Positions 1 to 64,000 are shown, counted from the first letter of the stretch. The stretch is 64,000 nucleotides of DNA from Nitrospira sp. (GCA_016784355.1 JADHUV010000006.1:28372-92371); one strand, 5' to 3'. Notes: generated by a model not told the origin, from the sequence alone. Translations and numbers: made by a program.

Positions 1-7
1 TTTCACA

Positions 8-1948
8 TTACCGCCTTCCGTTATATGCTGGCAGCATAACCGATATATCGGTATATATGCCTTTGACGCTGTCTACTGTGAACCTTCCGCCATGGTTTTC
101 AATAATATTTTTGCAAATACATAGTGACAGGCTGGCACTTGCAACCGCCGCTTCTGCCGGACTCTGAGTGTTAATACGACTGTGTCTCATTTCATTTAAG
201 CCTGATCCATTATCGTAGATAGATATTTTAACATAAGGCTTACTCTCATGAATTGCCTTGCTTGCAGAAATTCGCATTATCTTCGAGCCGTTATCTTTAT
301 GCTTGTGGTTAAGGGCATATCTGGCATTGCGGATAATATTCATAAAGACATGTTCAATAAGGTTCGGCTGTATCATTACGGCAGGTATTTTTGAAGGGAT
401 ACTTACATCCAGGGTTATACCGTCTTTTGCAATCTGGGCAATAATAAGAGTAAGCGACTCTAGAATAACATCCTGAATTTCTGCGGGGCGTCTGCCTATT
501 TTATCATCATGGGCAAGGGTGAACAGGCTCCTTACGATACCGGCGATCCTGTTGCTTTCTTTTATTATGCGTGCTACGATCTCGCTTTCCCGGGAGTCAG
601 GTGCACTTTTATTTGCAATGATTCTAGCATAGTTCAGTATGCCGTTGATCGGGTTATTGATCTCGTGAGCAACCCCGCTGGTAAGCTCACTAAGCGCCGT
701 AAGATGCAGTGATTTTAATGCGTTTGATTCGGCTTGTCTTTGACCGGTGATATCCCTGACCATGACCATATAACCCATAAAGCCGCTATCTTCTGCCTTT
801 ATGTACGTTATGGACGCATTAATGAATGCCGTGCCTGAGCGAGTTGAATTGATGAGTGCTTCTGGAAATATAATCTCAGTTTCCACAGAGATGGTACCGC
901 TTTCGATAAGCCGCCTCTGGACTTCATCTGATACCTCCGCCATCTCAAAGAGGTTCAGCATGTTCAGGTCAGAAATATGATGGACGCCGAATATCTTTAA
1001 AGAAGCAGGGTTAGCATCTATGACCATGCCGGAAGGGTCATAGACAATAATTCCCTGAGGCGAACTTTCAAAGATACTCTTATATCTGTCTTCCCCGGGC
1101 AGTGGTCTGCAGTTGGCGGGCCAGTTTTCTTCCCGGGCAGCGGCCTGTTCAGCTGAAAAATGCATTATCTCAGAATTATTAAGGAGCTGTCTGTATTCCT
1201 CCAGCTCGGCCTCATTTTTTTTGCGCTGTGTGATATCGCTGGCCACGATGAGCAGAGCATCCTGCAGATTCGTCTCTATAGGCGTGTACGTCATGATTAC
1301 ATTGACAATATCCATGTTTTTTGTCAGAAACATCGCCTCCAATGAAGATGCGGTAGAGGTGTTGATGAACTTCGGAGCTATGGTCTGTGATGGATTAAGT
1401 TCAGGAGGCATCAGACGGTGCAGACTGATCACTCCGCTGCTTATTTCCCGCCTGGAGAATCCGAGGATCGCCTCACACCGGGTATTGCCCTGCAATATCT
1501 TTTCACGGTCAGTAATAAATATCATATTCGGTGAGATTTCTGTCAGCAGCTTAAAGTTGTTCTCAACCCTTTTTAAGGATTCAAAGGAGGACTGCAGATC
1601 TGCTTTAGCGGACTCCAGTGAAGAGGTCTCCCTCTGGAGGTTTTTGCGTGTCCTTATTACCTCAGCGGCGCTTTCTTTTGCTGATGACGCAAGTTCGAGG
1701 GTCTGTTCCTCTAGTAAGCATTCTTTATCTTTTTGGGCTGTTATGGTTTTATCAATCTTAAAGAGCACAGAAACAAGGACTCCAAAAAGAAAAAAAACCG
1801 CAGCATAAGGGATGAAAGTTGTAAAGTCCGGTAATGTGTGCATGGACATAGCAATATTGAAGGCATTGAATGCCGGAAATATTAGGGCAACGGTTAAGGT
1901 AATCAGAAAAATATAATTAAGATTTTTTTCGCGGAAAGGCATAATCAT
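8..1948 (-). CDS. Membrane sensor histidine kinase: two TM helices, coiled coil, two PAS domains, HisKA and HATPase_c
   Basis: H-box 'SGVAHEINNPINGILNYARII'. C-terminal HATPase_c G-boxes 'YDNGSGL' and 'ENHGGRF'. N-terminal hydrophobic helices. PAS-like segments in the middle. Confidence 0.85.
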   Translation of the reverse strand: MIMPFREKNLNYIFLITLTVALIFPAFNAFNIAMSMHTLPDFTTFIPYAAVFFLFGVLVSVLFKIDKTITAQKDKECLLEEQTLELASSAKESAAEVIRTRKNLQRETSSLESAKADLQSSFESLKRVENNFKLLTEISPNMIFITDREKILQGNTRCEAILGFSRREISSGVISLHRLMPPELNPSQTIAPKFINTSTASSLEAMFLTKNMDIVNVIMTYTPIETNLQDALLIVASDITQRKKNEAELEEYRQLLNNSEIMHFSAEQAAAREENWPANCRPLPGEDRYKSIFESSPQGIIVYDPSGMVIDANPASLKIFGVHHISDLNMLNLFEMAEVSDEVQRRLIESGTISVETEIIFPEALINSTRSGTAFINASITYIKAEDSGFMGYMVMVRDITGQRQAESNALKSLHLTALSELTSGVAHEINNPINGILNYARIIANKSAPDSRESEIVARIIKESNRIAGIVRSLFTLAHDDKIGRRPAEIQDVILESLTLIIAQIAKDGITLDVSIPSKIPAVMIQPNLIEHVFMNIIRNARYALNHKHKDNGSKIMRISASKAIHESKPYVKISIYDNGSGLNEMRHSRINTQSPAEAAVASASLSLCICKNIIENHGGRFTVDSVKGIYTDISVMLPAYNGRR

Positions 1949-2107
1949 TCTTATCCTGTAAGTATCGTAGTATTTAATGAAAAAGTAGTATCCATAAGCT
2001 ATGGAGCATATAGTAAGGCCAATCGATTTGATCTAATTAGCATAATAGCCCAATAATGGCGGGTCGTCAATGCTTTTGGCATAATCCTTTGAATACATAG
2101 GGAAATC

Positions 2108-2359
2108 ATGGTTCGATCGAAATTGCGGACATGGTATAATGCCTGTATGGAAGAATTTATGGCCAGGATACCTCTCGGATATTTAGTGCTCGCATGTCTT
2201 ACGCTCGGCCTTGCGCCTTTCAGTCCTCCGCATTTATTTGAGAAGCTTCAGATGCTTTTTCAGGGCAGACTGGTCCGGCCGTTAGACTGGTTTGATTTGA
2301 TCCTGCACGGGACTCCGTGGGTGATGCTGGTGATTAAGCTGTTTTATTTGAAGAGATGA
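2108..2359 (+). CDS. Hypothetical small hydrophobic protein (83 aa)
   Basis: ORF with an AGGGA-like RBS 5 nt upstream of the ATG. Two predicted hydrophobic helices. No recognisable family. Lies between convergent genes. Confidence 0.3.
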   Translation: MVRSKLRTWYNACMEEFMARIPLGYLVLACLTLGLAPFSPPHLFEKLQMLFQGRLVRPLDWFDLILHGTPWVMLVIKLFYLKR

Positions 2360-2408
2360 GGAGGTAGTTGCTGCATTGCCACTTTAAGTTGATGCGGCTG
2401 GTATAGTG

Positions 2409-3422
2409 TTAGTCTAATCCGAGTACGAATTTCTTTGTAATTGAAAATTTCCTTAACACGTTCTTCTCAATCACGAGTGGAAAGACTATCCCGCATGTTA
2501 TAGAGATGAAGGCAATTAGCTCGAATGGTGCTTGTATGTTTTTGAATACATGGCTAAACCCTATTCTTACTGCACTTTCAAATAGGGAGTGCAGTAGATA
2601 TATAGTCATTGAGTAATATCCAATTTGCAACAACATACTCTTTGTTCTTTTATCTAAAAGAGCCGCAATAGCATGGCTTGCATTAATTACAAATAACGAA
2701 CCACTAATACCAAGGAAAGTTTTAACGGGATAACCGTAATCGTATATGATGCGCACAGAGCTTCGCAACATATAGGCCAAAAAAAACATCATAACTGGAG
2801 CTAAAACATAACGCCAATCAGCGCCTATTGCTAATTTTGATAACTTCCCGCTCTCTCTAAGGATTGCCCCAAATACAAAAAATGGCATAAAGGACAATGC
2901 TCTGCCAAATACTAAATAGTCATTTCCAAGAAAAAAATTAATGGCCAACAATAAGAACATTATGGACAGGTTACTCAGAAATAATCTGGCTAACGGATAA
3001 ATAGCAAATATCAAAAACAATGCATGTAAGAACCAAAGCAGTGGCATGAATGAATGCATTGGATCGATTAGGAGAGCATATATGCTCTCAATATTTATGG
3101 GATTCCATAATGTGATGAACTGACCTGCCACATACTTAATTAGGAAAAATGATCCGGCAATCGAAATGAATGGATATATTAATCGCTTAACCTTATTTTT
3201 CATTAAACTGCTGTATGAATATTTACCATGACTGTATAAATATCCTGATAAGATAAAGAACAACGGCATGTGAAAAAAATAAATAATTGTCCTTATCTCA
3301 GCCCAGTATGTCGGTGATGGCTTTAGATGGCAATGTCCAATCACTACTAAAATTATGCCTATGCCTTTTGCTATATGTATCCAATCAAAAGAATTCCGGC
3401 CAGTACCTGGGTTCATTTGCAT
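2409..3422 (-). CDS. Acyltransferase family 3 (OafA/YrhL-like) integral membrane O-acyltransferase
   Basis: About 10 TM helices. N-terminal 'RNSFDWIHIAKGIGIILVVIGHC' and 'FFHMPLFFILSGYL' motifs are typical of the Acyl_transf_3 family. Confidence 0.8.
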   Translation of the reverse strand: MQMNPGTGRNSFDWIHIAKGIGIILVVIGHCHLKPSPTYWAEIRTIIYFFHMPLFFILSGYLYSHGKYSYSSLMKNKVKRLIYPFISIAGSFFLIKYVAGQFITLWNPINIESIYALLIDPMHSFMPLLWFLHALFLIFAIYPLARLFLSNLSIMFLLLAINFFLGNDYLVFGRALSFMPFFVFGAILRESGKLSKLAIGADWRYVLAPVMMFFLAYMLRSSVRIIYDYGYPVKTFLGISGSLFVINASHAIAALLDKRTKSMLLQIGYYSMTIYLLHSLFESAVRIGFSHVFKNIQAPFELIAFISITCGIVFPLVIEKNVLRKFSITKKFVLGLD

Positions 3423-3827
3423 ATGTGCCTTCTCTCATTATAACGAAATGGAAAGAGATGTAACTCTATAAAATAAGGAACCACTTCAAACCCTCTATGA
3501 TTGATAAATGTGAAAAAGCCTATCGAGATCTGTATTCACTTGTACGGCTTGTTATAACGCTTTTAAAATTTGTTTTTGAAACAGAGCTATCAGTTTGCTT
3601 GCGTTGCATCATAAATTAAAGTTTATATCGCGACAAAATACACGTGCGATCACCTAGCTTAGTCAACTTTTTGCTGTTAATGGCCAAATAAAAGTGTGGT
3701 CCGATGTCAATAGTGGACACTAATTCATTTATGCCGAACTGCATAATTTATTTCTGGTGATTCAGGGAGCAATACTGACTTCCCCGATCCGAATGATTAA
3801 TTAGTCCTTTGGCGGTCTCTGTAATAC

Positions 3828-3848
3828 GTAGGGGCTCCCCTTGCGTAA
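3828..3848. repeat. GTAGGGGC motif followed by an imperfect dyad (AGGGGCTCCCCT)
   Basis: Shares the GTAGGGGC head with the elements at 4527-4552 and 4593-4617. Confidence 0.4.
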
Positions 3849-3884
3849 GGAACAGGTCTTGTGATATTGCTAATAAAAAAAGCG

Positions 3885-3908
3885 AATATCGAATAAGCAA
3901 TATCGAAT
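3885..3908. repeat. Direct repeat AATATCGAAT x2 (period 14), with a related inverted copy AATCGATAT near 3970
   Basis: Exact 10-mer at 3885-3894 and 3899-3908. Partial inverted copy within 'ttcgacaatcgatatgc' at 3963-3979. Intergenic, upstream of the acyltransferase gene. Confidence 0.45.
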
Positions 3909-4063
3909 GATGAAGTGAACGGCCGAAAGAATATGATCCTTTTTTGCGCTTCTACATTCGAAATTCGACAATCGATATGCTCCTTTTAATCTTACCTATG
4001 GACATTAAGGGTATTTGAAGTATTTTGAATTTGTGGAGTGCGTAGACCTGCCACCCCTCGCAG

Positions 4064-4465
4064 CTACACCTGCATCTCCACCTCTAAATATATCTCTTTA
4101 TCCTGATCGTCTGCTCCGCTAATCCTCTGAATCCTCGCGGTCAGCTGTACCCCGCGATCCATCATCTGCGCCACGGTGGAACTGTCAGTTCGGGGGATGT
4201 ATCCGAGTTTGTCACGTCCCCTGAATACCTGCACGGCATCATAATCATAAGGGTTAGAGGGTTCGCGCAAAAGGCTCAGGCGGTCGCCTGTCCTGATTCG
4301 ATCGCTGATCTCGGAGCCTCTGTAATATTTAAAGCCGGCAAGGTTTGTTTCGAGAAAGGGTATCAGGCGTGCATGGGATGTTGGTTTTTTTCTGAGGGAT
4401 GAGGGCAGGAGCATGGCTGCCGGGATGAATAAAAAGGATTTCAGGATGTTTCTTCTGTTTGTCAT
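4064..4465 (-). CDS. Secreted (twin-arginine signal) HIRAN-like domain protein, 133 aa
   Basis: Start chosen at an internal ATG (4463-4465) with GGAGG 7 nt upstream; the ORF track extends it to 4609. N-terminus 'MTNRRNILKSFLFIPAAMLLP' fits the Tat consensus. 'GFKYYRGSE...LLREPSNPYDYDAVQV...LGYIP' matches the HIRAN signature NPYD.NA..V. Confidence 0.6.
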   Translation of the reverse strand: MTNRRNILKSFLFIPAAMLLPSSLRKKPTSHARLIPFLETNLAGFKYYRGSEISDRIRTGDRLSLLREPSNPYDYDAVQVFRGRDKLGYIPRTDSSTVAQMMDRGVQLTARIQRISGADDQDKEIYLEVEMQV

Positions 4466-4526
4466 TGTAACCTCCGTTTTTATGTTATGTACTATCGTAC
4501 CTCGGGCACTATGACATAGAGTGACG

Positions 4527-4552
4527 TAGTAGGGGCGTAGCTTGCTACGCCC
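4527..4552. repeat. TAGGGGC head plus a perfect hairpin GGGCGTAGC-TT-GCTACGCCC
   Basis: 9-bp inverted repeat read directly from the sequence. Lies in the HIRAN gene 5' region. Confidence 0.5.
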
Positions 4553-4592
4553 AGAACATGGATGAACATGAGAACATTGAATGACAAATGAT

Positions 4593-4617
4593 GTAGGGGC
4601 AGGTTTCAAACCTGCCC
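4593..4617. repeat. GTAGGGGCAGGTTTCAAACCTGCCC palindromic element, copy 1
   Basis: 10-bp inverted repeat GGGCAGGTTT/AAACCTGCCC. Near-identical copy at 60173-60197 in opposite orientation. Sits 15 nt downstream of the WYL gene stop. Confidence 0.6.
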
Positions 4618-4631
4618 AGTTTAACTAATTG

Positions 4632-5600
4632 CTAATATACCTTCCCCATCCTCTCAATCGCTCCCTTCACTTCCTCAACAAGCGCTTTCGGGGAAATAAC
4701 CTTTACATTCGGGCCGTGGCTTAGAATGCGTTTGATCAGTTCTTTGAAATCTGCTGCGTGCAATTGCATAAGCAGTGAACCGTCTTTTTTGGAAGTGATT
4801 ATTTGCTCAGGGTGCCAGATCTGTTCCTGTATGAGGGGGGCGATTGAGGGTGAAAATTGCAGGGTTACTTTGTGTGTTTTTCCGCCCTGAATTATGCCGA
4901 AGTGTTTGCGGGTATATTCTTTCATGGGCGGGATATTATCCGGCAGAGAGATCTTTTCACTGGTGCGTTCGATGGTTTGTATTCTGGACAGTGCAAAGTT
5001 CCTTACTCCGTTTCGTAATGCACAGAAGGCGATTATCTGCCAGCTTCCCATGTACTGAATGAGGTGCAGGGGCATTATGGTCCTTTGCGTTGAGGTGCCG
5101 GAATGTGGGGAGCAATAGGTGATATCAAGGGGTGATTTTTGAAACAGGGCGGTGACGACTTTGGTGAAGTGTTTTTCATTTACCCTGGAGTATTCTATGT
5201 TTTTGACTGATATGTTTTCGGCTATATCTTTAAAACTCAGGGCGTTGTCAAAGGACTGCTGTCTAAACAGTTCCTGTAAAAGTGCGCAGAGCTGTTTTTT
5301 TATATCGCTGTCAGGTATGGAAGAGGCTAGTCTTACGGCCAGGGACAGGGCTATGATGCTGTCTTCATTGAGCCAGAGGGAGGGCAGTTCGTATGTGCTG
5401 TCGCTGTAGTAGTATCCCTTTCCGGTATAGTCATATTCAAGAGGGGCATGAATCCTGTCGCGCATAAATTCGATGGTGCGCTGTGCCGTGCGGTAGGAGA
5501 TCTCGAATCTTTCAGCAATATGACGGGCATTGGGAAACCTGCCTGAGCGTACTTTATTGTGAAACCAGATGAACCTCTCTAAATGGAATTTATCGCCCAT
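4632..5600 (-). CDS. WYL-domain transcriptional regulator (YafY/PafBC-like: wHTH + WYL + WCX)
   Basis: N-terminal HTH 'ARHIAERFEISYRTAQRTIEFM'. Central WYL-like core 'IMPLHLIQYMGSWQIIAFC'. C-terminal extension. About 320 aa, typical of this family. Confidence 0.8.
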   Translation of the reverse strand: MGDKFHLERFIWFHNKVRSGRFPNARHIAERFEISYRTAQRTIEFMRDRIHAPLEYDYTGKGYYYSDSTYELPSLWLNEDSIIALSLAVRLASSIPDSDIKKQLCALLQELFRQQSFDNALSFKDIAENISVKNIEYSRVNEKHFTKVVTALFQKSPLDITYCSPHSGTSTQRTIMPLHLIQYMGSWQIIAFCALRNGVRNFALSRIQTIERTSEKISLPDNIPPMKEYTRKHFGIIQGGKTHKVTLQFSPSIAPLIQEQIWHPEQIITSKKDGSLLMQLHAADFKELIKRILSHGPNVKVISPKALVEEVKGAIERMGKVY

Positions 5601-5647
5601 GAGAAATGCTTTTTTCAGATAATTTTTTCAGGTTCCCTGCCGGCGGG

Positions 5648-5983
5648 TTATTTATTTAAGAGGCTGTAAAGGCGGCCGGCGGTCTCAAAGGCTGAGAGCG
5701 GGGTGCTCATAATTACAACTTTTTCAGAAGCGGCCTTTTCTAGTACGTCATACTGAGGGCTTCTGCCGCCTATAGTAATAATGGCTGCCGCATTTTTAAG
5801 GCTTGCGATCGCCACTATGTTCATGTGTATTTGAAGAGTGATCCAGATGTTTCCCTGTTGCAGATTGCCCATGACATCTGAGAGGAGGTCGCTTACATAT
5901 GCGCCTGTTACCTCGGTTGAGAGTTTGTCCTTGCATGTCTTTACCTGCAGTTGCAGTTCATCAATCGCATCAGATATTTTCAT
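5648..5983 (-). CDS. DRTGG domain protein
   Basis: 'YVSDLLSDVMGN...IWITLQIHMNIVAIASL...AAIITIGGRSP' matches the DRTGG fold. Good RBS AGGGAGGA upstream. Confidence 0.7.
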   Translation of the reverse strand: MKISDAIDELQLQVKTCKDKLSTEVTGAYVSDLLSDVMGNLQQGNIWITLQIHMNIVAIASLKNAAAIITIGGRSPQYDVLEKAASEKVVIMSTPLSAFETAGRLYSLLNK

Positions 5984-6012
5984 GGTTAATCCTCCCTTAT
6001 TATGCTTACGGC

Positions 6013-6468
6013 TTACTCTTTAATCAGGTTCATTGTCATCTCTACTGTTGTACCTTCTCCAACAACAGAGTCGAGCAGGAAGGTGTCTGCATTTTTTTTC
6101 ATATTCGGCAGGCCCATGCCGGCACCCCAGCCCATATTGCGTACCCATTCAGGGGCGGTCGAGTAGCCTTCCTGCATGGCACGATTCGTATCCTCTATGC
6201 CGGGTCCCATGTCCTGTACTCGGATTTTTATATACTCATCCGTGACCTCATAAAATAGCTGTCCGGCCGCGGCATATATGATTACATTCATCTCGGCTTC
6301 AAAGGTGGCTATCGCTATGCGGCGTATGATATCCCCATCGACTCCGAGGTCTGTAAGCACGGTCTTAACCTCAGATGAGGCCTCTCCTGCTGTGGTGAAG
6401 TTGCCTCCTATAATTTGAAAGCTTCCCTCTATTGGCATTTTATCCTGATTCATATTAACCGCATCCAT
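6013..6468 (-). CDS. HATPase-like ATP-binding protein (anti-sigma-factor / RsbW-type serine kinase-like)
   Basis: G-boxes 'DMGPGI' and 'GWGAGMG' in a protein of about 150 aa. Sits between two DRTGG genes. Confidence 0.65.
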   Translation of the reverse strand: MDAVNMNQDKMPIEGSFQIIGGNFTTAGEASSEVKTVLTDLGVDGDIIRRIAIATFEAEMNVIIYAAAGQLFYEVTDEYIKIRVQDMGPGIEDTNRAMQEGYSTAPEWVRNMGWGAGMGLPNMKKNADTFLLDSVVGEGTTVEMTMNLIKE

Positions 6469-6796
6469 TTAGATCATATTTAAAAAGAATGCCGGAGGCC
6501 TTGTACATGCACAGTGAGGTGTTTAGAAGAGGTATTTTTTTCTTTTGAGCCAGCTCAATAGTCGTAATATCAGGTTTTTTATTTTGTACGAAAAGAATGG
6601 CCTTGATACCGGCTATTTCCGCTGTCCTGACTACGTGAGGCTGAATAAGGCCGGTGATCAGGAGAGAATTTGCCTTGCAGTAATATAGTACATCGCTCAT
6701 CAGATCAGCGCTGCATGCATGCTGCACACTGATATCGATATCCCCTTCAGTCAGTACGGTTGCGTCAAGGGCTGTAATGATTTCTTTTAATGTCAC
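6455..6796 (-). CDS. DRTGG domain protein (second copy)
   Basis: 'SADLMSDVLYY...SLLITGLIQPHVVRTAEIAGIKAILFV' DRTGG-like. GTG start inferred from the ORF track. Confidence 0.6.
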   Translation of the reverse strand: MTLKEIITALDATVLTEGDIDISVQHACSADLMSDVLYYCKANSLLITGLIQPHVVRTAEIAGIKAILFVQNKKPDITTIELAQKKKIPLLNTSLCMYKASGILFKYDLNGCG

Positions 6797-6835
6797 TTGT
6801 TATCCGGTAGCGCGATTATTATAGTTTTAATAATA

Positions 6836-7207
6836 TCAGTTGCTTTCCACTGGGTCAACGGCATCTTTTACCGCATTTAAAAGAGTGTCCGGATTGAAGG
6901 GTTTCTGAAGATAGTTAAAGGCACCCATTCTGAGTGTGTCTACTGCTGTGTCTACAGTACTGTAACCGGTAATCATGATTACCTTTATCGAAGGATAGGT
7001 TTTTTTTATCATTTGCAGCACCTCCATCCCGTCCATGTCCGGCATCATAAGGTCCAGGAGCACGAGATCAAACGGCTCATTTTTCAGGAACTCTAATCCT
7101 TCTGCTCCTGTAGCTGTTGTTTTGATCTCATAGCCCTCGGGTTTGAGGCATCTTTCGCAACTGGTGCGTATTATGGGTTCGTCATCGATAACAAGTATTT
7201 TACTCAC
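6836..7207 (-). CDS. Single-domain response regulator (CheY-like receiver)
   Basis: 'ILVIDDEPIIR...DLVLLDLMMPDMDGMEVL...KVIMITGY'. Asp-acceptor and K motifs present. 4-nt overlap with the upstream kinase gene. Confidence 0.9.
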   Translation of the reverse strand: MSKILVIDDEPIIRTSCERCLKPEGYEIKTTATGAEGLEFLKNEPFDLVLLDLMMPDMDGMEVLQMIKKTYPSIKVIMITGYSTVDTAVDTLRMGAFNYLQKPFNPDTLLNAVKDAVDPVESN

Positions 7208-8823
7208 AGGTTGGTTTTCTCCATGGGTAGTCTAACAAAAAAACTCGTGCCTTTGCCAACTGTACTTTTTACTGTTATATGCCCTCCTAAATGTTTGACA
7301 ATTCCATGGCTGACGGAAAGGCCCAGTCCAGTACCCTTGCCGATGGGCTTTGTAGTATAGAAGGGTTCAAAAAGCTTTGACATGTCCTCTTCTTTTATGC
7401 CGTTGCCTTCATCAGCAAACTCCAGTTCAACATAGCTATTGTCTGTTTCTGATATCTCTCTTGCATATATGGTGATCTTGCCTCTGCCGTCCATCGCATC
7501 TGCAGCATTTATAAACAGGTTGAGAAATATCTGCTGAAACTGCGAGGCATCCCCGGAAACTATGTATTGCTCATCCTTGCACGTGAGGTCAAACTTCACA
7601 TGGCGAAATTTTGCCTGATTCTGCAGCATGAAGATAGTGCGGTTTAAGACCTCTGTGATCGAGACATTTCCCTTTTCTGAGGGTGTAGCACGGGCAAAGG
7701 TGAGGAGGTTTTTTATGATCTTTGAGCATCGTTCAGCCTGCTCGATAATAACATTGATGTCCTCGCTTTCCGGCCCGTCCTTCGGGACTTTTTTCTGCAG
7801 GAGGTGGGCAAATGTAATAACCCCGGTAAGCGGGTTGTTGATTTCATGAGCAACTCCGGCAGCCATTCTGCCAAGCGAGGCGAGCTTTTCTGTCTGCACC
7901 AGACTGGCATGAGTATTTTGTATCTCTTCTGTTTTTTTGGCTACTTCATCCTCAAGGGTATGGGTCCAGAGCTCTCTTTCTTCACGGGCATTTTTCAGGT
8001 CCCTGATCATGGCGTTGAAGCTTTTTGCCAGCACCCCGATCTCATCGCTGGATGTTACCTCAACGGTGTGTTCCAGATCCCCTCCGGCCACTTTGCCCAT
8101 GCCTGTGACCAGGCTGTTGACCGGCTTGGAGACTACCTTATAAAGGATGACAATCAGACAGATCGAGACTACCAGGACGAACATGGCAACATATGCGGTA
8201 AGGGCAAGACTCTGTTTGAACAGGGTTTTATCCAAGAGGGACAGTGAGAGGTCTGCCTCAATAAAGCCGAGGATTTCCTGGTCTTTCGGATGGGCATGAC
8301 AGCTTGCGGTAAAACAGGCCAGTTCATTAGGTATCCTGTCGACTATTTTCAGGGTCGTATTGCCCTCTTCATCTTTATAGACGCTCCATTTTTTGGGCGT
8401 GGGGGAAAGCTCTGAAGAATTTGCGGGATCTGTGTGGCATGATTTGCAGGCCTGTGACCCCCGGGCAACTGACTCTGCTGCCCGTTCTTTGGAAGAGGAA
8501 TAGCGCACTGTTCCTGAATGGTCGAAAATTCTTAGGCTATGGACTCCCTCTGGAATGCTGAGGTTCTCTATTACCTTACGGGTTTCCTCTCTGTCATTGG
8601 AGGACATGCTGCTGAAAGTGCTTTTTTTTGCGAAATCTATAAAGGTTTCGCCGTAATCTACGGCGATAAACATGATGTCTTTGTTCTGCTTGTGGAGAAT
8701 TGCATACCAGAAGACAAAACTCACGACTATCATGAGCAGTCCGATTGCGATAATGAGTTTTGCAGCTACCGATTTGTTCGGATTGCGGAAAATGTTCTTC
8801 ATATTGAGTTGTATTATAAGCAC
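7204..8823 (-). CDS. Sensor histidine kinase with a periplasmic domain carrying c-type heme-binding motifs, then HAMP, HisKA and HATPase_c
   Basis: TM1 at aa 20-43. Periplasmic domain (aa 45-205) has CKSCH (a CxxCH motif) and CFTASCH. TM2, then HAMP 'LAKSFNAMIRDLKNA', H-box 'AAGVAHEINNPLTGV', and G-boxes 'DEGNGI' and 'GKGTGLGLS'. Confidence 0.9.
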   Translation of the reverse strand: MLIIQLNMKNIFRNPNKSVAAKLIIAIGLLMIVVSFVFWYAILHKQNKDIMFIAVDYGETFIDFAKKSTFSSMSSNDREETRKVIENLSIPEGVHSLRIFDHSGTVRYSSSKERAAESVARGSQACKSCHTDPANSSELSPTPKKWSVYKDEEGNTTLKIVDRIPNELACFTASCHAHPKDQEILGFIEADLSLSLLDKTLFKQSLALTAYVAMFVLVVSICLIVILYKVVSKPVNSLVTGMGKVAGGDLEHTVEVTSSDEIGVLAKSFNAMIRDLKNAREERELWTHTLEDEVAKKTEEIQNTHASLVQTEKLASLGRMAAGVAHEINNPLTGVITFAHLLQKKVPKDGPESEDINVIIEQAERCSKIIKNLLTFARATPSEKGNVSITEVLNRTIFMLQNQAKFRHVKFDLTCKDEQYIVSGDASQFQQIFLNLFINAADAMDGRGKITIYAREISETDNSYVELEFADEGNGIKEEDMSKLFEPFYTTKPIGKGTGLGLSVSHGIVKHLGGHITVKSTVGKGTSFFVRLPMEKTNL

Positions 8824-8971
8824 ATTTTCACAATATTAAAAGTTGTATGATTCTTTTAGCTATATATTGGGCGTGCGGGCCGATCCGGATCTTTGCTTGA
8901 GGCAGTTATTCTTCTTTTATGGCATGAAAACTCAGAATATACTTACATAGCATTGACAGCGGGAGGCATGA

Positions 8972-9361
8972 TTGTGTATAAAATACGCTATGCCCGGTAC
9001 GTATATACCCATAAATTATTTGCCAGTTGCGATTATCATGTTGATTTCATCGCTAATCGGCCTTGGTGCGCTTGTCGTGGGGCTACTTGTACGTCCTCGG
9101 CGGCCTTATGCGCAGAAGTTATATCCGTACGAGTCCGGTAACCCGCCTATAGGTGATCCCAGGGTGCCGTTTAATGTGAAGTTTTATATTGTTGCGATGC
9201 TGTTTGTGGTCTTTGATGTAGAGGCGGTTTTTCTCTACCCCTGGGCCGTGGCATATGGACAGTTAGGGATTTTTGGCTTTGTTGAGATGATGCTTTTTAT
9301 AGTTGTACTGCTTGTCGGCTATATATATGTCTGGAAGAAGGGAGCTTTTAACTGGGAATGA
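8972..9361 (+). CDS. nuoA: NADH-quinone oxidoreductase subunit A
   Basis: Three TM helices. 'YESGNPP...[27 protein letters not shown]' NuoA signature. TTG at 8972 is 5 nt after GGGAGG; the ATG at 8990 is an alternative start. ATGA overlap with nuoB. Confidence 0.85.
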
Positions 9362-9897
9362 TTGAAAAGAATCCATTTAGTGACGGGAAACATCCCGATT
9401 TAATAGAAGTAGAGAAGGGGATAAAGGTTATCCCCGGCGCAAATACGATCATAACTTCTCTGGATATGCTGATTAACTGGGGCAGGAAGAATTCGTTATG
9501 GCCTATGACCTTTGGACTTGCCTGCTGTGCGATCGAGATGATGGCCGCCGGCTCAAGTCATTATGATTTTGACAGATTCGGTGTGGTATTTCGTGCATCT
9601 CCAAGGCAGGCAGATGTAATAGTGATAGCAGGCACCGTGACAAAGAAGATGGCCCCTGTTGTCAGAAGGGTTTATGATCAGATGCCTGAACCGAGATATG
9701 TAATCGCGATGGGAAGCTGCGCCTGTACAGGCGGTATATTTGATACATATTCTACAGTTCAGGGATGTGATACATTTCTTCCGGTAGATGTTTATGTGCC
9801 GGGATGTCCTCCCAGGCCGGAGGCGCTTATGGAAGGTGTCATGAAATTACAGGATAAGATACAAAAGGAGTATTTCAGATGGAGCCCATTGAGATAG
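9358..9897 (+). CDS. nuoB: NADH-quinone oxidoreductase subunit B (N2 [4Fe-4S] subunit)
   Basis: 'LACCAIEMM', 'GSCACTGG', '[11 protein letters not shown]' Cys motifs. Confidence 0.95.
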
Positions 9898-10412
9898 TAG
9901 CCCGCCTTCGGGAGAAGTTCGGAAGCGAGATACTGCAGGATACACAGTTTAGAGATCAGGTCTTTGTTAGTGTGAAAAAGGATAGGATTCTTGATATTTG
10001 CAAGTTTTTGCATGATGATCCCGATACTAACATGGATTTTCTTGCTGATCTTTGCGGGGTGGATTATCCTGATAATGAGTTTAGATTTGAAGTCATTTAT
10101 AATATGTATTCCATGCAGCATCATCACCGTCTTATTGTTAAGGGCATGGTTCCAGAAAATGATATTGTTATTGATAGTGTCGAGTCTATATGGAGTACAG
10201 CAGACTGGCACGAAAGAGAGGCCTGCGATATGTTCGGCATAGTATTTGCCGGGCACCCTGATCTCAGGCGTATACTTATGCCGGAAGATTGGGAAGGATA
10301 CCCTCTGAGGAAAGATTATCCTCTGAAGGGCCGTAAGGACTGGGAATACAAGGGTTTTGAGGAACTGAAAGACCTGCACTCTCATGACAAAGAATGGAAT
10401 ATTCAGGCTTGA
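9879..10412 (+). CDS. nuoC: NADH-quinone oxidoreductase subunit C
   Basis: AAGGAG RBS 8 nt upstream of the ATG. NuoC/30-kDa-like: '...[26 protein letters not shown]'. Confidence 0.9.
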
Positions 10413-10457
10413 TATAAGCTAATTAAAATTTGACCGTATATATAAAATTTCTTAATT

Positions 10458-11672
10458 ATGATTGATGACAATATGAACGACAGGAGTGAAGGGGTAGATT
10501 TACTCTCTAAAGAGCTGACCCTTAATATGGGTCCTCAGCACCCTGCAACTCACGGAGTATTAAGGCTCGTGCTTGATCTTGACGGCGAGACTGTAAAGAA
10601 GATTACGCCTTATGTAGGCTATCTTCACCGCGGAGTTGAAAAGCTGGCAGAGAACAGGAATTATATGCAGATCCTGCCGCTGACTGACCGTCTCGATTAT
10701 ATCTCGGCCATGTCAAATAATATTGGCTATTGTACTGCCGTTGAAAAGACCTTTGGCATCGAATTGACCGAGCGGACTGAATATATCCGTACAATTGTCG
10801 GAGAGATGTCGCGTATCGCCAATCACCTGCTGTGGCTTGCCACTCATGCCCTGGACATCGGAGCAATGACGGTATTTCTTTACTGTTTCAGAGAAAGAGA
10901 GTCTATACTGGATCTTTTTGAGAAACTTTGCGGTGCAAGACTTACAACAACATATACCAGGATTGGCGGTCTTAAAAACGATGCAAGTCCTGAGTGGCTG
11001 GAACAGGTTTATAAATTTACTGATGATTTTCCCTCCAGGGTAGAGCAGTATGAGACCCTGATCGACCAAAACCGTATCTGGCTTCGCAGGACGAAGGGTA
11101 TTGGTTATATCTCGCCCGAAGATGCTATAAACTGGGGCCTGACCGGTCCGGTTCTCAGAGGGTCAGGCGTTAATTATGATGTCAGAAAAACTCAGCCATA
11201 TGGCGTATATGATAAGGTCAAATGGGAAGTCCAGACGGCCCAAAACGGCGATATATATGATAGATACCGTGTGCGTATGGAGGAATTCAGACAGTCTAAT
11301 TCTATAATCCGTCAGTGCATTGAGCAGATACCCGAGGGTCCTATAATCTCAGATGCCCACAAGTATGTTCTTCCTCCGAAGGACAGGGTCTTAAATGATA
11401 TGGAGAGCCTTATACATCATTTTGTTCTTATTACCAAGGGGCCGCTTACCGCGCCTAAGGGTGAGATATATGTGGCTACTGAAGTGCCGAAGGGTGAGCT
11501 CGGGTTTCATATTGTAAGTGATGGCGAAGGCAGACCGTATCGTATGCGTGTCAGGTCTCCTTCCTTTGTTCATGTATCTGCGCTTCCCAAGATTTGTCAG
11601 GGTGAGCTGGTTGCAGATGTAATTGCTAATATTGGAAGTATTGATATTGTGCTCGGGGAATGCGACAGGTAA
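10458..11672 (+). CDS. nuoD: NADH-quinone oxidoreductase subunit D
   Basis: '[23 protein letters not shown]' and C-terminal 'RVRSPSFVH'. Ends 70 bp before nuoH, with no room for nuoE, nuoF or nuoG. Confidence 0.95.
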
Positions 11673-11742
11673 TGATGAAGGTTTTTTCAATTATCAATTT
11701 GTATAAGGCAGACGTTATTTTGAATTATTATAAGGAAACAGT

Positions 11743-12732
11743 ATGAGTCTGACAGGAATTATAGCAACACTTCCGGAAACGCTGGTGATCTTTCTTAAGA
11801 CATTTATAGCGGTCAATATCCTGATGCTGCATATAGCTTATGTTGTTTATTTTGAACGCAAGGTCATAGGGCATATGCAGGCAAGGCTGGGTCCTATGAG
11901 GGTTGGCTGGCATGGCCTGCTGCAGCCGATTGCGGATGGTGTCAAACTCTTCTTCAAGGAAGATATCATACCTTCAAGTGCAGATAAGCCTATATTCTAC
12001 ATAGCGCCGGTTATCGGTGTAGTAGCGGCCATATCATCGCTGGCGGTCATTCCGATGTGGGATGGTTTCTCGATAGCTGACCTTAATATAGGGCTTCTTT
12101 ACATACTGGCCCTGTCTTCCATTGGATCATATGCAATTATCCTTTCAGGGTGGGCATCTACCTCAAAGTATGCATTTATCGGAAGTCTCAGGTCTGCGGC
12201 GCAGGTCATCAGTTATGAGATAGCGATGGGCATGAGTCTGGTGGGCATTATGCTGCTTGCAGGCAGTGCGAGTCTTTCGGATATTGTGACAGCCCAGCAG
12301 GGCGGAGTTTTTAATTGGTTCATATTTAAGCAGCCCCTGGCCTTTTTTGTCTTTGTGATGGCGGCGATTGCGGAGACCAACAGGGCTCCTTTTGATCTGC
12401 CTGAAGCCGAGACCGAGATAGTTGCGGGTTATTTTACAGAGTATAGCGGTATCAGGTTCGGCCTCTTTTTTATGGCGGAGTATGCAGGCATGTTTATCAT
12501 GTCAGCCATGGCCGCGGTATGTTTTCTGGGTGGCTGGAGCGGCCCGATACCAGGGGTTCCAGGTATTGTATGGTTTTTATTTAAGGTTTACGGCTTTATA
12601 TTCTTTTACTTCTGGATAAGGGCGACCTTGCCGAGATATAGATATGATCAGCTTATGAGTCTTGGCTGGAAGCTGTTTATCCCACTGGCCCTTGCAAACA
12701 TTGTTATTACCGGACTTGTAAAGATTTTATAG
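11743..12732 (+). CDS. nuoH: NADH-quinone oxidoreductase subunit H
   Basis: 8 TM helices. 'ERKVIGHMQARLGPMRVGWHGLLQPIADGVKLFFKED' NuoH signature. Confidence 0.95.
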   Translation: MSLTGIIATLPETLVIFLKTFIAVNILMLHIAYVVYFERKVIGHMQARLGPMRVGWHGLLQPIADGVKLFFKEDIIPSSADKPIFYIAPVIGVVAAISSLAVIPMWDGFSIADLNIGLLYILALSSIGSYAIILSGWASTSKYAFIGSLRSAAQVISYEIAMGMSLVGIMLLAGSASLSDIVTAQQGGVFNWFIFKQPLAFFVFVMAAIAETNRAPFDLPEAETEIVAGYFTEYSGIRFGLFFMAEYAGMFIMSAMAAVCFLGGWSGPIPGVPGIVWFLFKVYGFIFFYFWIRATLPRYRYDQLMSLGWKLFIPLALANIVITGLVKIL

Positions 12733-12764
12733 AACTAGATATGGATCTTAAGGAATTTATATAG

Positions 12765-13310
12765 ATGACAGTAATGGACTTACTTAAAAAAATATTTTTA
12801 GTAGAGATACTTAAGGGTATGGCCGTGACTCTTAAGCAATTCTTTACCCCAGCGGTAACGAGGCAGTACCCTAAGGAAAAGAGGGAGCCTTTTATTGGTT
12901 CACGCGGGCTGCATGCCCTAGTGCGTGATTCAAACAGCGGCAAGGAAAAATGTGTAGGTTGCGGTCTCTGTGCTGCAATGTGCCCTTCAGAGTGTATACA
13001 TATATATACCAGCGAAGGTGATGATAACGAAAAGGTCGTTGACAGGTATGAGATAGATCTGCTGCGCTGTGTTTTCTGCGGACTCTGTGTAGAAGCCTGT
13101 CCTTATGCCGCACTTGTACAGACAGAACATTTTGAGTATTCCGGATATACCAGGGCAGAATTTTATTATACAAAGGACCGTCTGCTGGAAAACTGGGATA
13201 AGTACATGGCCGGGGATAAGGGACGTAAATATATTGATCTTTTCTGGAGACCGAGGTCTTCGGATTTTGAAAAGAAAAGCAAGTCTGAACAGGACAGGAG
13301 TAAGGCATGA
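12765..13310 (+). CDS. nuoI: NADH-quinone oxidoreductase subunit I (2x[4Fe-4S])
   Basis: 'CVGCGLCAAMCP' and 'CVFCGLCVEACP'. Confidence 0.95.
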   Translation: MTVMDLLKKIFLVEILKGMAVTLKQFFTPAVTRQYPKEKREPFIGSRGLHALVRDSNSGKEKCVGCGLCAAMCPSECIHIYTSEGDDNEKVVDRYEIDLLRCVFCGLCVEACPYAALVQTEHFEYSGYTRAEFYYTKDRLLENWDKYMAGDKGRKYIDLFWRPRSSDFEKKSKSEQDRSKA

Positions 13311-13822
13311 CACTGGTACAGGGTTTCTTTATTTACTTTGCCGTAGCAATGACAGTTCTGGCGCTGCTGGTTGTAACCAGAAAAAGCCCGATGCATAGTG
13401 TCCTGTGGATGCTGGCTTTCTTTTTTCATACTGCGGGTTTATATCTGTTTTTAAACGCAGAATTTCTTGCTGCCGCGCAGATTATTGTCTATGCAGGCGC
13501 TATAATGGTGCTTTTTATCTTTGTTATTATGCTCCTTAACCTTAAGAAGGAGGAGACTGAGAGAAAACTTCAGAAGCATTGGGTCGCGGGTTTGGTTGTG
13601 AGTCTGGTGCTTATGGCTGCCATGGTAAAGATCCTCAGCGGCATAACAGTATTGCCGCCGCTTGGAGAGTATTCTATTCAGTTTGTACAGCTTCAGGGCA
13701 ACCTGATGACTATTGGAAAGGTGTTGTATACACAGTATCTGCTGCCGTTTGAGATCGCGTCTGTTGTGTTGCTTGTGGCGATAATCGGAGCAGTAGTGCT
13801 TGCAAAAAAGAGGATTTTATAA
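13307..13822 (+). CDS. nuoJ: NADH-quinone oxidoreductase subunit J
   Basis: Hydrophobic 171-aa protein in the conserved position. ATGA overlap with nuoI. Confidence 0.9.
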   Translation: MTLVQGFFIYFAVAMTVLALLVVTRKSPMHSVLWMLAFFFHTAGLYLFLNAEFLAAAQIIVYAGAIMVLFIFVIMLLNLKKEETERKLQKHWVAGLVVSLVLMAAMVKILSGITVLPPLGEYSIQFVQLQGNLMTIGKVLYTQYLLPFEIASVVLLVAIIGAVVLAKKRIL

Positions 13823-13859
13823 TGAAGGGTCAGGTTACTGGTCTTTTAATCAGGAGGCA

Positions 13860-14165
13860 GTGTTGGTTCCGTTAAGCTGGTATATAATTTTAAGCGCAGT
13901 GCTCTTTTGCATAGGGGTCTTCGGATTTCTTGCCAGGCGTAATATGATCGTTATGTTTATTTCTATCGAGCTTATGCTTAATGCTGTAAATATAAGCCTG
14001 GTTGCCTTCAGTCACTACCTGCAGCAGGTTACGGGTCAGATACTGGTTTTCTTTGTTATTACCGTGGCCGCGGCCGAGGCTGCTATAGGTCTTGCGATCC
14101 TGATTGCGTATTACAAAAACAATCCTACTGTTAAGGCTGATGATGCTAGCCTGATGAAAGGATAG
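13860..14165 (+). CDS. nuoK: NADH-quinone oxidoreductase subunit K
   Basis: Three TM helices. 'MFISIELMLNAVNISLVAF' NuoK motif. Start set to GTG 13860 or TTG 13863 after GGAGG at 13853-13857, not the 13800 ATG, which would overlap nuoJ. Confidence 0.85.
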   Translation: MLVPLSWYIILSAVLFCIGVFGFLARRNMIVMFISIELMLNAVNISLVAFSHYLQQVTGQILVFFVITVAAAEAAIGLAILIAYYKNNPTVKADDASLMKG

Positions 14166-14175
14166 GGATTTAATT

Positions 14176-16098
14176 ATGATTAAATATACGCTGATACCGC
14201 TGCTGCCGCTGATCGCTTTTGTGATTAATATTCTATTCGGCCGCAATTATATCCGGGACAAGGCACACTGGGTTGCCATCCCCGCCATTGTCGGCTCCCT
14301 TCTGCTTGCAATCAGTGCTTTTTTTGATGTGGCAGGCGGTAATGTAATCAATATTAATGTGTATGACTGGATCGTCTCGGGAGATTTCAATGTCTCTGCA
14401 GGTCTGATGATAGATCAGCTTACCGCAATTATGCTCTTGGTTGTGACTATATGCGGTACTCTTATATTTATTTATTCAGTCGGCTATATGCATGGAGATG
14501 AAGGGTATTATCGTTTTTTTGCGTATTTGTGCCTCTTTATATTTTCAATGCTTGTGCTGGTCATGGGTAATAACTTTCTTGTTATGTACTTCGGCTGGGA
14601 GGCAGTAGGACTTTGTTCGTACTTTTTGATCGGATTTTGGTTTAATAAAAAATCAGCTGGCGATGCTGGCAAAAAGGCCTTTATAGTAAACCGGTTCGGC
14701 GACTTTGGCTTCGGACTGGGTGTTATTTTGATATTTCTTACCTTCGGTACCCTTGATTTTGTCGGTGTATTCGGTCAGGCCGGCAGCTTTGCAGGGCAGA
14801 CCATTAATTTCCTCGGGTGGGAAGTTGATCTTGTTACGCTTATCTGTCTGCTTCTTTTCTGCGGTGCGGTGGGTAAGTCAGCTCAGCTTCCGCTGCATGT
14901 CTGGCTTCCTGATGCTATGGAAGGACCGACTCCTGTTTCCGCTCTTATACACGCCGCAACTATGGTAACTGCGGGTGTGTTTATGGTTGCAAGGTGTAAT
15001 CCGCTTTTTATAGAGTCTCCGATTGCGATGAACACGGTAGCGATAGTCGGAGGGGTGACCGCTATCTTTGCAGCAACTATTGCACTGGTTCAAAATGACA
15101 TCAAACGCGTTATAGCATATTCAACAGTGAGTCAGCTCGGCTATATGTTTCTGGCGCTCGGTGTGGGTGCCTTTTCTGCCGGAGTCTTTCATTTATATAC
15201 TCATGCATTCTTCAAGGCCCTCCTGTTTTTGGCCTCAGGCAGCGTGATTCACGCATTGCATAACGAGCAGGACATGCGTAATATGGGCGGTCTTAAAAAG
15301 TATATGCCTATTACATACGCGGTATTTATCATCGGGACTTTGAGTATTACCGGTATATTTCCCTTTGCCGGATTCTTCAGTAAGGATGAGATTCTCTGGC
15401 GTGCATTTCTGGCCGGCGACATGGGAAAATTCCTATGGCTCCTCGGAACAATTGCCGCGCTTCTGACATCTTTTTACTCCTGGAGGCTTATATTTATGAC
15501 ATTCCACGGTGACTTTCGCGGTACCTCGGAGCAGGAGCATCATCTGCACGAATCGCCAAAGGTTATTACCGTGCCCCTTATGATTCTGGCTGTCGGTGCA
15601 GTAGCGGCCGGCTGGGTCGGCATACCACCGCTCTTTATGGAGCATGGGGATAAGATCGGTGAATTTCTAGCACCTGTGCTGGGACATCCATCCGGACATG
15701 GTACTCATGCGCAGGAATGGTTTGTTGTCGGCATCTCCTCATTGGTTGCCGTGCTTGGCGGTATTGTTGCATATGTAATGTATGTGAAGAAGACGGATAT
15801 TGCAGGGAAAATTGCATCTGCTTTCAAGCCGGTTCACGCCCTGCTTTATAATAAATATTATGTAGATGAACTGTATGACACGACACTTATTCAGCCTGTT
15901 ATGAAGGCCTCGGACAAGGTCATTCTTGGATTTATTGATAAAACGATTATAGAAGGTATTGTTAACGGTATACCTAATGTCATAGGCGTGTTCAGCAGAA
16001 AGCTCAGGACGATACAGACCGGGGTTTTCGGGAGTTACGGACTGGCCATGACAGTTGGCGCACTGTGTATCATAGGATACCTGTTTTTTCAGAGGTAG
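14176..16098 (+). CDS. nuoL: NADH-quinone oxidoreductase subunit L
   Basis: 640-aa antiporter-like subunit. 'WLPDAMEGPTPVSALIHAATMVTAGV'. Long C-terminal horizontal-helix region. Confidence 0.95.
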   Translation: MIKYTLIPLLPLIAFVINILFGRNYIRDKAHWVAIPAIVGSLLLAISAFFDVAGGNVININVYDWIVSGDFNVSAGLMIDQLTAIMLLVVTICGTLIFIYSVGYMHGDEGYYRFFAYLCLFIFSMLVLVMGNNFLVMYFGWEAVGLCSYFLIGFWFNKKSAGDAGKKAFIVNRFGDFGFGLGVILIFLTFGTLDFVGVFGQAGSFAGQTINFLGWEVDLVTLICLLLFCGAVGKSAQLPLHVWLPDAMEGPTPVSALIHAATMVTAGVFMVARCNPLFIESPIAMNTVAIVGGVTAIFAATIALVQNDIKRVIAYSTVSQLGYMFLALGVGAFSAGVFHLYTHAFFKALLFLASGSVIHALHNEQDMRNMGGLKKYMPITYAVFIIGTLSITGIFPFAGFFSKDEILWRAFLAGDMGKFLWLLGTIAALLTSFYSWRLIFMTFHGDFRGTSEQEHHLHESPKVITVPLMILAVGAVAAGWVGIPPLFMEHGDKIGEFLAPVLGHPSGHGTHAQEWFVVGISSLVAVLGGIVAYVMYVKKTDIAGKIASAFKPVHALLYNKYYVDELYDTTLIQPVMKASDKVILGFIDKTIIEGIVNGIPNVIGVFSRKLRTIQTGVFGSYGLAMTVGALCIIGYLFFQR

Positions 16099-16104
16099 AG
16101 ATAA

Positions 16105-17655
16105 ATGGACAATGTAATAATGAATAACCTTGATTACCCGATACTGTCGTGGACCGTGTTACTTCCGGTATTCGGCTCGCTGCTGCTGCTGTTTATGCAG
16201 AATGCAAGGGCGGTGCGCTGGACGGCATTGATCTTTACGCTTCTGACATTTGCAATATCCCTGCCTCTTCTTACGCAGTTTGATAAGGGTACTCACTTGA
16301 TGCAGTTTGTTGAAAAGCATGAGTGGATACCTTCGTGGGGGATAAATTACATTATCGGTATTGATGGTATAAGTATCCTGTTTGTATTTCTGACCACGAT
16401 ACTAAGTATACTTTGCGTGCTGGTCTCATGGAATTCCATAAATACAAGGGTGCGCGAGTTTCATATTGCGATTCTTGCAATGGAGGCCGCTATGGTCGGG
16501 GTCTTTGTATCTCTCGACTTTTTCCTGTTTTATCTTTTCTGGGAGGCCATGCTGATCCCGATGTTCCTGCTTATAGGGGTCTGGGGCGGGGCGAATAAAT
16601 TATACGCCTCGATCAAGTTTTTCTTATACACCCTTGTTGGAAGTGTACTTATGCTGGTCGGCATAGTTGTTCTTTATTTTGCCGGTGGCAAGACGCTGGA
16701 TATTCTTACGCTTAGCACTCTTAGTCTGCCGATGGGCCTGCAGTTTTGGCTCTTCCTTGCATTCTTTGCGGCCTTCGCCGTAAAAGTGCCGATGTTTCCG
16801 GTGCATACCTGGCTTCCGGATGCGCACACTGAGGCACCAACCGCCGGCAGTGTTATCCTTGCCGGAGTACTGATTAAGATGGGCGCCTATGGTTTCCTCA
16901 GATTTTCGATGCCCATGCTTCCTGATGCCACCAGGCTTTTCATTCCGGTACTCATGGTACTTTCGGTTGTGGCGATTATTTATGGTGCACTTGTATGTTT
17001 TGCCCAAAAGGATTTCAAGAGACTTATAGCTTATTCCAGTGTCAGTCATATGGGTTTTGTAACTCTCGGACTCTTTGCGATGAATACGCAGGGTGTTGAG
17101 GGCGGTATATTGCAGATGATCAATCACGGTATCATTACCGGAGCGATGTTTTTAATGATAGGAATGATCTATGAAAGGACTCATACCAGGGTCATATCGG
17201 AATACGGCGGCTTTGCTAAAATTGTGCCGTGGTATGCCGGACTATTTTGTATACTGACATTCGCATCTGTCGGTCTGCCGGGTACAAACGGTTTTGTCGG
17301 AGAGTTCCTGATAATTTTCGGTGCCTTCAAGGCTAAACAGATTATTGGAGTTCTTTCAGCCTTAGGTATTATCCTGGGCGCAGGTTACATGCTCCGGCTT
17401 TATCAGGATATATTCTTTCAGGACGCCGCGCCTGATTTTGAGAAGAAGGGTAAACACCCGGTATGGGATCTTGATATGAGAGAGGTTCTTACGCTCGCTC
17501 CATTGCTGCTGCTTGTGTTCTGGATAGGCTTTTACCCGAACACGTTTCTCAGCTATATGCATGCCTCGGTCGAGCATCTTATAAGCCGTGTTAATTACAC
17601 CGCCTATGCCGGACAGGAAAATCTAATAGCTAAATATATTATGGAGATCTTTTAA
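16105..17655 (+). CDS. nuoM: NADH-quinone oxidoreductase subunit M
   Basis: 'HTWLPDAHTEAPTAGSVILAGVLIKMGAYG' antiporter-like motif. Confidence 0.95.
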   Translation: MDNVIMNNLDYPILSWTVLLPVFGSLLLLFMQNARAVRWTALIFTLLTFAISLPLLTQFDKGTHLMQFVEKHEWIPSWGINYIIGIDGISILFVFLTTILSILCVLVSWNSINTRVREFHIAILAMEAAMVGVFVSLDFFLFYLFWEAMLIPMFLLIGVWGGANKLYASIKFFLYTLVGSVLMLVGIVVLYFAGGKTLDILTLSTLSLPMGLQFWLFLAFFAAFAVKVPMFPVHTWLPDAHTEAPTAGSVILAGVLIKMGAYGFLRFSMPMLPDATRLFIPVLMVLSVVAIIYGALVCFAQKDFKRLIAYSSVSHMGFVTLGLFAMNTQGVEGGILQMINHGIITGAMFLMIGMIYERTHTRVISEYGGFAKIVPWYAGLFCILTFASVGLPGTNGFVGEFLIIFGAFKAKQIIGVLSALGIILGAGYMLRLYQDIFFQDAAPDFEKKGKHPVWDLDMREVLTLAPLLLLVFWIGFYPNTFLSYMHASVEHLISRVNYTAYAGQENLIAKYIMEIF

Positions 17656-19106
17656 TGAATACGGAAGTAGGGATAAGCCTGCGGGATGCCATTCCATTTA
17701 TTCCGGAGTTGGTAATTATATGCACCGGGCTTATTGCCATGATGCTTGATCTTGTTGTTCGCAAGAAGGGACCTGTGGCCGCCTTTGTGGTCTTTGGAAC
17801 ACTCGTTGCCGGATATGCCATGTGTAAACTCAATGGCTTTAATGAGCCTCAGAGTGCATTTCTTAATATGTTCATACTTGATGGATATGCAGGCTTTTTT
17901 AAGCTCATATTCTTTATCAACCTGATTCTCACTGTTTGTATTTCTTATAGATATATGATTATTGAAAAATCGTCATATGGAGAATATTACTCTCTGCTTA
18001 CCTTTGCTACGGCAGGTATGATGGTAATGGCCTCGGCAACTGATCTGATTACACTATATCTTGGTCTTGAGCTGATGGCGCTGTCTACATACATACTGGC
18101 TGGACTGATGAGAAATGACAGACGTTCCAATGAGGCGGCGCTGAAGTACTTTTTTCTTGGTGCCTTTTCCTCTGCATTTCTTCTGTACGGTATTTCCCTT
18201 ACATACGGAATGACAGGAACCACGAACCTCAATGAGATCTCGGCCACAATTCAGAATCTGAACATTGCCGGTAACCCGATATTATTTCTCGGCCTTATAT
18301 TTATTATGACGGCCTTTGCCTTTAAGATCGCCCTTGCACCTTTTCACATGTGGGCACCGGATGTGTATGAAGGTGCGCCAACATCAGTGACCGCCTTCAT
18401 GTCGGTTGGCCCGAAGGCTGCCGGGTTTGCAGTTTTGGGCAGGGTACTGTTTGAGGCCTTCGGCAGTATGCAGGTGCAATGGACTAATATACTTATCCCG
18501 CTTGCTCTTTTAACCATGGCGGTCGGAAGCATTGTTGCACTCTCGCAGACAAACATAAAGAGGATGCTGGCATATAGCTCTGTTGCGCATGCCAGTTATA
18601 TGTTGCTCGGCGTGATTGCAGGTACACCGGCGGGCCTTGTAAGTACGATTAATTACCTGCTGATTTATACATTTATGAATATCGGGGCCTTTGCGATCGT
18701 GATTCTTCTGAGGAGTGAGGGTTTTCAGGGTCAGGATCTGGACGACTACAGGGGGCTTGCCAAGAGTAATCCTCTGGCAGCCGCGCTTATGCTGGTTTTT
18801 ATGTTTTCCCTGACAGGAATACCTCCTACGGCTGGATTTATCGGAAAGTTTTATGTCTTTATGGAATTGATAAATGCGGATAAAACATACCTTGCAGTAA
18901 TTGCCGTTGCTTTCAGTGCAATATCAGCATTCTTTTATCTGCGCGTTGTTATGTATATGTATATGAAGGACTCAGATGAGCCTCGCACGATCTCTTGTTC
19001 GCCTTCAATGAATGTTGCCTTAGCCGTTACAGCGCTGATGGTGATTGTACTTGGAATTTACCCGGAGCCTGTGCTTAATTACGTAAAGACAGTTGTTTTC
19101 GGGTAA
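17655..19106 (+). CDS. nuoN: NADH-quinone oxidoreductase subunit N
   Basis: TAATG overlap with nuoM. 'FHMWAPDVYEGAPTSVTAFMSVGPKAAG' motif. Confidence 0.95.
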   Translation: MNTEVGISLRDAIPFIPELVIICTGLIAMMLDLVVRKKGPVAAFVVFGTLVAGYAMCKLNGFNEPQSAFLNMFILDGYAGFFKLIFFINLILTVCISYRYMIIEKSSYGEYYSLLTFATAGMMVMASATDLITLYLGLELMALSTYILAGLMRNDRRSNEAALKYFFLGAFSSAFLLYGISLTYGMTGTTNLNEISATIQNLNIAGNPILFLGLIFIMTAFAFKIALAPFHMWAPDVYEGAPTSVTAFMSVGPKAAGFAVLGRVLFEAFGSMQVQWTNILIPLALLTMAVGSIVALSQTNIKRMLAYSSVAHASYMLLGVIAGTPAGLVSTINYLLIYTFMNIGAFAIVILLRSEGFQGQDLDDYRGLAKSNPLAAALMLVFMFSLTGIPPTAGFIGKFYVFMELINADKTYLAVIAVAFSAISAFFYLRVVMYMYMKDSDEPRTISCSPSMNVALAVTALMVIVLGIYPEPVLNYVKTVVFG

Positions 19107-19231
19107 TAAACAGTTAGCATAATAGAACTATTTATATATAATAATTACTTATCACTCTAAGGCTTGAGTTATACAATTCGGGTAGTATATAATTATTTTC
19201 GCTGTATTTATAAACACGTAGATAGCAAAAA

Positions 19232-19316
19232 GCCGAAGTGGTGGAATTGGTAGACACGCACGATTGAGGGTCGTGTGGGGCAACCTATGCGGGTTCGAGT
19301 CCCGCCTTCGGCACCA
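19232..19316 (+). tRNA. tRNA-Leu (anticodon GAG), type II with a long variable arm
   Basis: Hand-folded cloverleaf. Acceptor GCCGAAG/CTTCGGC. Anticodon stem CACGA/TCGTG with loop TTGAGGG. T-arm GCGGG-TTCGAGT-CCCGC. 13-nt variable arm. Encoded CCA. Confidence 0.85.
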
Positions 19317-19405
19317 TTTTAAAAGCAGGAATCATTATCCTTTATATATATCTAAAAAAATAAAAAAAGTCGGTAAATGTTAAATAAAATTAAAGAAGGT
19401 ATTGC

Positions 19406-21235
19406 ATGAGTAAACAGAGCTTTCAGGTCGTTATCCCGGATTATAAGTACTGGAAACAAAATATCAAGTGCCAGACAGGCTGTCCTGTAGATACAGATTC
19501 CAGAGGATATGTAAGGGCCATTGCAGATGGTGATTATGAGAAGGCGTACTGGATTGCAAGGACGCCAAATCCGCTTGCCTCTATTTGCGGCCGTATTTGT
19601 GCAGCTCCGTGTGAACTGGCATGCCGCAGGGCATCGATAGATTCTGCGGTTTCTATCAGGGCGCTTAAGAGGTTTGTTACTGAAAAGTACGGCGTTGAGG
19701 TCTACGGAGACAAAACCAGGTTTGCAGAAAATTTCAAGGAAAAATTCAAGGCAGCTGGCAGCGGTATAATGGGCATTGCAGCGGAAACAGATAAGCCCGT
19801 TTCTATTATAGGCGCGGGTCCTGCAGGTCTGACCTGTGCGCATGAGCTTGCACTGATGGGCTATAAGCCTGTTATATATGAATTGGAGAAGGTCGCCGGC
19901 GGAATGACCGCTGTTGGAATACCCCCGTACAGGCTTCCCAGAGAACTTATAGAGGCTGAAGTTGAGGCTATTAAGGCTCTCGGCGTTGAGATTAAGCTTG
20001 GCATTACGGTTGGCAAGGATGTGCAGATTAAGGATCTTTATGACAAGTCTGCAGCGGTGCTGATCGCGGTGGGTGCAAAGAAATCTAAAATGATCCCCAT
20101 GGAAGGCGCTGAAAATCAGGGTGTTTACGGCGGAGTTGATTTCCTGCGTGATGTGTTTGTAGGCAATGAAGTGAAGATTGGCAAGAAGGTTGTTGTAATA
20201 GGCGGCGGTAACGTGGCATATGATGTTGCAAGGACAGCGGCAAGGCAGAAGGGCGTAGAATCTGTATCGCTGGCCTGTATTGAAAAATATGAGCAGATGC
20301 TTGCTGACCATATAGAGATTGAAGAAGGTGAAGAAGAGGGTGTAGACAGGATCAACAGTTATGGCCCTAAGGTCATAGCTGCTGATAAAAACGGTAAGGT
20401 CAAATCTATTACCTTCAGAAGGTGTATCTCTGTTTTTGATGGTGAGGAGCGTTTTAACCCTCGCTATGATGAGTCTGATGTGATTACCCTGGATGCAGAT
20501 ACAATTTACTTTGCTATTGGACAGTCCACGGATATTTCCTTTCTTAAGGATTCAGGTCTTGAAGTAGAAATGAATGAATGGGGTCATGTCAAGACAGGGC
20601 AGGATCAGATGACATCTTCTTTGTCCGGCTTGTATGTTGCGGGTGATATGGCTTATGGGCCAAGGCTTGTAATAGATGCCGTTGCACATGGTAAAAAGGC
20701 TGCGCTTGCAATACATGCACATATCAGTGGTAAGGCTGTATCTGAGAGTATTAATGAAAGCCATGCCATTAGCTATGAAAAGGAAGTAGCCTGTAATTCT
20801 GTGGATCATATGCCTGACTTTGAAAAGATCTGCAGAAAGCCGGTACCTGCTGAGCCGCTTGCCCAGAGAATGAAGAGTGTGTCCGCTCCTGTAGAGGCCG
20901 GATTTAAAAAGGAAGACGCAGAAGAACAGGGCGGAAGGTGTCTGAACTGCGCTGTTAATACAATATTCAACGGCGACAGGTGTATCCTGTGCGGCGGGTG
21001 TGCGGATGTATGTCCCGAATTCTGTCTCAGACTGGTAAGCCTGGAGAATATAAAGACGAGCGAAAGCCTGACCGAGTTGTACCGTAATCGTTACGGAGAG
21101 GTTCCACAGGGCTGGGGTTCAGCAATAATTAAAGACGAAGACAGGTGCATAAGGTGTGGACTTTGCGCTGAGAAGTGCCCTGTCGATGCAATATCAATGG
21201 AAAGATTTATATGCAAGGAGGTAGTAAGTAAATGA
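19406..21235 (+). CDS. GltD-like NAD(P)H-dependent flavin oxidoreductase fused to a C-terminal 2x[4Fe-4S] ferredoxin domain
   Basis: N-terminal Cys cluster 'CQTGCPVDTD...ICGRICAAPCELACRR' as in the glutamate synthase small subunit. Dinucleotide fold 'IIGAGPAGLTCA' and 'VVVIGGGNVAYDVAR'. C-terminal 'CILCGGCADVCP' and 'CIRCGLCAEKCP'. Confidence 0.8.
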   Translation: MSKQSFQVVIPDYKYWKQNIKCQTGCPVDTDSRGYVRAIADGDYEKAYWIARTPNPLASICGRICAAPCELACRRASIDSAVSIRALKRFVTEKYGVEVYGDKTRFAENFKEKFKAAGSGIMGIAAETDKPVSIIGAGPAGLTCAHELALMGYKPVIYELEKVAGGMTAVGIPPYRLPRELIEAEVEAIKALGVEIKLGITVGKDVQIKDLYDKSAAVLIAVGAKKSKMIPMEGAENQGVYGGVDFLRDVFVGNEVKIGKKVVVIGGGNVAYDVARTAARQKGVESVSLACIEKYEQMLADHIEIEEGEEEGVDRINSYGPKVIAADKNGKVKSITFRRCISVFDGEERFNPRYDESDVITLDADTIYFAIGQSTDISFLKDSGLEVEMNEWGHVKTGQDQMTSSLSGLYVAGDMAYGPRLVIDAVAHGKKAALAIHAHISGKAVSESINESHAISYEKEVACNSVDHMPDFEKICRKPVPAEPLAQRMKSVSAPVEAGFKKEDAEEQGGRCLNCAVNTIFNGDRCILCGGCADVCPEFCLRLVSLENIKTSESLTELYRNRYGEVPQGWGSAIIKDEDRCIRCGLCAEKCPVDAISMERFICKEVVSK

Positions 21236-21705
21236 GCGAAGAGACCCGGGATAAAGACGGGGTATCAAGGCGTGACTTTCTGGGCCTGGCTGCGTTCGGA
21301 ACGGCTATACTGGGAGTTGTGTCCTCTGTAGCGGGCAGCCTCAGGTATATCAAGGCCAACGTATACTTCGAAGAATCAAAGAAATTTAAGGTAGGAACGG
21401 TTGAAAACTTCCCTATCGGCAGCGTAAAAAAGCTTGATGACAAAAATGTTTTCATCTTTTCTGAAGAAGCAGGTCTCTTTGCGATATCTGCAATATGTAC
21501 ACATCTGGGCTGTATTGTTTCACCTGTAGATTTTGGTTTTCAGTGTCCCTGTCACGGATCGCAGTTTAATCATATCGGCAACGTAATCGGCGGCCCTGCT
21601 CCTAGAGCTTTAGAGTGGTTTGAGATTAGTCAGGAAATAGACGGCTCTCTTGCCATTGATACAGCTAAGACAGTGTCTCAGGGAACAAAGTATTTATTTG
21701 CGTAA
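21232..21705 (+). CDS. Rieske [2Fe-2S] protein with a Tat signal
   Basis: 'SRRDFLGLAAFGTAILG' twin-arginine signal. Rieske boxes 'CTHLGC' and 'CPCHGS'. Confidence 0.9.
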   Translation: MSEETRDKDGVSRRDFLGLAAFGTAILGVVSSVAGSLRYIKANVYFEESKKFKVGTVENFPIGSVKKLDDKNVFIFSEEAGLFAISAICTHLGCIVSPVDFGFQCPCHGSQFNHIGNVIGGPAPRALEWFEISQEIDGSLAIDTAKTVSQGTKYLFA

Positions 21706-21730
21706 TCAATAATTTAATTTATATAGAGGT

Positions 21731-23302
21731 ATGAGATTCATGGACAACTCAAACAAGACAGGACTTGCACAGTTTGCAGATAATCTGAAATCTGTAAAAA
21801 GTTCATTTGTCGGTTCCTTTAGCCGCGGTGGCTGGCCCACGTCTGATAAGGGCAGGACATCGACAGTGGTGAACAACTTCTTTCTTCACCTTCACACCGC
21901 AAAGACACATATAAACACGCTTAAGCCGTCCTATACACTTGGTATGGGACTTATCTCGTTTTTTCTGCTGGTGATAGCATTTATTTCAGGCGGTTTCCTG
22001 ATGGTTTATTACAGTCCGTCAACAACAACGGCCTTTAATGCTGTCAAGGACATTAACTTTGTCGTATTTGGCGGACAGTTGATGAGAAATATTCACAAGT
22101 GGTCGGGCGAGGCCATGATCATTTTTGTAATACTGCACATGGTAAGGATTGTATATACCAATTCCTATAAGCAGGGGCGTGAGTTTAACTGGGTAATCGG
22201 CATTGTGCTTCTTATCCTTACATTTGTATTGAATCTGACAGGGTATATGCTTCCCTGGGATCAGCTTTCATACTGGGCGCTGGTTATCGTGGCCAATATT
22301 GCGGCTGCGCCAAAGGAACTTACTGACATATTTAATGGTATGTTCGGTATAACACTGCCTGATATCGGCGGAGCTACTAAAGAGGTATTGCTTGGCGGTA
22401 CTGAACCCGGACAGGAGTCACTCACAAGGGTTTATCTGCTTCATATACTGCTTCTGCCTCTTGCAATTTGTGTCTTCCTTGGAGTGCATTTCTTCAGGAT
22501 CAGAAAGGACGGCGGCTTGACAAGGCCGGCAAATGTTTCCGCTGGCTCTGGTGAGAGCATCATCTCTCCGCCTGAAAAGAAGGGCGGTATATTCCCGACA
22601 CATAAGACCTACGGTCTGATGGAGCTTTCCAAGGGAAGAACACCGGCCGTGGACACAGACATTGAAAATACGGTCACAAGCTGGCCAAATCTTTTCATTG
22701 CCGAGATCGCGGTCTTTATGTTTACGCTTGCAGCAGTAGTGGCGTACTCATACTTTTTTGATGCACCTTTAAAAGAATACGCCAACCCTATGATCCCTGA
22801 GAATCCGGCCAAGGCGCCATGGTACTTTCTGGGGCTGCAGGAACTGGTTTCCTACTCTGCCTTCATGGGTGGCCAGGGTCTTCCAGGCCTGGCGCTGGCG
22901 GGTCTGATAGCGATACCGTTTCTTGATCGTGAAAATAGGGATATTGGAATATGGTTTACCAATAAACAGGGTAAGGCTATCGCCATTGAGTCCTTTATAG
23001 TAGGCAGTGTCGCTGTTATCGGTACTCTAGCATTTGTTGTGACACAGGGCTGGTTCAGAGAGTGGTGGCCTGAGATTCATCAGCTCTGGATCGTTGCTAT
23101 TAACCCCGGGAATCTGCTACTTGGATTTGTAATGGTTTATACCCTGTGGGTAATAAAAAGGACCAACTCTACCAGGATGGGCGCTATATCACTGATTACC
23201 TTCTTCCTGGTATGTTACGTGATATTGACTTATACCGGCACCGTTCTCAGAGGACCTAACTGGGTATTCTACTGGTCACCAAGTGATTGGCCGATTCATT
23301 AA
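21731..23302 (+). CDS. Cytochrome b (b6-like N-terminal half fused to a subunit-IV-like C-terminal half with an extension)
   Basis: Helix B His pair (..IHKW..LHM..). Helix D 'HILLLPLAICVFLGVH' with the b6-type spacing. C-terminal half carries a PEWY-like 'APWYFLGLQE'. 523 aa. Confidence 0.9.
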   Translation: MRFMDNSNKTGLAQFADNLKSVKSSFVGSFSRGGWPTSDKGRTSTVVNNFFLHLHTAKTHINTLKPSYTLGMGLISFFLLVIAFISGGFLMVYYSPSTTTAFNAVKDINFVVFGGQLMRNIHKWSGEAMIIFVILHMVRIVYTNSYKQGREFNWVIGIVLLILTFVLNLTGYMLPWDQLSYWALVIVANIAAAPKELTDIFNGMFGITLPDIGGATKEVLLGGTEPGQESLTRVYLLHILLLPLAICVFLGVHFFRIRKDGGLTRPANVSAGSGESIISPPEKKGGIFPTHKTYGLMELSKGRTPAVDTDIENTVTSWPNLFIAEIAVFMFTLAAVVAYSYFFDAPLKEYANPMIPENPAKAPWYFLGLQELVSYSAFMGGQGLPGLALAGLIAIPFLDRENRDIGIWFTNKQGKAIAIESFIVGSVAVIGTLAFVVTQGWFREWWPEIHQLWIVAINPGNLLLGFVMVYTLWVIKRTNSTRMGAISLITFFLVCYVILTYTGTVLRGPNWVFYWSPSDWPIH

Positions 23303-23340
23303 AACTATGACTATTAAACTGGACTATAAGGTGGAGGAAC

Positions 23341-24741
23341 ATGAATAGCAGATTTTACTTATCATTAATGCTCATATCATCGCTGGTGCTCATGGCGTTT
23401 CTGGCAATAGCGTTTAACCGTGAGATGACCCCTGTCTGGAAGGACTATCAGACAGAGTATAAAGAGACACTTATAAAAAATGCCAAGGATGACGGCACTC
23501 GTGAGCGGGCTGAGAAGATTCAGGTCGGGCTGCAGCAGATCTATATTAAGGCATTAAATAAGTCAGATCGCTGTACCAGTTGTCATGCAGGAGTTGAAAA
23601 TCCGCTGATGGCTGCTGCAGAAGTGCCATATAAGCAGCATAGCGGCAATTACCTGAAAAATCATCCCCTGCCAAAGTTTGGCTGTACACTTTGTCATCGC
23701 GGACAGGGAAGGGCGTTGAACATTGCCGAGGCTCATGGTGAGGAACATCAGCACTGGGACTTTCCGATTGTTCCGGCAAAGTATATACAGAGCTCATGTG
23801 CATCTTGTCATGATTACAAAATGCTTGAGACCGAGGGCGGCGAAAAGGTAGCAAAGGGTGAAAAACTTTTCAGGGAAAAAGGCTGTCTCGGCTGTCATAA
23901 GCTTAACGGTGTAGGCGGTGCTCTTGGTAAAGACATAGCCGGTATCGCAAATAAGGCATACTATTATTTCTCAATGGCAGCAGTAGTAGGCGAGAGAAAT
24001 ATGTATTCCTGGATCAAGCAGCATTTTGATGATCCCCGAAAAATCGTTCCGGAGAGCCAGATGAGGGCATTTCTGACGGATGAGGAAGCCGATCTTCTTA
24101 CAACCTATATGCTTACCTTCAGGACAGATGAAATGCCCAGAAGTTACAGGTTGATAAAGAATATTGATAAAGTAGCTACGGATGGAAAATCTATGTATAC
24201 AGCTTACTGCTCTGCATGTCACAGCGATGGCAAGACCAGCGTATATGATGAGATTTTTGCCAGGACAATTCCGGCGATCAGAAATCCTTCGTTTCTTAAG
24301 ACTATTAGTAATAGCGAACTGAAAAGGATAGTCAAGGAAGGGCGTAAGGGTACACAGATGACTGCATGGAAGAGTGAAGCTGCAGGCCTTACTGAAAAAC
24401 AGATTGATGAGATTGTGAAGTATGTGGCCAAAGACCGTCCGTCTGAGAAGTCCAGACCATTTAATGTTGCCAAAATTAAAAGTGATATCGAACGCGGGGC
24501 GGAGATTTACAATAATCGCTGTGCGCTTTGTCATGGTGAAGAGGGTAAGGGCGGAGAGAATCTGCTCGGCATGACTCTTAGAGATAGTGCACTTAGTCCT
24601 GAGTTTATAGCTATTACAGTACGTGATGGAAGAAAGGGTACCCCAATGGTACCGTTCGGCAATGGTGGAATCGGCCTGAGTAATCAGGAAATAGCTGATA
24701 CCGTAGCATATGTAAAGAACCTGACAAATGATAAGAAATAG
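23341..24741 (+). CDS. Hexaheme c-type cytochrome (membrane-anchored)
   Basis: Six CxxCH motifs: CTSCH, CTLCH, CASCH, CLGCH, CSACH, CALCH. N-terminal hydrophobic anchor. Confidence 0.85.
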   Translation: MNSRFYLSLMLISSLVLMAFLAIAFNREMTPVWKDYQTEYKETLIKNAKDDGTRERAEKIQVGLQQIYIKALNKSDRCTSCHAGVENPLMAAAEVPYKQHSGNYLKNHPLPKFGCTLCHRGQGRALNIAEAHGEEHQHWDFPIVPAKYIQSSCASCHDYKMLETEGGEKVAKGEKLFREKGCLGCHKLNGVGGALGKDIAGIANKAYYYFSMAAVVGERNMYSWIKQHFDDPRKIVPESQMRAFLTDEEADLLTTYMLTFRTDEMPRSYRLIKNIDKVATDGKSMYTAYCSACHSDGKTSVYDEIFARTIPAIRNPSFLKTISNSELKRIVKEGRKGTQMTAWKSEAAGLTEKQIDEIVKYVAKDRPSEKSRPFNVAKIKSDIERGAEIYNNRCALCHGEEGKGGENLLGMTLRDSALSPEFIAITVRDGRKGTPMVPFGNGGIGLSNQEIADTVAYVKNLTNDKK

Positions 24742-24760
24742 ATTCCGGAGGATAGATCAG

Positions 24761-25588
24761 ATGGGAAGATTTAATACAAGATGTAAATTGTTTTTACCGC
24801 TGGCGGGTATCCTGATGTTTGCGATGGCCCTGGTTCCTGCAGCATACGGGCAGGAAGATGAGGATGCAGCTTATGATGCGCTTATTGCAAAGGGCAAGGC
24901 TGCCTATAATGTACGCTGCGCCTTATGTCACGGTAAAGACGGAGACGGCAAGGGCGAAATGAAGTCAGTGACAAGGGTAGAAAAGACCGGGCGTACTATT
25001 GTTGTAACTCCCTGGGATTTTACTCGCGCGGTATTTAGGTTTCGTACCACACCGACAGGCTGTTTACCTTCAGATGCAGACCTTGAGAGGACTATCAGAA
25101 AAGGTATATCAGCATCCCTTATGCCTGCGCATGGCCATATAGATGGTGATGAGATAGAAGGTATTATCGAGTACATTAAATGGTTTTCTGAAGACTGGGA
25201 CGAGTTTGACCCAGATGATGAGTCCTGTTTTCCTGTAGCGATAAACAAGCCTGAGTTCGTAGGGTCTGCTGACTCGATAGCCCGCGGAGAAGTGCTCTTT
25301 AAAAAGAATAAGTGTTTTGAGTGCCACGGTGTTGACGGTAAGGGTGATGGAGATAAGGCTAAAGATCTCAAAGATGACTGGGGCAATCGTATTCTTCCCT
25401 TTAACTTCACTACCGGCAATATGAAGAGAGAATCTACTGCTGAGGCAGTTTATTTGACACTCGCATCCGGTCTTGACGGCACTGCAATGCCGGGATACAA
25501 TGAGGCGATCAAGGAAGAAGAGAAATGGCATATTGCTTCCTATGCGCTTAAGCTTATGGGACTGATAAAGAGCGAAGACGGGCACTAG
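24761..25588 (+). CDS. Diheme c-type cytochrome (two class-I-like domains)
   Basis: CALCHGKDGDG and CFECHGVDGKG motifs. Signal peptide. Start moved to ATG 24761 (GGAGG 9 nt upstream), which avoids overlap with the upstream stop. Confidence 0.8.
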   Translation: MGRFNTRCKLFLPLAGILMFAMALVPAAYGQEDEDAAYDALIAKGKAAYNVRCALCHGKDGDGKGEMKSVTRVEKTGRTIVVTPWDFTRAVFRFRTTPTGCLPSDADLERTIRKGISASLMPAHGHIDGDEIEGIIEYIKWFSEDWDEFDPDDESCFPVAINKPEFVGSADSIARGEVLFKKNKCFECHGVDGKGDGDKAKDLKDDWGNRILPFNFTTGNMKRESTAEAVYLTLASGLDGTAMPGYNEAIKEEEKWHIASYALKLMGLIKSEDGH

Positions 25589-25601
25589 TATAATTGATGA
25601 G

Positions 25602-25634
25602 TCCCCCCTCTGATGCAGAGGGGGGATTTTTTTT
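25602..25634 (+). terminator. Rho-independent terminator
   Basis: 9-bp G/C stem TCCCCCCTC...GAGGGGGGA followed by T8. Confidence 0.8.
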
Positions 25635-25733
25635 GCGGATATTAGTGAGTAATATATATAGTCTGTAAAGTGATACTAAGTTTTGAATGAAAATTGGAAT
25701 ACATCTCATTACCAGTAAAATTAAATTTGAGAT

Positions 25734-26357
25734 ATGAACGAATTTAAAAAAAATGTCCTGATAATCTTTGCCCATCCTGCATTGCAGAAATCACGGGTAA
25801 ACAGTAAGTTGATCAAATATGTCAATGATATGCAGGGTGTAACCTTTCATGATCTGTATGAAATCTATCCGGATTTTCATATCAATGTAGCAAAGGAACA
25901 GGCTCAGCTGCTAAAGCATGATATTATTGTATTTCATCACCCTCTTTTTTGGTTCAGTGTGCCGGCGTTATTAAAAGAATGGATGGACCTGGTGCTGGAG
26001 CACATGTGGGCCTATGGGAGAAAGGGCAGTGCATTGAAGGGGAAAAAGCTTCTTAGCGTAATTACTACAGGTGGTCGGGAATCTCTCTTTAGTGAGAAGG
26101 CATACAATAGGCATCCTGTTAAGGAGTTTTTGTATCCTGTTGCTCAGACTGCTTATATTTGCGGTATGGACTATCTGCCTCCTTTTGTAGTTCATGGCAC
26201 TCATACTATTACACAGGAAATGATAGCTGCTCATGGCGAGGACTACAAAGAAATAATAACGGCTCTGAGGGATGATACGATAGATCTTGAAAAGGCCGCT
26301 GAAATGCCGAGGCTTAATAGTGATATGAACGATGTATTAAAGGGGCGCAAACTATAA
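25734..26357 (+). CDS. kefG: Glutathione-regulated K+ efflux ancillary protein, NAD(P)H:quinone oxidoreductase-like (KefG/KefF)
   Basis: Collinear similarity to E. coli KefG from memory: 'VLIIFAHP...HDLYEIYPDFHI...EQA.L..HD.IVF.HPL...S.PALLKEW.D'. Confidence 0.8.
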   Translation: MNEFKKNVLIIFAHPALQKSRVNSKLIKYVNDMQGVTFHDLYEIYPDFHINVAKEQAQLLKHDIIVFHHPLFWFSVPALLKEWMDLVLEHMWAYGRKGSALKGKKLLSVITTGGRESLFSEKAYNRHPVKEFLYPVAQTAYICGMDYLPPFVVHGTHTITQEMIAAHGEDYKEIITALRDDTIDLEKAAEMPRLNSDMNDVLKGRKL

Positions 26358-26358
26358 T

Positions 26359-28257
26359 ATGCAAGGGGATGGCTTTTTCTTTCAGGCATTTGTGTATCTT
26401 ACGGCAGCAGTGGTCTCTGTGCCCATTGCAAAAAAGGCCGGGCTTGGATCAGTCCTCGGATATCTGCTGGCCGGAATTATAATAGGTCCTTTCGGTTTGA
26501 GCTTTACAGGTCAGGGCGGACAGGATGTGATGCATTTTGCAGAGTTCGGTGTTGTAATGATGCTCTTTCTGATTGGCCTGGAATTGCAGCCTTCATTGCT
26601 TTGGCGGCTCCGGGGACCAATCCTTGGAATGGGCGGTCTTCAGGTAGGGCTGAGTGTAGCCCTGATAACCTCAATGGCGATGTTGATGGGGATGACATTT
26701 AAGGTCTCTCTTGCCATAGGCATGACTCTTGCGCTTTCCTCAACGGCGATTGTGCTTCAGACTTTGAAAGAGAAGAGTCTTATGAAGACTGATGCGGGGC
26801 AGAGCTCTTTTGCTGTTCTGCTATTTCAGGATATTGCTGTCATACCGATGCTGGCAATAATGCCATTGCTTGCTTCTGCCGATTTAGCCGATACCCACAT
26901 ACAGGCTGGACATAACGGAACTGTCTGGATAGACGGTCTTCCGGGCTGGGGACATGCACTTGCTGTAATAGCGGTTATAGCGGCCATTATCCTGGCAGGG
27001 ATGTTTCTCGTCCGGCCATTTTTCAGGGCCATCGCAAAGACACAGCTAAGAGAATTATTTACTGCAGCAGCCCTGCTGCTTGTAATAGGGATAGCGCTGT
27101 TAATGTCAAAGGTTGGACTTAGTCCTGCACTGGGAACATTTCTGGCGGGAGTAGTATTGGCAAATAGTGAGTACAGACATGAACTTGAGGGAGATATAGA
27201 ACCTTTCAAGGGCTTACTGCTAGGTCTGTTTTTTATTGCGGTCGGGTCATCGATTGATTTTGGACTCATTTCTTCCAATCCCGGACAGATAGGACTGATA
27301 GTGGGTGGTCTGATGTGTGCAAAGCTGGTGATATTACTTGTTCTAGGCAGGGTGTTTAAGATGGGCAACGATCAAAACATACTCTTTGCATTTTCTCTGG
27401 CACAGGGCGGCGAGTTTGCATTTGTGCTGTTTTCATTTGCCGTACAGAATAATGTTTTTAGTGAAAGTCTGGCCAATCCCTTAATAGCTGCAGTTGCAAT
27501 TTCTATGGCTTTAACTCCTCTTCTGCTTCTCGTCAATGAAAAAGTCTTTCAGCCGCGCTTTGGTACAAAAGAAAGCGAGTCACGCGAGGCGGATAAGATT
27601 GATGAAGAAAATCCTGTTATTATTGCGGGATTCGGCAATTTCGGAAGTATCATCGGTAGGCTTCTCAGAGCCAATGATGTAAGCATAACAGTCCTTGAAC
27701 AGGATTCTGATAAAGTGGAATTGCTGCGAAAGCTTGGCCTTAAAGTATTTTACGGCAATGCCGCACGTCATGACCTCCTGCATTCAGCAGGGGCTGAGAA
27801 GGCTAAACTGCTGGTGCTGGCCGTAGGAGATAGTGAAAAAAATCTTGAAATCTGCAATGTCGCCAGAAAACACTTTCCGCATTTGATTATCTTTGCCCGT
27901 GCATCCGGCCGCTCACAGGCTTATGAACTTCTTGATGCAGGAATTGATCATGTTTACAGGGAGACACTTGATACCTCACTTAAGGCAGGCATAGATGTTT
28001 TGCGTGCTCTTGGGTTTAGATCTTATCATGCCCATCGCATAACTAAGACCTTCAGGCTTCATGATGAGGAATCTATTGATGAGCTGCGGCACCTGCGTCA
28101 TGACCAGAAAAAATATATCGGTCACGCACGGCAGCGAATAGAGGATCTGGAACAACTTTTATTATCCGAGCTTAAAGAGGCCCACGAACATCATGATGCC
28201 GGCTGGGATACCGTTTCTATGCGTGAGGAATTTGGCGGTAAGCAGGCGGATAAATAA
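26359..28257 (+). CDS. kefC: Glutathione-regulated potassium-efflux system protein (CPA2 antiporter + KTN/TrkA-N domain)
   Basis: 12-13 TM CPA2 core. 'IIAGFGNFGSIIGRLL' Rossmann KTN domain. Immediately follows kefG. Confidence 0.85.
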   Translation: MQGDGFFFQAFVYLTAAVVSVPIAKKAGLGSVLGYLLAGIIIGPFGLSFTGQGGQDVMHFAEFGVVMMLFLIGLELQPSLLWRLRGPILGMGGLQVGLSVALITSMAMLMGMTFKVSLAIGMTLALSSTAIVLQTLKEKSLMKTDAGQSSFAVLLFQDIAVIPMLAIMPLLASADLADTHIQAGHNGTVWIDGLPGWGHALAVIAVIAAIILAGMFLVRPFFRAIAKTQLRELFTAAALLLVIGIALLMSKVGLSPALGTFLAGVVLANSEYRHELEGDIEPFKGLLLGLFFIAVGSSIDFGLISSNPGQIGLIVGGLMCAKLVILLVLGRVFKMGNDQNILFAFSLAQGGEFAFVLFSFAVQNNVFSESLANPLIAAVAISMALTPLLLLVNEKVFQPRFGTKESESREADKIDEENPVIIAGFGNFGSIIGRLLRANDVSITVLEQDSDKVELLRKLGLKVFYGNAARHDLLHSAGAEKAKLLVLAVGDSEKNLEICNVARKHFPHLIIFARASGRSQAYELLDAGIDHVYRETLDTSLKAGIDVLRALGFRSYHAHRITKTFRLHDEESIDELRHLRHDQKKYIGHARQRIEDLEQLLLSELKEAHEHHDAGWDTVSMREEFGGKQADK

Positions 28258-28278
28258 AATTGCTATTGGATCATTGCT

Positions 28279-29856
28279 GTGTATTTTAGAATCAGTAATC
28301 TGCAGATTCCCATTGAAAAAGACGGAAATGATGAATATTTAAATGCCGCTTCAGAAAAGACAGGAACGGACGCAGAGCATATTTCTATCATAAAAATTCT
28401 AAGTAAGGCTCTTGATATACGTGATGAGGAGCAGTTTTATTATAAAGTTTCACTTGTAATCAGTATTGAAAATTACTTTTGCAATACTCATAAACTTCCC
28501 GTCTACACTGAAGATACTGAAACACTCAAAAAAAAGGCACACCTTAAGGCGAGACCGATAATTGTCGGTTTTGGTCCTGCCGGAATGTTTGCAGCCCTTG
28601 AGCTTTTAGAGCAGGGGATTAAACCTTTGATATTTGAAAGAGGCAAAGCGATCGAGGATCGTTCAGTTGATGTTCAGAGGTTCATAAAGAAAAGGGAATT
28701 AGATCCTGAATCTAATATTCAGTTTGGTGAGGGAGGAGCAGGTTCATACTCGGACGGGAAACTTTTTTCCAGGCGGGATAATAATACCAGCCATGTAAAT
28801 CATGTGCTGCAAACGTTTATTAAGTTTGGTGCGCCTGAGGACATAGGCTATATCAGCAAGCCGCACCTCGGGACAGATCTGCTTTGTAAAATAGTCCGTA
28901 ATATAAGACTCTATATTCTTGAAAATGGCGGGGAGATATATTATGGATCAAAGATGACGGACATACTGATATCTGATGGAAAGGCCGCAGGTATCATAGT
29001 CAATGGTGAGAGGGAATATCCTGCCTCACATATCTATCTTGCGCTTGGACATTCTGCGCGCGATACAGTTGAGATGATGCATCACAAAGGTGTGGCTATA
29101 GAGCAGAGGCAGATCTCAGTCGGGGTGAGAATTGAGCATCAGGCTGCCACTATTAATCGCATGAGATATCGAGATAAATATAAGGATTATCCTGGGTTAG
29201 GGGCTGCGACTTATTCTTTAAATTATACGAATCGGAAAATTCGAAGGGGAGTATATACATTTTGCATGTGCCCCGGGGGTGAGGTGGTTAATGCTTCCTC
29301 TGAGCAGGGCATGCTGGTTTTAAATGGGATGAGTTACTCTCGCAGGGCATCTCCATATTCTAATTCAGCATTGATTGTAAGTTGTCATGAAGATGATTAT
29401 AAATCAACAGGTCCAATGGCAGGCATAGAGTTTCAAAAGGATCTTGAGCGCAAAGCCTTTATTGCCGGAGGGAATAATTGGGAAGTGCCCGCGCAGAATT
29501 TAATGAATTTTCTGGGTGTAAGTAAGTCTGCTGAACTGAAAGAGTGCTCGTACAAAATGGGTGTTGTTTCCGCAGATATGAACGATATTTTTCCAGGTTT
29601 TGTGATTGAAGAGATGAAGTCCGCCTTTTGCAAATGGAAAGAAGAAGTCCCGTTATTTGTGACTGATCAGGCAATGTTGCTGGCAGCTGAAACGAGGGCC
29701 TCATCCCCGGTCAGGATTAAGCGTAATGATAATTTTGAATCGGTAAGTATAAAAAATCTGTATCCGATCGGTGAGGGTTCAGGCTATGCGGGCGGCATAA
29801 CCAGTTCTGCGGTGGATGCTATAAAGGCGATTGAGCGTCATCTGAACTATGAGTAA
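28279..29856 (+). CDS. FAD-dependent oxidoreductase of unknown function (COG2509-like)
   Basis: 'IIVGFGPAGMFAALEL' FAD fold preceded by an N-terminal domain of about 90 aa. GTG start. Confidence 0.65.
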   Translation: MYFRISNLQIPIEKDGNDEYLNAASEKTGTDAEHISIIKILSKALDIRDEEQFYYKVSLVISIENYFCNTHKLPVYTEDTETLKKKAHLKARPIIVGFGPAGMFAALELLEQGIKPLIFERGKAIEDRSVDVQRFIKKRELDPESNIQFGEGGAGSYSDGKLFSRRDNNTSHVNHVLQTFIKFGAPEDIGYISKPHLGTDLLCKIVRNIRLYILENGGEIYYGSKMTDILISDGKAAGIIVNGEREYPASHIYLALGHSARDTVEMMHHKGVAIEQRQISVGVRIEHQAATINRMRYRDKYKDYPGLGAATYSLNYTNRKIRRGVYTFCMCPGGEVVNASSEQGMLVLNGMSYSRRASPYSNSALIVSCHEDDYKSTGPMAGIEFQKDLERKAFIAGGNNWEVPAQNLMNFLGVSKSAELKECSYKMGVVSADMNDIFPGFVIEEMKSAFCKWKEEVPLFVTDQAMLLAAETRASSPVRIKRNDNFESVSIKNLYPIGEGSGYAGGITSSAVDAIKAIERHLNYE

Positions 29857-29894
29857 GACGCGATGCAGTCAGGTGTTAAAATGTGTGCGGAAGG

Positions 29895-30389
29895 TCAGAT
29901 ATTTATAAATGTGGCATGTACCCGCTTTGATTTAAGAAAGTAAGGGATGCCGGCTGCTGTCATGAAAATGGCTGCTGTAAGCCCAGAATATTCGGCGAGA
30001 TTTATCTCGTTAAATGACATATAGGTCAGGGAAAGATTAGCTATTATAACCAGCAGGTGTATGGTTAGAAAAGCAATTATCATGAGCGGAAGGTCTTGTT
30101 TTTTCTTGAAAAAATGTATTGCTGTGTAAATTCCCAGTACGAGCTGAACCGCAACGATCATGGTTTGTGCAATCATTGCTGCATGTGCCCCTGGATATTC
30201 TGCCAGTGTCGCAATGATTTGAGTATCGGTTATCAGTTTAATATTAATCCCTAAAAAACCTGCCAGTATTAAAGGTGTCGTAATCATACTTACGGCCGGC
30301 AGGAGCAGCCATCCTTTTATTCCTGTTGTATTATTATTTTGAATGATCATTGAAACCTCCCGGCAGTCTGCTGCACTTTTATGCGTCAT
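29895..30389 (-). CDS. Hypothetical integral membrane protein (4-5 TM)
   Basis: Hydrophobicity pattern only. Confidence 0.45.
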   Translation of the reverse strand: MTHKSAADCREVSMIIQNNNTTGIKGWLLLPAVSMITTPLILAGFLGINIKLITDTQIIATLAEYPGAHAAMIAQTMIVAVQLVLGIYTAIHFFKKKQDLPLMIIAFLTIHLLVIIANLSLTYMSFNEINLAEYSGLTAAIFMTAAGIPYFLKSKRVHATFINI

Positions 30390-30465
30390 GTCTGATTATA
30401 ATGCAGCGGCGTGAAGAACCCTGTGATTTAGGTCACTTTATAATATGGATTGTGAATGGAGGAGC

Positions 30466-31590
30466 TTAATTTGAGGCTTGTGTTAATCTGGCGACCTGAA
30501 CTATTTCATTCATTATTGACTGATACTTCTCATCGCTGTAACTGCTGGCTTCACTAAGAGCGATGGATAACGGATCAGTTTCAGATATAAGGCATTTGTT
30601 GATAAAAAGTTCAAGCAGTTCAGGATCCAATACGCTGCCTCCCATGGATGTGAGCATTTTTACTGCCTCCTCTTTGCTCGATTTATCACGGTAGGGCCGG
30701 TTGCTTGTGATGGCATCATAGATGTCCGCCATGGTTACTATTCTTGCCTCTAAGGGGATTTCTTCTGCCCTTAGTTTCTCCGGGTAGCCGGTTCCGTCAA
30801 AGCGTTCGTGGTGGTAGCATATGATATTTACAATACGCTCTGAAAGTCCGATATGCCTGGCCACATTCGCTCCCCGTACCGGATGCTCTCTTATGAGTGT
30901 TTGTTCTTTATGGTCTAGAGGTCCATTTTTATTGAGAATATGTGCTGGTATGTGAATCTTTCCCAGGTCATGCAGGGCGCTTCCGTATTTGATATCCTTT
31001 TTTTCTTCCGTGCTCATTTTAGCTGCATTCGCGAGCATCAGTGAATAAACAGCCACCCTGTCACAGTGTCCGAGTGTGTAGAGATCCTTCAGTTCAACTG
31101 CCTGAACCATTGAAAGCAGGGCAGCCTTATTTTCCGTGTGAAGTGAACATGCAAGCTGGTGTTGTTTAATTACCTCTATAACATTTTTAAACAGGTGATC
31201 CCCTGTCCATGGCTTCATGATCACCCTTGAGACTATGCCGTTGTTAATTGCATCTATAGCAGTCCTCAGGTCGGCATCTGTCGTAATAAGGATTCCCATT
31301 GTTTTCGGAGAAATCTCTCTTATGTACTCGAGCAAGTCAATCCCTCTAGTATCAGGCAGATCATTATCAGAAACTATCACGGCAATTTTTTCACTTCTAA
31401 TGATCTTAAGGGCATCCTTAGCATTTTCAGCCTTAAGCAGACGTAGTCCACTGTCTGAAAATAGAGTTTCCGCGGCCTTTAATATATAGTGTCTATCCCC
31501 TGTAAACAGGATAGTCCCTGATAATGCTGGCTCTATGTTGAAAAAATAGTTCATAAATTTTACACTGCTTGTCCTGGCATATGTAAACAT
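30466..31590 (-). CDS. Response regulator with HD-GYP c-di-GMP phosphodiesterase domain
   Basis: Receiver 'IAVIVSDNDLPDTRGIDLL'. 'HDLGKIHIP' and 'HHERFDGTGYP' HD-GYP signatures. Confidence 0.85.
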   Translation of the reverse strand: MFTYARTSSVKFMNYFFNIEPALSGTILFTGDRHYILKAAETLFSDSGLRLLKAENAKDALKIIRSEKIAVIVSDNDLPDTRGIDLLEYIREISPKTMGILITTDADLRTAIDAINNGIVSRVIMKPWTGDHLFKNVIEVIKQHQLACSLHTENKAALLSMVQAVELKDLYTLGHCDRVAVYSLMLANAAKMSTEEKKDIKYGSALHDLGKIHIPAHILNKNGPLDHKEQTLIREHPVRGANVARHIGLSERIVNIICYHHERFDGTGYPEKLRAEEIPLEARIVTMADIYDAITSNRPYRDKSSKEEAVKMLTSMGGSVLDPELLELFINKCLISETDPLSIALSEASSYSDEKYQSIMNEIVQVARLTQASN

Positions 31591-31710
31591 AACTATCGGT
31601 TATGGGAATGGGTTTCTTGAGTCTATTTTTAAGAGGTCTCAAAAAAAGCCAATAATCAGGGGATAGACTGTTTTATAATATGGATTCTAAAGTGAAAAGG
31701 AGAGGTGATT

Positions 31711-32175
31711 ATGATTTACGATCGTATTGAGAATTTTGGAATATACATGGCTATTGATTCCGGTATGGCTGACATCCTGAGGTTTATCGAGGAGAAAAGC
31801 CTCTCAGAGCGCAAGGACGGCAGGTATGAGATTAACAGTAGCGGCGCGTTTGTGATAATAGAGAGCTACGATACACTGGACATTAGTGATTGCTTTATTG
31901 AATGTCACAGAAAATACATAGATGTTCAGGTCCTTATAAGTGGTTATGAGAGTGTGGGGGTTTGTCATAAAGTCAATTGCCAGGACGGAGTTTATGACGA
32001 AGAAAAAGATTATGAAAAGTTGGAAGGGGCAGGCGATCTGCTGTGTTTTGACGAAGGCAGCTTTATGGTTTTCTTTCCCGAGGACGGACATATGCCCAAG
32101 ATTATGGATGATGTTAAACCGGTTCGGGTACGCAAGGCGGTCTTTAAGCTGCCTATAGCAGAAGGGGTTAAATAG
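31711..32175 (+). CDS. YhcH/YjgK/YiaL (DUF386) family protein
   Basis: 'GRYEIN', 'YIDVQVLISG', 'GHMP' align with E. coli YhcH from memory. RBS AAAGGAGAGG 5 nt upstream of ATG 31711. Confidence 0.7.
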   Translation: MIYDRIENFGIYMAIDSGMADILRFIEEKSLSERKDGRYEINSSGAFVIIESYDTLDISDCFIECHRKYIDVQVLISGYESVGVCHKVNCQDGVYDEEKDYEKLEGAGDLLCFDEGSFMVFFPEDGHMPKIMDDVKPVRVRKAVFKLPIAEGVK

Positions 32176-32180
32176 ATAAT

Positions 32181-32399
32181 ATGAGGATCGTAAAGGTTAG
32201 TGCAGTGCCTATTGAGCTTTTCAAGGTCATGAAATTTGGTAATATGGCAGATAGTGGAGGTGAGGCCAAGTCTGTTATCTCAGACGGTCTTGTCATGGTC
32301 AATGGTGAGGTGGAGACGCGTAAGCGGAAGAAGATTCATTCAGGTGATATTATTGCATATGAGGGTGATTCAGTAAGAGTTGAAATTGCTGCAGAATAA
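32181..32399 (+). CDS. S4-domain RNA-binding protein (YbcJ-like)
   Basis: 72 aa. 'SGGEAKSVISDGLVMVNGEVETRKRKKIHSGDII' S4 motif. Confidence 0.7.
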   Translation: MRIVKVSAVPIELFKVMKFGNMADSGGEAKSVISDGLVMVNGEVETRKRKKIHSGDIIAYEGDSVRVEIAAE

Positions 32400-32414
32400 T
32401 TTAAAGGGAATTAA

Positions 32415-32588
32415 ATGATTGAGAGTGATGTAACTGTGCTTGATATGGAAGAAGAGTTCAGGATCTGCCCGGCCTGTGGATATAAGGATGGTTTCCACTC
32501 TATGTTTCGAAGGGATGGCGAGATAATGAAGTGGCTTTTTATATGTCCCTCCTGTCACAAAATCTTCGATATTGGATTAAAGGCATAA
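32415..32588 (+). CDS. Small zinc-ribbon protein (57 aa), below the ORF-track cutoff
   Basis: ATG with AAGGGA 5 nt upstream. 'CPACG...CPSCH' four-Cys ribbon. Tightly packed between the S4 gene and the M23 gene. Confidence 0.5.
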   Translation: MIESDVTVLDMEEEFRICPACGYKDGFHSMFRRDGEIMKWLFICPSCHKIFDIGLKA

Positions 32589-32591
32589 GTG

Positions 32592-33410
32592 ATGAATATG
32601 AAATTGATAAGTTTGATATTAATTGTGACAGCCGCATTACTGACAAATGCCTGTCGGACTGCTGAAGAGCGGAAGGATGTGCAGCGAAATATGAAAAAAT
32701 TCGGGCAGGCTTTATCTCTGGCTGAGCAGGAGGCTATTGGCCTGATCAGTACAGGTTTGCAGCCGGTTTACCCGATTGATGCGAAATGCGATGAGGTTGT
32801 ATCCTTCTTTGCGGATCAGACACGTTATGATGGAAGTTTACGTGTCACAAGCGCTAACAATGGTCGTCATGGAGGTATTGATATCTCGCTGCCTATAGGC
32901 ACTCCTATTATGGCGATTGCTGATGGTACGGTTATAAAAAAGGCCCGAGGCGGACAGATGATTGGATTCATGATAATGCTTCAGCATACGCCCGAAGATA
33001 CGGGCTTGCCTGTATGGACATTTTCCAAGTATCAGCATTTCAATCGTATGCCTTATCCAGAGGTTGGAGTCAGGGTGAAGATGGGTGATGTTATCGGTGT
33101 ATCCGGGCAGTCCGGCACTACGGGAGGTCATTACGGAGATGCCGGATATCCGCATCTGCACATGAATGTATATATGAATGATACCGGAAAATTTAAGACA
33201 AAGGACACGTCTCATAAGGTCGGTATCAAAGATAAAAAGTATGTTGACCCTCTAGCTGTATATCACGGGAGTAATCTTGACAGTCACGAACTGATCGCGC
33301 TTCCGGTCGAAAAAAAGAGATTCAGCATCCCTTACACGATAGAGACCGGAGTGATTGAGCCGAAAGGGACAAGGTTTCTCTGGCCGGTTGCCTGTAAACC
33401 GCTTAGATGA
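32592..33410 (+). CDS. M23 family metallopeptidase lipoprotein (LytM domain)
   Basis: Lipobox 'LLTNAC'. 'HGGIDISLPIGTPIMAIADGTV' and 'HLHMNV' M23 motifs. Confidence 0.85.
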   Translation: MNMKLISLILIVTAALLTNACRTAEERKDVQRNMKKFGQALSLAEQEAIGLISTGLQPVYPIDAKCDEVVSFFADQTRYDGSLRVTSANNGRHGGIDISLPIGTPIMAIADGTVIKKARGGQMIGFMIMLQHTPEDTGLPVWTFSKYQHFNRMPYPEVGVRVKMGDVIGVSGQSGTTGGHYGDAGYPHLHMNVYMNDTGKFKTKDTSHKVGIKDKKYVDPLAVYHGSNLDSHELIALPVEKKRFSIPYTIETGVIEPKGTRFLWPVACKPLR

Positions 33411-33448
33411 AGTGATGAAGTGCGGTAATCGCTAATTCAATTGAGTCC

Positions 33449-33808
33449 TTAAATTAAAGATGATTTTATTATTGACCCATCAATAGTATCCTTCTCCTGA
33501 AGAATAAATTTGTCCTCAATGCTGGACCATGCCTTTGGTAATAATTGTGTAACTTTATTGGCTGTTAAAGGGATATTGATTATCTTTCTAGTCGCCTTTA
33601 TGCCATTAATACGCGTCTCGACATTAAGATCAAAAAGTGAGTTACCCCCCTTGTTATCGATAATTAATGAGCCGTCCATTTTATTTAATTGTATTGATAC
33701 CGGCATCTCGCGCTTTACTAAAATGTTTTTTACTTCAAATAAATGATAATCACCGCTGTTGGACAATTTGCAATCAGCGTCTATAGTTGTTTGTTGAGAA
33801 ATTATCAT
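33449..33808 (-). CDS. Hypothetical protein (119 aa)
   Basis: ORF only. No clear family. A weak resemblance to PilZ is not supported. Confidence 0.35.
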   Translation of the reverse strand: MIISQQTTIDADCKLSNSGDYHLFEVKNILVKREMPVSIQLNKMDGSLIIDNKGGNSLFDLNVETRINGIKATRKIINIPLTANKVTQLLPKAWSSIEDKFILQEKDTIDGSIIKSSLI

Positions 33809-34049
33809 CGATATTTTGTCTAAAGAATGGCATGCGCGCTATTGTGTCATCTTACTAAACGGTATTTGATGCAAAGTGTATTAATTGATTATATGTAGTC
33901 TGCACCGACAAGTGTATTATTTCTAATTTTTCTTTAACCTCTTAATTTTAAAATTTAAATTAGGTCCCGGACTTCAGTTGATTCGGAATACCTTACACTG
34001 CTGTTTTATTGCCTCGAAAAATAATCTTTTAAATTCAATAGTTAGGTAT

Positions 34050-34065
34050 TGGCATGGTATATGCA
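34050..34065 (+). promoter_or_regulatory. Putative sigma-54 (-24/-12) promoter TGGCAT-N5-ATGCA
   Basis: GG and GC dinucleotides with 10-nt spacing, 105 nt upstream of the PEP-CTERM gene. Confidence 0.35.
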
Positions 34066-34170
34066 GAAACATTGGTGTATATCTATTAAGAGAGGAGTGA
34101 AGGGGGTATAGTTTAATTGTATTGAACTGAAATCTTTAGGATTGGTTTGTAAAAAGGAGGAATAGCCTAA

Positions 34171-34974
34171 ATGAAAACGTATAGATACATATTGCTTACA
34201 TTGAGAATGGTTGTAGTATGCTTTGTATTATCATTGGGAATGGCTTTTACTTCATCTGCCCTTATTTATGATGTGACTATAGACGGCAGTGATGCCATAT
34301 TTATCGCCGGCAGGACGGACGTTCCGATTCCTGCGCTGGATGGTAATCCGAATGCATATATATTGAGGAGGCATGGATTTATAACGCCAGAGGCTATTGT
34401 AGAGACACTTCCGCCTGTTATCTCAGTAGTAGCCGGTGATGTCGTTAAGGTGGCTGATGCGGCTGTAGGAGGGGTAAGTTTTTTCAATGGTGTCGGCGCT
34501 CCGTTTTTTGGTCCGGGAGGCAATGGGGTCAGCGGCAGTAACCTCTCAAGTCTCGGGGGAATAAGCGGCTACATAGGGCCTCAGGGTCCTTTAACCGGGG
34601 TTTTTCTGAATAATAATATTCCGAATATTGGACCGGCTCCCGCTACGCTTGATTTCAGTCTCGGGGGGCTGGGTATAAATTTTCTTTCTCTGACACCGGG
34701 ACTGGGACAGATTTTTTATATTGGCGATGGTCTGACAGATGCGGCGCTCTTTCAGAGCTTTACAGCACCGGTTGGAGCTACTCGTCTCTTTTTGGGTATA
34801 CCTGACGGGTTTGGTTTTGTAGGAGTTCCCGGGGCATATGATGATAATGACGGGGCTTACAGGGTAAGGATAGGAGTGAATGAGACACCGATCATCCCTG
34901 AGCCATCGACAGTGCTGCTGCTTGGCAGCGGTTTGATTGCTGCTGTAGTTCTGAGAAGGAAAATCTCAGGGTAA
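34171..34974 (+). CDS. PEP-CTERM sorting-domain secreted protein, Gly-rich
   Basis: AGGAGG RBS. Signal peptide. C-terminus '[22 protein letters not shown]' is the canonical PEP-CTERM motif + TM + basic tail. Confidence 0.85.
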
Positions 34975-35002
34975 TTAAGCATACTGTTTGTGGTTCAGTT
35001 AA

Positions 35003-35041
35003 AGGCAGGGCGATATTCGGCCCTGCCTTTTATTTTATTTC
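35003..35041 (+). terminator. Rho-independent terminator
   Basis: Stem AGGCAGGG...CCCTGCCT followed by TTTTATTTTATTT. Confidence 0.7.
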
Positions 35042-35093
35042 CACAGTAGATTTCCCCATATATCAGGTATCTTCAGTTTATCAGGATTATTCC

Positions 35094-36485
35094 GTGAACA
35101 TTTTTCCCCCATTGATGAACTATAATTATATCGATATGGAAAACTGGAATCTTTCAGCATGGAGACATAAGCCGGTTGCTCAGCAACCTGAATATCCCGA
35201 TATCTCAGCTTTAAGGAATATGGAGTCTCAGTTAAGTGCTGCTCCGCCGCTGGTCTTTGTAAATGAGATACAGGCGCTTAGCCGACAACTGGCGAGGGTT
35301 GCGGAGGGAAAGGCCTTTTTGCTTCAGGGTGGTGATTGTGCGGAGAGTTTTTCGGATTTTGAGGCGCAGAATATTCAGGATACCTGCAAGATAATATTGC
35401 AGATGGCGGTCGTGCTTGTATTTGCTGGAAGCTGTCCCGTGATTCAGGTGGGGAGACTTGCAGGGCAGTTTGCAAAACCCCGTTCGTCTAAGATGGAGAC
35501 CATAGATGGTCTGAAGTTGCCGGTTTATCGCGGGGATATGATTAATGATACAGCGTTTGATGAGTCTGCCCGCATTGCCGATCCTCAGCGTATGATGACG
35601 GCCTATAATCAGTCTGCTGTTACCCTTAATCTGCTCAGGGCCTTTACAAAGGGTGGGCTTGCTGATTTGCATCAGGTTCATCAGTGGAATCTTGAATTTG
35701 TAAAAGACAGTCCTGCCGGCGAAAAATTTCATGACCTTGCGGAGCGTATAGGTGAGGCGCTGGCCTTTATGGAGGCCTGTGGAGTTGCCTCTAAAGATAC
35801 TCCAAGCCTGCGTGAGACAACCATGTATACCTCGCATGAGGGGCTGCTTCTAAATTATGAAGAGGCCTTGACCAGGCAGGATTTAGAATTGGGTGATTGG
35901 TATGACTGCTCTGCCCATATGATATGGATAGGTGAGAGGACACGCCAGATGGATGGTGCGCACATAGAGTTTGCAAGAGGAATTAAAAATCCGTTAGGTG
36001 TGAAGGTTGGCCCCGGGATGGAGCCTGATGAACTGCTGCGGCTGGCGGAAGTCCTCAATCCTGAAAATGAAGCGGGACGTTTGACAATCATTACCCGTAT
36101 GGGGTCAGACAGGATCGCTGACAGACTGCCGCCCTTGATTAAATGCATCAGCAGGGAGGGTCTGAAAATTGTATGGAGTGTCGATCCCATGCATGGTAAT
36201 ACTGTGCAGGCCTCCAATGGTCTGAAGACCCGTTCCTTTGACCGGATATTAAGTGAGGTGCGGACATTTTTTGAAATTCATCGAGCAGAGGGGACATATC
36301 CCGGAGGGCTTCACTGCGAGATGACCGGCCAGAATGTAACAGAGTGCATAGGCGGGGCGCAGGCCATTACTGAACAGGAACTTATGAATAAATATATGAC
36401 CCGCTGCGATCCCCGATTAAATGCTGTCCAGTCGCTGGAGTTGGCATTTTTGGTATCAGAGTTTCTGAAAAAAGCACATGACTGA
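35094..36485 (+). CDS. 3-deoxy-7-phosphoheptulonate (DAHP) synthase, class II
   Basis: '[12 protein letters not shown]' and '[14 protein letters not shown]' class II AroA signatures. Start uncertain (GTG 35094, ATG 35115 or ATG 35136). Confidence 0.85.
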
Positions 36486-36635
36486 TATTTGTTATGTTTT
36501 AGGTTATCTCCCATATGCATCTTTTTTAGGTCGTGTTCGGTGTATTATCAAGGTCGACAGGATATGAAAGTGGAAAATAATAGGTCCGGTATGCTGAAAA
36601 AAGAAATTCCAAGGAGAAGGTAGGAGCCTGAATAA

Positions 36636-37883
36636 ATGAGATTTGATCAATACAAGATAGCGCAGGAGATAAAGAAAAACCTTGAGGCCTTGGGCTTTAA
36701 AAGACCTACGGATATACAATTTAAGGCAATTCCCTCGATTATGAATGAGGAAGATGTAATGGCGGTTGCCCAGACCGGAACAGGGAAGACCGCTGCCTTT
36801 GCGATCCCCCTGATCAATAAAATACATGTACGCAAAAGCAGCAAACGTGTCGAGGGTATAAAGTGTCTTGTGATGGTTCCTACAAGGGAACTTGCTATGC
36901 AGATAGGCGAGGTCTTCCGCACACTATCTGACCACACGAGGGTAAAGACCTTCGCGCTGTACGGGGGAGTGGAGCAGGATGCTCAGATCAGCAGATTACA
37001 GAAGGGTATTGATGTAGTTATAGCAACACCGGGGCGTATGTTTGATCTGATAAGTCAGGGTCACCTGGATATTTCAGCGATCGAGACGCTTGTACTGGAT
37101 GAGGCCGACCAGATGCTTGATCTGGGCTTTATTAATGATATTGAGTTTATAAAAAGAAAACTGGTCAGGCGGCATCAGACGCTTTTCTTCTCGGCCACCA
37201 TAAACAGTGCTATAAAAAAGCTGGCTTTTTCGCAGGTCAAAAGCTCTGCAATAAGGATACAGATCTCTCCGCAGGATCCGGTCGCAAAGAATGTCTCCCA
37301 TTATGTGATGTTTGTAGAGATGGATGATAAGAGATTTTTTCTGGAGCGCTTTATAACGGATAATCCTGAGCATAAGATCATGATTTTTGTCAGGACCAAG
37401 GTTCGTGCCGAGAGGGTAGCCAAGGCCATGCAGAGGGCTGAGATAACGACCTCTGTTATTCACGGAGGCAAGGAGCAGTTAGAGCGCTCCGAGGTTATAA
37501 AGAGCTTTAAGGCTGGACAATGCAGGATTCTTATTGCAACGGATGTAAGCGCACGCGGCATAGACATTCCTGATGTAAATTGTGTTATAAATTACGATAT
37601 GCCTACAAAGGCGGAAAACTATGTGCACAGGGTTGGCAGGACAGGCCGGGGCGTTAAAAAAGGGGATGCAATCTCTTTTTGCAGTACGGAAGAAAAACCG
37701 CTTTTGCTTGAGATACAGGAATTTATAAATAATGAGATTGAGGTCATTAAGATAGCAAAAAATGAATATGCCGGCGTGATAGAACCCCCTGATGAAGATA
37801 AAAGCATCGAGGAGCTTATTGAGGAACAGAAACGCTGGGAGAAAAAACACAAGAAAAAGATCAATAAGAAAAAGAAGAATTAA
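36636..37883 (+). CDS. DEAD-box ATP-dependent RNA helicase
   Basis: Motifs 'AQTGTGKT', 'PTRELA', 'LVLDEADQM', 'SAT', 'HRVGRTGRG'. Lys-rich tail. 150-nt 5' leader. Confidence 0.9.
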   Translation: MRFDQYKIAQEIKKNLEALGFKRPTDIQFKAIPSIMNEEDVMAVAQTGTGKTAAFAIPLINKIHVRKSSKRVEGIKCLVMVPTRELAMQIGEVFRTLSDHTRVKTFALYGGVEQDAQISRLQKGIDVVIATPGRMFDLISQGHLDISAIETLVLDEADQMLDLGFINDIEFIKRKLVRRHQTLFFSATINSAIKKLAFSQVKSSAIRIQISPQDPVAKNVSHYVMFVEMDDKRFFLERFITDNPEHKIMIFVRTKVRAERVAKAMQRAEITTSVIHGGKEQLERSEVIKSFKAGQCRILIATDVSARGIDIPDVNCVINYDMPTKAENYVHRVGRTGRGVKKGDAISFCSTEEKPLLLEIQEFINNEIEVIKIAKNEYAGVIEPPDEDKSIEELIEEQKRWEKKHKKKINKKKKN

Positions 37884-37918
37884 TCGTGTATATTTAAGCT
37901 GAGCAATGGTGGATAGAA

Positions 37919-38578
37919 ATGAGATCATTTTTTAAAAATCTTGTGGGTCAAAAGATACTTATGGCAGTTTCAGGGCTGTTTATGACTCTCTTTCTGACCG
38001 CACATCTTCTCGGCAATATGACTATATATACAGGGGGGTTGAATGCCTATGCTGAGCAACTGCATGCCCTGGTGCCGCTGGTCTGGATAAGCCGGATAAG
38101 CATGCTGACGCTGCTTTTGCTGCATATATACTTCGCCATAAAGTTGACCCTTGAAAACAGGGATGCTAAACCTGTTGGATATGCTGTGAGCAAAAATATC
38201 CGCTCTACCTTCGCATCTAGAAATATGATATGGTCAGGACTTGCTGTTGCCATTTTTATCATTTATCACCTTTTACACCTGACGGTTCCGGCCGCCTCAG
38301 GATCTGTTTCGCTGGATTCAATGGGAAGACCTGATATTTCCGGTATGGTGGTTGAGGGGTTTCAGGGGGGGCTGGTTGCTGTTATTTATTTAGTATCTCT
38401 ATTGGGACTGCTCCTGCATATTATTCATGGAATACAGAGTTCATTTCAGTCCCTGGGGCTAAGCGGTGAAGATGCTGCACCAGTGATACATAGAGCCGGG
38501 ATAATTGTCGCTCTGGTGCTTTCTGCAGGGTTTTTATCCATACCATTAATAATATTTGTCGGAATTGTGAAGGGTTAG
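37919..38578 (+). CDS. sdhC: Succinate dehydrogenase / fumarate reductase diheme cytochrome b membrane subunit (five TM, type B)
   Basis: Five TM helices with four candidate heme-ligand His (HLLGN, LLHIYF, YHLLHL, HIIHGI). Precedes sdhA and sdhB. Confidence 0.8.
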   Translation: MRSFFKNLVGQKILMAVSGLFMTLFLTAHLLGNMTIYTGGLNAYAEQLHALVPLVWISRISMLTLLLLHIYFAIKLTLENRDAKPVGYAVSKNIRSTFASRNMIWSGLAVAIFIIYHLLHLTVPAASGSVSLDSMGRPDISGMVVEGFQGGLVAVIYLVSLLGLLLHIIHGIQSSFQSLGLSGEDAAPVIHRAGIIVALVLSAGFLSIPLIIFVGIVKG

Positions 38579-38584
38579 AAAATT

Positions 38585-40498
38585 ATGATACTTGATGGCA
38601 GAGCTCCCATAGGACCTATTGAAACACAGTGGGAACGGCATTGCCGTGACTTGAAACTCATAAATCCTGCCAACAGGCGAAAATATAAGATCATCGTTGT
38701 CGGCACCGGTCTGGCCGGCGCTTCTGCGGCTGCTACACTCGGGGAGCTGGGATACAATGTTGAGACATTCTGTTATCAGGATAGTCCCCGGCGTGCGCAT
38801 AGTGTAGCCGCGCAGGGCGGGATCAATGCTGCGAAAAATTACACAGGTGACGGCGATAGTGTATATCGTCTTTTTCACGATACAGTCAAAGGCGGAGATT
38901 TTAGATCCCGTGAGGCAAATGTCTATAGGCTCGCGGCCTTAAGCAATAATATAATAGACCAGTGTGTTGCCCAGGGGGTGCCGTTTGCCCGTGATTATGC
39001 CGGCTACCTGGAAAACCGCTCTTTCGGGGGTGCCCAGGTCTCAAGGACTTTTTTTGCAAAAGGTCAGACAGGTCAGCAGCTTTTGCTGGGTGCTTATTCT
39101 GCTATGCTGCGCCAGATAAGGGCAGGAAATGTAAGGCATCATTCCAGGGCGGAGATGCTGGATATCGTGCTGCTTGAGGGTGAGGCAAAGGGTATCATTA
39201 CAAGGGATATGGTAACGGGTGAAATACGTACTCACGCGGCTGATGCAGTATGTCTTTGTACCGGAGGCTATGCCAATGTCTACTACCTTTCAACCAATGC
39301 AATGGGCTGCAATGTAACGGCCGCTTACAGGGCGTATAAGAAAGGCGCGTATTTTGCCAATCCCTGCTACACGCAGATCCATCCTACCTGCATCCCTGTT
39401 TCGGGCGACTATCAGTCAAAGCTTACTCTAATGTCCGAATCGCTAAGAAATGATGGCCGTGTCTGGGTCCCTATAAAAAAGGGAGATAATCGTCCGGCAG
39501 GAGAGATTCCAGTGGTAGAACGTGATTATTATCTGGAACGTAAGTACCCTGCTTTTGGCAATCTGGCTCCACGTGATATATCCTCCCGCTCTGCAAAGGA
39601 GGTCTGTGATGAAGGCCGCGGGGTAGGACCGGGCGGCAGAGGGGTGTATCTTGATTTTGCTGATTCGGTCAGGAGGCTTGGAGAAAACTCAGTCCGGCAG
39701 AAATACGGTAACCTCTTTGAGATGTATGAAAGAATAACAGGTGAGAATGCTTATGCACAGCCGATGCGTATTTATCCTGCTCCTCATTACACTATGGGCG
39801 GTCTTTGGGTTGATTATAATCTGCAAAGTAATATTCCCGGTTTGTTTGTATTGGGAGAGGCCAATTTTTCAGATCATGGGGCCAATCGTCTGGGTGCAAG
39901 CGCCCTGATGCAGGGTCTGGCTGACGGGTATTTTATTATTCCTCATACCATAGCGAATTATCTGGCCGTGAGCGGACCGGGGAAAGCAGATCTTGATAAT
40001 CCAGAATTTGCAAAAGCCAGGGAAGATGTAAATACCTTTATAGCGAAAATATTAGCAATACAGGGCAGACGTACTGCCAATGATTTTCATGCAGCGCTGG
40101 GAAAAATTATGTGGGAACATGTAGGGATGTCCCGCAGTGAAAAAAGTCTGAAGACCGCACTCCGCCTGATTCCCGAACTTCGTGAGCAATTTTGGGAAGA
40201 TCTTAAGGTTCCGGGAGGTAATGCTGATCTTAATCAGGAACTGGAAAAGGCCGGACGCGTTGCAGACTTTCTGGACTTTGCGGAATTGATGACGAGGGAT
40301 GCGCTTTCCCGTGATGAGTCATGCGGCGGACATTTTCGTGAGGAACACCAGACCGTTGAGGGTGAGGCCGTTCGTGATGATGAAACTTCATCACATGTCT
40401 CTGCCTGGGAGTTTCGCGGGGGGCATGAGATTCCTGAGATGCATAAGGAACCACTGGTATTTGAGAATATCAAACCCGCGGTCAGGAGTTATAAATAA
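38585..40498 (+). CDS. sdhA: Succinate dehydrogenase / fumarate reductase flavoprotein subunit
   Basis: '[14 protein letters not shown]' FAD fold. 'HYTMGG' active-site motif. 'RSREANV' FAD-attachment-region His/Arg context. Confidence 0.9.
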
Positions 40499-41295
40499 TG
40501 AAGCTAATCTTGTTTATTTGGAGACAGCAGGGGGCTGATGATCCTGGAAAACTTGTGCGTTATGATACTTCTGAAATAAGTGCGGAGATGTCTTTTTTAG
40601 AGATGCTTGATGTGGTAAACGAGGGTCTGGTCAAGGACGGGAAAGAGCCCATTGCCTTTGATCATGACTGCCGCGAGGGCATCTGCGGTACCTGTTCACA
40701 GGTAATAAACGGGGTGCCTCACGGTCCTCAGGAAAGAACCACGGTATGTCAGCTTCACATGCGCCAGTTTAAAGATGGCGATAAGATTTATATTGAGCCG
40801 TGGAGGGCAAGGGCCTTTCCCATTGTAAAGGATCTGATTGTAGATCGAAGTTCGCTGGAGCGTGTTATGCAAGCCGGAGGTTATATATCAGTTCATACGG
40901 GCTGTGCGCCGGATGCCAACTCGATTCTAATACGCAGAGAAGATGCAGAGACAGCGATGGATGCGGCAGAGTGCATTGGCTGCGGTGCCTGTGTGGCAGC
41001 ATGCCCTAACGGTTCGGCCATGCTTTTTACGGCCGCTAAGGTTACGCAGTTTGCCAGTCTTCCGCAGGGACAGACCGAGGCGAAGCACCGGGTATGCATG
41101 ATGACTGAGGTAATGAAACATGAAGGATTCGGCAGTTGTACTAATCACTATGAATGTCAGGCTGTTTGCCCCAAGGGTCTTAAGACATCTTTTATTGCCC
41201 GCTTAAACAGAGAATTTCTTAAAGCCCTGGACTCTCCAGAAATGCCTGAATCCTTCTCAGGAGGCTTTTTAAACAGGGGCAATCCGTCACGCTAG
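40498..41295 (+). CDS. sdhB: Succinate dehydrogenase / fumarate reductase iron-sulfur subunit
   Basis: '[10 protein letters not shown]' [2Fe-2S], '[12 protein letters not shown]' [4Fe-4S], '[12 protein letters not shown]' [3Fe-4S]. Confidence 0.9.
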
Positions 41296-41434
41296 GCAGG
41301 GCCTGAATTTCCTCTTCTGCCTTTAGCTGTTTTAATGATTACCATATTTAATAGATTGATTAATTAAATTTAGTAGACACAGCTCCGGATACATGATATT
41401 TCTATAGCTATGGAAATCTTCAGCGGAGGGTCGT

Positions 41435-42187
41435 ATGGATCTAAGGTTTGATAGTTATATGTTTATCGCTGTGCTTGTGCTTTTTTTTTCTATGGCCGGA
41501 CTGGAGGTTTATGCAGGGGACTCCTGTACGGAGTGTCACAGGGACGGGGGACTTCTTCAGCAGAACAAGGTGCTGTATGATTATTTTAAAAACTGGGAGG
41601 GATCACTGCATGATCTCTCCGGCGTGATCTGCAGTGATTGCCATGGCGGAAATCCTGAAAGTAAGGATAAGGACTCTGCGCATGCAAATAACTTCTATAC
41701 CTTTCAAATGGATGGAAAACAATCATATGAAAAAGTGCCTGAGACATGTGGAAAGTGTCATGAAGCAGTACTTAATAACTTCAGGCGGAGCAATCATTAC
41801 AAGGCATTAACTGAAAAAGGGACCGGCCCTAACTGTGTAACCTGTCACGGTGCGATGAATGTTGAGGTCTATTATAGCGCTGTTATAACAAAGACCTGCG
41901 TGACCTGTCATAACGAAGAAACCGGTAACAGGCCGGAGATAGTGGATGAGGCGGGTGTGATATTGCAGAGGATTAATGTCTCCAGGGCATTTAAAAACTG
42001 GATAGAGATTAACTGCTCTGATGATGAACGGGCAAATATTAAGGTCTTAAATGTCATGTATTCATCCCTGACGGAGTCCTGGCACAGTTTTGATTTTAAA
42101 CAGCTTGACCAGATGTCCCTTGATCTGCTGAACAGGGCAAAGACACTTGTTAATAAGGGATTGATTGAAAAAAGGAGAAGCAACTGA
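41435..42187 (+). CDS. Pentaheme c-type cytochrome (secreted)
   Basis: Five CxxCH motifs: CTECH, CSDCH, CGKCH, CVTCHGA, CVTCHNE. Signal peptide. Confidence 0.8.
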   Translation: MDLRFDSYMFIAVLVLFFSMAGLEVYAGDSCTECHRDGGLLQQNKVLYDYFKNWEGSLHDLSGVICSDCHGGNPESKDKDSAHANNFYTFQMDGKQSYEKVPETCGKCHEAVLNNFRRSNHYKALTEKGTGPNCVTCHGAMNVEVYYSAVITKTCVTCHNEETGNRPEIVDEAGVILQRINVSRAFKNWIEINCSDDERANIKVLNVMYSSLTESWHSFDFKQLDQMSLDLLNRAKTLVNKGLIEKRRSN

Positions 42188-42308
42188 ATATAAGTCATTA
42201 AACATTATCCTGCCCTCGCAACCCTGAATATGATAGAATCATAAACGCTATATATTAGAGTTTATAAGATATGCATGTCATAGAATCGTCAAGGGAGCGG
42301 GACATAGT

Positions 42309-43595
42309 TTGAACCTTCAAAAAATAAGTCTTATATTTTCAGCACTGCTTGTCCTGATGGCTTGTGCGTCTCTGGTTGTTGCTCAGGAGACGGGGGAACC
42401 TGATACGCATGAGGTGTTTGGAAGGTATGCCAGTCGTATCGTTAAGATACATGTTGTTGAAAACAGTTCCGGCGCCAAGGCCACGATAGGTTCTGGATTC
42501 CACGTCAGCAAAGCCGGCCATATCATTACGAACTACCATGTTATCTCCAAGATTGTGCATCACGGAGATCGTTACTCTGCAGAATTCATTGATAGCGGAG
42601 GCGGCTCCCATCCTCTGAAGATCTTAAATATAGACGTGATCAATGACCTTGCGGTTGTTCAGTCGGATTATTTAGCGAAAGATTACTTCAATCTGTCTGT
42701 TATAGATATTAGTCAGGGCAGGAGACTCTATGCCCTTGGTTATCCCCATGATATAGGCATTAGTATCGTAGAGGGTACATATAACGGTCTTTTGGAACAT
42801 GCACTTTATAAAAAGATCCATTTTACCAGCTCTATTAACCCGGGAATGAGCGGTGGTCCTTCGATAACATCTTTAGGGGAAGTGGTCGGTATTAATGTCT
42901 CAACCGCCGGCAATCAGGTGAGTTTCCTCGTTCCTGTAGAGGCCGCGGTCAGGCTTTATAAAGATACTCTCAGTACGCCTGATAATCTGCTGGAGAATTT
43001 TCTTGAGATAGTTCGCAATCAGTTATATGCCCACCAGGAAGCCTATCTATATGAGGGTATGATGAGTTCAGGTCAAAAGGTACGGCTTGGAGACTTTATG
43101 CTGCCGAGCAGGCTTGCCCCTTACTTTAAGTGTTGGGGGGATTCGCAGCAGACTGAGAAAAGTACCTATAGTGTAATAAATCACAGATGCTCTACTGATG
43201 ATTATCTGTTTGTTTCCGGAAGTCAGAGATCTGGAATTATAGAGATTCATCACAGACTTATTACCTCTGAGGAACTTAACTCTATGGCGTTTTATGAACT
43301 GTATTCAACTTTCTATGCTCAGAATACCAGCCAGTTGCACGGCAGTGAGGAAGAGGTGACTTCTTTCAGGTGTGAGTCTGAAAATGTTATAAGCAATGAT
43401 ATTCCCTTTAAGGTCGCATTCTGCATAAGGCGCTACAGGAAATTGCAGGGTCTGTATGATATGGTGCTCAGGGCTGCGGCGCTTGGGTTGAAAGACACTG
43501 GCCTCGATACAACCCTTGTACTTGCGGGTGTCAGTTTTGAAAAGGCCGGTGAAATGGCACGTACTTATCTGGAGGCTGTCTCATGGGCAGAATAG
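42309..43595 (+). CDS. Secreted trypsin-like (S1 family) serine protease
   Basis: Catalytic triad context 'ITNYHVI' (His), 'NDLAVVQ' (Asp), 'GMSGGP' (Ser). Signal peptide. TTG start with an AAGGGAGCGGG RBS. Confidence 0.8.
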   Translation: MNLQKISLIFSALLVLMACASLVVAQETGEPDTHEVFGRYASRIVKIHVVENSSGAKATIGSGFHVSKAGHIITNYHVISKIVHHGDRYSAEFIDSGGGSHPLKILNIDVINDLAVVQSDYLAKDYFNLSVIDISQGRRLYALGYPHDIGISIVEGTYNGLLEHALYKKIHFTSSINPGMSGGPSITSLGEVVGINVSTAGNQVSFLVPVEAAVRLYKDTLSTPDNLLENFLEIVRNQLYAHQEAYLYEGMMSSGQKVRLGDFMLPSRLAPYFKCWGDSQQTEKSTYSVINHRCSTDDYLFVSGSQRSGIIEIHHRLITSEELNSMAFYELYSTFYAQNTSQLHGSEEEVTSFRCESENVISNDIPFKVAFCIRRYRKLQGLYDMVLRAAALGLKDTGLDTTLVLAGVSFEKAGEMARTYLEAVSWAE

Positions 43596-44554
43596 TCTTT
43601 GTAGAGGTTATGAACAGGAGACACAGGGTCAGTGAGCGCATAAGGGTGGACTCTTTTCCGGCAGCTATTGGGCGTGCTTATACTAATGATATTATTCTGG
43701 ATGATTCTTATGTAAGTGAGACACATGCGGTTCTTACCTGCGATGAGGAAGGCACTTTGCATCTAAAGGATGGGGGAAGTAAAAACGGTATACGCAGGGA
43801 GGGTCAATCCAATAAAGTCAGCGATCTTGAGATATCGGGCGAGGCGACAGTCAGAATTGGCAGGACCTTGCTGCGAATACGTGAAAGCAGTTACGGAGTT
43901 ACCCCTGCGCTTGCCGAGCAGTCGCAGTATGGTTTTTTTCAGCGCATAACCCGAACCGGCAGTTTAGCGTTTCTGGCATTTATAGCATCCTTTGTCATGA
44001 TATATGGTTATGATTTTATACGCAGTTATGAACGGTTTAGTCCGTCCCATGTGCTGGGCAGTGTACTTGCCGGAGTTATGCTGTTTGCCCTGTGGTCAGG
44101 TGTATGGTCACTTATTAACAGATTAGTGGCGCATTCATTCTGTTTTCTTAAGCATATGGCAGTTGCCGGAGTTATTGCTCTTTGTCTGACGGCAGCCTAT
44201 ACTGCAGATGAATATGTGCTATTTCTATTTTCTCCCGGGTATGCATATATATACTTTGAACTGGCTGGTCTTGCTGCTATTTTCGCAATGGCACTTTATG
44301 CGCATACTGCTATTATCTCACATGCTCCCCGCCGCAGGTCAGCAATTACGGCGTGTATTGTGGCTATTTTTATTTTCAGCTTTACAAGTATTTTTTTCTC
44401 TCTTGGCAGGTCGGAGTTTTCACGTAATCTTGATTATGAGGCTAATCTAAAGCCGCTGGGAAAGGATTGGATATATAGCATATCTAACACTGAGTTTTTT
44501 GAAGGCCTGGAAATACTGAAGAATGAGGTGGACTCCATGGCCGGTGAGCTGTAA
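43583..44554 (+). CDS. FHA-domain protein with C-terminal multi-TM region
   Basis: 'AIGRAYTNDIILDDSYVSETHAVL...GSKNGIRREGQ' FHA fold followed by 5 hydrophobic helices. 13-nt overlap with the protease gene. Confidence 0.75.
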   Translation: MGRIVFVEVMNRRHRVSERIRVDSFPAAIGRAYTNDIILDDSYVSETHAVLTCDEEGTLHLKDGGSKNGIRREGQSNKVSDLEISGEATVRIGRTLLRIRESSYGVTPALAEQSQYGFFQRITRTGSLAFLAFIASFVMIYGYDFIRSYERFSPSHVLGSVLAGVMLFALWSGVWSLINRLVAHSFCFLKHMAVAGVIALCLTAAYTADEYVLFLFSPGYAYIYFELAGLAAIFAMALYAHTAIISHAPRRRSAITACIVAIFIFSFTSIFFSLGRSEFSRNLDYEANLKPLGKDWIYSISNTEFFEGLEILKNEVDSMAGEL

Positions 44555-44667
44555 TCACAGCACGAAATGGATATTTGATATAGTCGATTAAGGTTTCTAG
44601 TTATATCGACCGATAAATATCAAAAGTTGATAACTTAGTGAATTGGCTGGTTTTATAGTGATAATCT

Positions 44668-46701
44668 ATGAAACTGATACATAAATTAATATTAGGACTG
44701 ATACTTTTTGTGCTCCTCATATGGACCGGAGGGTATTTCGCGCATATCTCAAGCAGGACTATACTGAAGAATCTTTTTATCGAAAATGCTGAGTCTCTTG
44801 CCGAGCAGAAGATCGATAAGGTTCATAATTTCCTGCAGCACCGGATCGAGATATTTCAGGAATTTGCGTCACAGCGGCAATTTCAGCAGGAGATTGCATT
44901 ATCAAATGAGCAGTTTAGTCAAAATGCAGAGATTCAGTCCTTTATCACTGAGCGGGATCATCAGTGGCTGCAGCCCGGAGATAAAGAGCAATTGCCATTT
45001 ATCAATGATATATTGCAGAGCTGGATCTCGGATGAATTGAGGGGCAAGGCCCTGTATCATGAAAAAAAGAATGGTTTCAGAGTATTCGGAGAGGTGTTTG
45101 TCACAAATAAATACGGGGCAGTAATAGCTGCTACTCAAAAGATCACGGATTATAGGCAGGATGATGAGTACTGGTGGAGCGTTGCAAAGCGTGAAGGTAT
45201 TTATATCGGGGATATTGCCTATGATGAAAGTGCCGCGATGTATGGCATGGATATCGGTATAAGGTTTGATGATGAGAAGGGGGGCTTTGCAGGGATAATT
45301 AAACTGGTACTGAATGTTAAAGATATAATAAATATTATCAAGACCTTTACGCATCATGATATGCATGCTTCACACGGATCAATGGAGACAACCCTTGTGA
45401 CCAGAGAGGGCAAGCTGATTTATTCAACGACCGGGATGGGCGTTCTTTTTGATGATGTGACAGGCGATTTTGAGCGCGGAGAGCTTGAGATTCTTCTCTC
45501 GGATATGCCGCTGCATATAGAGAGTCGGGGGCGTCTTGTAGTGCATGCTCATGCCAATGGACATGGCAGCAAGAGCTTTGAGGATCTTGGCTGGACTCTT
45601 ATGATCTCGCACCGCACAAGTGAGATTTATAGAGGGATAACAGATCTTAGGAACAAGATTCTTATGGTCTCAGCAGGGGTTACCTTTTTTGCTCTTTTAC
45701 TGGGTTATTCTATGGCTGTCCCGTTTCTGCGTGCAATACGGTCTATCCGTGATGCAGTCATAAAGACAGCAGAGGGTGATTTAGATGCACATATATCGGT
45801 ATACGCCGATGATGAGCTTGGACAGCTTGCTACGGCCTTTAATGATATGCAGACGAAGCTAAAGAAAACGACAGTAAGCCGTGATGAACTTGTCAGGGAG
45901 ATGAGTGTCCGTAAAAGTGCCGAGGATGGCCTTTTGGAGGGCGAGGCTCGTCTGCGTTCTATAATAGATACCGCAAGCGATGCAATTATTTCAATAGACA
46001 GTCGTGGACGCATGATTTTTATAAATTCTGCAGCGGAGTTAATGTTTGGGTACAGCACCAGCGAGATGGCCGGTCATTCCGCGAAAAAGTTAATGCCTGA
46101 GAGGTTTCGGGAGTATCATGAGAAGGGAATGGAACGATATTAGTCGACTCATGAGAAAAGCATAATTGGCAAGAGTGTTGAGCTTTTTGCGATTAGAAAG
46201 GATGGCAGCGAGTTTCCAATAGAGCTCTCGCTTGCCCAGTGGAAGGCCCATGGACATCAGTTTTATACAGCTGTGATAAAGGATATTACCGAACGTATAA
46301 GAGACCAGCAGAGTCTTCTGGATAGCGTGAAGATGTACCGAACACTATATGAATCATCCGGTGATGCGATAATGGTTATGGAGCAAGTCCCGGATGACGT
46401 TTTGCAGATTGTTGACTGTAATGAGAAGGCTGCGGAGTTGCTGTCCTGTAGCAGGGAGGCAGTTAAAGGTGAGTCTTTTGAAAATTTATCAGCTGCCCAT
46501 CAGTCTTCAGATATATCCTCTAAGCAGTTAATAGCTGAAATGTTGACGTCTGTTTTGATAGGGGCTCCGCAGTATTTGAGATGGATGCTAAAGAGCAGGA
46601 ACGGAATAGAGTTAGCTGCTGATATATCCTTTGCACGTATGGATATCGACGGCAGGCAGTATATCCAGGCTATTGCCAGGGTTAATAATACTCACTCCTG
46701 A
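44668..46701 (+). pseudogene. Cache-HAMP-PAS-PAS membrane sensor, single reading frame interrupted by an in-frame TAG at 46141-46143
   Basis: ORFs 44668-46143 and 46273-46701 are in the same frame. Translating across 46144-46272 gives the continuous PAS sequence '...YHEKGMERY*STHEKSIIGKSVELFAIRKDGSEFPIELSLAQ...' with no other stop. Confidence 0.6.
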
Positions 46702-46840
46702 TTCAAAATTAAAGTTCTATTCTTCGCTGTCCGATAATTAATCATAGTGAAATAAATAACTGATAAAAACCTGTTTGCATAACGGATATGGCGGGGATAT
46801 TAAAATTAAAAAAATGATGTTTTTGCCATGGGCTAATTAA

Positions 46841-49477
46841 ATGAAGTCTTTTGAAAATATAAAACTGATCTATAAGCTTACAATTCCTATAATCGTAATT
46901 GTACTGGCAGTTTTTATATCTATCGTACCCTTTATCTTGAATATTGTGGATCAGTCTCTTAAAGAGCGGCTGCATGAAGAACTGGCACACCTGTCCGCTT
47001 TGACAGATATGCATTTTGATAATCAGAAGGATGAACTACGTAGAGATATGCAGATGCTTTCTGATATGCCGGCAATAAAAAGTGCCCTTGAGACAGAGGA
47101 TGCGGAAGAATTGATGCAGTATTTGCGAGAGATAAGGGTAGGTCTCAGGCTGGATTTTGTAGCGGCAATCAAGTCTGACCGGTCAGTGCTGCAATTTGTA
47201 GGGGAGGAGCGGAGTCTTTTAAATGAGGTTTTGCCAAAGAAATTTATTGACAGGGGCATGGGAGGTGAAAACTTCTCAACGGTCTCGATGCTTGACGGCA
47301 GGATTTATACGGTAGGGATCGCATCCGGAATGCTTGGTAATGGTGTTAATTTTATCCTGGCGGCAAGGGAGTTGTCGGCTCCTGTAATTCCCGGATCAGA
47401 GGCGTATCAGGAAAAACATAAGATACTTTTTTACGGTCTGGACGGCATGGCGATTACCCCTGTAAATGTTAATGTCGGCTCGCATATGTATGTAAGTCCA
47501 AGTATAGTTAAACAGATTGTATCTGGAGCAGCCTCTTATGTTGAGATGGTTCAGCATGATGAAGCTCCCTCTGATGGCGGTCATGCCGGTGATCATCAAG
47601 AAGATGAAGGACATGGAGACCATCATGGTAGCGGTGCAGACACCGCTCTTGATCATATGATGAGATATGCCCCTATATTCTCACATGGTGATATAGTTGC
47701 TATATATACAATCCATGCATCAATGAATAAATTTGTTATTGCCAGGAAAGAAATAGCCAGCACTATACTGGGTATCATGGGTATAGGTATATTGCTGATG
47801 ATTCTGACCGGATTTTTTACTTCTAGATGGGTATCACGACGTATTGAATCTCTTTTGAAAGGTACTCAGGCGATATCACAGGGGAATCTCGGGTATCAGC
47901 TTTCAGATTCCTATGATGATGAGATTGGCGAGCTCGCACAGTCATTTGATGAGATGTCAAGCCGTCTGGCTATGAGTCATTCATGGTGGTCCGACACTTT
48001 TAATTCGATGAGCGATGCCATCTCTATCCATGATACAAACGGCATTGTACTTCAGGCAAATCAGGCCCTTGTAGCGTTGCTGGGAGTGCCGATGGATATG
48101 ATTATCGGCAAAAAATGTCATGATATTTTCCATGGTACAGGTAAGTGTGTTTCTGGATGTCCGTGGCAGAAATGTATTCAGTCGGAGAGTTGTGAGGAAG
48201 AGGAGATGTACGACTCAGAAAATAACCGCTGGCTTGCATTTTCAGCCTCTCCTATATTTAATGATAAGAAGATAGACAGTATTATTCATGTGGTGAGAAA
48301 TATTACCGTAAGAAAGCAAAGTGAGTCATTGCTTCAGCTTCAGCTTAAGAGGCTTGATGTGGTTCATTCTATTGAGAAGGCAATTTCTTCCAGTCTTGAT
48401 CTTTCAAGTACTCTTGATCACCTGGTCAGTCAGGTAACCAGTCAGCTCGGAATAGATGCTGCGTCAGTGCTTATGATGAACGAATATAATAATACACTTG
48501 AGTACGTGGTGAGTAAGGGCTTGCGCTCCGGAGCTTTACGGCATACACGGCTTCCGATAGGTGAAGGATATGCTGGTCGTGCGGCCTCTTCCAAGCAGAT
48601 AATATCTGTGTCTGATCTAAGGGAAGCCCCTGGAGGTTTTACTGCATCAACTGAATTTGAGAAAGAGGGTTTTGTTACGTATTGCGCGGTTCCTCTAATA
48701 TCTAAGGGCGAACTGAAGGGGGTTATGGAACTCTTTCATCGATCTTCTTTGAATACGGATATTGACTGGTTGGATTTCCTGGATACAATTGCAGATCAGG
48801 CTGCAGGTGCTATCGATGTTGCTACGCTTTTCAATAAACTGCAACAGTCCAGAAATGAACTCATCCTTGCTTATGACAGTACGCTGATAGGCTGGTCAAG
48901 GGCCATGGACATGAGGGACAAGGAGACTGAAGGTCACTCCCGCAGAGTTACTGAATTGACAGTGAATATGGCGGTAGAATTTGGAATCCAGGACCACGAA
49001 CTTATGCACATCAGACGGGGTGCGCTACTGCATGATATAGGCAAGATAGGTATTCCGGACAGTATCCTGCTGAAGCCCAGTAAATTAACAGAAGATGAGT
49101 GGGTAATCATGAAACTTCATCCAAATTATGCATATGAGATGCTTAATGAGATTGAATATCTGCAACCCTGTCTGGATATACCGTACTGTCACCATGAAAA
49201 ATGGGATGGTACAGGCTATCCAAAAGGTCTTAAGGGTAAGGAAATACCTCTCTCAGCCAGAATATTTGCGGTTGTAGACGTCTGGGATGCCTTATCCTCC
49301 GACAGACCGTACCGCCTGGCCTGGTCTCGCGAAAAGGTCATTGAGCATATAACATCCATATCGGGAACACATTTTGATCCGGATGTCATAGAGGTATTTC
49401 TAAGACTGATCGATCAAGATTATCCTGTCGGAAAATCTGAGATCAGAAAAGCAGATAATGCAATTATAAGTTCATAA
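46841..49477 (+). CDS. Membrane sensor with periplasmic domain, HAMP, PAS, GAF and HD-GYP phosphodiesterase domains
   Basis: Two TM helices (aa 12-33 and 308-330). HAMP 'LAQSFDEMSSRL'. 'HDIGKIGIP' and 'HHEKWDGTGYP' HD-GYP signatures. His-rich periplasmic stretch. Cys-rich PAS. Confidence 0.85.
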   Translation: MKSFENIKLIYKLTIPIIVIVLAVFISIVPFILNIVDQSLKERLHEELAHLSALTDMHFDNQKDELRRDMQMLSDMPAIKSALETEDAEELMQYLREIRVGLRLDFVAAIKSDRSVLQFVGEERSLLNEVLPKKFIDRGMGGENFSTVSMLDGRIYTVGIASGMLGNGVNFILAARELSAPVIPGSEAYQEKHKILFYGLDGMAITPVNVNVGSHMYVSPSIVKQIVSGAASYVEMVQHDEAPSDGGHAGDHQEDEGHGDHHGSGADTALDHMMRYAPIFSHGDIVAIYTIHASMNKFVIARKEIASTILGIMGIGILLMILTGFFTSRWVSRRIESLLKGTQAISQGNLGYQLSDSYDDEIGELAQSFDEMSSRLAMSHSWWSDTFNSMSDAISIHDTNGIVLQANQALVALLGVPMDMIIGKKCHDIFHGTGKCVSGCPWQKCIQSESCEEEEMYDSENNRWLAFSASPIFNDKKIDSIIHVVRNITVRKQSESLLQLQLKRLDVVHSIEKAISSSLDLSSTLDHLVSQVTSQLGIDAASVLMMNEYNNTLEYVVSKGLRSGALRHTRLPIGEGYAGRAASSKQIISVSDLREAPGGFTASTEFEKEGFVTYCAVPLISKGELKGVMELFHRSSLNTDIDWLDFLDTIADQAAGAIDVATLFNKLQQSRNELILAYDSTLIGWSRAMDMRDKETEGHSRRVTELTVNMAVEFGIQDHELMHIRRGALLHDIGKIGIPDSILLKPSKLTEDEWVIMKLHPNYAYEMLNEIEYLQPCLDIPYCHHEKWDGTGYPKGLKGKEIPLSARIFAVVDVWDALSSDRPYRLAWSREKVIEHITSISGTHFDPDVIEVFLRLIDQDYPVGKSEIRKADNAIISS

Positions 49478-49485
49478 ACTGCGGT

Positions 49486-49815
49486 TTAACCGCAGGATGA
49501 TCCGCATCCGCCGCCGTCTCCGCAGGAAGGTGCATCACCACCGGTTACTACAAACCCCTGTTTTTCGCCATCGTCGATAAAATTGATTTCCATTCCGCTG
49601 AGCTTCTCAAACGTGTCTTTGTCAAAAAAGAACTTTGCACCGTTTTTCTCGATAGTTTCATCACCATCTGTAGGATTTTCAGCGAGATCTATACCATAAG
49701 ATGGGCCGCAGCAACTGCTGCCAGCTGTAAAAAATCTGAGGCCCCATCCGGTTTTTCCTTCTGTTTCAAGAATTTCAATGCTCTTTGATGCTGCTGCGTC
49801 TGATACTGTTACCAT
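49486..49815 (-). CDS. HesB/IscA-like iron-sulfur cluster insertion protein with an unusual Gly/Cys-rich C-terminus
   Basis: Start at ATG 49815 (AGGAGG 7 nt upstream), not the longer ORF. '...GLRFFTAGSSCCGPSYGIDL...' IscA fold. Tail 'SCGDGGGCGSSCG'. Confidence 0.55.
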   Translation of the reverse strand: MVTVSDAAASKSIEILETEGKTGWGLRFFTAGSSCCGPSYGIDLAENPTDGDETIEKNGAKFFFDKDTFEKLSGMEINFIDDGEKQGFVVTGGDAPSCGDGGGCGSSCG

Positions 49816-50051
49816 GGTAAATCCTCCTGTGAATAGTTCAGGCAAACCCTGAAACCTTTTATCCAATAGCCTATATGAAATAATGGTTAAAAAGCAAATG
49901 CATAAGTTTTTTGCATTCTCTCTGACGGCTCTCTGTACTCTGACACAAAAGCTATAAATTTCATTTCTGGTTTTAGTGAACTATTTACAATCATTCGTAA
50001 TAAATATACAATTATTGTCATGAAATATATTGTTTTACGGGATATAGCAGA

Positions 50052-51122
50052 ATGATCGACAAGGGCAGCAGGATTATGGTTGTTGATGACGATCCATATG
50101 TTTTAGATGCAGTAAGCGGGGTTCTGACCGCTAATGGATATTCTGTATTATCTTATAACCATCCAGAGGAGTCTCTTGCGCAGTTGAAGGTGGACAGTGT
50201 TGATCTTGTGCTGACTGATATCCGGATGCCTAAGGTATCAGGGCTTGAACTGCTGGAACGAATCCATCGTATTGACAGGCATCTTCCGGTAATATTGATG
50301 ACCGCATATGCAGATCTTGATGTAGCGGTTGATGCAATTAGTCGTGGGGCTTTTGATTTTATCATAAAGCCGTATCATCCTGAGTATCTTCTGCACTCTG
50401 TCGGCAAGGCCCTTCAGCATAAGAATTACCTAAAGCTGAAGGAGAATTATAAGCTCTATCTTGAAGACATGGTAACCAAGCGTACCCGGGAGCTTGAGAC
50501 CTCAAAAATGGAGGCTGATAGTCTTACAGACGAACTTATAGGAAAATTGACCTCTGTAGCGGAGTTCAGGGATACAGAGGCGGGGGTGCATGTTAAACGG
50601 ATAGGTATCTTTGCAGGTATGATCGCTGGGAAAATGGGTTTGCCTGCTGCTTTTGTAAACAATATTACTAAGGCCAGTCCGCTGCATGATATAGGTAAGC
50701 TTGGCATAACGGACTATATTCTTTTTAAGTTGGGACCTCTTACGCCGGAGGAATTGGAAGTTATCAAGACTCATACTACTCAGGGTGAAAGGATTCTGCG
50801 TGGTTCATCCTCAGCCATAATGAAGTTTGCACAGAGCATAGCTTTGAGTCACCATGAGCGTTGGGACGGTACCGGCTACCCGTCAGGGCTGAAGGGAGTT
50901 GAAATTCCCCTTGAAGGAAGGATCGTCAATATCGTTGACCAGTATGATGCCCTGCGTAGTGAAAGGCCCTACAAATCTGCATTCAGCCATAAAGAGGTAC
51001 TTAATATAATATCTGTGGGTGACGGCAGAACTATGCCGTCTCATTTTGATCCGGAAGTTCTTGAGGTGTTTATGGCAGCTGAATCGGAATTTGCAGAGGT
51101 AATAAAGTCAGAATCAGTATGA
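50052..51122 (+). CDS. Response regulator with HD-GYP c-di-GMP phosphodiesterase domain
   Basis: Receiver 'IMVVDDDPYVL...DLVLTDIRMPKVSG'. 'HDIGKLGIT' and 'HHERWDGTGYP' HD-GYP signatures. Confidence 0.85.
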   Translation: MIDKGSRIMVVDDDPYVLDAVSGVLTANGYSVLSYNHPEESLAQLKVDSVDLVLTDIRMPKVSGLELLERIHRIDRHLPVILMTAYADLDVAVDAISRGAFDFIIKPYHPEYLLHSVGKALQHKNYLKLKENYKLYLEDMVTKRTRELETSKMEADSLTDELIGKLTSVAEFRDTEAGVHVKRIGIFAGMIAGKMGLPAAFVNNITKASPLHDIGKLGITDYILFKLGPLTPEELEVIKTHTTQGERILRGSSSAIMKFAQSIALSHHERWDGTGYPSGLKGVEIPLEGRIVNIVDQYDALRSERPYKSAFSHKEVLNIISVGDGRTMPSHFDPEVLEVFMAAESEFAEVIKSESV

Positions 51123-51199
51123 GCATCGCATAGTAAAATAATAATCGGGTAAGGTCTGTCAGATCTTTTTATAAATTCAATATACAGGAATCTAAAAAA

Positions 51200-52969
51200 A
51201 TGATAACAACAAATAAGCCATATGTTATAACCAGGGGAAAGGTCATTATAGACTATTCCGCAGCCTATTGCGAGAATACAGAAAAGCTCCTTCGTAGTGA
51301 ACTTTTTCGGGAGATTGTGGATCGTTTTATAGAACGCATAGCCTCACGTGGTAATTCTCAATTTGCATTTTTTAAAGAAGCAATGCCAGAGCTGCAGCAC
51401 GATAAACTGACCGATTATCTCGTTAACCTGTTTAGGCTTCTGTCTGCTAACAGGGCTGATGAAATTGTTCATATGAACAGTGAGTTTGAGACGGTGCTGG
51501 CCGATCAGGATAATCTGCTGGATCTTATTGAGCAGTTATATAATTTTTGGAGAAGGTTTGAACGTTTTATATATGTGGAAGCTCCGAAGAGGGAGGGTTC
51601 TGTCAAGAGTGATATCCACCATGCGCAGTTTATAAAGGCGAATGATGAACTTAAAAATCTTGTGCTGGATCTATATCGGCTGGTCAGTGCAAATCTTACC
51701 GGCCATAGTCCCAGGGTCTATCGACAGCTCCCGGCAGGGGCGAATATGGGAATGCTGGTTGAAAAGTCTGACTGGGATTGTCCTGGCGAGTACGATATAC
51801 TGAAAGAGGTGCCTTTCATACGTATTTCCCTAGTTGAGCCTCCATTGATACTGTACCCCGAGATGAATACCCGCGTTGGAGAGTTTAAAGAAATTCAGAG
51901 TGTTACTGCAGAGATGATTCAACTTAATCCATCTAACTGGTTCTGTTTTCCTGCCAAGGTTGGTGAATTGACCGCCTTTATGTACTTTCATCAGGATTTT
52001 ATTTCGCTCGGATTGTCTCTTATTAATCTGTTTGAGACCGCGGACTATGACGAAATCAGCGGAGCAAAGCCGGACATAATACTGCTTTTCGGTCTTCAGA
52101 ATGAGTTGCCTTCTGACACTGTTTTTTATGAAGACAGCGTAAATGGAATACTGATGGGACTTATAAAACATTCTGGTAAATCTGATTACTTTGGATATCT
52201 GAAAAAGATGACTCTTACGCTTCACAATATAGCCATGCTGAAAAGGGACAGGCTGCCGCTGCATGGTGCTATGGTATGTGTGAAGCTTAAGGACGGGGGA
52301 ACTGCCAATGTCGTTATTGTCGGGGATAGCGGGGCTGGAAAATCTGAGACAATCGAGGCCTTCAGGGTTTCTTCTGAAGAGCATATATGTGAGATGACAA
52401 TCATATTTGATGATATGGGTTCTCTTGGTAAAGATAAAGAAGGTAAGATTCTGGGCTACGGCACAGAGATAGGGGCATTTGTCAGACTTGATGACCTTCA
52501 GCAGGGTTATGCGTATGAGGAAATGGATCGGAGTATTTTTATGAACCCGGACAAGGTGAATTCACGTCTGATTATTCCGATAACGCGTTATCATCATTTG
52601 ATTAAGGGATATCCTGTGGACATAATACTTTATGCAAATAATTATGAGCAGATTGATGAAGAACATCCTGCCATCGAGTTTTTTACTGATGAATCTGAGG
52701 CCATATCCGTTTTTCGAAGTGGAGCGAGGTATGCCAAAGGGACGACGGATGAAAAAGGTCTTGTACATACTTATTTTGCTAATCCCTTTGGTGCGCCCCA
52801 GCGTAAGGATGATCATGAAAAAATAGCTTTGTCATATTTCAACAGTATGTTTAAGAGCGGTATTAAGGTTGGCCAGATACGTACAAGACTGGGTATAAGC
52901 GGGTATGAGCAGAGTGGCCCACGCACAGCTTCCATAGAGCTTTTCAAGATCATTAAGTCTGGCAGCTGA
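51200..52969 (+). CDS. Uncharacterised 589-aa protein with a C-terminal HprK/P-like P-loop kinase domain
   Basis: 'LHGAMVCVKLKDGGTANVVIVGDSGAGKSETIEAF...IIFDDMG' matches the HPr kinase C-domain Walker A region (G.SG.GKSE). The N-terminal 370 aa have no recognisable family. Confidence 0.5.
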   Translation: MITTNKPYVITRGKVIIDYSAAYCENTEKLLRSELFREIVDRFIERIASRGNSQFAFFKEAMPELQHDKLTDYLVNLFRLLSANRADEIVHMNSEFETVLADQDNLLDLIEQLYNFWRRFERFIYVEAPKREGSVKSDIHHAQFIKANDELKNLVLDLYRLVSANLTGHSPRVYRQLPAGANMGMLVEKSDWDCPGEYDILKEVPFIRISLVEPPLILYPEMNTRVGEFKEIQSVTAEMIQLNPSNWFCFPAKVGELTAFMYFHQDFISLGLSLINLFETADYDEISGAKPDIILLFGLQNELPSDTVFYEDSVNGILMGLIKHSGKSDYFGYLKKMTLTLHNIAMLKRDRLPLHGAMVCVKLKDGGTANVVIVGDSGAGKSETIEAFRVSSEEHICEMTIIFDDMGSLGKDKEGKILGYGTEIGAFVRLDDLQQGYAYEEMDRSIFMNPDKVNSRLIIPITRYHHLIKGYPVDIILYANNYEQIDEEHPAIEFFTDESEAISVFRSGARYAKGTTDEKGLVHTYFANPFGAPQRKDDHEKIALSYFNSMFKSGIKVGQIRTRLGISGYEQSGPRTASIELFKIIKSGS

Positions 52970-53030
52970 ACATTATCTGTTCATATAGCTGCATACTCAT
53001 TGTACGCCATGAAATGGTAGAATCCTTACT

Positions 53031-56372
<3,342 letters not shown>

Positions 56373-56450
56373 AATTGTTGAAATAAGTAAAAAAGAAACA
56401 GGAATTTAGTGCGCTAAATTTAATATAATATCGGGCAGGAGGATACTTAA

Positions 56451-57005
56451 ATGATAAACATCAGATTTTTTACAACGATAATACTTGCAGGTTCTTTGTT
56501 CACTCTTACAGCCTGCAGTACCCAGCCTGAGTCCAGGAGTCCAAAAAAAGAAGCTGAGTCCAGACGGTTATCCGGTCCGATTATTGATACGGATCTGAGT
56601 AGTCAGTCGCAGCATTTTGTGATACCTGAAGATGACCCCAAGGCCCTTGCCAATCTTGCAGAGCAGTATTTTGGGAATAAGAGGTTTAAGGAAGCCGTAG
56701 ATACTTATCTGAAAATACTGAAGCTTACCCCTGATAATGTGGATATATATAATGATCTCGGCCTTGCCTATTTTTATCTTGGACAGCAGGAAAAATCAGT
56801 AGAGGCCCTTGAAAAGGGTACCGCGGTTATGCCGGGCTACCAGCGAATATGGCTTAGCCTTGGTTTTGTACAGCTGGCATCCGGTGATAAGAAAAAGGCT
56901 GAAATTGCACTGAGTCAGGCAGTTGAGCTGGATTCTAGCAGTAAAATAGGTCAGGAGGCGCAAAGGATGCTGGGGCTGGCTAAAGAAATGCCGGATGCAG
57001 GATAA
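56451..57005 (+). CDS. TPR-repeat lipoprotein
   Basis: Lipobox 'LTACS'. Three TPR-like repeats (AEQYF.., IYNDLGLAYFYLGQ.., WLSLGFVQLASGD..). Confidence 0.75.
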   Translation: MINIRFFTTIILAGSLFTLTACSTQPESRSPKKEAESRRLSGPIIDTDLSSQSQHFVIPEDDPKALANLAEQYFGNKRFKEAVDTYLKILKLTPDNVDIYNDLGLAYFYLGQQEKSVEALEKGTAVMPGYQRIWLSLGFVQLASGDKKKAEIALSQAVELDSSSKIGQEAQRMLGLAKEMPDAG

Positions 57006-57534
57006 AGGCATTTCAGTCTTCCTGTAATGTTCAGCGAGTTATCTGCTGATATGAAACATGCTTATCTGGAGCCGGAATATTCTACAGCGAAATATTCTTC
57101 ATATTCCCTGTAATACTCTTGAAGTTCAGTAATGCTGCTGACACCGAGCTTTTTCAGCTGTTCCATGACCTCGCCATCTGATAGAGTCGTAATCTTATTC
57201 TCCATAGGTTTTATTATGCAAGTTACATGCCGGTTTTAGCTGATAGTTCATATGGCCGGATATTTTGTTTGAATATTTCTTAACAGTCTGATTTTAAAAG
57301 GTAATTTGTGAGTTTATAGAATTCTAAAAATGCAGGATCTGAAATGAGGAGAAAATTTTACCCTTAATGATGCATTTTTTAATCATTTAGTGATGTTGTA
57401 ATGCGACACTCTGGTGTTATTCCCAAGGCTCTGATAGGTAGTGAAATTGACTTTTACTGTCATGTTTTAGTATAAAACCTAGGTCGTTTCATCAGTTTTC
57501 CCAATTTTAAATAAATATAGAGAGGTTGCAGACT

Positions 57535-59448
57535 ATGAGTAAGACGAATCTGGAGTTTAAGACAGAAGTAAAGCAATTGCTGGATCTTATGATTCATTCG
57601 CTGTATTCGCATAAGGAAATATTCATTCGCGAGATTGTATCAAATGCCTCTGATGCCATAGATAAGGCAAGGTATGAGTCTCTCACTAATTCAGCTTTGC
57701 TGGAGGGAGATAAGGACTGGAAGATAAAAATAACAACAGACATCGAGGCCGGTACTATAACAATCAGCGACAACGGTATCGGCATGACAAGGGACGAGAT
57801 AGTTAGTTCCCTTGGTACGATTGCCCATTCAGGCACCAAGGAGTTTTTGGCCGCGCTTCAGACTAAAGAGGTCAAGGAAAACCCCGAGCTTATTGGACAG
57901 TTTGGTGTAGGTTTTTATTCTTCATTCATGGTGGCTGATAAGGTCACGGTCTTAACCCGTAAGGCAGGCACCGAGAAGTCTTCTGCCACTAAGTGGGAGT
58001 CTGCGGCAGACGGTTTTTATACTGTTGAGGACGCTGAAAAAGAGGGCAAGGGCACGGACGTTACCCTGCATCTGAAAGAGGATGAAAAAACTTATCTTAA
58101 GGAATGGGAGATAAAGAGTGTTGTCACAAAGTATTCTGATTACATAGAACACCCTATTGTGATGGACGTAGAGCGGGAAAAGGACAGTGAGATTAAGGAT
58201 GGTGAGAAGGTTAAGGTTATTGAAGAGGAAACCTTGAACTCTCAGAAGGCTATCTGGCTGAAGGATAAGTCTGATATCAAGAAAGAGGAGTATAACGAGT
58301 TTTACAAACATATATCACATGATTATACTGACCCGGCACAGGTAATACACTTTAAGGCAGAGGGCACCTCAGAGTTCAGCGCGCTTCTCTATGTCCCGAG
58401 CAATGTGCCTATGGATATCTTTTATAAAGAATATAAAATGGGGCCGACCCTGTATGTCAGGAGAGTTCAGATCATGGATCATTGTGAACAGCTCATCCCG
58501 AGATATCTTCGTTTTATCAAGGGAGTAGTTGATTCTTCGGATCTTCCCCTTAATGTCTCTCGTGAGATTCTGCAGTCTAATCGTCAGGTAGATATTATTA
58601 ACAAGAGCATCACCAAGAAGGTTCTCGGTACGCTCACTGATATGAAAAAGAATGACAGCGAAGGATACCTGAAGTTTTACAAGGAATTTGGAAAGATCCT
58701 GAAAGAAGGTATTCACTTTGATGCCGGCAGGCAGGAGGCCATATCTGAGCTTCTGTTTTTTCAGTCCATAAATAAGGCAGATGGTGCTTATATCTCTTTG
58801 CAGCAATACGTTGATGCTATGCCTGAAGGACAGGAAGATATTTATTATATAACCGGAACTTCTTATGATCAGGTGAAGACCTCCCCTTATTTGGAGGCCT
58901 TTAAAGAGAAGGGTTACAATGTTCTTGTTATGCTGGATGAGGTTGATGACTTTATCGTAGGCGGTCTGCAGTACAAGGAGAAAAAATTTAAGTCTGCGAC
59001 TAAAGGCGATATAACCCTTGATAAGGGCAATGAGACTGAAAAGAAAGAGGCAGAGGAAAAATATCAGGCCCTTATAGAGCTCATCAAGGATCAGCTTAAG
59101 GAAGAAGTAAAGGATGTACGTCTTTCAGGAAGACTGAAGGATACGGCCTGCTGTCTTGTAGGCGATGAGGGTGATCTTGATCCTCAGATGGAAAAGATGT
59201 TTAAGGCCATGGGGCAGAATGTTCCTGTGAACAAGAGAATTCTGGAAATCAATGCCGCGCATCCGATATTTAATTCCATGAAGAATTTGTTTGAAAAAGA
59301 GAAAAACAGCGCTTCCTTGAAGGAATATATCACGCTTTTATATGATCAGGCACTATTGCTTGAGGGGTCAAAAATAAAAGACCCTGCTGCCTTTGCCAGT
59401 GCGGTTACACGGCTTATGGTAAGAGAGGTAGATAAAGCTGCGGGATAG
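57535..59448 (+). CDS. htpG: Molecular chaperone HtpG (Hsp90)
   Basis: 'EVKQLLDLMIHSLYSHKEIFIREIVSNASDAIDKAR' GHKL N-domain. Start at ATG 57535 with AGAGG 9 nt upstream; the track's 57526 start is a TTG. Confidence 0.95.
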   Translation: MSKTNLEFKTEVKQLLDLMIHSLYSHKEIFIREIVSNASDAIDKARYESLTNSALLEGDKDWKIKITTDIEAGTITISDNGIGMTRDEIVSSLGTIAHSGTKEFLAALQTKEVKENPELIGQFGVGFYSSFMVADKVTVLTRKAGTEKSSATKWESAADGFYTVEDAEKEGKGTDVTLHLKEDEKTYLKEWEIKSVVTKYSDYIEHPIVMDVEREKDSEIKDGEKVKVIEEETLNSQKAIWLKDKSDIKKEEYNEFYKHISHDYTDPAQVIHFKAEGTSEFSALLYVPSNVPMDIFYKEYKMGPTLYVRRVQIMDHCEQLIPRYLRFIKGVVDSSDLPLNVSREILQSNRQVDIINKSITKKVLGTLTDMKKNDSEGYLKFYKEFGKILKEGIHFDAGRQEAISELLFFQSINKADGAYISLQQYVDAMPEGQEDIYYITGTSYDQVKTSPYLEAFKEKGYNVLVMLDEVDDFIVGGLQYKEKKFKSATKGDITLDKGNETEKKEAEEKYQALIELIKDQLKEEVKDVRLSGRLKDTACCLVGDEGDLDPQMEKMFKAMGQNVPVNKRILEINAAHPIFNSMKNLFEKEKNSASLKEYITLLYDQALLLEGSKIKDPAAFASAVTRLMVREVDKAAG

Positions 59449-59470
59449 TCTTTAACTCGTTTTAATAATG

Positions 59471-59508
59471 GCGCAGAGGAGGCAGTAATGCTTTCTCTGC
59501 GTTTTTTA
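59471..59508 (+). terminator. Probable rho-independent terminator
   Basis: Stem CGCAGAG...CTCTGCG with a 16-nt loop, followed by TTTTTTATTT. Confidence 0.55.
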
Positions 59509-59593
59509 TTTATGGCTGTCAGGGATATTGATTATCGAAAAGCTGGATCTTACGGTCAAGCCGAAAGATGACTGGTAGTACAGTATGCGGGAT

Positions 59594-60154
59594 CTAAGAA
59601 ATCGTTTTTATCTTTTCAAGAAACTTCTCTCCGAAAACATCACATATAATGGCTTCAATATTCGGGTGGATGGAACTATTATCTGAACGTGGTGAGTTGC
59701 AGGGGAACTCAAAGGCATCCTCGGTGATAGACAGAAGTACCGGTTTTTCATCAGTAATAGCAAGTGGCCAGGTCACGCATGAACGGGGTTTTACCTCAAT
59801 GGGAGGCAGGCCTGAATTCAGGGCGATAGTGTGCAGTGAACAGAAGAATTCGTTTTTTCCCCCTGAATAAGTGAAACAGCAGAAGTCCTGGTCATCCATA
59901 TCAATCGTCAGCAGATCATCCTCTGTTTCGGTGAAAATATTGGCGTATCCGGAGCCTTCTTTAAGGTCAGGTGCATATTCTGAGGCCTCGGGCATGTAGC
60001 TTATGATCTTTTGAAGTTCATCAGGGTCAATGCATATCTCATAGCGGGAGCAACAGCACTGGTCTTTTTTGCAAAGGCCGGGTTGGCAGGTATGATCGAT
60101 GGAGCGCAGGGCCTCAATATCTATCTCAATATTGTCTATGTTGATATATTGCAT
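59594..60154 (-). CDS. Cysteine-rich hypothetical protein, possibly a DUF3109-like metal-binding family
   Basis: 'HTCQPGLCKKDQCCCS' Cys cluster plus further conserved-looking Cys residues. Last gene of the flotillin operon. Confidence 0.5.
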   Translation of the reverse strand: MQYINIDNIEIDIEALRSIDHTCQPGLCKKDQCCCSRYEICIDPDELQKIISYMPEASEYAPDLKEGSGYANIFTETEDDLLTIDMDDQDFCCFTYSGGKNEFFCSLHTIALNSGLPPIEVKPRSCVTWPLAITDEKPVLLSITEDAFEFPCNSPRSDNSSIHPNIEAIICDVFGEKFLEKIKTIS

Positions 60155-60172
60155 TGGCGGTGAATATTTTCA

Positions 60173-60197
60173 GGGCAGGTTTGGAACCTGCCCCTAC
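60173..60197. repeat. GTAGGGGCAGGTTCCAAACCTGCCC palindromic element, copy 2 (minus-strand orientation)
   Basis: The plus strand reads AGGGCAGGTTTGGAACCTGCCCCTAC. Its reverse complement matches 4593-4617 at 23 of 25 positions. Starts 2 nt after the CGGC gene stop. Confidence 0.6.
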
Positions 60198-60199
60198 GG

Positions 60200-60640
60200 T
60201 TATTTTTTTAAGCCGGCTTTTATGAGGTCGACCATGGATTCCCTTGGTTGGCAGAGCATGTTCTTTACCTTTTCACGGTATTGATCCTGGGTAAGTTTGG
60301 AAAAGTGTGTCCCGATAACTATCTCTATCTCAGGGAAATGTTCCTGTAAAATAGATACGTATTTTGCTTTAAAGGGACAGAGTGTATCTATACAATAGGT
60401 CAGGTGAATTGCGTCCACCCCAAATTCCACGAGTCCTCGAACTCGTTCAAGTATCTTCTCGTATCCGGCAACAGTAGGGCATCCTGAGCAGTTAATGATC
60501 CCTACAAGGTCGAGTTCGTCATCCTCTTTATAGCGCTCAAATCCTCCTATTCGTTCCCTCATAGACTTCAGGCAGGACACAGATGAACACCCGAGATCCT
60601 GGGTGGCGCTGGAGCATGTAAGTATTCCTATTCTTGGCAT
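60200..60640 (-). CDS. CGGC-domain protein
   Basis: 'MPRIGILTCSSATQDLGCSSVSCL...LVGIINCSGCPT' fits the CGGC-domain pattern of an N-terminal Cys pair plus C(S/G)GCP. Confidence 0.6.
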   Translation of the reverse strand: MPRIGILTCSSATQDLGCSSVSCLKSMRERIGGFERYKEDDELDLVGIINCSGCPTVAGYEKILERVRGLVEFGVDAIHLTYCIDTLCPFKAKYVSILQEHFPEIEIVIGTHFSKLTQDQYREKVKNMLCQPRESMVDLIKAGLKK

Positions 60641-60643
60641 GGG

Positions 60644-62092
60644 TTATTTTTCATCCTCCCCGGTTTCAGTTTTTTTCTGCACAGATTTAGGTGATTTTTT
60701 GACTGAAGCATTGCCTTCAGCTGAGATCTCTCCTAGATATTTTGGAAGTTCAATCCCTGCCATCCCTGCAACATCGTGAAGCGGCGGCAGACTTTTGATA
60801 AGTCCGGCCATGAAGTTGGAAGTGGTTGTTCCGCTGCCATCTCCACTGCCAGAATCCCAGACTGTAATTTTATCAATCTTGAGATTCCTGATCGCTTCAA
60901 CCTGAAGCTTGACTATGTCTTCTATCTTTTCTGTCATCAGCAGAGTTGCAGCTGCTTTTGCATCACCATTACAGCCCTTAACCAATGAGAGGTAACCGGA
61001 AGACTTGCTTTCAAGTACTCTCTTAATACCATCAGCTTCCGCAATGTACTTAAGCAGGATGGCATCCGCCTCACCTTTTGCCTCTCGGCGGGTCCGCTCT
61101 GCCTTTGCTTCTGCAGCGATCTCAACTTTTTTCTTTTCGATCTCCTCTTTAGCAACTTCTTCAGCATTCAGGCGCTCTATCTCGGCCTTGTACTGGGCCT
61201 TCTGGATTTCTACATCAGCAACGCGCTTTGCAACTTCACCTTTCTGCTCCGCTGTTGCCTGCTTTACGGCAAGTTCTGCTCTTGAATCCGCAATGTTTGC
61301 CTTGGCAATATTCTCCCCTGCGATCGCCTCGGCCTCACGATCCTGGACATAAATTCTTCTCTCGGATTCGGCCTTCTTTTTTCCTTTTTCAGCCTCAGCT
61401 ATGTTTTCAGCGACCCGGATTTCTTTTGCCTTGGTTGCCTCTGATTCACCGATTGCACCGAGCTTTTCCTGTTCCGCAACATCGACCTTTGCCTGATTGA
61501 TTGCCTCGGCAGCAGCTTTTTTACCAATACTGGAGATATAACTTGAATCATCTGTGATATCAGTTATATTTACATTGATCAGATAAAGTCCGATCTTATT
61601 GAGCTCGGGAGATACATTCTTTCTGATAGAATCCAGAAAACTTTCCCGATCCTGGTTAATCTGTTCAATAGTCAGGGAGGCGACGGTCAGTCTGAGCTGT
61701 CCGAATATGATTTCCTTGGCCATTTCTTCAATATCAGCTTTTTCCTGGTTAAGCAGGCGTTCTGCCGCATTGGTCATTATGCCGGGTTCCGTACTGATAC
61801 CGACCGTAAAGGTGCTGGGAACATTGATCCTGATGTTCTGCAGCGATAGCGCATTCTGCAACGGTATACTGATGGTCATAGGGGTCAGACTGATAAAGGC
61901 ATAGTCCTGAATGAGCGGCCAAACCATTACGCCTCCGCCGTGTATGCAGTTGGCTGATTGGCCTTCTCCGACCCGGCCGTATACAACCAGGATCTCGTCA
62001 GAAGGGCACCGCTTGAAACGTGAGGCAAGAAACACCAGCGTAGAAATAAATAGTATTATGAATGCAAGTACAGGTAATATCCACAGATTCAT
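60644..62092 (-). CDS. Flotillin / SPFH (band 7) family protein, YqiK/FloT-like
   Basis: N-terminal TM. SPFH domain. Long Ala/Glu/Lys-rich coiled coil with EA-like repeats. AAAGGAGAG RBS. Confidence 0.9.
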   Translation of the reverse strand: MNLWILPVLAFIILFISTLVFLASRFKRCPSDEILVVYGRVGEGQSANCIHGGGVMVWPLIQDYAFISLTPMTISIPLQNALSLQNIRINVPSTFTVGISTEPGIMTNAAERLLNQEKADIEEMAKEIIFGQLRLTVASLTIEQINQDRESFLDSIRKNVSPELNKIGLYLINVNITDITDDSSYISSIGKKAAAEAINQAKVDVAEQEKLGAIGESEATKAKEIRVAENIAEAEKGKKKAESERRIYVQDREAEAIAGENIAKANIADSRAELAVKQATAEQKGEVAKRVADVEIQKAQYKAEIERLNAEEVAKEEIEKKKVEIAAEAKAERTRREAKGEADAILLKYIAEADGIKRVLESKSSGYLSLVKGCNGDAKAAATLLMTEKIEDIVKLQVEAIRNLKIDKITVWDSGSGDGSGTTTSNFMAGLIKSLPPLHDVAGMAGIELPKYLGEISAEGNASVKKSPKSVQKKTETGEDEK

Positions 62093-62105
62093 TATGAACT
62101 CTCCT

Positions 62106-62678
62106 TTATTTGTTGATTATGTCGACTATCAGGGTATTGCCCTCGACCCATATTACTTTGATCGGGGTACCGGTTTTAATCTCTTGTTTTGAGTGTGATT
62201 TTGCGTCATATTCGCGCAGGTGATTGTTGAAATTAATTGTCACCCTGCCGATGCCGTTTGCGGGTATCGTCAGGTACACTGTTCCGTTGCTGCCGACCGA
62301 GGTGCTAATATCAATATTGCCTCTTGACTGAAGGCCGTGAATGAAGGCAAATAATTTACCCATGACCCAGACCGAGGCCAGGCCTGCGATAGTCCCTCCG
62401 CTCACTGCAATCAGCGCCCCGCTTCCGCTTTGTCTGTACAGCGCATATCCGACAAGGCCGAACATCAGCAGGAAAGAGGTTAGTCCGTCTATTGATATAA
62501 GTTTAAAGCTGACATCAGCATCCATGTGTTCAAGATCTATATCGGCATCAATGTCAGTATCAGCATCAGCGCCTATGAACTGCATAATGATCCTCAGGGT
62601 CAGTACAATACCGCCAATTCCGGCACAGATTGCAAAAACAATTTCCAGTCCATTTAAGTTTTCAAACATTTTATTCAT
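62106..62678 (-). CDS. NfeD-like membrane protein (YqiJ-like) with C-terminal OB-fold
   Basis: Several TM helices followed by a beta-rich soluble C-terminus. Canonical position upstream of flotillin. Confidence 0.75.
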   Translation of the reverse strand: MNKMFENLNGLEIVFAICAGIGGIVLTLRIIMQFIGADADTDIDADIDLEHMDADVSFKLISIDGLTSFLLMFGLVGYALYRQSGSGALIAVSGGTIAGLASVWVMGKLFAFIHGLQSRGNIDISTSVGSNGTVYLTIPANGIGRVTINFNNHLREYDAKSHSKQEIKTGTPIKVIWVEGNTLIVDIINK

Positions 62679-62684
62679 TCCTCT

Positions 62685-63773
62685 CTATTTGTAGTCTGCG
62701 TTATCTGATATCTGTAGTAGCCTGTCTTTAAGTGCTTTCTCCAGCTGTTTCAGCTCATCCGCGGCTTTTTCTCTTTTGAGTCTGCCTTGACTCTGTATCT
62801 GGATTGTTTCTTCAAGAGTGCTTATTAATTCTGCATTGACCTTCTTAAGAGTGTCTATATCGACAATGCCTTTTTCTGCCTCAAGCGCGATTTCGGTTGA
62901 GCCGATTTTCAGCAACTCAGCATTTTTTTCCAGCAGGCTGTTTGTTGCATCTGAGATATCCTGCTGAAGACCGAGGACATCTTTTTGTCTGATTAAGGTA
63001 ATGGCTATGACTATCTGCTGTTTCCAAAGCGGTATTGTATTAAGGATGGAGCTCTGGATTTTTTCGGCCAACTCTTGATTGCTGTACTGTACAAGACGTA
63101 TCTGGGGTGCGGCCTGGAAAGTAACTGTTCGACTTAATTTTAGATCATGTATCTTCTTGTCCAGTCGTTCAATGAATTGCGCCAAGTCCTTGTATTGATG
63201 CAATGCAGTCGGGTCTCCTGAGGTCTCGGCAGTCTGTTTCATTTCAGGCAGTGCAGTCTCACGCAGTTCCTGGAGTCTGGCCTCACCGGCCTCGATATAT
63301 ATAGTGATTTCTCTGAAATATCCAATATTTTTATCATAAAATTGACCCAGTATCTCGACATCCCGAATAAGTTCTGTTCTGGCCTTTTCCAGGGATTCTA
63401 TAATAGATACGATCTGAACGCTCAGCGACTGGTACTTGTCCATGAACTTTTTTGAGCTGTCTATAAGGGATCCCAAAAATGGAATTTTCCCGAGGAAGCC
63501 GCTGCCTTTGCCATCAAGGCTGTCTATATGAAGCTCTCTTATCTTGCCAAGCAGTTCTGAGAGGATGGTTCCTGCATGTCCAGCACTTTTTGCTTTAACG
63601 TTTGAGAGAAGTTTATCTGAGAAGTCTGAGACCTGCTTCTGTGCCTCTGTTCCGAAGGTAATAAGGGAACCGATATTGGCAGTGTCGATATGAGATTTTA
63701 TTATATCGACTCTGGCTCGCTCATCTGCTGATAGTTTCTGATCAAAATTTTCTGACCGGACTATTTCATCCAT
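62685..63773 (-). CDS. TelA-like toxic anion resistance family protein
   Basis: 'LSRTVTFQAAPQIRLVQYSNQELAEKIQSSILNTIPLWKQQI' matches the conserved TelA/YceH core. Start set at the second ATG (GAGGGGG 6 nt upstream). Confidence 0.75.
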   Translation of the reverse strand: MDEIVRSENFDQKLSADERARVDIIKSHIDTANIGSLITFGTEAQKQVSDFSDKLLSNVKAKSAGHAGTILSELLGKIRELHIDSLDGKGSGFLGKIPFLGSLIDSSKKFMDKYQSLSVQIVSIIESLEKARTELIRDVEILGQFYDKNIGYFREITIYIEAGEARLQELRETALPEMKQTAETSGDPTALHQYKDLAQFIERLDKKIHDLKLSRTVTFQAAPQIRLVQYSNQELAEKIQSSILNTIPLWKQQIVIAITLIRQKDVLGLQQDISDATNSLLEKNAELLKIGSTEIALEAEKGIVDIDTLKKVNAELISTLEETIQIQSQGRLKREKAADELKQLEKALKDRLLQISDNADYK

Positions 63774-63891
63774 GCTCAGCCCCCTCATTTTTGAACTTGA
63801 GATCTTGCTTGTTTGTATGATTTTGAATCTGAATATTATAACTTAAAGAACTGGGGATTATTCTGAAAAATAGATCTCCCGCTATAACTCC

Positions 63892-64000
63892 TTAACGCTG
63901 ACGCGCAATCTCCTGTGCAAATATTGCATAAGCCATTGCAACATTTAGAGAAAGCGGCGCTCCGTGCATCGGCAGGCTTACCTTTATATCCAGATGTTTT
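63892..64000 (-). CDS. SpoU/TrmH-family RNA 2'-O-methyltransferase, C-terminal fragment (gene continues beyond the window)
   Basis: Minus-strand translation ends '...LPMHGAPLSLNVAMAYAIFAQEIARQR*', the typical SpoU C-terminal motif. Confidence 0.55.
   Translation of the reverse strand, partial: KHLDIKVSLPMHGAPLSLNVAMAYAIFAQEIARQR

Follow-up and report, generated by a model that had tools for sequence, protein, structure and literature searches.

A Nitrospira operon for an APWY-type Rieske/cytochrome b complex with an NfnB/GltD-like flavoprotein and its kinship to anammox complexes

What could an NAD(P)H-binding flavoprotein contribute to an operon for a Rieske/cytochrome b complex, and in which direction would electrons flow through it? 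This question is raised by positions 19406-25588 of the window, as we call the whole stretch of 64,000 nucleotides of Nitrospira sp. DNA that was analyzed.

Gene content and boundaries of the locus

Five co-directional ORFs on the + strand were found at exactly the coordinates given by the original prediction, and ORF calls, Pfam, NCBIfam and CXXCH counts confirmed the subunit composition that it had claimed. The genes and their boundaries are:

19114-19193: promoter-like sites 5' of the tRNA-Leu gene
19232..19316, +: tRNA-Leu(GAG) (ARAGORN), between nuoN and the operon; upstream boundary
19406..21235, +: flavoprotein, 609 aa (Pfam, NCBIfam, PDB sequence and fold matches)
21232..21705, +: Rieske [2Fe-2S] protein (Pfam, NCBIfam, motifs)
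21731..23302, +: fused cytochrome b6/subunit IV, 523 aa (Pfam, NCBIfam)
23341..24741, +: membrane-anchored hexahaem cytochrome c (six CXXCH, Pfam)
24761..25588 (NCBI start), +: dihaem class I cytochrome c (two CXXCH); alternative start 24728
25599..25629, +: intrinsic terminator-like hairpin (14-bp stem with 8 G-C, then a T-run); downstream boundary

A nuo operon lies approximately 300 nt 5' of the five genes, and nuoE, nuoF and nuoG were not found in it. Translational coupling had been proposed for the whole set, but in the strict sense it is shown for the first pair only, where the flavoprotein gene runs 4 nt (ATGA) into the Rieske gene, since the other junctions are gapped or ambiguous. Gaps of 25 nt and 38 nt separate the Rieske gene from the cytochrome b gene and the latter from the hexahaem gene, respectively. 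At the last junction, the genes overlap by 14 nt (start 24728) or lie 19 nt apart (NCBI start), the dihaem protein being 11 residues shorter in the NCBI annotation.

Redox centers of the encoded subunits

The motifs referred to below are located as follows:

19469..19624, +: N-terminal cluster cysteines of the Fer4_20 domain (CQTGC; CGRICAAPCELAC)
19805..19828, +: FAD-binding GxGxxG motif, IIGAGPAG
20201..20284, +: pyridine-nucleotide fingerprint, GGGNVAYD ... SLACIE (alignments with Kuenenia, Armatimonadota and StnC-like sequences)
20939..21181, +: C-terminal ferredoxin domain, with a CLNC pair and two CxxCxxCxxxCP motifs
21872..21895, +: NNFFLHLH motif of cytochrome b, with His53
21932..21952, +: YTLGMGL, at the haem cN CxGG position
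22814..22825, +: Qo-site motif APWY

The flavoprotein consists of Fer4_20, Pyr_redox_2 and C-terminal 2x[4Fe-4S] Fer4 domains (Pfam). No TM segment and no signal peptide were predicted for it, and we regard it as cytoplasmic, in line with the soluble protein that had been anticipated. Its closest solved relatives, by both sequence and fold, are StnC, NfnABC, NfnB, DPD and GltD (E 1e-75 to 1e-32), with a Foldseek probability of 1.0 to NfnB/StnC/GltD-type modules. In the AlphaFold2 monomer, the FAD/NAD core reached a pLDDT of 80-95, and the FeS domains stayed below 50. None of the curated NCBIfam cut-offs was reached, the highest score being 387 bits for PRK12771, versus a cut-off of 516. The C-terminal two-cluster domain had been recognized correctly, but the total is probably four FeS clusters rather than two: C22, C26, C61, C65, C69 and C73 are invariant (alignment A1), and in the window protein together with six sequences 36-69% identical to it, sixteen cysteines are invariant, enough for four [4Fe-4S] clusters. 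The two CxxCxxCxxxCP motifs recur in 119 of the 120 closest homologues. At the nucleotide site, the window protein reads SLACIEKYEQMLAD versus SIVYRRTKEEMPA in Kuenenia; in the Nitrospirota/Desulfobacterota clade, 'C(I/M)E' takes the place of the NADPH-type motif 'YRR' ('CIE' in the window). We read this as a probable preference for NADH over NADPH, so that NADH is probably the nucleotide used in the clade, a reading weakened by the frequent occurrence of 'C(I/M)E' in GltD-like proteins without Rieske/cytochrome b linkage.

The Rieske protein carries an SRRDFLG Tat motif, a TM anchor at 16-34, and the cluster motifs CTHLGC and CPCHGSQF, with four Cys including the disulfide cysteines and an 'SF' pair. 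Its best solved-structure match is the Kuenenia Rieske protein 9rk4, which we take to be Kuste4569 from its Ser/Tyr motif. The Ser plus Tyr/Phe signature, present in the Rieske proteins of 25 of 26 loci, suggests a high-potential cluster. Potentials of +303 and +335 mV were measured for the Kuenenia homologues (PMC12954380); published rules assign 200-230 mV to SF-type proteins, and the SF protein Kustd1480 was measured at +335 mV (PMC12954380).

The cytochrome b joins a b6-like N-terminal half to a subunit-IV-like C-terminal half, with about nine TM helices. Its haem-b ligands, H122/H136 and H238/H253, show the b6 spacings H-x13-H and H-x14-H, and its best solved-structure match is b6 (E 1e-34); this alignment begins at residue 68, with the His53 stretch upstream of it. 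The best NCBIfam matches of the two halves were Geobacter ExtP and ExtQ (NF040969, NF040970), and membership was rejected at 210 versus a cut-off of 290 bits and 47 versus 150. A cytochrome bc1 complex was likewise rejected, given a helix D spacing of 14 instead of 13 and the lack of a cytochrome c1 above cut-off. In the subunit-IV half, the PEWY motif was not found; APWY stands in its place, the recognized Qo variant of the APWY clade (PMC4122944). The haem cN cysteine was not found in the alignments either (YTLGMGL versus YCLGG in b6 and FTWCMGG in Kuenenia), and as the only two Cys of the protein lie outside the CxGG position, haem cN is predicted to be lacking. His53 aligns with His43 of Kuste4571, and its equivalent is invariant in all 22 flavoprotein-linked cytochrome b sequences. 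An AlphaFold3 model for Kuenenia puts His43, as proposed ligand, on a novel haem b at the dimer interface (PMC12954380). Also conserved is Arg258 (RIRKDGG), the counterpart of Kuenenia Arg247, a residue near the propionates of the extra haem b according to Hauser et al. (PMC12954380).

No match to the cytochrome f or c1 families exceeded the Pfam and NCBIfam cut-offs (Cytochrom_C1 gave E 7e-4, under its cut-off); the operon encodes the hexahaem and dihaem cytochromes c instead. The hexahaem protein combines four haems in an N-terminal multihaem part with two class I (CcoP-like) domains and matches CcoP in the PDB; over the N-terminal 150 aa it shares 32% identity with the hexahaem subunit of Kuenenia. 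The dihaem protein has a homologue in 6H5L, the HAO structure from Kuenenia, where chain B is a small cytochrome with approximately 40% identity to it (E 3e-39). No Multi-haem_cyto (HAO-type) match was found among the Pfam-annotated ORFs of the window, which are part of those of at least 120 aa.

Conservation of the operon and relation to known complexes

The same five-gene order was found in 12 independent loci of other genomes, so the arrangement is not due to chance. The operon is present in 12 of 12 related genome loci and in one Armatimonadota locus, and the linkage of the flavoprotein to Rieske/cytochrome b is strongly kept in four named phyla and in metagenomes. Within the related metagenome group (15 loci with at least 38% identity, 2 at 37% and the lower-identity L043), Rieske and/or cytochrome b genes adjoin the flavoprotein gene in 16 of the 18 judgeable loci, and in none of about 59 more distant metagenome loci. 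This linkage persists through three different gene orders. In most loci, the flavoprotein stop codon overlaps the start of the Rieske gene or lies immediately next to it, and in nearly all of them the gene after subunit IV encodes a multihaem cytochrome c. The strong co-conservation is contrary to the outcome that was named originally as refuting the prediction. One locus, L016, has multihaem, MtrC-like and NHL proteins as neighbors.

Sequence comparison places the operon among those encoding b6f-type Rieske/cytochrome b complexes of the 'APWY' clade, in whose gene set a cytoplasmic FAD flavoprotein that has a site for pyridine nucleotides is never missing. The resemblance to anammox bacteria noted in the original prediction proved to be true homology of each core subunit to its counterpart in the complexes with an NAD(P) reductase, with 34-41% identity to the Kuenenia sp. 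operon (flavoprotein 34%, Rieske 37%, cytochrome b 40%, subunit IV 41%). Composition, homology and linkage therefore stand, but the novelty implied by 'undescribed system' does not. Anammox Rieske/cytochrome b complexes with an NAD(P) oxidoreductase were described by Kartal 2011/2013, their subunits were reported to co-migrate (de Almeida 2016), and Rieske structures and AlphaFold3 models of the Kuenenia complexes are available (Hauser 2025, PMC12954380). Kao and Hunte 2014 defined the APWY clade, with Nitrospirales and delta-proteobacteria among its members (PMC4122944), and according to Dibrova 2017 such oxidoreductases accompany cytochrome b of subfamily G 'in many other cases' (PMC5600118); the link between this subfamily and FeS oxidoreductases that bind NAD(P) was thus pointed out from 2011 to 2017. 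Equating the APWY clade with subfamily G/G' of Dibrova et al. 2013/2017 is our own step and not taken from a published source.

The window complex shares with Kuste4569-4574 and Kustd1480-1485 an operon-encoded NfnB/GltD-like flavoprotein with 2+2 FeS clusters, b6-type haem-ligand spacing, APWY, nine TM helices in cytochrome b plus subunit IV, the His43 equivalent, the Arg of RxRKDGG, a Ser/(Tyr,Phe) Rieske protein, and a multihaem cytochrome c that replaces cytochrome f and is homologous over its N-terminal 150 aa. There are differences as well. Cytochrome b and subunit IV are fused in the window, whereas Kuenenia has b6 split from a five-helix subunit IV, and the two extra helices are inserted between F and G in the former and appended C-terminally in the latter. 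The Kuenenia complexes have the haem cN cysteine, 'YRR' and the gene order Rieske-flavoprotein-cytochrome b; the window has no such cysteine, 'C(I/M)E' in its clade, and the order flavoprotein-Rieske-cytochrome b. The window hexahaem protein has two class I domains at its end, unlike its Kuenenia counterpart. The HAO-like octahaem protein (Kuste4574) is replaced by a dihaem cytochrome c, and the host is not an anammox bacterium. Judged from these sequences, the Nitrospirota/Desulfobacterota clade is distinct from the anammox complexes in its fused cytochrome b with two inserted helices, missing haem cN cysteine, C(I/M)E motif and class I c domains.

The APWY clade shares the APWY motif, spans mixed phyla including Nitrospirales, delta-proteobacteria and Planctomycetes, comprises long CxGG-less and short CxGG-bearing forms, and has a noted co-occurrence with FeS oxidoreductases. 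Kao and Hunte and Dibrova are phylogenomic surveys, whose accessible sections describe neither the five-gene Nitrospirota/Desulfobacterota operon nor the nucleotide-motif switch and the invariant His. The b6f complex is similar in its b6 best match, His spacings and PetC-type Rieske protein, but the window complex lacks cytochrome f and the haem cN cysteine, has APWY instead of PEWY, and shows a fused b6/subunit IV, two added helices, an operon-encoded flavoprotein and the His53 stretch. With NfnB, StnC, Xfn, GltD and DPD, the flavoprotein shares the fold, a Fer4_20 domain with two clusters, the FAD GxGxxG and the nucleotide GGGN(V/T)A.D motif; it differs in its extra C-terminal two-cluster ferredoxin domain, in the replacement of the 2'-phosphate-binding Arg-Arg pair, and in having no NfnA- or GltB-type partner within the operon, which also goes against the different partner that was named originally as a refuting finding.

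Direction of electron flow

The reading that we consider the most likely, although tentatively, is that quinol is oxidized at Qo and the low-potential branch is wired to NAD(H). The flavoprotein would dock on the cytoplasmic (N) face of the cytochrome b dimer, and menaquinol, menaquinone being the quinone of the relatives, would be oxidized at the Qo site. One electron would pass via the Ser/Phe Rieske cluster, presumably of high potential, to the hexahaem and dihaem cytochromes c and on to a terminal oxidase or reductase. The other would move from haem bP to haem bN, then probably to an extra haem b flanked by His53 from each half of the dimer, and via four FeS clusters and FAD to NAD+, replacing quinone reduction at Qn and giving one NADH per two turnovers. 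The match of His53 to Kuenenia His43 and the conserved Arg258 lend support to this haem-to-flavoprotein wiring. Two observations count against it: the window protein has Gly where the Kuenenia flavoprotein has Arg511, a residue placed close to the extra haem, and haem cN, part of the modelled Kuenenia electron path (PMC12954380), is missing.

With regards to energetics, a high-potential Rieske protein combined with menaquinone is a pattern argued to permit NAD(P)+ reduction. By our own estimate, the low-potential branch would cost around 250 mV (menaquinone at -70 mV to NAD at -320 mV) plus the membrane potential, and the Rieske branch would yield around 370 mV, so that forward turnover would be marginal at full proton-motive force. 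Such a near-equilibrium reaction would be reversible, with NADH and reduced cytochrome c driving menaquinone reduction, and Kao and Hunte suggest reverse running of APWY-clade complexes (PMC4122944). A cbb3-type oxidase directly 3' of the operon in a Desulfobacteraceae MAG (L012/L013) implies that electrons move forward in that case. Electron bifurcation is a hypothesis throughout the family, and NAD(P)H formation from quinol is unproven.

Possible, but rather unlikely in our view, is an input of NADH electrons via the flavoprotein, which would travel along the FeS clusters and haem bN and reduce menaquinone at Qn. The complex would then act as a complex III with a built-in NADH:quinone reductase that does not pump. 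The reaction would be strongly exergonic, the apparently NADH-type motif fits catabolism, unlike the NADPH type, and the upstream nuo operon lacks nuoE/F/G, as does that of cultured Thermodesulfovibrio; FNR bound to b6f is a known N-side flavoprotein precedent. However, a high-potential Rieske protein with menaquinone implies very low-potential b haems, which NADH input does not need. Moreover, the invariant His lies in an N-side stretch that we take, on the basis of coordinates and the bovine sequence, to align with the Qi-lining N-terminal helix of mitochondrial cytochrome b, and if it binds haem there, the quinone pocket is probably filled. The anammox homologues also show no clear Qn site (Kartal et al.).

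Unlikely as well is confurcation, in which the same wiring would use NADH, reduced cytochrome c and the membrane potential to reduce menaquinone at Qo. The near-equilibrium estimate and the neighbors in L016 would suit it, and the APWY Qo motif was proposed as a mark of reverse operation (PMC4122944); this proposal is based on one Geobacter gene cluster. NADH would be spent for a lower-energy quinol, and the cbb3 oxidase cluster speaks for the opposite direction. We give little credence to a transmembrane NADH:cytochrome c wire that would run through FeS clusters and both b haems to the periplasmic c haems, with no net conversion of quinone. The AlphaFold3 anammox models place bP unusually close to a c haem (26-28 A versus 38 A, PMC12954380), but 26 A is too long for direct transfer, and the strictly conserved Qo motif, Rieske protein and subunit IV would be needless. 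Finally, a merely co-located flavoprotein, acting as a separate soluble enzyme (Nfn-, sulfide-dehydrogenase- or GltD-like) or as a partner of the NuoEFG-less complex I, would fit its soluble NfnB, StnC and GltD relatives and the nuo operon 300 nt upstream, but is highly improbable and close to refuted: the linkage is kept across phyla and gene orders with often overlapping genes, no nuoN occurs within up to 9-10 kb upstream in L003-L005, L008, L012, L016 and L017, none of the loci has an NfnA-/GltB-like gene, homologues of 31-37% identity without Rieske/cytochrome b fall into separate groups, and the anammox subunits co-migrate (de Almeida 2016).

Returning to quinol oxidation coupled to NAD(H), the NADH-forming direction is in our view the more likely one when O2 or another high-potential acceptor is present. 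If NADH input were true, the complex would provide an NADH entry route for organisms with a complex I without NuoEFG, and if confurcation were true, high-potential periplasmic donors could feed electrons into the quinone pool.

Operon layout and subunits

All five open reading frames (ORFs) of the original prediction were recovered on the + strand, and both Pfam and NCBIfam assigned the subunit domains as expected. The genes and the elements that bound them are as follows.

19232-19316, tRNA-Leu(GAG) between nuoN and the operon
19406-21235, + strand, flavoprotein, ORF of 609 aa
21232-21705, + strand, Rieske protein, ORF of 157 aa
21731-23302, + strand, cytochrome b, ORF of 523 aa
23341-24741, + strand, hexahaem cytochrome c, ORF of 466 aa with six CXXCH motifs
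24728-25588 (first ATG) or 24761-25588 (NCBI start), + strand, dihaem cytochrome c, 286 aa from the first ATG, two CXXCH motifs
25599-25629, strong hairpin with a T-run at the downstream end of the operon

The tight coupling claimed for these genes holds for the first pair, flavoprotein and Rieske protein, which overlap by 4 nt, but less so further on. Gaps of 25 and 38 nt follow at the Rieske/cytochrome b and cytochrome b/hexahaem junctions, and the hexahaem and dihaem genes overlap by 14 nt when translation is taken to begin at the first ATG, but not with the NCBI start, 11 codons downstream. ORFs on the reverse strand over the operon genes (e.g., 19352-20311) were dismissed as spurious in view of the strong homologues of the + strand genes. 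The base composition across the operon is unremarkable, and a compositional island was rejected on the basis of the composition profile.

The flavoprotein has a Fer4_20 and a Pyr_redox_2 domain and, at the C-terminus, a ferredoxin domain for two clusters, and no hydrophobic segment was found in it. By both sequence and fold, its nearest solved relatives are NADPH-binding GltD-like modules, namely StnC (8oh5), NfnABC (9bov, 9n5u), NfnB (4ylf), NfnI (5jca), Xfn, DPD, and GltD. Alignment of six sequences with 36-69% identity to the window protein shows 16 invariant cysteines, which would be enough for four [4Fe-4S] clusters. The AlphaFold2 model is confident for the FAD/NAD core alone; the FeS domains have a pLDDT below 50, and the model is therefore uninformative on the geometry between clusters. 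In a library clustered at 50% identity, most of the 150 nearest flavoprotein representatives are approximately 600 aa long, and nearly all of the 70 inspected carry both C-terminal ferredoxin motifs, a count that refers to the flavoproteins alone and not to their gene neighbours.

The Rieske protein combines a Rieske domain with a twin-arginine signal and has the four Cys and two His of a bc-type protein, with an 'SF' pair in CPCHGSQF. The N-terminal half of the cytochrome b matches Cytochrome_B/Cytochrom_B_N_2, while the C-terminal half is ExtQ-like and corresponds to subunit IV. The protein has approximately nine transmembrane helices, an APWY Qo motif, and the haem ligands H122/H136 and H238/H253 in b6 spacing. 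The cysteine of the haem cN position (CxGG) is absent, as the window protein reads YTLGMGL where b6 has YCLGG. The stretch NNFFLHLH, which includes His53, aligns with mitochondrial cytochrome b starting at residue 13, which we take to be the surface helix that lines the Qi site on the N side.

Class I cytochrome c domains occur in the two cytochromes c alike. In the hexahaem protein, two such domains, both CcoP-like, accompany four haem motifs at close spacing, and the N-terminus carries an anchor. The dihaem protein shares approximately 40% identity (E 3e-39) with chain B of PDB 6H5L, an HAO-like structure from Kuenenia stuttgartiensis in which that small cytochrome was solved along with an HAO-like octahaem protein; chain B is presumably the dihaem partner Kustc0457. 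Judged by this match, the dihaem cytochrome appears to be a second anammox-like part of the operon. No HAO-like gene was found among the annotated ORFs of the window.

Several other gene groups were observed in the window. Just 3' of the operon terminator, a KefF-like flavodoxin-fold protein adjoins a KefC-like Na/H-exchanger-TrkA_N protein (25734-28257, +), and the two resemble a K+ efflux pair gated by glutathione. At 37919-42187 (+), a succinate dehydrogenase/fumarate reductase-like set (membrane cytochrome b, flavoprotein, FeS subunit) precedes a multihaem (c7/MtrC-like) cytochrome c of 250 aa. At 4064-5600 (-), a WYL-WCX regulator adjoins a HIRAN-domain protein, a pairing that is frequently tied to DNA damage or defence. 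Signalling proteins of the HD-GYP type (HD_5) occur three times within 20 kb (30466-31590, -; 46841-49477, +; 50052-51122, +), two with receiver domains and one with HAMP, PAS, and GAF. Furthermore, TelA (toxic anion resistance), NfeD-like, and flotillin/SPFH genes form a cluster at 60644-63788 (-), and a 589-aa ORF at 51200-52969 (+) has no Pfam match at E <= 1e-5.

Distribution and gene linkage

A metagenome-assembled genome (MAG) labelled 'Nitrospira sp.' encodes proteins identical to those of the window. The closest flavoprotein homologues (65-76% identity) belong to Thermodesulfovibrionia, other Nitrospirota with several magnetotactic candidates, and Desulfobacteraceae MAGs. An anammox origin of the window was rejected on both grounds, i.e., the exact proteins in that MAG and nearest relatives among Thermodesulfovibrionia, Magnetobacteria, and Desulfobacteraceae MAGs.

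A single-protein scan of genome contigs yielded 11 loci; peptide patterns were too specific. The five-gene order is identical in the homologous loci L001-L007, L012/L013, L016, and L017, with the L007 contig stopping after cytochrome b. A divergent copy in a Magnetobacteriaceae MAG (L008, 9001-15755; flavoprotein 48% identical) keeps flavoprotein, Rieske protein, and cytochrome b, and one cytochrome of 891 aa, with ten CXXCH motifs, replaces the hexahaem and dihaem pair. Metagenomes were scanned with an alignment of divergent flavoproteins. Among the loci with at least 38% identity, genes for Rieske protein, cytochrome b, and subunit IV adjoin the flavoprotein in 14 of the 15 that could be judged, the exception being L031. 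With L035 and L037 (both 37%) and the lower-identity L043 added, 16 of 18 are linked; the L035 contig ends 290 bp past the flavoprotein gene, so that only the start of cytochrome b is visible, and L037 has none of the three genes beside its flavoprotein. None of the approximately 59 remaining, more distant metagenome loci has these genes beside the flavoprotein, and three SAR86 genomes with 32% homologues are likewise without them.

Linkage to Rieske/cytochrome b, the co-conservation of which the original prediction had proposed to check, is thus kept in the window-clade loci, in metagenomes, and across three gene orders, of which the window clade has flavoprotein-Rieske-b, Kuenenia Rieske-flavoprotein-b, and L043 flavoprotein-b-IV-Rieske. 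At most loci the stop codon of the flavoprotein gene overlaps or directly adjoins the Rieske start codon, and a multihaem cytochrome c with 6-10 haems lies 3' of subunit IV nearly everywhere. The operon flanks hold different genes in every genome, and nuoN was not seen near the operon in other genomes (up to 9-10 kb upstream in L003-L005, L008, L012, L016, and L017). That nuo adjoins the operon in the window is therefore incidental, and a functional tie between the two operons was rejected.

In a Desulfobacteraceae MAG (L012, 8548-19815, and L013), an Rrf2-family regulator lies 5' of the same five genes, and a CarboxypepD_reg-like protein, two further dihaem cytochromes c, and COX1 with FixO (cbb3-type oxidase) lie 3' of them. 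A general link to haem-copper oxidases was rejected, as these genes were seen in L012/L013 only. On the closest long contig (L016, 1-9877 and 16308-18969), the operon is surrounded by NHL-repeat and CarboxypepD_reg-like proteins and by large multihaem cytochromes (MtrC-like, paired-CXXCH), which hints at a possible tie to periplasmic or extracellular electron transfer.

Comparison with the anammox complexes

The Kuenenia sp. operon (L014) was found via the Rieske sequence of PDB 9rk4, and an operon from Armatimonadota (L015) was found as well. The likeness to the anammox complexes that had been noted originally proved to be homology: identities between window and Kuenenia are 34% for the flavoprotein (full length), 37% for the Rieske protein, 40% for cytochrome b, and 41% for subunit IV, while the hexahaem subunits share 32% over the first 150 residues. 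In contrast to the anammox operons, cytochrome b and subunit IV are fused in the window, and two extra helices lie between F and G instead of at the C-terminus. Moreover, the window lacks the haem cN cysteine that is present in Kuenenia and carries a C(I/M)E nucleotide motif where Kuenenia has YRR.

No member of the window clade has the cysteine, nor do most of the metagenomic members, and it is present only in L014, L015, L026, and L043. As for the nucleotide site, the window clade reads SL(A/V)C(I/M)E..E(Q/E)MLAD C-terminal to the GGGNVAYD motif, whereas Kuenenia, the Armatimonadota protein, L043, NfnB, and StnC have (V/I/L)YRR..EMP(A/V) at the same place. An Arg pair has been lost here and a Glu gained where the second Rossmann strand ends; such a change usually points to NADH over NADPH, and the window-clade site would accordingly favour NADH. 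The C-L-E form is also frequent in GltD-like proteins without Rieske/cytochrome b linkage. YRR occurs only where cytochrome b retains the haem cN cysteine, namely in three of these four loci. The fourth, L026, combines CLE with CxGG and breaks a perfect correlation; the 18 other, CxGG-less loci all have the Glu-type motif, in a comparison of few and non-independent loci.

In AlphaFold3 models, Hauser et al. (2025, PMC12954380) placed a new haem b between both His43 of the cytochrome b dimer, en route to the four FeS clusters and FAD. The residue aligned with Kuenenia His43 is His53 of the window, and its equivalent is invariant in 22 of 22 collected flavoprotein-linked cytochromes b with mutual identity down to approximately 40%. 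Arg258 of RIRKDGG is likewise conserved.

The original prediction had put the locus forward as its best candidate for an undescribed system, a status that is not supported. Descriptions of the anammox operons, with a proposal of bifurcation to NAD(P)+, are credited to Kartal et al. (2011, 2013), and co-migrating subunits to De Almeida et al. (2016). Dibrova et al. (2017, PMC5600118) state that subfamily-G cytochromes b and large NAD(P)-binding FeS oxidoreductases co-occur 'in many other cases', and their clade G' comprises long cytochromes b in conserved operons with no function assigned there. Kao and Hunte (2014, PMC4122944) described an APWY clade including delta-proteobacteria, Nitrospirales, and Planctomycetes, with no characterised member. 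With the family present in the papers of Kartal, Dibrova, and Kao and Hunte, this kind of system was therefore already known, and the locus extends a known, biochemically uncharacterised family rather than founding a new one. In the texts consulted, no description of the five-gene Nitrospirota/Desulfobacterota form was found, and a Rieske protein goes unmentioned in a genome paper on Thermodesulfovibrio.

Electron path and direction

Composition, homology, topology signals, cofactor motifs, and conserved linkage are established for the operon, and we infer that its five subunits assemble into one complex. Low-potential electrons would then pass from Qo via bP, bN, possibly the interfacial haem b, the four FeS clusters, and FAD to NAD+, and high-potential electrons from the Rieske protein via the hexahaem and dihaem cytochromes to a terminal enzyme. 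With potentials of -70 mV for menaquinone and -320 mV for NAD(P), the low branch is estimated to cost approximately 250 mV per electron, and a Rieske centre near +300 mV would yield approximately 370 mV. By our own reckoning, the low-branch electron would in addition have to overcome the membrane potential on its way across. If this cost is set against the gain, the forward reaction would therefore run near equilibrium and be reversible. For Kuenenia, Hauser et al. (2025) gave Rieske potentials of +303 and +335 mV and argued that, with menaquinone, such values let haem bP go low enough for NAD(P)+ reduction.

The cbb3 oxidase genes that share the L012/L013 cluster speak for forward flow. It also appears favoured by the high-potential Rieske signature, as read with the Ser/Tyr rules of Baymann et al. 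(2012), in menaquinone-using lineages; menaquinone is used by Thermodesulfovibrio (Elling et al., 2025). A simple input of electrons from NADH to Qn is considered less likely, as is the same wiring running physiologically in reverse, a mode of operation suggested for APWY members by Kao and Hunte (2014).

The complex I operon of the window (8972-19106, +) comprises nuoA, B, C, D, H, I, J, K, L, M, and N only. The genes nuoE, nuoF, and nuoG are absent from it: nuoD ends at 11672 and nuoH starts at 11743, which leaves no space between them, and the NADH-oxidising module is therefore missing as in cultured Thermodesulfovibrio, where Nuo complexes without NuoEFG were described by Frank et al. (2016).

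Forward bifurcation is our tentatively preferred reading, and a more far-reaching version of it is held with low confidence. In Nitrospirota and Desulfobacterota with a NuoEFG-less complex I, the complex, haem cN-less and in this version NADH-specific, may be the physiological link between menaquinone and NAD(H). Its low-potential Q-cycle branch would reduce NAD+ (quinol-based bifurcation) whenever O2 or another high-potential acceptor is at hand, replacing reverse electron flow via complex I, and the anammox enzymes would be an NADPH-specific side branch of a far larger, mostly NADH-type family.

That the low-potential quinol electron could go to NAD(P)+ rather than back to a quinone is a hypothesis put forward for anammox bacteria in 2011-2013. 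This locus presents the same machinery pared down to five genes, a form that is common outside anammox bacteria, and the family comparison points to an invariant His as candidate haem ligand, to a dispensable haem cN, and to two types of nucleotide site. If the function were confirmed, it would constitute a reverse electron transport pathway without the need for complex I and would alter how NADH supply is modelled for many anaerobes and gradient organisms.
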